The position numbers and the translations under genes are program-made. Below, piece after piece: positions 1-18,245 of a DNA stretch of 18,245 nt. Source of the DNA: Candidatus Hodarchaeum mangrovi (GTDB taxonomy: Archaea > Asgardarchaeota > Heimdallarchaeia > Hodarchaeales > Hodarchaeaceae); NCBI GenBank assembly GCA_016839515.1, contig JAEOUE010000195.1:1-18245 (forward strand), read 5' to 3'. Position 1 is the stretch's first letter. Every line of letters begins with the position of its first letter. The notes under the pieces are model-generated. The model searched no databases, was not told the DNA's origin, and saw nothing but the letters and a program-made list of their open reading frames with translations.

Positions 1-366
1 AGCAAGGTTTGAAGCGTTATCTCGGATATATTTTGAGCAATCCGGAGAAATTATAAGTGGTAATGCTTGATTAATTGCATTACGATAGTATATCCGAGCG
101 AATGACATTGCTATGATACAACTAATTCCTGCTGCTTTTAAACAGGTAACAGCTTGCTCGCGACTAGAACCTGCTCCAAAATTATTACCTGAAACAATGA
201 TATCTCCTTTTGAGACCTGCTTTGCGAATTCAGGTAAATAATCCTCCATAGCATGTTGAGCCATTTGCTCTGGAGTTAGAGGGTCATAAGTATATCGTCC
301 TGGGAAAATAATATCAGTATTAATATTATCTTCTGGAAAGATCCACATTTTACCTTTAAACTTCAC
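1..366 (-). CDS. LeuD/HacB-family small subunit (homoaconitase-like), runs off the left edge of the window
   Basis: Not in the ORF track; translated by hand from GTG at 366 (AGGAG RBS at 380-376, 3 nt after the large-subunit stop): MKFKGKMWIFPEDNINTDIIFPGRYTYDPLTPEQMAQHAMEDYLPEFAKQVSKGDIIVSGNNFGAGSSREQAVTCLKAAGISCIIAMSFARIYYRNAINQALP... Contains the NTD-I-P, NFGxGSSRE and SFARIYYRNAIN swivel-domain motifs. Open to position 1. Confidence 0.93.
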   Translation of the reverse strand, partial: MKFKGKMWIFPEDNINTDIIFPGRYTYDPLTPEQMAQHAMEDYLPEFAKQVSKGDIIVSGNNFGAGSSREQAVTCLKAAGISCIIAMSFARIYYRNAINQALPLIISPDCSKYIRDNASNLA

Positions 367-369
367 TTC

Positions 370-1638
370 TTACATCTCCTCATCGGTGATATATCCAGCT
401 ATTGCGGATTTGGCAACCACAGCTGGGTTAGCAAGATAAATCTCTGCCTCCCTTGTTCCCATACGGCCTTTGAAATTACGATTAGCTGTTGAAATTGCTA
501 TCTCACCCGGAGCTAGACATCCACCATATTCACCTAGACAAGGCCCACATGCTGGAACTCCAATTTGCCCTCCTGCTGCAATGAAGATTTCAATTAATCC
601 CTCTTGAGTTGCTTTCATCAAAATATCACGAGATGCTGGGTAAATTAATAACCGAACATTGGGATTTATCTGTTTATCTTTTAATATTTCAGCAGCAACT
701 CGTAAATCTTCTAGGCGACCATTTGTACAGGTTCCAATTAAAGCTGTATCAATGGATACATGAGGTAATCTTTCTATAGGAACAATATTGTCAACAGAAT
801 GAGGTTGTGCTATTTGAGGACTGAGTTCTGCCAGATCAATTAGTATTTCCTGCTCATAAATTGTATCTTCATCAGCTATCATCTTTTTGTATTTAAAACT
901 AAACTGACGAAACCATTCTTCCGTAATTCGGTCAACAGGAAAGATTCCTGCTTTAGCTCCAGCCTCTGCTGTCATATTACAAATTGTCATACGATCCCCT
1001 ATTGACAGTTTTTCAACTACCTTCCCATAGAACTCCATTGATTTATAGGTAGCTCCATCAGCTGAAATCATACCAATTAGATTCAAAATGATATCTTTTG
1101 CATAGACGCCAGCTTTAATTGGTAAATAATTCTCAAATATCACTTTAATCGTTTCAGGGACTTTTAGATATGTTTCCCCAATTGCCCAAACTGAGGCTGT
1201 TTCGGTTCTGCCAATTGGAATCCCTGCAGCACCAAAAGCTCCATGAGTAGTTGTGTGAGAATCTGATCCCAAGATAATAACATTAGGGGGAACTAATCCT
1301 TTTTCAGGAAGAACTTGATGGCATATCCCTGTTCCTGCATCGTAAAAATGTTTGATCTTCTGGATTTTGACAAATTCCCTAATTATTTTATGGTTTTCAG
1401 CTTTTTTTGAGTCTGGTGGTGGAACTGCATGATCTAAAGCAATAAAAATTCTATCTGGATCCCATACTTTGCCGTTGGGCCCAACTATTTCATAAAAAGT
1501 TTTTGAAATAGCAGCTGAATTATCATGACTAAGGATCATATGAGGTGAGGCGAAAATGATTTCATTTTCTTCGACTTCCTCTTTTTTTGCAGCTTTAGCA
1601 AATATTTTCTGGATTAATGATTGAGAAGGCATTTTCAT
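370..1638 (-). CDS. LeuC/HacA-family [4Fe-4S] large subunit, probably homoaconitase
   Basis: Canonical motifs SHDNS, LDHAVP, GICHQV, GSDSHT, GTCTNGR, CGPCLG (three cluster Cys) and STANRNFKGRMG. Directly upstream of its small subunit. Confidence 0.92.
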   Translation of the reverse strand: MKMPSQSLIQKIFAKAAKKEEVEENEIIFASPHMILSHDNSAAISKTFYEIVGPNGKVWDPDRIFIALDHAVPPPDSKKAENHKIIREFVKIQKIKHFYDAGTGICHQVLPEKGLVPPNVIILGSDSHTTTHGAFGAAGIPIGRTETASVWAIGETYLKVPETIKVIFENYLPIKAGVYAKDIILNLIGMISADGATYKSMEFYGKVVEKLSIGDRMTICNMTAEAGAKAGIFPVDRITEEWFRQFSFKYKKMIADEDTIYEQEILIDLAELSPQIAQPHSVDNIVPIERLPHVSIDTALIGTCTNGRLEDLRVAAEILKDKQINPNVRLLIYPASRDILMKATQEGLIEIFIAAGGQIGVPACGPCLGEYGGCLAPGEIAISTANRNFKGRMGTREAEIYLANPAVVAKSAIAGYITDEEM

Positions 1639-1762
1639 GAACCTTTATGACACTATTGATACATAACTTCAAATTCCTTAAGTTATATTTGAGATTTTTT
1701 GCATCGCTTGAAATAAATCTTGTGCAGAAAAGAATTGTTTTTCAGGCGAAACTTTTTTCATC

Positions 1763-1779
1763 GGGAGAGAAATTTAAGT
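1763..1779 (+). promoter_or_regulatory. Putative archaeal BRE/TATA promoter for the second aconitase-family operon
   Basis: Purine-rich GGGAGAGAAA followed by TTTAAGT about 60-75 nt upstream of ATG 1841; GAGGTG RBS just before the ATG. Confidence 0.4.
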
Positions 1780-1840
1780 TCATGGGATATTAGCTATCCT
1801 AAAGCAATAATTTCAGTTTTTACAGAGGATATGAGGTGTT

Positions 1841-3097
1841 ATGAGTAAAACTATTATTGAAAAGATATTAGCAGATCACACTTCCGATAATGTAGCACCA
1901 AGTCAGATTATTTGGTTAAATATTGATGTACGTTCAGCCCGTGATTTTGGAGGAGCGAATGTGGTTAAAAATCTTGAGGAACATTATCCAAAGGAGTCAA
2001 AGATCGCTGATCCTGAAAAAACATTCTTTACATTTGATTGTGTTGTACCTGCCAATAATTTAGGTTATGCAGAAAATCAACAGATTGCACGGATGTTTGC
2101 TAGAAAATACCTTAATCGAAAGAATTTATATGATGTAGATGCTGGGATAGGCTCTCATGTGATGATAGAAAAGGGAATTGCAACACCAAATAGTACTGTT
2201 GTTGGAACTGATTCTCATCTAAATATTTTGGGAGCAATTGGAGCCTTTGGTCAAGGTATGGGAGACCAAGATATTGCATTTACCTTTAAAACAGGAAAAA
2301 CTTGGTTTGAAGTTCCTGAGAGTATGAAAATCACAATTACAGGAGAACCAGCACCAAATTCATATGCTAAGGATATTACTTTAGGCATTCTAGAGCAGAT
2401 CGGGTCGAAAGGAGCTCTAGGGCGATCTATTGAATTCTATGGGTCTACAATAGATTCTCTCAAATTAGCAGGAAGAATTACTCTTGCTTCTATGGTGACC
2501 GAAATGGGGGGAATAATTGGATTGATTGTTCCAAATAATGAAGTAATTAATTATTGTCGTGAACGTGGCAACAAGGAATTTAAAGTACAGAATGCTGATG
2601 CCGACTGTGAGTATTCTCAAAAATTAACCCTCGATTTTTCAGACCTTGAACCTCGAATTGCTCTTCCTCCTTCCCCCTCTAATGTAAAACCTGTTTCTGA
2701 AGTTACCGGTGTTAAAATCGATTCAGTTGTTATTGCTTCATGTACCAATGGACGCTATGAGGATTTTGAGATTGTTGCCAAAATATTGAGAGGAAAAAAG
2801 ATTCATAGAGATGTGATGATGAAAATAGTTCCTGCAACGCAAGAGGTTTATGGTCAATTATTAGAAGCTGGATTAATCAAAATATTTTATGAGGCAGGAG
2901 CTATAATAAGTAATCCAGGTTGCGGAGGATGCGCTTCAGGACAAATAGGTATGACTGGAGCAGGTGAAGTTCAAATTTCTACTGGAAACCGAAATTTTGC
3001 TGGTAAACAAGGAAAAGGAGACACATATCTAACAAGTCCTGCTACTGCAGCAGCTTCTGCGATAAAAGGGGAGATAGTTGTTCCTGGAGTTATATAG
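1841..3097 (+). CDS. Aconitase-superfamily (LeuC-like) large subunit, atypical RDFGG subfamily
   Basis: GTDSH, ASCTNGR, PGCGGC and STGNRNFAGKQG motifs with three cluster Cys retained. Active-site motifs differ from canonical: RD, DC, GIGSHV. Confidence 0.9.
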   Translation: MSKTIIEKILADHTSDNVAPSQIIWLNIDVRSARDFGGANVVKNLEEHYPKESKIADPEKTFFTFDCVVPANNLGYAENQQIARMFARKYLNRKNLYDVDAGIGSHVMIEKGIATPNSTVVGTDSHLNILGAIGAFGQGMGDQDIAFTFKTGKTWFEVPESMKITITGEPAPNSYAKDITLGILEQIGSKGALGRSIEFYGSTIDSLKLAGRITLASMVTEMGGIIGLIVPNNEVINYCRERGNKEFKVQNADADCEYSQKLTLDFSDLEPRIALPPSPSNVKPVSEVTGVKIDSVVIASCTNGRYEDFEIVAKILRGKKIHRDVMMKIVPATQEVYGQLLEAGLIKIFYEAGAIISNPGCGGCASGQIGMTGAGEVQISTGNRNFAGKQGKGDTYLTSPATAAASAIKGEIVVPGVI

Positions 3098-3108
3098 GAG
3101 TTGTTAAG

Positions 3109-3648
3109 ATGACTAAATCAACTATAATTAAAGGTAATGCTATTATTATCAAAGACAGGGATGGAAATGCCATTGATGATATTGATACAGATATGATTTT
3201 TCATAATAAACATTTGCATATCACTAATATAGAAGAAATGGGGAAGTATACGTTCGGAAATCTTCCTGGTTGGGAAAAATTCCCTGAGATAGCTACTAAA
3301 GGTGATATTTTAATAGTTGGGAAAAATTTTGGTGCAGGTTCATCCCGTCAACAAGCTGTCGACTGTTTTACAGCTTTGGGTATCAATCTTATTATCGGAG
3401 AATCATTTGGGGCAATTTATAAACGAAACGCTATCAATTCTGGCATACCACTTATGATTGCTCCTAAAATAATGAATGAATCTCTCAAAACAGGTGATTC
3501 TCTTAAAGTAAATTTAAAAACTGGAGAAATAATAAATCTTACAGTAGATAAGTCATTAGCATTAGCTGAACCTTTATCAAAGGTCCAGATTGATATCTAT
3601 TTAGCTGGAAATCTATTTGCATATGGAAGCAGAATTTTCCAAGGATAA
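3109..3648 (+). CDS. LeuD-like small subunit partnering 1841-3097
   Basis: DIDTDMIFHNKHL, GKNFGAGSSRQQA and SFGAIYKRNAINSG motifs; AGGAG RBS overlapping the upstream stop; 11-nt gap. Confidence 0.9.
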   Translation: MTKSTIIKGNAIIIKDRDGNAIDDIDTDMIFHNKHLHITNIEEMGKYTFGNLPGWEKFPEIATKGDILIVGKNFGAGSSRQQAVDCFTALGINLIIGESFGAIYKRNAINSGIPLMIAPKIMNESLKTGDSLKVNLKTGEIINLTVDKSLALAEPLSKVQIDIYLAGNLFAYGSRIFQG

Positions 3649-3714
3649 AAGCCGATTTCTCCCTGTTTGAATTTAATATTATAGAGTATAGTAATCTAAA
3701 CTTAATAGGGAATT

Positions 3715-4212
3715 TTATTCTCTAAATTTTATGATTTGTATATCTATCTCATAGGTCATTTTCTCAATTTCATATTCAACTGTTGAGACAGACATAGTAA
3801 GCGAAATCGCCATTATTAGAATAGTGATTAATATAGTAACAAGTGCAAGAATAAAACTAAACATAATAAGAGAAGATAAATCTAATGTCAAGACTTCTTG
3901 TGAAAGAATACTAATACATGTTACAATCACAAACACTATTGCTGTAAAGGCAAAGATCATTGCATTCTTAACTAGTCTTGTTTCATTCAGATACATATTC
4001 CTGATCTTAGTTACTACTTCTAAATGCTCTTCTGGGGATTCTATACTTTTTAAAATATTATAATAGCGATCATAGAGTAAAGTTCGATCTTTTAGACGCG
4101 CATATCGATTTTGCATCATGAGGAGGACTAATCCTACTGCACTCATCATGACTATAGGTGATAATGTTGCTGTAATTATTTCTAAGGCAAATTCCATTCC
4201 TTTCACCATCAT
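3715..4212 (-). CDS. DUF2721-like small membrane protein (about 3 TM)
   Basis: N-terminal SPIVMMSAVGLVLLMMQNRYARLKDR matches the P..hh...g.ll....NR..R..DR pattern of DUF2721; two further hydrophobic helices follow. Confidence 0.75.
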   Translation of the reverse strand: MMVKGMEFALEIITATLSPIVMMSAVGLVLLMMQNRYARLKDRTLLYDRYYNILKSIESPEEHLEVVTKIRNMYLNETRLVKNAMIFAFTAIVFVIVTCISILSQEVLTLDLSSLIMFSFILALVTILITILIMAISLTMSVSTVEYEIEKMTYEIDIQIIKFRE

Positions 4213-4322
4213 TTTTTAGAATATTTTTGTCTTTTTAATGCACCCCAAATGAATTCTCTCTAAAGTATTTCACAAAAACCTTTAAATATAGATTACGTAA
4301 AAATAAATTCGTTAAACTGATC

Positions 4323-5111
4323 CTATTCTTTAGTTATTTTATTTTCAGAAAATTGAACTGCTTTAATGAATTGGCTCATTAATTCTTTTGGATTATTTGA
4401 CTTTTCAAGGACTGAAGAAACAACTATAATATCCGAACCTGCTTTAACAAGATCAATTATTTGTTCTTGTCTACTTATTCCTCCTCCTGTTATTAAAACA
4501 GCTTTAGGATTTATCTGGTTCATGTAATGTCTAACACGTCCCACAAGATCTAATCGATTGGCGATAGAGCGTTCAAAATTTCCAGATCCTGCCTCAAGAT
4601 ATAATCCCCACCAATATTTTCTCCACTTCCTTTCAACTTCTTCATAAGCCTCATCATCGGTTAGGTTTCTTGCTTTTAACTTTCTTCCAACGGTTGAATC
4701 GGAACTTAATACTAAATAGCCATATTTTCGATCTTTAGGCCAATGGCGTCCGATCAAGCGTCGTGCCCATTTTGATACCCAATGATATTTTTTACCTAAT
4801 TTAACTAACACCTTAATTGTAAATCTAAAAGTATTCAATAACGTTGGCATTTGAATATAGTCTGCGAAAGACGAAATTTGAAGTGGATGCCCTGGAAAAA
4901 TAACTACTGGAGGTAAATCAATATCTAATTGGTGTAAACGTTTTAAATAACCATGAACACCTCGATAGATTTCATGAGAATCCCCTACCCAGATTTCCAA
5001 AGGTAAAAGGGAAGGATCCTTGGTTTCTGTAAGGATCGTTTTCAAAGCATTAAACATACGTTCTGTTGCTTCTCCCTTGTTTGGATCAATCAGGATAGCG
5101 AATTTTGAAAT
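4323..5111 (-). CDS. Geranylgeranylglyceryl/heptaprenylglyceryl phosphate synthase family (GGGPS/PcrB, group II-like), divergent
   Basis: Motifs VVIFPG, ISSFAD, GYLVL, LYLEAGSG and ITGGGI. The frame is open upstream of ATG 5057 and encodes ISKFAILIDPNKGEATER, containing the family's LIDPDK motif. Start placed at ATT 5111, 10 nt after AGGAG (5126-5122); start position is uncertain. Confidence 0.85.
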   Translation of the reverse strand: MSKFAILIDPNKGEATERMFNALKTILTETKDPSLLPLEIWVGDSHEIYRGVHGYLKRLHQLDIDLPPVVIFPGHPLQISSFADYIQMPTLLNTFRFTIKVLVKLGKKYHWVSKWARRLIGRHWPKDRKYGYLVLSSDSTVGRKLKARNLTDDEAYEEVERKWRKYWWGLYLEAGSGNFERSIANRLDLVGRVRHYMNQINPKAVLITGGGISRQEQIIDLVKAGSDIIVVSSVLEKSNNPKELMSQFIKAVQFSENKITKE

Positions 5112-5251
5112 TCTGATTCAACTCCTAAAAAGTATAAATGCTTTTTAACCGATTCTAGCTCAAATCCCCCCCTTCAAATGAAATAATAAAAAGATTGTCA
5201 TTATGTCATCTAATCATTAGGAAAGAACAGGAAAAAGGATTTGAAAAATTT

Positions 5252-5896
5252 TTGCGAAGGAATATTGATTATCACATTCATAGCACTTTTTCAGATGGTG
5301 AATTACATCCTACAGAGATTTTAAAAGCTGCTGAAGGTAAAAATTTGAAAAGCATTTGTATAACAGATCATTTCTCATTGACAAAGCTTGCTCTAAACGA
5401 GGAAGAACTTGATATATATTTTAATACCTTAGAAAATCAAAATAATTCAGCGTTGTCAATCTTTATGGGACTAGAGGTTGATTTATCTTCCATTAAGGAC
5501 TTTATTTCTTTGACAAAGCATTCTTGGGATTTAATTCTCTTTGAATATGTTTTCTTCTGGCCTGATTGGGAAAAAAAACTACATGAAGTAATTAGATTCA
5601 AAAAAGATTATTTTGACTATAATATAGGTCTGGCACATACTAGATTTACCCGACTTCCAGAATCAAGGATAAATTATGTGCTTTCAAAGATTACTAAATA
5701 TGAGATCATTATTGAGCTAAATACAGGGTATAAGAATTATTTGGACCCTTGGTTTGGCTACCTAGATGAAACTTTTCTTTTTTCATTAGGCTCAGATGCG
5801 CATATGGAATATCAACTTGGAGAAGTTACAGCTGCATGGACTTACCTTGAGTCTAGGGAAATTCCTTCAACTTGTGTTATAGATCTAAAAAAATAA
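5252..5896 (+). CDS. PHP-domain metallo-phosphoesterase (histidinol-phosphatase/YcdX-like)
   Basis: DYHIHSTFSDG, ITDH, GLEVD, LAH, IELN and LGSDAH motifs. ORF is open from 5195; TTG 5252, just before the first motif, is the more likely start. Confidence 0.88.
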   Translation: MRRNIDYHIHSTFSDGELHPTEILKAAEGKNLKSICITDHFSLTKLALNEEELDIYFNTLENQNNSALSIFMGLEVDLSSIKDFISLTKHSWDLILFEYVFFWPDWEKKLHEVIRFKKDYFDYNIGLAHTRFTRLPESRINYVLSKITKYEIIIELNTGYKNYLDPWFGYLDETFLFSLGSDAHMEYQLGEVTAAWTYLESREIPSTCVIDLKK

Positions 5897-5926
5897 AAGA
5901 AAAGAACATAATCTTTATTCATTTCT

Positions 5927-5948
5927 TAAATAAAGGATAAATAAAGGA
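5927..5948. repeat. Perfect 11-bp tandem duplication (TAAATAAAGGA x2)
   Basis: Read directly at 5927-5937 and 5938-5948 in the PHP-DHH spacer. Confidence 0.7.
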
Positions 5949-5969
5949 TTAAAATGGTTTGAAAAGACT

Positions 5970-7025
5970 TTGAAAGAATTTCACATTATTCAGAATATTT
6001 TAGCAGATATACCTGATGATTTAATGCGAGAAAACATCCAATTCATTCATTCATTAGCTTTAATTCCTAAAGAAAAAATAGCTTTTCATGCAGCAGATGC
6101 AGATGGAATTATTTCAGCTGCGATCCTAAAATCATTGCCTAAATATCGTGAAGCCGTTTTTGTTCCTTTACATTATTCTCAATTAAAACATCCCGAATAT
6201 GGTGCTTTTTTAAGTGGATTAAATTGGCTCGCAATAGTAGATCTGCCACCATTTAATAATCATACCCTCGAGCTATATTGTGATCACCATATTTCAAATA
6301 TTTCTACAATAAAAAACGCCTCTCTGGTTTTATTTAATCACGAGGCTCCAAGTGCAGCGAGTATTTTATTATCTTACTTTGATAAGTCTTTAGACATACT
6401 AAACGACCTCAGATTATTAGCTAACTTGACTGAGATTACTGACACATATGGATATACTACTTCTCCACCAATTAACCTTCCTGCTCGATTTTTGGAGTCC
6501 TCAAAGGAGGAACAAGCATGGTTACTGGATGACCTATGCCGCTCTTTAGATTCTACAATAGAAATTCTAGCATTAGTGGAGGGTTTTGTTTGTAATGGAA
6601 CACAAATTTTTGAACAAGAAATATATCTAAATAAAATAAGGTCTTTACGAAAGAGACGTGAAAAGGCAAAAGAAGCTAGTAATAAAATACCAGTAAAGGA
6701 TGCTATAATCATAATTCAAGGTAAGGAAAAAGTGCAATCACCTACTCTAATCCACTATTTATTTGAAAAAGGGGTCAAATTTACCTGTCTATTATACCCT
6801 GGAAAACGTTTCGTGGGTGTATCATTAAGACTTGGACCATTAATTCCAGATGAAAGCCTAAATAAATATCGTGTTGATAAAATTGCCGAGATATTTGAGG
6901 GTGGAGGGCATCCGCGCGCTGCAGGGGGACGAGGGAGTAACCTCGAAAAAACTCTTGATATCATAATTCATTACATGAATAAAAATAAATTCTCTTATGA
7001 TATAGTAGATTTTAGGGAGAAATAA
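5970..7025 (+). CDS. DHH/DHHA1-family phosphoesterase (NrnA/RecJ-like fold)
   Basis: H..DADGIISA (motif I), IVDLP, CDHH, PSAASIL and C-terminal GGGHPRAAGG. Confidence 0.9.
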   Translation: MKEFHIIQNILADIPDDLMRENIQFIHSLALIPKEKIAFHAADADGIISAAILKSLPKYREAVFVPLHYSQLKHPEYGAFLSGLNWLAIVDLPPFNNHTLELYCDHHISNISTIKNASLVLFNHEAPSAASILLSYFDKSLDILNDLRLLANLTEITDTYGYTTSPPINLPARFLESSKEEQAWLLDDLCRSLDSTIEILALVEGFVCNGTQIFEQEIYLNKIRSLRKRREKAKEASNKIPVKDAIIIIQGKEKVQSPTLIHYLFEKGVKFTCLLYPGKRFVGVSLRLGPLIPDESLNKYRVDKIAEIFEGGGHPRAAGGRGSNLEKTLDIIIHYMNKNKFSYDIVDFREK

Positions 7026-7050
7026 AGAATTATGATAAGAATTCTTACAA

Positions 7051-7422
7051 TTATTTTTCAGATGAAGGGTAAGGACCTAATTTACCTGAAACGATCTCAA
7101 CTGGAAATCTATTCTCATTCCTGTTTAATTTTTTCTTGATAATCATTTCTAGATTGAGATTAGCTCGTTCTGAAAGGCTTATACAATAAATTAATATATC
7201 AGCTATCTCATCCTCAAGTTTAATCCTTAAATCAGGGTTGGAAGCTACCATTGAAACTGATTCTTCTATTGTATACCATTGAAACAATTCCATCAACTCT
7301 GCAGCTTCAATTGCAATCGACATAGCCAAATTCTTGGGAGTATGATATTGAGTCCAATTTCTTCGTTGAATAAAGGATTTTACTAAAAATTTAAGGTCTT
7401 TAAAGCAATCATTATCTGTCAT
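7051..7422 (-). CDS. MazG-like nucleotide pyrophosphohydrolase, dCTP pyrophosphatase (DCTPP1/RS21-C6) type
   Basis: RNWTQYHTPKNLAMSIAIEAAELMELFQW, EDEIADILIY and KKLNRNENRFP. ORF is open from 7434; ATG 7422 follows a GGTGA RBS. Confidence 0.92.
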   Translation of the reverse strand: MTDNDCFKDLKFLVKSFIQRRNWTQYHTPKNLAMSIAIEAAELMELFQWYTIEESVSMVASNPDLRIKLEDEIADILIYCISLSERANLNLEMIIKKKLNRNENRFPVEIVSGKLGPYPSSEK

Positions 7423-7543
7423 TGTCATCACCAAAACAAAATAACATTCAAAAAATAGGATAAATTTAAAATATGTATAATTTGTAAAAATTTAAGTATA
7501 TCTCGATAACAATTTTAAAGACAAAAGTTGGATCGATTTTTTC

Positions 7544-8308
7544 TTGGTATTTAAAGTGAATCTTCAGAATAAGAATTTTTCAAAAAATCAAACGCGATTG
7601 CATCAGCAACTAAAAGAAATTTATCGTAACGAGCTGAATGGTCAGGAAGAAGTAACTTTAACTATCGATGATTCTGTTTATCGTGTTGATGTTATTAGTC
7701 AAGATAATTCTATAGTATGTGAAATCCATCGGTCAAATTTTGACAAACGATTCTCAAAGAAAATTCAAGCTTTGCTTTCAATCCCCAAAATATATTTAAT
7801 TATCGTATGTCCGCTTGTATCTGCACAAAAAGTGTTTCGAATGGATAAAGAGAGCGTAATTAACACTAGTTACTATAAAAAACCTTATGCACTATATTCT
7901 CTTTTTGATCTGCTAGTGAGAATAAAAACTCCATTAATAGAAAATCGAATGGAATTTCGTGTTCATCTAATATCCGAAATTGTAACAAAGCAGTTTCAAG
8001 GATTTTTTGGTCGAACACTCCGAAGAAGATACAAGACCGTTGATCGTGAATTAAATTCAATTGAAAAAACACGAGTTTTTAAGAACCGAAATGACTTTAT
8101 TGAACTACTTCCTTCTAATCTTCCTCCTAAATTTACAAGAAAAGAGTTAGGGCAGGCGCTAAGACTTCCTAAAATTTCAGAGAGGTCTGTTCAACGATTA
8201 GCTGGAAGGATGACATACTCCCTATGGAGACTAGGAATACTTGAGCGAATTGGTAAGCAAAAACAGGCATATTTATATGAATATTCTACTATTAAAAGAG
8301 ATAATTAG
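7544..8308 (+). CDS. Putative PD-(D/E)xK restriction-endonuclease-like protein with C-terminal winged helix
   Basis: LHQQLKEIY..EEV....YRVDV....IVCEIH core resembles the H-E-D-ExK/Q nuclease layout; C-terminal LPPKFTRKELGQAL...YSLWRLGILERIGKQKQAYLY fits a wHTH. Confidence 0.6.
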   Translation: MVFKVNLQNKNFSKNQTRLHQQLKEIYRNELNGQEEVTLTIDDSVYRVDVISQDNSIVCEIHRSNFDKRFSKKIQALLSIPKIYLIIVCPLVSAQKVFRMDKESVINTSYYKKPYALYSLFDLLVRIKTPLIENRMEFRVHLISEIVTKQFQGFFGRTLRRRYKTVDRELNSIEKTRVFKNRNDFIELLPSNLPPKFTRKELGQALRLPKISERSVQRLAGRMTYSLWRLGILERIGKQKQAYLYEYSTIKRDN

Positions 8309-8500
8309 AAAATTCTGGGCATTTAACTTAATTTAAAGGATTATAGCTATTCAGGATCATATTCTATCACTTCTTATCATAGGAACTGACACTCTAATAC
8401 TAATAAATATAAATCTGAATATTACAAGGATGATTTAAGGAATTATTCTCTTCTATATTTATAAAAATAAAATTCTTTTTAAAAAACAACATCGAAAAAA

Positions 8501-8527
8501 ATAATCCATTAATTAGAACTGGATTAT
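8501..8527. promoter_or_regulatory. Perfect 8-11-8 inverted repeat, candidate transcription-factor site
   Basis: ATAATCCA-ttaattagaac-TGGATTAT, 58 nt upstream of ATG 8586. Confidence 0.45.
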
Positions 8528-8585
8528 CAAAAATTTTAATTCATTTGGAAATATTAAATAAACTAGGTTGCAGAATTTGAGTTAA

Positions 8586-9689
8586 ATGTCTAGTTTAAAT
8601 GCAATGCAATATACTTTAATTGCATTCCTTTCTGTAATTCTCACTTTAATTGGATTAATTTTATCTTTTCGGGTCTATTACAAAGGAAAATCAAAACCCT
8701 TATGGTATCTTATAATTATTCATCTTTTACTCCTCCCATTCTTCCTTTCTCACAGCCTTCTTTATCTAATTGGTTTGGAACAGAAATTAATTATGACTTT
8801 AATATTTCAATTAACAATTATTCTCTTATGTTTAATATTATTCTTTCTGATATTCTTTATAGAATCATTGCGGGTTGAATCACCTTCAAATTACATTATT
8901 CTTTTTGCTGCATTAGGGGTTGGTAATGGGATATTACTGACATTGTTTCCTGAGACTTTAGAATGGGATGAACTTATCGGTCCATACTTATCTGATTTTA
9001 GTAGAATTATTTTTGCCATAGACCTATTATTAGCTGCAATAATAATCAGCTGGCAAATTTATCAATTTATTCCATTTATCCGATCTGAATATCGCAAATC
9101 ATCAATTTTACTCTTTTCAGGTTGTTTATTACCAATCCTTGGTCCAATGGTAATCATCAGTACAAAACTTTCTTTGGTTTTTTGGGGTTCAGAGTTAATC
9201 CCTATTCCAATTGGTATTCTAATGATGATAATTTCAATAGTGATCGATGACCGAGTTCTCAGAATGGTACCTTTTAATGTATATCGCCTTTCAGTAATGA
9301 ATATGAACATAGGCCTTTCTATTTTCGACATATTATTTGATGCAAAAAAAAGTGGCCCAGATAGCAATACTCTTATACCTCATTTGATGACCGCAAACCT
9401 TCAATTTGTCCAAAGTGTTATTTCTTCAACTGAAAGAATCCAATTCATCCGTACCGATAATTTTATCTTCATATTTGAGGCACTTAATGATGTTGTATGT
9501 TTTGTAATCGCTGATAGAGCATCTATGTTAATTAAGTCAGCATTGAAGGAATTTACTCGTGAATTTGTAAAAGAATTTGGTTTAATTCTTGATTCATGTG
9601 ACATAAGCCATTTTGCTGATGCAGAAAGAATTGTCAAGAAATATTTTTCATTTTTACCATCATCCCGCGTAGTATCTTTTTGTCCCTAA
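8586..9689 (+). CDS. Seven-transmembrane protein fused to a C-terminal longin/roadblock-like domain
   Basis: Seven hydrophobic segments in residues about 8-220, then a soluble beta-beta-alpha-beta-beta-beta-alpha-alpha pattern (VYRLSVMNMNIGLSIF / LMTANLQFVQSV / IQFIRTDNFIFIF / VVCFVIAD / LKEFTREFVKEF / F..AERIVKKYF) typical of Asgard longin-like domains. Confidence 0.7.
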   Translation: MSSLNAMQYTLIAFLSVILTLIGLILSFRVYYKGKSKPLWYLIIIHLLLLPFFLSHSLLYLIGLEQKLIMTLIFQLTIILLCLILFFLIFFIESLRVESPSNYIILFAALGVGNGILLTLFPETLEWDELIGPYLSDFSRIIFAIDLLLAAIIISWQIYQFIPFIRSEYRKSSILLFSGCLLPILGPMVIISTKLSLVFWGSELIPIPIGILMMIISIVIDDRVLRMVPFNVYRLSVMNMNIGLSIFDILFDAKKSGPDSNTLIPHLMTANLQFVQSVISSTERIQFIRTDNFIFIFEALNDVVCFVIADRASMLIKSALKEFTREFVKEFGLILDSCDISHFADAERIVKKYFSFLPSSRVVSFCP

Positions 9690-9712
9690 ATTGCTTAATT
9701 CGTAGAGTAAAC

Positions 9713-9729
9713 TTCTTTCTTTTTTTCTT
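9713..9729 (+). terminator. Putative archaeal oligo-U terminator
   Basis: TTCTTTCTTTTTTTCTT tract 23 nt downstream of the 9689 stop. Confidence 0.4.
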
Positions 9730-9745
9730 AGATTAAATAATTCAA

Positions 9746-10333
9746 ATGGTGGCACAAATGAAAAAAGTTTTAGTAGCCTATTCGAGTCGTTTTGGAAGTA
9801 CAGAGGAAATTGCTATTGATATTGTTGAAACATTAGAAGATGAAGGAATTGAAGTTAAATTACTAAACCTAAGGAAGATTACCCAAATTCCAGATATTAC
9901 TATTTATGATGGGATTTTAGTAGGCAGTGGAATTATGCAAGGAGAATGGACAGAAGAATCATTAGCTTTTTTGAAACAATATCGTGAAACACTTAATAAA
10001 ACAGTTTTAGGTTTGTTTGTGAGCTCTGGAGAAGCAGCCAATCCTAAACTTTATTTTGATGCTCGAAATAAATATTTAAAACGATTGGTTGAAAAATTTG
10101 AGTTCACAAACGATCCTGAAATAGAAGCTTTTGGAGGCGTATTTGATCTTTCTCCCAATTCAATTCATAGTGAGCAGGAAAAGAAAATTCTAAAACAAAT
10201 TATTCTCTCAGATACCACTGGATTTATTGTAAATGATGGAAAATTATCAGACTTTCGAAATTGGCAAAAAATCCGAGATTGGACTCGTTTTTTTGCTCGA
10301 AAAGTAATAGCAACCGAAGATAAATTATTATGA
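9746..10333 (+). CDS. Flavodoxin-domain protein (Flavodoxin_5/HemG-like)
   Basis: KVLVAYSSRFGSTEEIA FMN-phosphate loop, YDGILVGSGI, FGG and C-terminal DFRNWQKIRDW. Alternative start ATG 9758 after GGTGG. Confidence 0.88.
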   Translation: MVAQMKKVLVAYSSRFGSTEEIAIDIVETLEDEGIEVKLLNLRKITQIPDITIYDGILVGSGIMQGEWTEESLAFLKQYRETLNKTVLGLFVSSGEAANPKLYFDARNKYLKRLVEKFEFTNDPEIEAFGGVFDLSPNSIHSEQEKKILKQIILSDTTGFIVNDGKLSDFRNWQKIRDWTRFFARKVIATEDKLL

Positions 10334-10355
10334 ACTAATTAGTGAGAATTGGTTA

Positions 10356-10772
10356 TTACATATCTGTTTTATTTGTTAAATTCAAGGTATTTGGAAATAC
10401 TTCTTTAAAAATAGTATTTTCTACAGGCGACAAAAGAGTCCATTTTCCTTCACGATCTTTTAAAATCAGTCCTCCTTCTTCTAGCAAGTTTAAGTGATGA
10501 GATACTGTTGCTTGTCCTAATTTAGTCAAAAATTCTAGTTCACAGGGGCATTTAATGCCATTATTTATAGCTAACAAAATAAGAACTCGTGCAGGATGAT
10601 TAAGTGCTTTAATAAATTTCTGAAATTGTTTGAACTGAACTTTTTTTTGGCTTTGTTCTAATTTAAGTTTCAGATCATTTAAAAAGTCCATTCTATCCTC
10701 TATTGACTTCCAATTCACTACATTCATTTCTAGAAGTTCGTTTAGTTTTCTTTCTAATTCAGATAGACGCAT
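10356..10772 (-). CDS. arsR: ArsR/SmtB-family metalloregulator
   Basis: FIKALNHPARVLIL, alpha3 metal site KCPCEL (ELCVCDL-like), QATVSHHLNLLEEGGLI...REGKW; located in an arsenic gene cluster. Confidence 0.88.
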   Translation of the reverse strand: MRLSELERKLNELLEMNVVNWKSIEDRMDFLNDLKLKLEQSQKKVQFKQFQKFIKALNHPARVLILLAINNGIKCPCELEFLTKLGQATVSHHLNLLEEGGLILKDREGKWTLLSPVENTIFKEVFPNTLNLTNKTDM

Positions 10773-10829
10773 ATTGTTTACCTTGACTTAAATCTATATC
10801 ATTTATGTAAATATATTTTATTTAAGTAT

Positions 10830-11510
10830 CTAAATAATGATTAACCAGATTGAGATTCCATCAATCAGAATAAAAAAACCTAACACTATTAAAATTATCG
10901 ATAAGATTTTTTGGATTATCATACCATATTTAACCCATTTGGCAAGGGTGACTGATTTTATTTGAATTCCGAAAGTTCCCATTATTATATAAGGCAATCC
11001 AAGACCAAGAGCATATATAAATAGTAAGATATAGCCCCAAAGAAATTCTTGGTTTATTGAAATCATAGCTAATATGACTGTTAAGATAGGAGTTAAGCAA
11101 GGAATCCAAGCTATTCCTGAGACAATCCCAAACATTAATAATCCTAAGATGTGAAAATTTGATGTCAAATGCGAAAAAATGCTCATTCTAGAGAATTTTG
11201 AAGTAAAGAAATCGCGATTAATGACTAAATAGCTCCCGATACTTATAATGATGATTCCTGCAATAACACGAAACAAAGGGAAATAGTAGAAAGATTCAGG
11301 AATAATCTGTAATAACAAATTATAAATAGAAAATGAGATTGATAATCCTAATGTATACATAATGCCTCCTATTAACCCTTTTTTAATATTAGATTCATCA
11401 TTGGCTAGTATATAGGATAAATAGACTGGAATTAAAATCAGATGACAAGGTCCTAAAAATGAGACTATTCCACCTAAGAAACTCAAAAATAGGTAGATTG
11501 GATCAATCAC
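10830..11510 (-). CDS. ccdA: CcdA/DsbD-family transmembrane thiol-disulfide electron transporter (possibly ArsG-like)
   Basis: About 6 TM segments; both conserved Pro-Cys motifs present (SFLGPCHLILIP, WIPCLTPIL) plus YALGLGLPY. GTG start overlaps the upstream gene's stop. Confidence 0.85.
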   Translation of the reverse strand: MIDPIYLFLSFLGGIVSFLGPCHLILIPVYLSYILANDESNIKKGLIGGIMYTLGLSISFSIYNLLLQIIPESFYYFPLFRVIAGIIIISIGSYLVINRDFFTSKFSRMSIFSHLTSNFHILGLLMFGIVSGIAWIPCLTPILTVILAMISINQEFLWGYILLFIYALGLGLPYIIMGTFGIQIKSVTLAKWVKYGMIIQKILSIILIVLGFFILIDGISIWLIII

Positions 11511-11850
11511 TAGCTGTACAATCCTCTTTAGGGGTAATTATTGGCTCAATATCAGTTATAATTTTATTTCTTAGAATTTTTTGTCGGGATAATGTGATCT
11601 TAGTAATCCTTGGATAATATTCAAAGATCTTTGGATCAAATAAGATATTTGAGTAAGAATTTATGCTTATATAATCAGTAACTGATTCATCTTTCTTATT
11701 TAGATCAGAAATTTTTATTATTTTTACTATTGGTTCCACTAGGAGAGAGCAACAACTTGGTGTAACCTTTAAAGTAATAATAATCAAAACATTCTTTGCA
11801 ACTAGCCCTTTCGTAAAGTCATCTTTTAGATCAATGATAAGATTTTTCAA
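11503..11850 (-). CDS. Small CC-motif protein (resembles the HesB-like CC/Se-motif family)
   Basis: 115 aa; IIITLKVTPSCCSLLVEPIVKI places a vicinal Cys pair in a beta hairpin followed by P-x-V. Translationally coupled to ccdA. Both Cys codons are TGT/TGC, with no Sec. Confidence 0.6.
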   Translation of the reverse strand: MKNLIIDLKDDFTKGLVAKNVLIIITLKVTPSCCSLLVEPIVKIIKISDLNKKDESVTDYISINSYSNILFDPKIFEYYPRITKITLSRQKILRNKIITDIEPIITPKEDCTASD

Positions 11851-11860
11851 GTTAAGACAC

Positions 11861-12532
11861 TCATTTAAAAAATTTCTTTTTAAAATGCAGGAAAATAATT
11901 CCTAAAGAGACTCCAAAGGGAGATAGAGTAATGGTTATATTCTGAGGTGAAGTTGAATCACGAAATGTAGGTATTAGAGCTAAAGTATAATTTAATAAAT
12001 TCTCGTTATATTTAATAGGATTATAGACTTTTATTGTAAGAGCGATACCATCAATTGAAAAGTTTATTGTTACTCGCTGATTATTGAAGTAATAATCTAC
12101 AATAAATGAATTTATGTCTTCCTTATCTAAAGAAAAATTCCCCCACCCTCCATGAGACAATTGGTAGGTGATTTCCTTATACGCACTACAACAGCTCCGA
12201 AATACTTTACTCGGGATAAAAAATGGAGGGAGGTTTAAAGGATCTAGTTGCTCACTGATTGTTGAAACATAATAATAACCGTTACCTGTACACCCATATT
12301 CAACCTCATTTGGTAATTTTTCAATTGTTATCTGAAGAGAATCATTAATTTTCATCCAAGATGGTCCTGAAATACCTAATTCAGTGATATTATATCTCAA
12401 TTCTCCTCCATTTTTTATTAAATCCGACCACACAACATAATAAGGGATTGAGGTTGAATTACAACTAGCATTACACAAAGTTAACCCTAAAATAAACCAA
12501 AATGTTGAAGAAAACAGAATTAATTTTTTCAT
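11861..12532 (-). CDS. Exported, C-terminally anchored surface (glyco)protein with a vicinal Cys pair
   Basis: Signal peptide MKKLILFSSTFWFILGLTLC; eight N-x-S/T sequons; GCTG and RSCCS motifs; S/T linker, then hydrophobic segment and basic tail (LSPFGVSLGIIFLHFKKKFFK). Confidence 0.72.
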   Translation of the reverse strand: MKKLILFSSTFWFILGLTLCNASCNSTSIPYYVVWSDLIKNGGELRYNITELGISGPSWMKINDSLQITIEKLPNEVEYGCTGNGYYYVSTISEQLDPLNLPPFFIPSKVFRSCCSAYKEITYQLSHGGWGNFSLDKEDINSFIVDYYFNNQRVTINFSIDGIALTIKVYNPIKYNENLLNYTLALIPTFRDSTSPQNITITLSPFGVSLGIIFLHFKKKFFK

Positions 12533-12542
12533 ATTGATAGGT

Positions 12543-12589
12543 TTCGATTTATCGAATTGTTTAAAAACATATCGAAGATTATCGATATG
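12543..12589. promoter_or_regulatory. Bidirectional promoter/operator of the arsenic island
   Basis: TTCGAT-tt-ATCGAA (12543-12556), TATA-like TTTAAAAA (12560-12567) and perfect CATATCGA-agatta-TCGATATG (12568-12589), between divergent starts 12532 and 12603. Confidence 0.7.
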
Positions 12590-12602
12590 GAGACATTCGG
12601 AT

Positions 12603-13943
12603 ATGGAGAAAGTCCTCGAATTAATCCTAGGTGCTATAGAAAGTGCATTTATTACATTATTAGATTATCTTTCATTGCATGTTCTTTTATGTTTAATACC
12701 TGCATTTTTTATCGCTGGTGCAATGGCATATTTTATCCCAAAGGACTTAATTATGAAATATATAGGAGAAAATGCCGATCCAAAAATTTCTTATCCGATG
12801 GCTACTGCTGGAGGATTTTTACTTGCAGTATGTAGCTGTACAGTCCTTCCTTTATTTGTTGGGATATGGAAACGGGGAGCTGGATTAGGCCCTGCAATAA
12901 CGTTTTTATTTGTGGCTCCTGCTATTAATATTCTTGCTTTAACATATACAGGGACTTTAATAGGACTAGATATTGCTATTGCCAGAGGAATATTAGCAAT
13001 AGTGTTTGCCCTTCTAATTGGATTTTTAATGTCTAAACTATTCGGGAATATTACAGGAGAGATATCTAAGTCTTTAGAGACTTCTTCTTTACCTGATAAT
13101 GATTCTTCTGATGTCCATATTAATACATTATCTATGGTGTTAATTATCATTTTAATTATAGTGTCAGTATCATTAGCAGTATTTACAACTGATTTTATAA
13201 TGTCCATTACTGAAAATTATCCAATTTTTCAAGTAATATTACACTCTCCTTCTTTTTTTCAATCATTGCTATTCTTGATAGGAGTGATAGTTTTACTTGT
13301 ACTAAGCTTTAGATTATCAAGGGAATTAGTACTTTTTTTATGGTTAATTTACATATTAATGACTGGCACTTCTCAAATAACTTATTTTAAAGAGCCCATG
13401 ACTATTTTTATGTTCATAATTCCCCCTAGTTTTATGAATATGGGGTCAAAACTAATTTTATCTCTAAGCTTAATTTTAATTCTACTCTTTTACTTGAAAA
13501 ATAATTTCGAGAAAGATGAACTAAAAGCATGGATGCAGGAAACTTGGTTTTTTGTAAGGTCTATTTTTCCATTAATCATTATTGGTGTTACTTTAGCTGG
13601 CTTTGTAAAGTTCTTTATTCCTCAAGAGATCATTGCATCACTTGTTGGTCAAAATACAATATTCTCTAATTTAATTGCCGTTCTTTTCGGAGTTTTTGCC
13701 TACTTTCCAACACTAATGGAAGTTCCAATAGCTAGAATCTTTTTAGACTTTGGGATGGCTCGTGGACCGTTATTAGCTTATCTCCTTGCAGATCCCGAGC
13801 TTTCAATTCAAAGCATCCTTGTCACACGAAAATTTTTAGGAGATCAAAAAAACCTTGTATTTATTGGACTAGTAATCGTGTTTACTGTCTTTGCAGGATT
13901 ACTATTTGGGGGTATTATTAATGAGGGAATAAGACTTATTTAA
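12603..13943 (+). CDS. arsP: ArsP/DUF318-family permease (organoarsenical efflux-like)
   Basis: LCLIPAFFIAGA, LAVCSCTVLPLF, GPAITFLFVAPAIN, TLMEVPI and GPLLAYLLADPELS. ATG 12603 has a GGAG RBS (12589-12592); the track's TTG 12534 start would cover the promoter. Confidence 0.85.
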   Translation: MEKVLELILGAIESAFITLLDYLSLHVLLCLIPAFFIAGAMAYFIPKDLIMKYIGENADPKISYPMATAGGFLLAVCSCTVLPLFVGIWKRGAGLGPAITFLFVAPAINILALTYTGTLIGLDIAIARGILAIVFALLIGFLMSKLFGNITGEISKSLETSSLPDNDSSDVHINTLSMVLIIILIIVSVSLAVFTTDFIMSITENYPIFQVILHSPSFFQSLLFLIGVIVLLVLSFRLSRELVLFLWLIYILMTGTSQITYFKEPMTIFMFIIPPSFMNMGSKLILSLSLILILLFYLKNNFEKDELKAWMQETWFFVRSIFPLIIIGVTLAGFVKFFIPQEIIASLVGQNTIFSNLIAVLFGVFAYFPTLMEVPIARIFLDFGMARGPLLAYLLADPELSIQSILVTRKFLGDQKNLVFIGLVIVFTVFAGLLFGGIINEGIRLI

Positions 13944-14003
13944 AAAAGAAATGGAAATAAACCGTACAAAGAATTAAAAAAATAATAGAAAATAGAATGT
14001 TAC

Positions 14004-15071
14004 ATGGAGGATTCAACAATTTCAGAAAACTTGGCTTCAGACAAAAAGATTTCATTTCTAGATAAAATGTTACCAATCTTCATTTTAATAGCCATGATAA
14101 TAGGCTTATTTATTGGTCGAATGGTTCCAGATATCCAAGATATCTTTAATGCTGTCCAAATTGATACCGTATCTCTTCCGATTGCAATTGGATTACTATG
14201 GATGATGTATCCTGTTTTGGCAAAGGTACAATATGAAAAAATTCCTCAAGCATTGCAAGAGTATCGCCTTTTTGGAACATCTTTAATCCAAAATTGGATA
14301 ATAGGACCAATTTTTATGACAGGGCTCGCTTGGTTATTTTTAGCAGACTATCCTGGATATCGTGAGGGTATTATACTTGTAGGGTTAGCCCGTTGTATTG
14401 CAATGGTTTTAATTTGGAATATGTTGGCAGGAGGAGATGCTGAAAAATGTGCTATCCTGGTTGCTTTGAATAGTGTTTTCCAAATCTTTTTCTATGCCAT
14501 TTATGCATGGATTTTTATTGGAATAACTAACATTGACATTTTTGATATCGCTCGGAGTGTTTTTATCTTCTTAGGAATACCTTTATTTGCAGGATTTCTA
14601 ACACGGGAAATTCTTAGAAGGAAAAAGGGAAATCAATGGTATTCTGATATATTTATTCCTAAACTCGGACCAACAGCTATTGTTGGGTTATTATTTACTG
14701 TAATTGCCATGTTTTCTATGCAAGGAGAAAAAATACTGAGCCAACCACTGGATATCTTGATTATTGCTATTCCTCTCTTTATTTACTTCATCGGGATGTT
14801 CCTAATAAGCTTTCTAATTTCATTTGCATTAAAATTCAAATACTCTGAAACAGTTACCCTATCGTTTACAGCAGCATCAAATAATTTTGAGCTAGCTATT
14901 GCTGTTGCTATTGCCACATTTGGAATCGATTCAAATCAGGCGTTAGCTACTGTAGTTGGGCCTTTAATCGAGGTACCCGTATTATTATTATTGGTGTACA
15001 TAGCTCTTTGGCTAAAACAATATCTTTTCAAAAATGAATTCCAAAGAACGGAGCCAAATCATGTTTCTTGA
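14004..15071 (+). CDS. acr3: ACR3-family arsenite efflux transporter
   Basis: GLLWMMYPVLAKV, QNWIIGP, GLARCIAMVLIWN (essential Cys), ASNNFELAIAVA and VGPLIEVPVL. Confidence 0.96.
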   Translation: MEDSTISENLASDKKISFLDKMLPIFILIAMIIGLFIGRMVPDIQDIFNAVQIDTVSLPIAIGLLWMMYPVLAKVQYEKIPQALQEYRLFGTSLIQNWIIGPIFMTGLAWLFLADYPGYREGIILVGLARCIAMVLIWNMLAGGDAEKCAILVALNSVFQIFFYAIYAWIFIGITNIDIFDIARSVFIFLGIPLFAGFLTREILRRKKGNQWYSDIFIPKLGPTAIVGLLFTVIAMFSMQGEKILSQPLDILIIAIPLFIYFIGMFLISFLISFALKFKYSETVTLSFTAASNNFELAIAVAIATFGIDSNQALATVVGPLIEVPVLLLLVYIALWLKQYLFKNEFQRTEPNHVS

Positions 15072-15116
15072 AGATATTAGATGAAATTTATATTAAAAAA
15101 CGGAGGTTTATTCGAT

Positions 15117-15365
15117 ATGACAAGAGTTTTAGAAGTTTTCGGACCAGGTTGTACAAAATGTAAAGCGCTAAAGAAAAGTACTGAAGAAGCAGTCGATAAA
15201 TTAGGCTGGCAAGATGTAAAAATACTTTATAATACTAATATGGCGGAAGCAATCCAAAAGGGAATTACTGCAACCCCAGCATTAGCTTTTGATGGAAAAA
15301 TAATCCTATCTGGTCAGTATCTTCCTGCAGATAAACTTGTACAACTGCTTAAAGAAAATAAATGA
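15117..15365 (+). CDS. Small thioredoxin-like redox protein (MTH895/Thioredoxin_3, ArsE-like)
   Basis: LEVFGPGCTKC (CxxC) and ITATPALAFDG (cis-Pro); strong GGAGG RBS at 15102-15106 before ATG 15117. ORF is open from 15081. Confidence 0.88.
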   Translation: MTRVLEVFGPGCTKCKALKKSTEEAVDKLGWQDVKILYNTNMAEAIQKGITATPALAFDGKIILSGQYLPADKLVQLLKENK

Positions 15366-15374
15366 GATTAAAGA

Positions 15375-15623
15375 ATGAGAAGCCCAAAAGTTGAAGTATT
15401 TTCTCCCGTAGGAGTTTGTAGTTGCTCATTTGCTGTATGGATCGGAAATGTTTGGGACATTTTAATGAAGTACAAAGATCAGCTTGAGATTGTGAGTTTG
15501 ACTTCAGATTCTCCTCGAGCACAAGAACTTGGAGTGGGTGATCGAGCCGTTGTAATCAACGGAGAAACCACTCCAGTATTCTTACTTGAGCAAAAAATCC
15601 AAGAACTCCTTAAAAAGCGTTGA
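15375..15623 (+). CDS. Small thioredoxin-fold protein with CxC motif (ArsD-like position)
   Basis: KVEVFSPVGVCSCS after the first strand, AQELGV and AVVING; last gene of the arsP-acr3 unit with a 9-nt gap. Confidence 0.65.
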   Translation: MRSPKVEVFSPVGVCSCSFAVWIGNVWDILMKYKDQLEIVSLTSDSPRAQELGVGDRAVVINGETTPVFLLEQKIQELLKKR

Positions 15624-15627
15624 TAGA

Positions 15628-15683
15628 AGATGTTCCTATTTAATAGGGACATTTACAATTAATATAAGTTTTTAGTTGTAAAT
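15628..15683 (+). terminator. Tandem stem-loops immediately 3' of the ars operon (terminator or stability element)
   Basis: ATGTTCCTAT-tta-ATAGGGACAT (15630-15652) and ATTTACAATTAA-9nt-TTAGTTGTAAAT (15651-15683); each stem has a single U-G wobble. Confidence 0.55.
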
Positions 15684-15809
15684 AAATCAAACCCACATTA
15701 ATTTATACAATACTTATTCTTCTCTCTATCCTACTGGATGCTTTAATAAGAAACATTGATTTAAATTTTCAGGTGTAATAGATATTTTAACTAAACAGGA
15801 AAAAATATA

Positions 15810-16682
15810 ATGAAGTTAGAAAATAAAAATACTCAACAAAAATTATGTATTATATGCGGAGCCAAATGCTGCAAACCCAACTTAGTAAAAGATCCATTCA
15901 ATTTAAATTTGCTTCCAGGAGACTTTACTAAACTCCTTAAAAAGAACTTCCATGTTATGATCGGAACAGGGATTGATGAGCGAAATAATCTCTCGCTTAC
16001 TATTAAACCACACATATTTGGTTATTGCATTTTCTTAAACTATTTTACAAATCAATGTCAGATTTATTCAACTAGACCACAGATTTGTCGACGATTTCCT
16101 TTTGATTCGAGTATTAATTCCTCTGTGAAAGGACAATGTTTAATTTTAACCACTATTTCTCTTGAAAAACTTAATCAAATAGAAAATAAGATTATAATAA
16201 AGGACAATTCAAAAGAGAATCTAAATTTAATGAAAATTAAAGATGAAGAAGATTCATTAATATATCAAGATGAGTATGTTCCTCAAGTTGAATCCTATTT
16301 CTCCACTAAATCTTATATTCAATCAAAATATGGATCCTTTTTTATCTCTCATAATGAATCTTTTCAATATGACCTTTTTAATCAATTAACAGCTCTTTTA
16401 GAGAATTATCGAATATTTTTCAATCATATAAAAGTTATCCTATCTATCGGAATTGTTAATAGTTCCAATTATCCGCTTTTATTTATAGAAGGTATTCTTG
16501 ACCCAATTAACCAATATTCGCAGAAGAGAATATTTCAGGAGATTGAAAAAAAGGGGAACTATTATCTTTCTCAAATTGATGGATCTTACCTTGAAGGTTT
16601 AATATATTATGATGAAATATTTGAAGATCCAAGCCACTGGCATAGTTGCTGGGAAGAAAGCAGAAAAAATTTTAGAAAATAA
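15810..16682 (+). CDS. YkgJ/CxxCxxCC zinc- or iron-chelating domain protein with uncharacterised C-terminal domain
   Basis: CIICGAKCC, YCIFL and CQIYSTRPQICRRFPF motifs. Confidence 0.85.
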   Translation: MKLENKNTQQKLCIICGAKCCKPNLVKDPFNLNLLPGDFTKLLKKNFHVMIGTGIDERNNLSLTIKPHIFGYCIFLNYFTNQCQIYSTRPQICRRFPFDSSINSSVKGQCLILTTISLEKLNQIENKIIIKDNSKENLNLMKIKDEEDSLIYQDEYVPQVESYFSTKSYIQSKYGSFFISHNESFQYDLFNQLTALLENYRIFFNHIKVILSIGIVNSSNYPLLFIEGILDPINQYSQKRIFQEIEKKGNYYLSQIDGSYLEGLIYYDEIFEDPSHWHSCWEESRKNFRK

Positions 16683-16704
16683 TAATTTGTTCCTAATAAA
16701 ATCA

Positions 16705-18245
16705 TTAAAAAGCTTGAGACAATAATGATTCTATCCTTGTCTTTTCGTCAGGAATAAGTTCACCATTTTCTTGACAACATCGCAGATGGTAAAATTTCCT
16801 GAGAGCTCTTTGAAAATCATCTTCTGAAACAAACGCTTTAGTCCCCTTAGCTATACCTGAGGGAAGAGGTTCATTCATTAGTCGATAGGGAAGCTCATCT
16901 ACAGTCCTAGGAGGATAATCCATTTCTCGCATATTGAAATAACGTGTCAAACTCCAGATATTTTGGGCAATTTCACGGATAGAAACATCAGAACCCGTTA
17001 CCGCGGTATATAATTGTTGGGCAAGTTCAATGTCGAGAGCAGGAATGATTGAATGCGTAAAATGACAGATAATGAGACAATCTTTTATGATTTTTAGATC
17101 CGTATTTTCGATTAAGCTTTCAATGATAGGTTGAGTAACTGGTTCATTGGGTATCTTATTCGTGGAAGGCCATCCTCGAAGGTGTGAAGCTCCGACTGCT
17201 GCAGTTGCATAGCTCAGTCCTAAACCTAATTTTCCTCGTGGATCCCACGCAGCCATAGGTAAACCTTTAACATGAATGGCAAATTTTTCTGATTCATTTC
17301 CAAAAACGTTTGATGCATGAACTAATCCATCAGCAAGAATCTCTCCAATACCTTCTTTTTTAGCAATTTTGTGAATGAGTTCAATAAGTCCTTTATCGTC
17401 CCCAAAATAGATTTTTTCTGACTCAAATTTAATAGGAACTAAATCCTTCTCGGAAGCTTCCATAAACCATGCGATAACGCTACCCAACGAGATGGTATCG
17501 AATGAGTAACTATTCGCAAGATAATTTGCTTCAATAACAGTTTCATACCTAACACCACAGTTTGAGCCAATTAATCCCAAGGTTTCATATTCGGGAACTG
17601 CTACAATGTGTTTGGGATCAGCAAAATCAAATTTTTGATCAAAAATATGAGCACAACTAATAACGCATTTATAACAGGGTTTTTTCTTCGTATTATACTT
17701 TTCCATGGCTGGAGGGCCTAAACTTTCTGGATTATCCATAGTACCAGCTTGAAAATTCCTCACTGGAAGTTGATCTTGATTTGAAGAGAATTCTATTAAT
17801 TTAGGAGTTCCCCATTTATAGATCCAGTGATCAGCATCACGACCCTTTTTTGCACGACGTCTGAGTTCATCAGTAAGTTCCTGGAGTTTTTTATTATCTG
17901 CGACTGCAAATTCTTTAGGGGTACCCCTAATTGCAATAGCAAGAAGGTTTTTACTTCCGAAAACTGCCCCTACACCTCCACGTCCAATATTACGAAAACT
18001 TTCGTTTGTAACACAAGCAATTTTTGATAAATTTTCCCCAGCCAAACCTATTGACATAACTTTTACATCATGATCTATTTCTTCTTTGAGAAGAAGCTCT
18101 TTATCAAGTGTGGACAGTCCATGAAGATGGGAAGCTGCTCGAATTTCCACTTTTGTGTCAGTAATCAAGAGATATACAGGTTTATCTGCTTTTCCTTCAA
18201 TAATTACTGCATCATATCCAGCAAATTTCAATTCAGGTCCGATTG
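16705..18245 (-). CDS. Tungsten-containing aldehyde:ferredoxin oxidoreductase family, 5' end outside the window
   Basis: Frame is open past the track's TTG to the window edge (IGPELKFAGYD). Motifs GRGGVGAVFGSKNLLAI, CYKCVISC, PEYET, DTISLG, HVKG..DPRG, HLRG and DCLIICHF. Confidence 0.94.
   Translation of the reverse strand, partial: IGPELKFAGYDAVIIEGKADKPVYLLITDTKVEIRAASHLHGLSTLDKELLLKEEIDHDVKVMSIGLAGENLSKIACVTNESFRNIGRGGVGAVFGSKNLLAIAIRGTPKEFAVADNKKLQELTDELRRRAKKGRDADHWIYKWGTPKLIEFSSNQDQLPVRNFQAGTMDNPESLGPPAMEKYNTKKKPCYKCVISCAHIFDQKFDFADPKHIVAVPEYETLGLIGSNCGVRYETVIEANYLANSYSFDTISLGSVIAWFMEASEKDLVPIKFESEKIYFGDDKGLIELIHKIAKKEGIGEILADGLVHASNVFGNESEKFAIHVKGLPMAAWDPRGKLGLGLSYATAAVGASHLRGWPSTNKIPNEPVTQPIIESLIENTDLKIIKDCLIICHFTHSIIPALDIELAQQLYTAVTGSDVSIREIAQNIWSLTRYFNMREMDYPPRTVDELPYRLMNEPLPSGIAKGTKAFVSEDDFQRALRKFYHLRCCQENGELIPDEKTRIESLLSQAF

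Follow-up and report, generated by a model that had tools for sequence, protein, structure and literature searches.

Background

The ArsEFG system of Shewanella putrefaciens was reportedly described by Chen, Zhang and Rosen in 2019. ArsG has been placed among the efflux transporters, and ArsE and ArsF among the determinants of organoarsenical resistance (PMC9144182). Eight bacterial ars operons that contain a CcdA-type protein together with redox genes have been described, and redox support was proposed for them (PMC2963123, section 3.9). Coexistence of ArsP and Acr3 is common, being found for 24 of 49 ArsP (PMC4435449). The Tso selenoprotein system is listed in PMC13188914; its components, as defined by NCBIfam models, are the ArsR-type regulator TsoR, the rhodanese/DsbD fusion TsoB and the 82-aa UxxC protein TsoX.

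The locus described here occupies positions 10356..15623 of the window, the 18,245-nt stretch of Asgard archaeal DNA that was analysed. There is, in our judgement, about an even chance that it is an ArsR-controlled arsenic-resistance locus built in two layers, a core and a rare thiol-relay module. The eight genes, their identities and their boundaries, as originally predicted, were recovered in an ORF re-check, with matches to the families of ArsR, CcdA, ArsP, Acr3 and thioredoxin. The claim that all eight proteins carry Cys motifs also held: six have close pairs (C-x0-2-C), compared with 4 of the 14 other window proteins, and the remaining two have C22 and C138 (CcdA) and C131 (Acr3). The paired cysteines are invariant across all homologues aligned. 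Overall Cys content is not enriched, at 1.25% in the cluster versus 1.31% outside. A Pfam scan of the 22 main window ORFs, five of which match no family, gave no match to ArsC, LMWP, ArsA, ArsM or ArsH, in agreement with the predicted lack of arsC, arsA, arsM and arsH from the window, and the family scan found no nitroreductase-type gene there.

The conserved core

Family matches above cut-off identify ArsR, ArsP_1, Acr3 and MTH895/ArsE. The left arm ends with the gene of a 138-aa ArsR/SmtB repressor (10356-10772, minus strand; HTH_5, 7.9e-12; NF033788, 56.6 bits, cut-off 55). This repressor shares 51-57% identity with the products of the divergent arsR of seven Asgard loci and contains the motif C75-x-C77-E-L-E (C75-P-C77 in the window), in which C75 and C77 are invariant in 8/8 sequences. 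The right arm, on the plus strand, begins with arsP (12603-13943; PF03773, 3.8e-70). Its ORF opens at TTG 12534, and the likely start is ATG 12603, from which the permease has 446 aa. The membrane motif is C77-S-C79, and HVLLCLIPAFFIAG and LAV-CSC agree with the cluster-1 motifs of PMC4435449. It shares about 60% identity with the permeases of the seven Asgard loci in which this protein is full-length. The next gene, acr3 (14004-15071; TIGR00832, 1.5e-124, 415.6 bits against 282.8), codes for a 355-aa arsenite efflux permease that is 79-84% identical to its in-cluster counterparts. It is followed by the gene of a small MTH895/ArsE-type thioredoxin (15081-15365; TIGR00412, 65 bits against 62; PDB 1ILO, which is MTH895, E 4.4e-9) with C24-TK-C27, a CxxC invariant among homologues, and a conserved Met at 15117.

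The last gene of the right arm (15375-15623, plus strand) encodes an 82-aa protein that matches no family above cut-off and represents a family conserved in Asgard archaea: 29 relatives, 64-84% identical, were found, and all named ones are from Asgard. The invariant residues are E7, P11, C15, C17, S18, W22, W27, D45 and R48, with the motif C15-S-C17. This protein had been described as a CxC thioredoxin-fold protein. The CxC motif is present, and the fold found no support, since hhalign comparison with the MTH895-type family gave a probability of 2.5%. The selenoprotein TsoX (NF045809) is matched weakly by 23 of the 29 members, far below cut-off (best E 5.4e-4). No sequence relative was found in the PDB, and no match to the ArsC, LMWP or Spx families at E up to 10.

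Twelve related Asgard loci (L001 to L012) were collected via the CxC protein, whose presence in them is therefore by construction. The core that they share, arsR divergent from arsP-acr3-thioredoxin-CxC, varies in completeness gene by gene. The thioredoxin gene immediately precedes the CxC gene in 12/12 loci. ArsP adjoins in 12/12 as well (seven full-length, four cut by a contig end and one an 81-aa remnant), in-cluster acr3 is present in eight and divergent arsR in seven. Of the 13 places, the window and the 12 related loci, only the window and L007 were found to contain the three-gene module of the left arm, which the 11 other loci lack. Judged from these sequences, the locus is a widely conserved five-gene core with a rare three-gene insert, and not the single eight-gene island first proposed.

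Accessory genes at the core vary: L001 encodes a 498-aa Cys-rich repeat protein, L011 and L012 encode a small protein with two TM segments, and L002 has a second ars cluster, where an LMWP-family ORF lies beside the second acr3/arsR pair.

The divergent promoter and operator region

The two arms are separated by a 70-nt region (12533-12602, not assigned to a strand), which sequence and repeat analysis marks as the promoter/operator facing the left arm on one side and arsP on the other. As predicted, this shared region contains a palindrome, TTCGAT-TT-ATCGAA (12543-12556). It is followed by the A/T-rich, TATA-like TTTAAAAA (12560-12567) and by CATATCGA-N6-TCGATATG (12568-12589). A single TCGATNNATCGA is present in the window, where 0.02 would be expected, and at least one match appeared in 4 of 200 shuffles. 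The TTTAAAAA element would act as the TATA box and the repressor would be placed on 12533-12602. In L001-L004, in L007 and in the window, clusters of at least five TCGAT/ATCGA half-sites within 60 nt are confined to the DNA between arsR and arsP (the arsR|arsP intergenic region). The three left-arm genes of the module are inserted between this operator and arsR, so that arsR would now have to be expressed through or behind the insert.

The three-gene module

The first gene of the module (11861-12532, minus strand) encodes a 223-aa protein that belongs to no Pfam or NCBIfam family and whose predicted topology is that of a surface protein. It is predicted to start with a hydrophobic signal or anchor, to continue as a beta-rich ectodomain and to end in a TM segment that bears a basic tail; there are eight N-x-S/T sequons. 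Five relatives (E 1e-15 to 8e-19) were found with phmmer among 1.84 billion representatives, and a word-index search returned the protein itself only. The shared motif is FR-x-CC-xx-YK-xxx-YQL, locally S-C114-C115-S in the window, and C114-C115 is invariant in 7/7 sequences. No thioredoxin family or fold was found in this protein: the AF2 model (pLDDT 76) has only weak, LolA-like structural matches, with E 1.1e-3 or weaker and TM 0.3-0.4.

The second gene (11503-11850, minus strand, TTG start) encodes a soluble 115-aa protein without a signal peptide and, again, without a Pfam or NCBIfam family. Its conserved motif is LK-T-SCCS-VEP (S-C33-C34-S). The sole relative found is encoded in L007 (10135-10452), is 28-30% identical and keeps the CC pair (2/2). 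The L007 copy has a weak ErpA-related match (E 0.008), the atlas scores to the CC_Se_fam, DUF779 and Fe-S_biosyn clusters are weak (0.77-0.79), and the top Foldseek match of the AF2 model (pLDDT 66) is IscA 1r94, likewise weak (E 0.37). The modelled fold is possibly HesB/IscA-like, and a role for the protein, built on three weak leads, would be a guess.

The third gene, ccdA (10830-11510, minus strand, GTG start), encodes a 226-aa membrane thiol-disulfide transporter of the DsbD_TM/CcdA type (PF02683, 8e-15, 55.2 bits against 27.1). Its hydropathy indicates several TM segments, and P21-C22 and P137-C138 are invariant in 4/4 sequences. The module is tightly packed, with a 10-nt gap between the genes of the 223-aa and 115-aa proteins and an 8-nt overlap between the end of the latter and ccdA. 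Grouping of this CcdA with cytochrome c systems had been named as evidence against a role in arsenic resistance. Neither in the window nor in L007 is there a cytochrome c maturation gene (ResB, ResC or Ccm) in its neighbourhood, but its relatives on bacterial plasmids, about 30% identical, are annotated as cytochrome c biogenesis proteins, and one of them adjoins ResB and TlpA. These plasmid relatives share their heavy-metal islands with genes of ArsR/SmtB regulators, of Cd transporters and of copper chaperones.

In L007 the three genes are in the same order as in the window, but downstream of the CxC gene and the core, on the same strand. The counterparts of the 223-aa protein, the 115-aa protein and CcdA (10455-11135) are 31%, 30% and 50% identical, respectively. 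The TCGATACATCGA palindrome (TCGAT-N2-ATCGA) is present about 80 nt upstream of the first gene; the L007 locus contains two TCGATACATCGA matches against 0.02 expected, and none of 200 shuffles gave two. A synteny search for the left-arm genes next to ars genes, proposed at the outset, thus gave a divided answer: the same order beside the core in L007, and no module in 11 of 12 loci. In L003 and L006 a different, 290-aa CcdA together with a membrane-anchored C-E-P-C TlpA-like protein adjoins the core. The L003 pair begins 112 nt past the CxC gene, and the L006 pair ends about 600 nt from arsR; no operator motif was found upstream of the L003 CcdA, and a single half-site upstream of that of L006. 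When all ORFs of at least 50 aa in the 12 loci (about 170 kb) were searched with the DsbD_TM profile, such genes were found in three places only (L003, L006 and L007), all within about 2.6 kb of the core. CcdA is hence present in three of the 12 loci, in addition to the window, and the thioredoxin and CxC genes occur without it in nine, four of which (L005, L009, L010 and L012) are too short to judge.

Proposed mechanism and alternatives

As(III) would bind Cys75 and Cys77 of ArsR, and the repressor would leave the TTCGAT/ATCGAA operator. Acr3 would then export arsenite, and the ArsP-type permease a second arsenical, probably an organic trivalent one. For the permease side, the MTH895-type thioredoxin and the CxC protein may provide thiol chemistry in the cytoplasm. 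Because these two genes accompany arsP in 12/12 loci and CcdA is found in only 3/12, their primary role is not that of feeding CcdA. The module would be under ArsR control as well, since it is inserted between the operator and arsR. Its most likely mechanism would be a transmembrane thiol relay. CcdA would take reducing equivalents from a dithiol donor in the cytoplasm, for which the 115-aa CC protein and a thioredoxin are the candidates, and deliver them across the membrane, so that Cys114-Cys115, the vicinal pair of the glycosylated surface protein, stays reduced. In this state the surface protein could bind trivalent arsenicals or resist attack by them.

The linkage of CcdA to the ars operon looks non-random because the module recurs in L007 and another CcdA adjoins the core in L003 and L006. 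The module itself was found in just two of the 13 places, so that the case for linkage comes from a single independent rearrangement. A link of the module to arsenic is plausible. The electron path originally predicted, from thioredoxin through CcdA to the surface protein, is putative: the thioredoxin occurs without CcdA in most loci, and the surface protein is not thioredoxin-like, as the known direct partners and acceptors of CcdA are. The original interpretation is thus partly supported.

It is unlikely that the module is a general cassette for extracytoplasmic disulfide reduction or surface-protein maturation, not specific to arsenic and placed beside the core by chance. The CcdA family is generic, the module is missing from 11 of 12 related loci, and accessory genes at the core differ among L001, L002, L011 and L012. 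However, the module is tied to the core in two different arrangements with an operator-type palindrome before both, its insertion in the window falls between operator and arsR, and all three DsbD_TM genes in about 170 kb are close to a core.

Quite unlikely is a hand-over of metal or metalloid thiolates, similar to Mer transport, in place of an electron relay. The surface CC pair would capture As(III), MAs(III), Sb(III), Hg or Cd and pass it to the Cys of CcdA and on to the cytoplasmic CC pair, or the reverse, which would amount to export. MerT and MerF use vicinal CC pairs to bind Hg(II), as ArsD does for As(III). Three proteins here have conserved Cys pairs, of which one would lie outside the cell, one in the membrane and one in the cytoplasm; neither CC protein looks thioredoxin-like; and the plasmid relatives of CcdA reside in heavy-metal islands. 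On the other hand, we know of no DsbD_TM/CcdA protein that carries metal ions, and import of arsenic beside two exporters would be futile. The CcdA of L003 and L006 is paired with a classical CxxC TlpA-like acceptor, which indicates redox chemistry.

That the thioredoxin and the CxC protein, with CcdA where present, form an arsenate-reducing system in place of the missing ArsC is improbable: the window has no arsC, the CxC protein has invariant Arg48 and Asp45 besides C15 and C17, and PMC10060404 gives acr3, arsP and arsM but not arsC1 or arsC2 for Asgard lineages, but the CxC protein matches none of the ArsC, LMWP and Spx families, the LMWP-family ORF of L002 means that an ArsC-type gene may exist in one Asgard genome or more, arsC is present in 7 of the 8 bacterial operons with redox genes, which therefore did not replace it there, and the authors describing them held transmembrane electron flow to be unnecessary for a cytoplasmic reductase (PMC2963123).

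Comparison with known systems

Several described systems come close to the locus. The likeness to ArsEFG lies in the thioredoxin: NCBIfam calls TIGR00412 the 'MTH895/ArsE family', so the window thioredoxin is ArsE-like. With Tso the locus shares an ArsR/SmtB regulator, a DsbD-type membrane domain and a small redox protein of 82 aa. A full-length match to TsoX is seen for 23 of the 29 members of the CxC protein family, and the window CcdA matches the DsbD part of TsoB (3e-9). Both scores are far below the curated cut-offs (17 versus 52 bits and 35.5 versus 805 bits), and the window locus has neither selenocysteine nor a rhodanese domain.

The core resembles arsR-arsP-acr3 operons and the trio of regulator, thioredoxin and permease (PF03773 with TIGR00412) in its ArsR-type regulator, ArsP_1 with a membrane C(S/T)C, Acr3 and MTH895-type thioredoxin. 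A Leptolinea plasmid encodes a permease 56% identical to the window ArsP, next to a 'redox-active disulfide protein 2' and a regulator. The 82-aa CxC protein is an addition of the Asgard core and was not found on the Leptolinea locus. The window permease carries the 'cluster 1' motifs of ArsP, and the Campylobacter ArsP that has been tested reportedly belongs to the other cluster.

In the ars operons of PMC2963123, too, a CcdA-type protein occurs with two small thiol proteins, one of them a TIGR00412-type 'redox-active disulfide protein 2'. Those operons are bacterial and have arsC in seven of eight cases, whereas the window locus is archaeal and lacks arsC, and its CcdA is coupled to two family-less vicinal-CC proteins, one at the surface and one soluble, which that paper does not mention. 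The reducing pathways of CcdA with ResA, TlpA or StoA have in common with the module a CcdA of the six-TM type with two invariant P-C cysteines, adjoining an exported or anchored Cys protein, and L003 and L006 have the classical pair of CcdA and a TlpA-like CxxC protein. The window differs from these pathways in lacking cytochrome c maturation genes nearby. Its CcdA neighbour, like that of L007, is not thioredoxin-like and has a vicinal CC in place of CxxC, and in the window there is translational coupling of CcdA to a second CC protein, which is cytoplasmic.

Gene arrangement and setting

The cluster is comprised of eight ORFs in two divergent arms, located exactly where the original prediction of an eight-gene arsenic island had placed them (10356-15623). 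The left arm, on the minus strand, starts with the genes for a 223-aa protein (12532 to 11861) and a 115-aa protein (11850 to 11503), followed by a CcdA/DsbD_TM gene (11510 to 10830, PF02683) and, at its end, arsR (10772 to 10356). The right arm, on the plus strand, encodes an ArsP_1 permease (likely ATG at 12603, end at 13943, PF03773), Acr3 (14004-15071), an MTH895/ArsE-type thioredoxin (15081-15365) and an 82-aa protein with a CxC motif, the CxC protein (15375-15623). Five of the eight proteins pass curated family cut-offs; the exceptions are the 223-aa, 115-aa and 82-aa proteins, none of which matches a family. The predicted lack of arsC, arsA, arsM and arsH also holds, as the 22 main ORFs of the window include no match to the ArsC, LMWP, ArsA, ArsM or ArsH families.

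The window is AT-rich (G+C about 29-39%) and contains genes for a PcrB-family protein and an aldehyde:ferredoxin oxidoreductase as well as other housekeeping genes. Positions 1-3648 hold two large/small subunit pairs of the aconitase family in divergent orientation, which are probably isopropylmalate or homoaconitate dehydratase paralogues. The ORFs 7544-8308 (254 aa) and 8586-9689 (367 aa) match no Pfam family at E <= 0.001. The cluster is flanked by a HemG/flavodoxin_5-like gene (9746-10333), convergent with arsR, and by the gene of a 290-aa CxxCxxCC-domain protein (15810-16682), which starts 186 nt past the CxC gene. Both flanking genes were considered as members of the island and left out, because homologues of them are absent from all 12 related loci.

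The conserved core

A locus search with CcdA as the query found no relative. The alignment of the 82-aa family, used in the same way, led to 12 loci (L001-L012) in MAGs of Hod-, Heimdall-, Thor-, Hermod- and Promethearchaeota, and the window proteins were compared by BLASTP with all ORFs of at least 50 aa in them. The presence of the CxC gene in all 12 loci is by construction, because the loci were chosen with it. The thioredoxin gene is directly upstream of the CxC gene in every locus, and arsP is upstream in all 12 (in full length in seven, cut at a contig end in four, and as an 81-aa remnant in L011). Acr3 is encoded between arsP and the thioredoxin gene in eight loci, but not there in L002, L004, L005 and L007, and a divergent arsR is found in seven of the 12. 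The window proteins are 58-85% identical to their counterparts in the related loci, which places the organism among the Asgard archaea, probably close to the Heimdall/Hod group. The conserved unit is a five-gene core, in which arsR diverges from arsP, acr3, the thioredoxin gene and the CxC gene. The predicted island therefore stands as a gene set and gene order, but not as one conserved unit, since the 12 loci split it into this core and an insert.

Several loci carry further genes next to the core. The arsP remnant of L011 (8394-8639) is the C-terminal part of the gene and abuts a GH92 glycosidase gene; acr3, the thioredoxin gene and the CxC gene are intact in this locus, and arsR was not found in it. 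A small conserved protein without a family, 86-90 aa long and with a pair of hydrophobic segments, is encoded after the CxC gene in L011 (10443-10703) and L012 (3085-3357). In L001, the CxC gene is followed after 29 nt, in the same orientation, by the gene of a 498-aa membrane-anchored protein (4111-5607). The protein has three internal repeats, each with conserved Cys, a C-terminal CxxC and no Pfam family, and is another Cys-bearing surface protein joined to the core. The B3_Heim MAG contains L007 and a second copy of the core, L002. Downstream of the latter (10570-12514) are an 81-aa ORF, the gene of a distant Acr3 (32% identity) and an ArsR-like gene of 177 aa. The 81-aa ORF matches the LMWP (ArsC-type) family over the first half of the latter (1.4e-11) and is possibly an ArsC-type gene or a remnant of one in an Asgard genome, although arsC is reported by a survey to be missing from Asgard lineages.

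Outside the archaea, a plasmid of Leptolinea sp. HRD-7 (Chloroflexota; AP024711.1; locus L013, 4255-6335 in the coordinates of this locus) carries a regulator, a 'redox-active disulfide protein 2' and a permease; the CxC gene was not found at this locus. The permease is 56% identical to that of the window, compared with about 60% for the Asgard copies, which hints at cross-domain exchange of the permease.

Proteins of the core

ArsR matches HTH_5 (7.9e-12) and NF033788 (56.6 bits, cut-off 55). Its C75-x-C77 is invariant in all eight aligned sequences and corresponds in position to the C-V-C of R773 ArsR. Acr3 is a TIGR00832 equivalog (415.6 bits, cut-off 282.8). The ArsP-type permease (PF03773, 3.8e-70) has a transmembrane C77-S-C79, and its weak, below-cut-off NCBIfam matches are to the Cu/Zn efflux SO_0444 and SaoE families. 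PMC4435449 describes a C(S/T)C motif for ArsP and divides ArsP into two clusters; the window permease has the cluster-1 motifs given there. The thioredoxin matches TIGR00412 (65 bits, cut-off 62) and the MTH895 structure 1ILO (E 4.4e-9), and its C24-TK-C27 is invariant in 13 of 13 aligned sequences.

The CxC protein has 29 relatives with 64-84% identity, the named ones all from Asgard archaea, and C15-x-C17 is invariant in the 29 members of the family. The protein had been predicted to have a thioredoxin fold. This assignment is dropped, because hhalign against the MTH895-type family gave a probability of 2.5%. Sequence searches of the PDB with the CxC and 115-aa families returned chance-level matches only. 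TsoX, an 82-aa selenoprotein (NF045809) listed in a table of PMC13188914 with a UxxC redox motif, is matched weakly (E <= 0.1) over its full length by 23 of the 29 CxC family members. The window protein is far below the curated cut-off of the TsoX family (17.2 versus 52 bits), and its motif, S-P-x-G-x-C-x-C, differs from the HSGNPxU / UxxC of TsoX. The similarity between the two is distant only.

Each of the eight proteins of the cluster has the Cys motif that was first ascribed to it. Cys is not enriched in the cluster as a whole (1.25% inside versus 1.31% outside), and close Cys pairs occur in six of its eight proteins compared with four of the 14 other proteins of the window.

The control region

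The palindromic control region expected to be shared by the arms is present, with two palindromes within the 70 nt that separate them (12533-12602). The palindrome TTCGAT-TT-ATCGAA (12543-12556) is followed by an A/T-rich element, TTTAAAAA (12560-12567), and by a second palindrome, CATATCGA-N6-TCGATATG (12568-12589). The window contains the sequence TCGATNNATCGA once, where 0.02 occurrences would be expected. L001-L004, L006 and L007 have a near-identical 45-nt block with the same half-sites between arsR and arsP, and groups of at least five half-sites within 60 nt are confined to this intergenic region in L001-L004, L007 and the window. The A/T block would be a TATA element common to both arms. 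Since a palindrome lies between this block and the start of each arm, one repressor could shut both arms. The cluster is very probably an arsenic-resistance operon under the control of ArsR, and of a type that is conserved among Asgard archaea.

A 15-nt direct repeat, GATATGGAGACATTC / GATATGGAGAAAGTC, with a spacing of 16 nt, is located at 12584-12614. Its first copy shares bases with the right operator palindrome, and the start codon of arsP lies within the second.

The three-gene module

The insert consists of the genes for the 223-aa protein, the 115-aa protein and CcdA. Homologues of all three are found together in only one of the 12 loci, L007 of Heimdallarchaeota B3_Heim, in the same gene order and with identities of 31%, 30% and 50%, respectively. 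The module of the window is placed between the operator and arsR, and its genes are separated by a 10-nt gap and then joined by an 8-nt overlap. The module of L007 follows the CxC gene in the same orientation, behind a 203-nt spacer that contains TCGATACATCGA, the second of two matches to the palindrome there (0.02 expected; none of 200 shuffles reached two). Synteny thus gave a divided answer: the trio stands beside the ars core again in L007, but at only two of 13 places. The module might be a generic redox cassette with no closer tie to the ars core than adjacency, and its rarity agrees with this explanation; against it stands the linkage to the core in two arrangements, with an operator-type palindrome ahead of the module in each. 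A functional tie of the module to the ars operon is fairly probable.

CcdA scores 55.2 bits against PF02683 (cut-off 27.1), and its P21-C22 and P137-C138 are invariant in four of four aligned sequences. Profile searches of all ORFs in the 12 loci, about 170 kb, detected DsbD_TM genes at only three places, L007, L003 and L006. In L003, the gene of a 290-aa DsbD_TM protein starts 112 nt past the CxC gene and is followed by that of a 218-aa protein; the same pair is found upstream of arsR in L006. No operator motif was found upstream of the CcdA gene of L003 and only one half-site upstream of that of L006. With its basic N-terminus, one TM segment and thioredoxin-like domain with C-E-P-C, the 218-aa protein is a classical membrane-anchored TlpA/ResA-type acceptor. 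Genes for ResB, ResC (CcsBA) or Ccm proteins are absent from the 22 window ORFs and from the scanned ORFs of L007, L003 and L006, the scan for cytochrome c genes having taken in 80 of the 136 non-core locus ORFs. Plasmid relatives with about 30% identity to the window CcdA carry the annotation CcdA, and in one case ResB is adjacent. Prediction of a complex of CcdA with the 115-aa protein gave no answer (score 0.00), which speaks neither for nor against binding.

The 223-aa protein has a hydrophobic segment at its N-terminus, eight N-x-S/T sequons and, towards its C-terminus, a TM segment followed by a basic tail. Five relatives (E 1e-15 to 8e-19) came out of an exhaustive phmmer search of 1.84 billion representatives and share with it the motif FR-x-CC-xx-YK-xxx-YQL; the CC is invariant in seven of seven aligned sequences of the family. 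Three giant proteins (P0038-P0040) from the same search, with 6-12 short matching stretches each, were set aside because all three lack the CC. In an atlas, the protein is grouped with Asgard hypothetical clusters (scores 0.94-0.95). Its AF2 model is beta-rich (pLDDT 76, ectodomain 80-94) and matches LolA-type half-barrels weakly (best E 1.1e-3, TM 0.3-0.4). It has no match to a thioredoxin family and a CC in place of CxxC, and is not thioredoxin-like. A CcdA pathway normally ends in an acceptor with a thioredoxin fold and a CxxC; such an acceptor is present in L003 and L006, whereas the 223-aa protein of the window is not of this kind.

The 115-aa protein has no signal peptide. Its CC is conserved in both known sequences, from the window and L007, and is located at the tip of a predicted beta-hairpin (model pLDDT 66). 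Word-index searches with the 223-aa and 115-aa proteins returned self matches only, and the 115-aa protein has no Pfam match at E up to 10. Other searches gave matches that are not significant: to an ErpA-related family for the L007 copy only (E 0.008), to CC_Se_fam, DUF779 or Fe-S_biosyn clusters in the atlas (scores 0.77-0.79), and, with the pLDDT 66 model, to IscA, DsrR and SufA among the top Foldseek hits (E 0.37-1.4), the best being IscA (E 0.37, TM 0.35-0.39). These are weak leads to a HesB/IscA-like or 'CC/Se' type of protein.

Possible function and comparison with known systems

What the original prediction observed has been confirmed, and its interpretation holds in part. The specific route that would lead from a dithiol in the cytoplasm via CcdA to the CC at the surface, with binding of arsenicals or protection outside the cell, is put forward tentatively and is somewhat less likely than not. 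The same conserved Cys pairs might instead form a Mer-like chain in which a metal(loid) is handed over between thiolates. A broader and quite unlikely reading is that of an Asgard thiol toolkit, in which the thioredoxin and the CxC protein would be a new cytoplasmic pair for handling arsenic, either as a reductase or as a chaperone for ArsP or Acr3. In some lineages, a CcdA relay flanked on each side of the membrane by vicinal-dithiol proteins would extend the chemistry to the surface. If this were true, there would be an extracellular station for binding or reducing arsenicals for which no counterpart has been described.

No other known prokaryotes are as closely related to eukaryotes as the Asgard archaea, which abound in arsenic-rich sediments. 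A conserved Asgard ars operon and its operator are now defined for testing, as are a new small CxC family that always accompanies the ars operon in loci chosen by the CxC gene, and a rare extra module through which thiol chemistry may reach a surface protein on the far side of the membrane. Should this module act as proposed, arsenic defence would have an inducible arm outside the cell, and CcdA would gain a non-thioredoxin acceptor; if the proposal fails, an ordinary ars operon stands beside a redox cassette.

The arsenic genes of Asgard lineages have so far been catalogued by marker genes only (PMC10060404), with acr3, arsP and arsM reported and arsC1 and arsC2 not. In PMC9144182, ArsG is counted as a transporter, and ArsE and ArsF as determinants of resistance to organoarsenicals. 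Within the literature searched, CcdA, an ars operon and thioredoxin are mentioned together in PMC2963123 only. That paper describes ars determinants with CcdA, thioredoxin and a redox-active disulfide protein 2 in eight instances from seven organisms, seven of the instances with arsC; the authors proposed support of arsenate reductase and doubted the need for transmembrane electron flow. A reductase system that replaces ArsC would suit the lack of arsC in the window and is less easily matched to determinants that usually include this gene. The window likewise has CcdA and a TIGR00412 protein, but its third gene encodes the CxC protein, which is not assigned to the thioredoxins, and arsC is absent. 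The system, an ars operon with a CcdA redox arm, is of a known kind; new in it are the CxC family and the two proteins with a vicinal CC.
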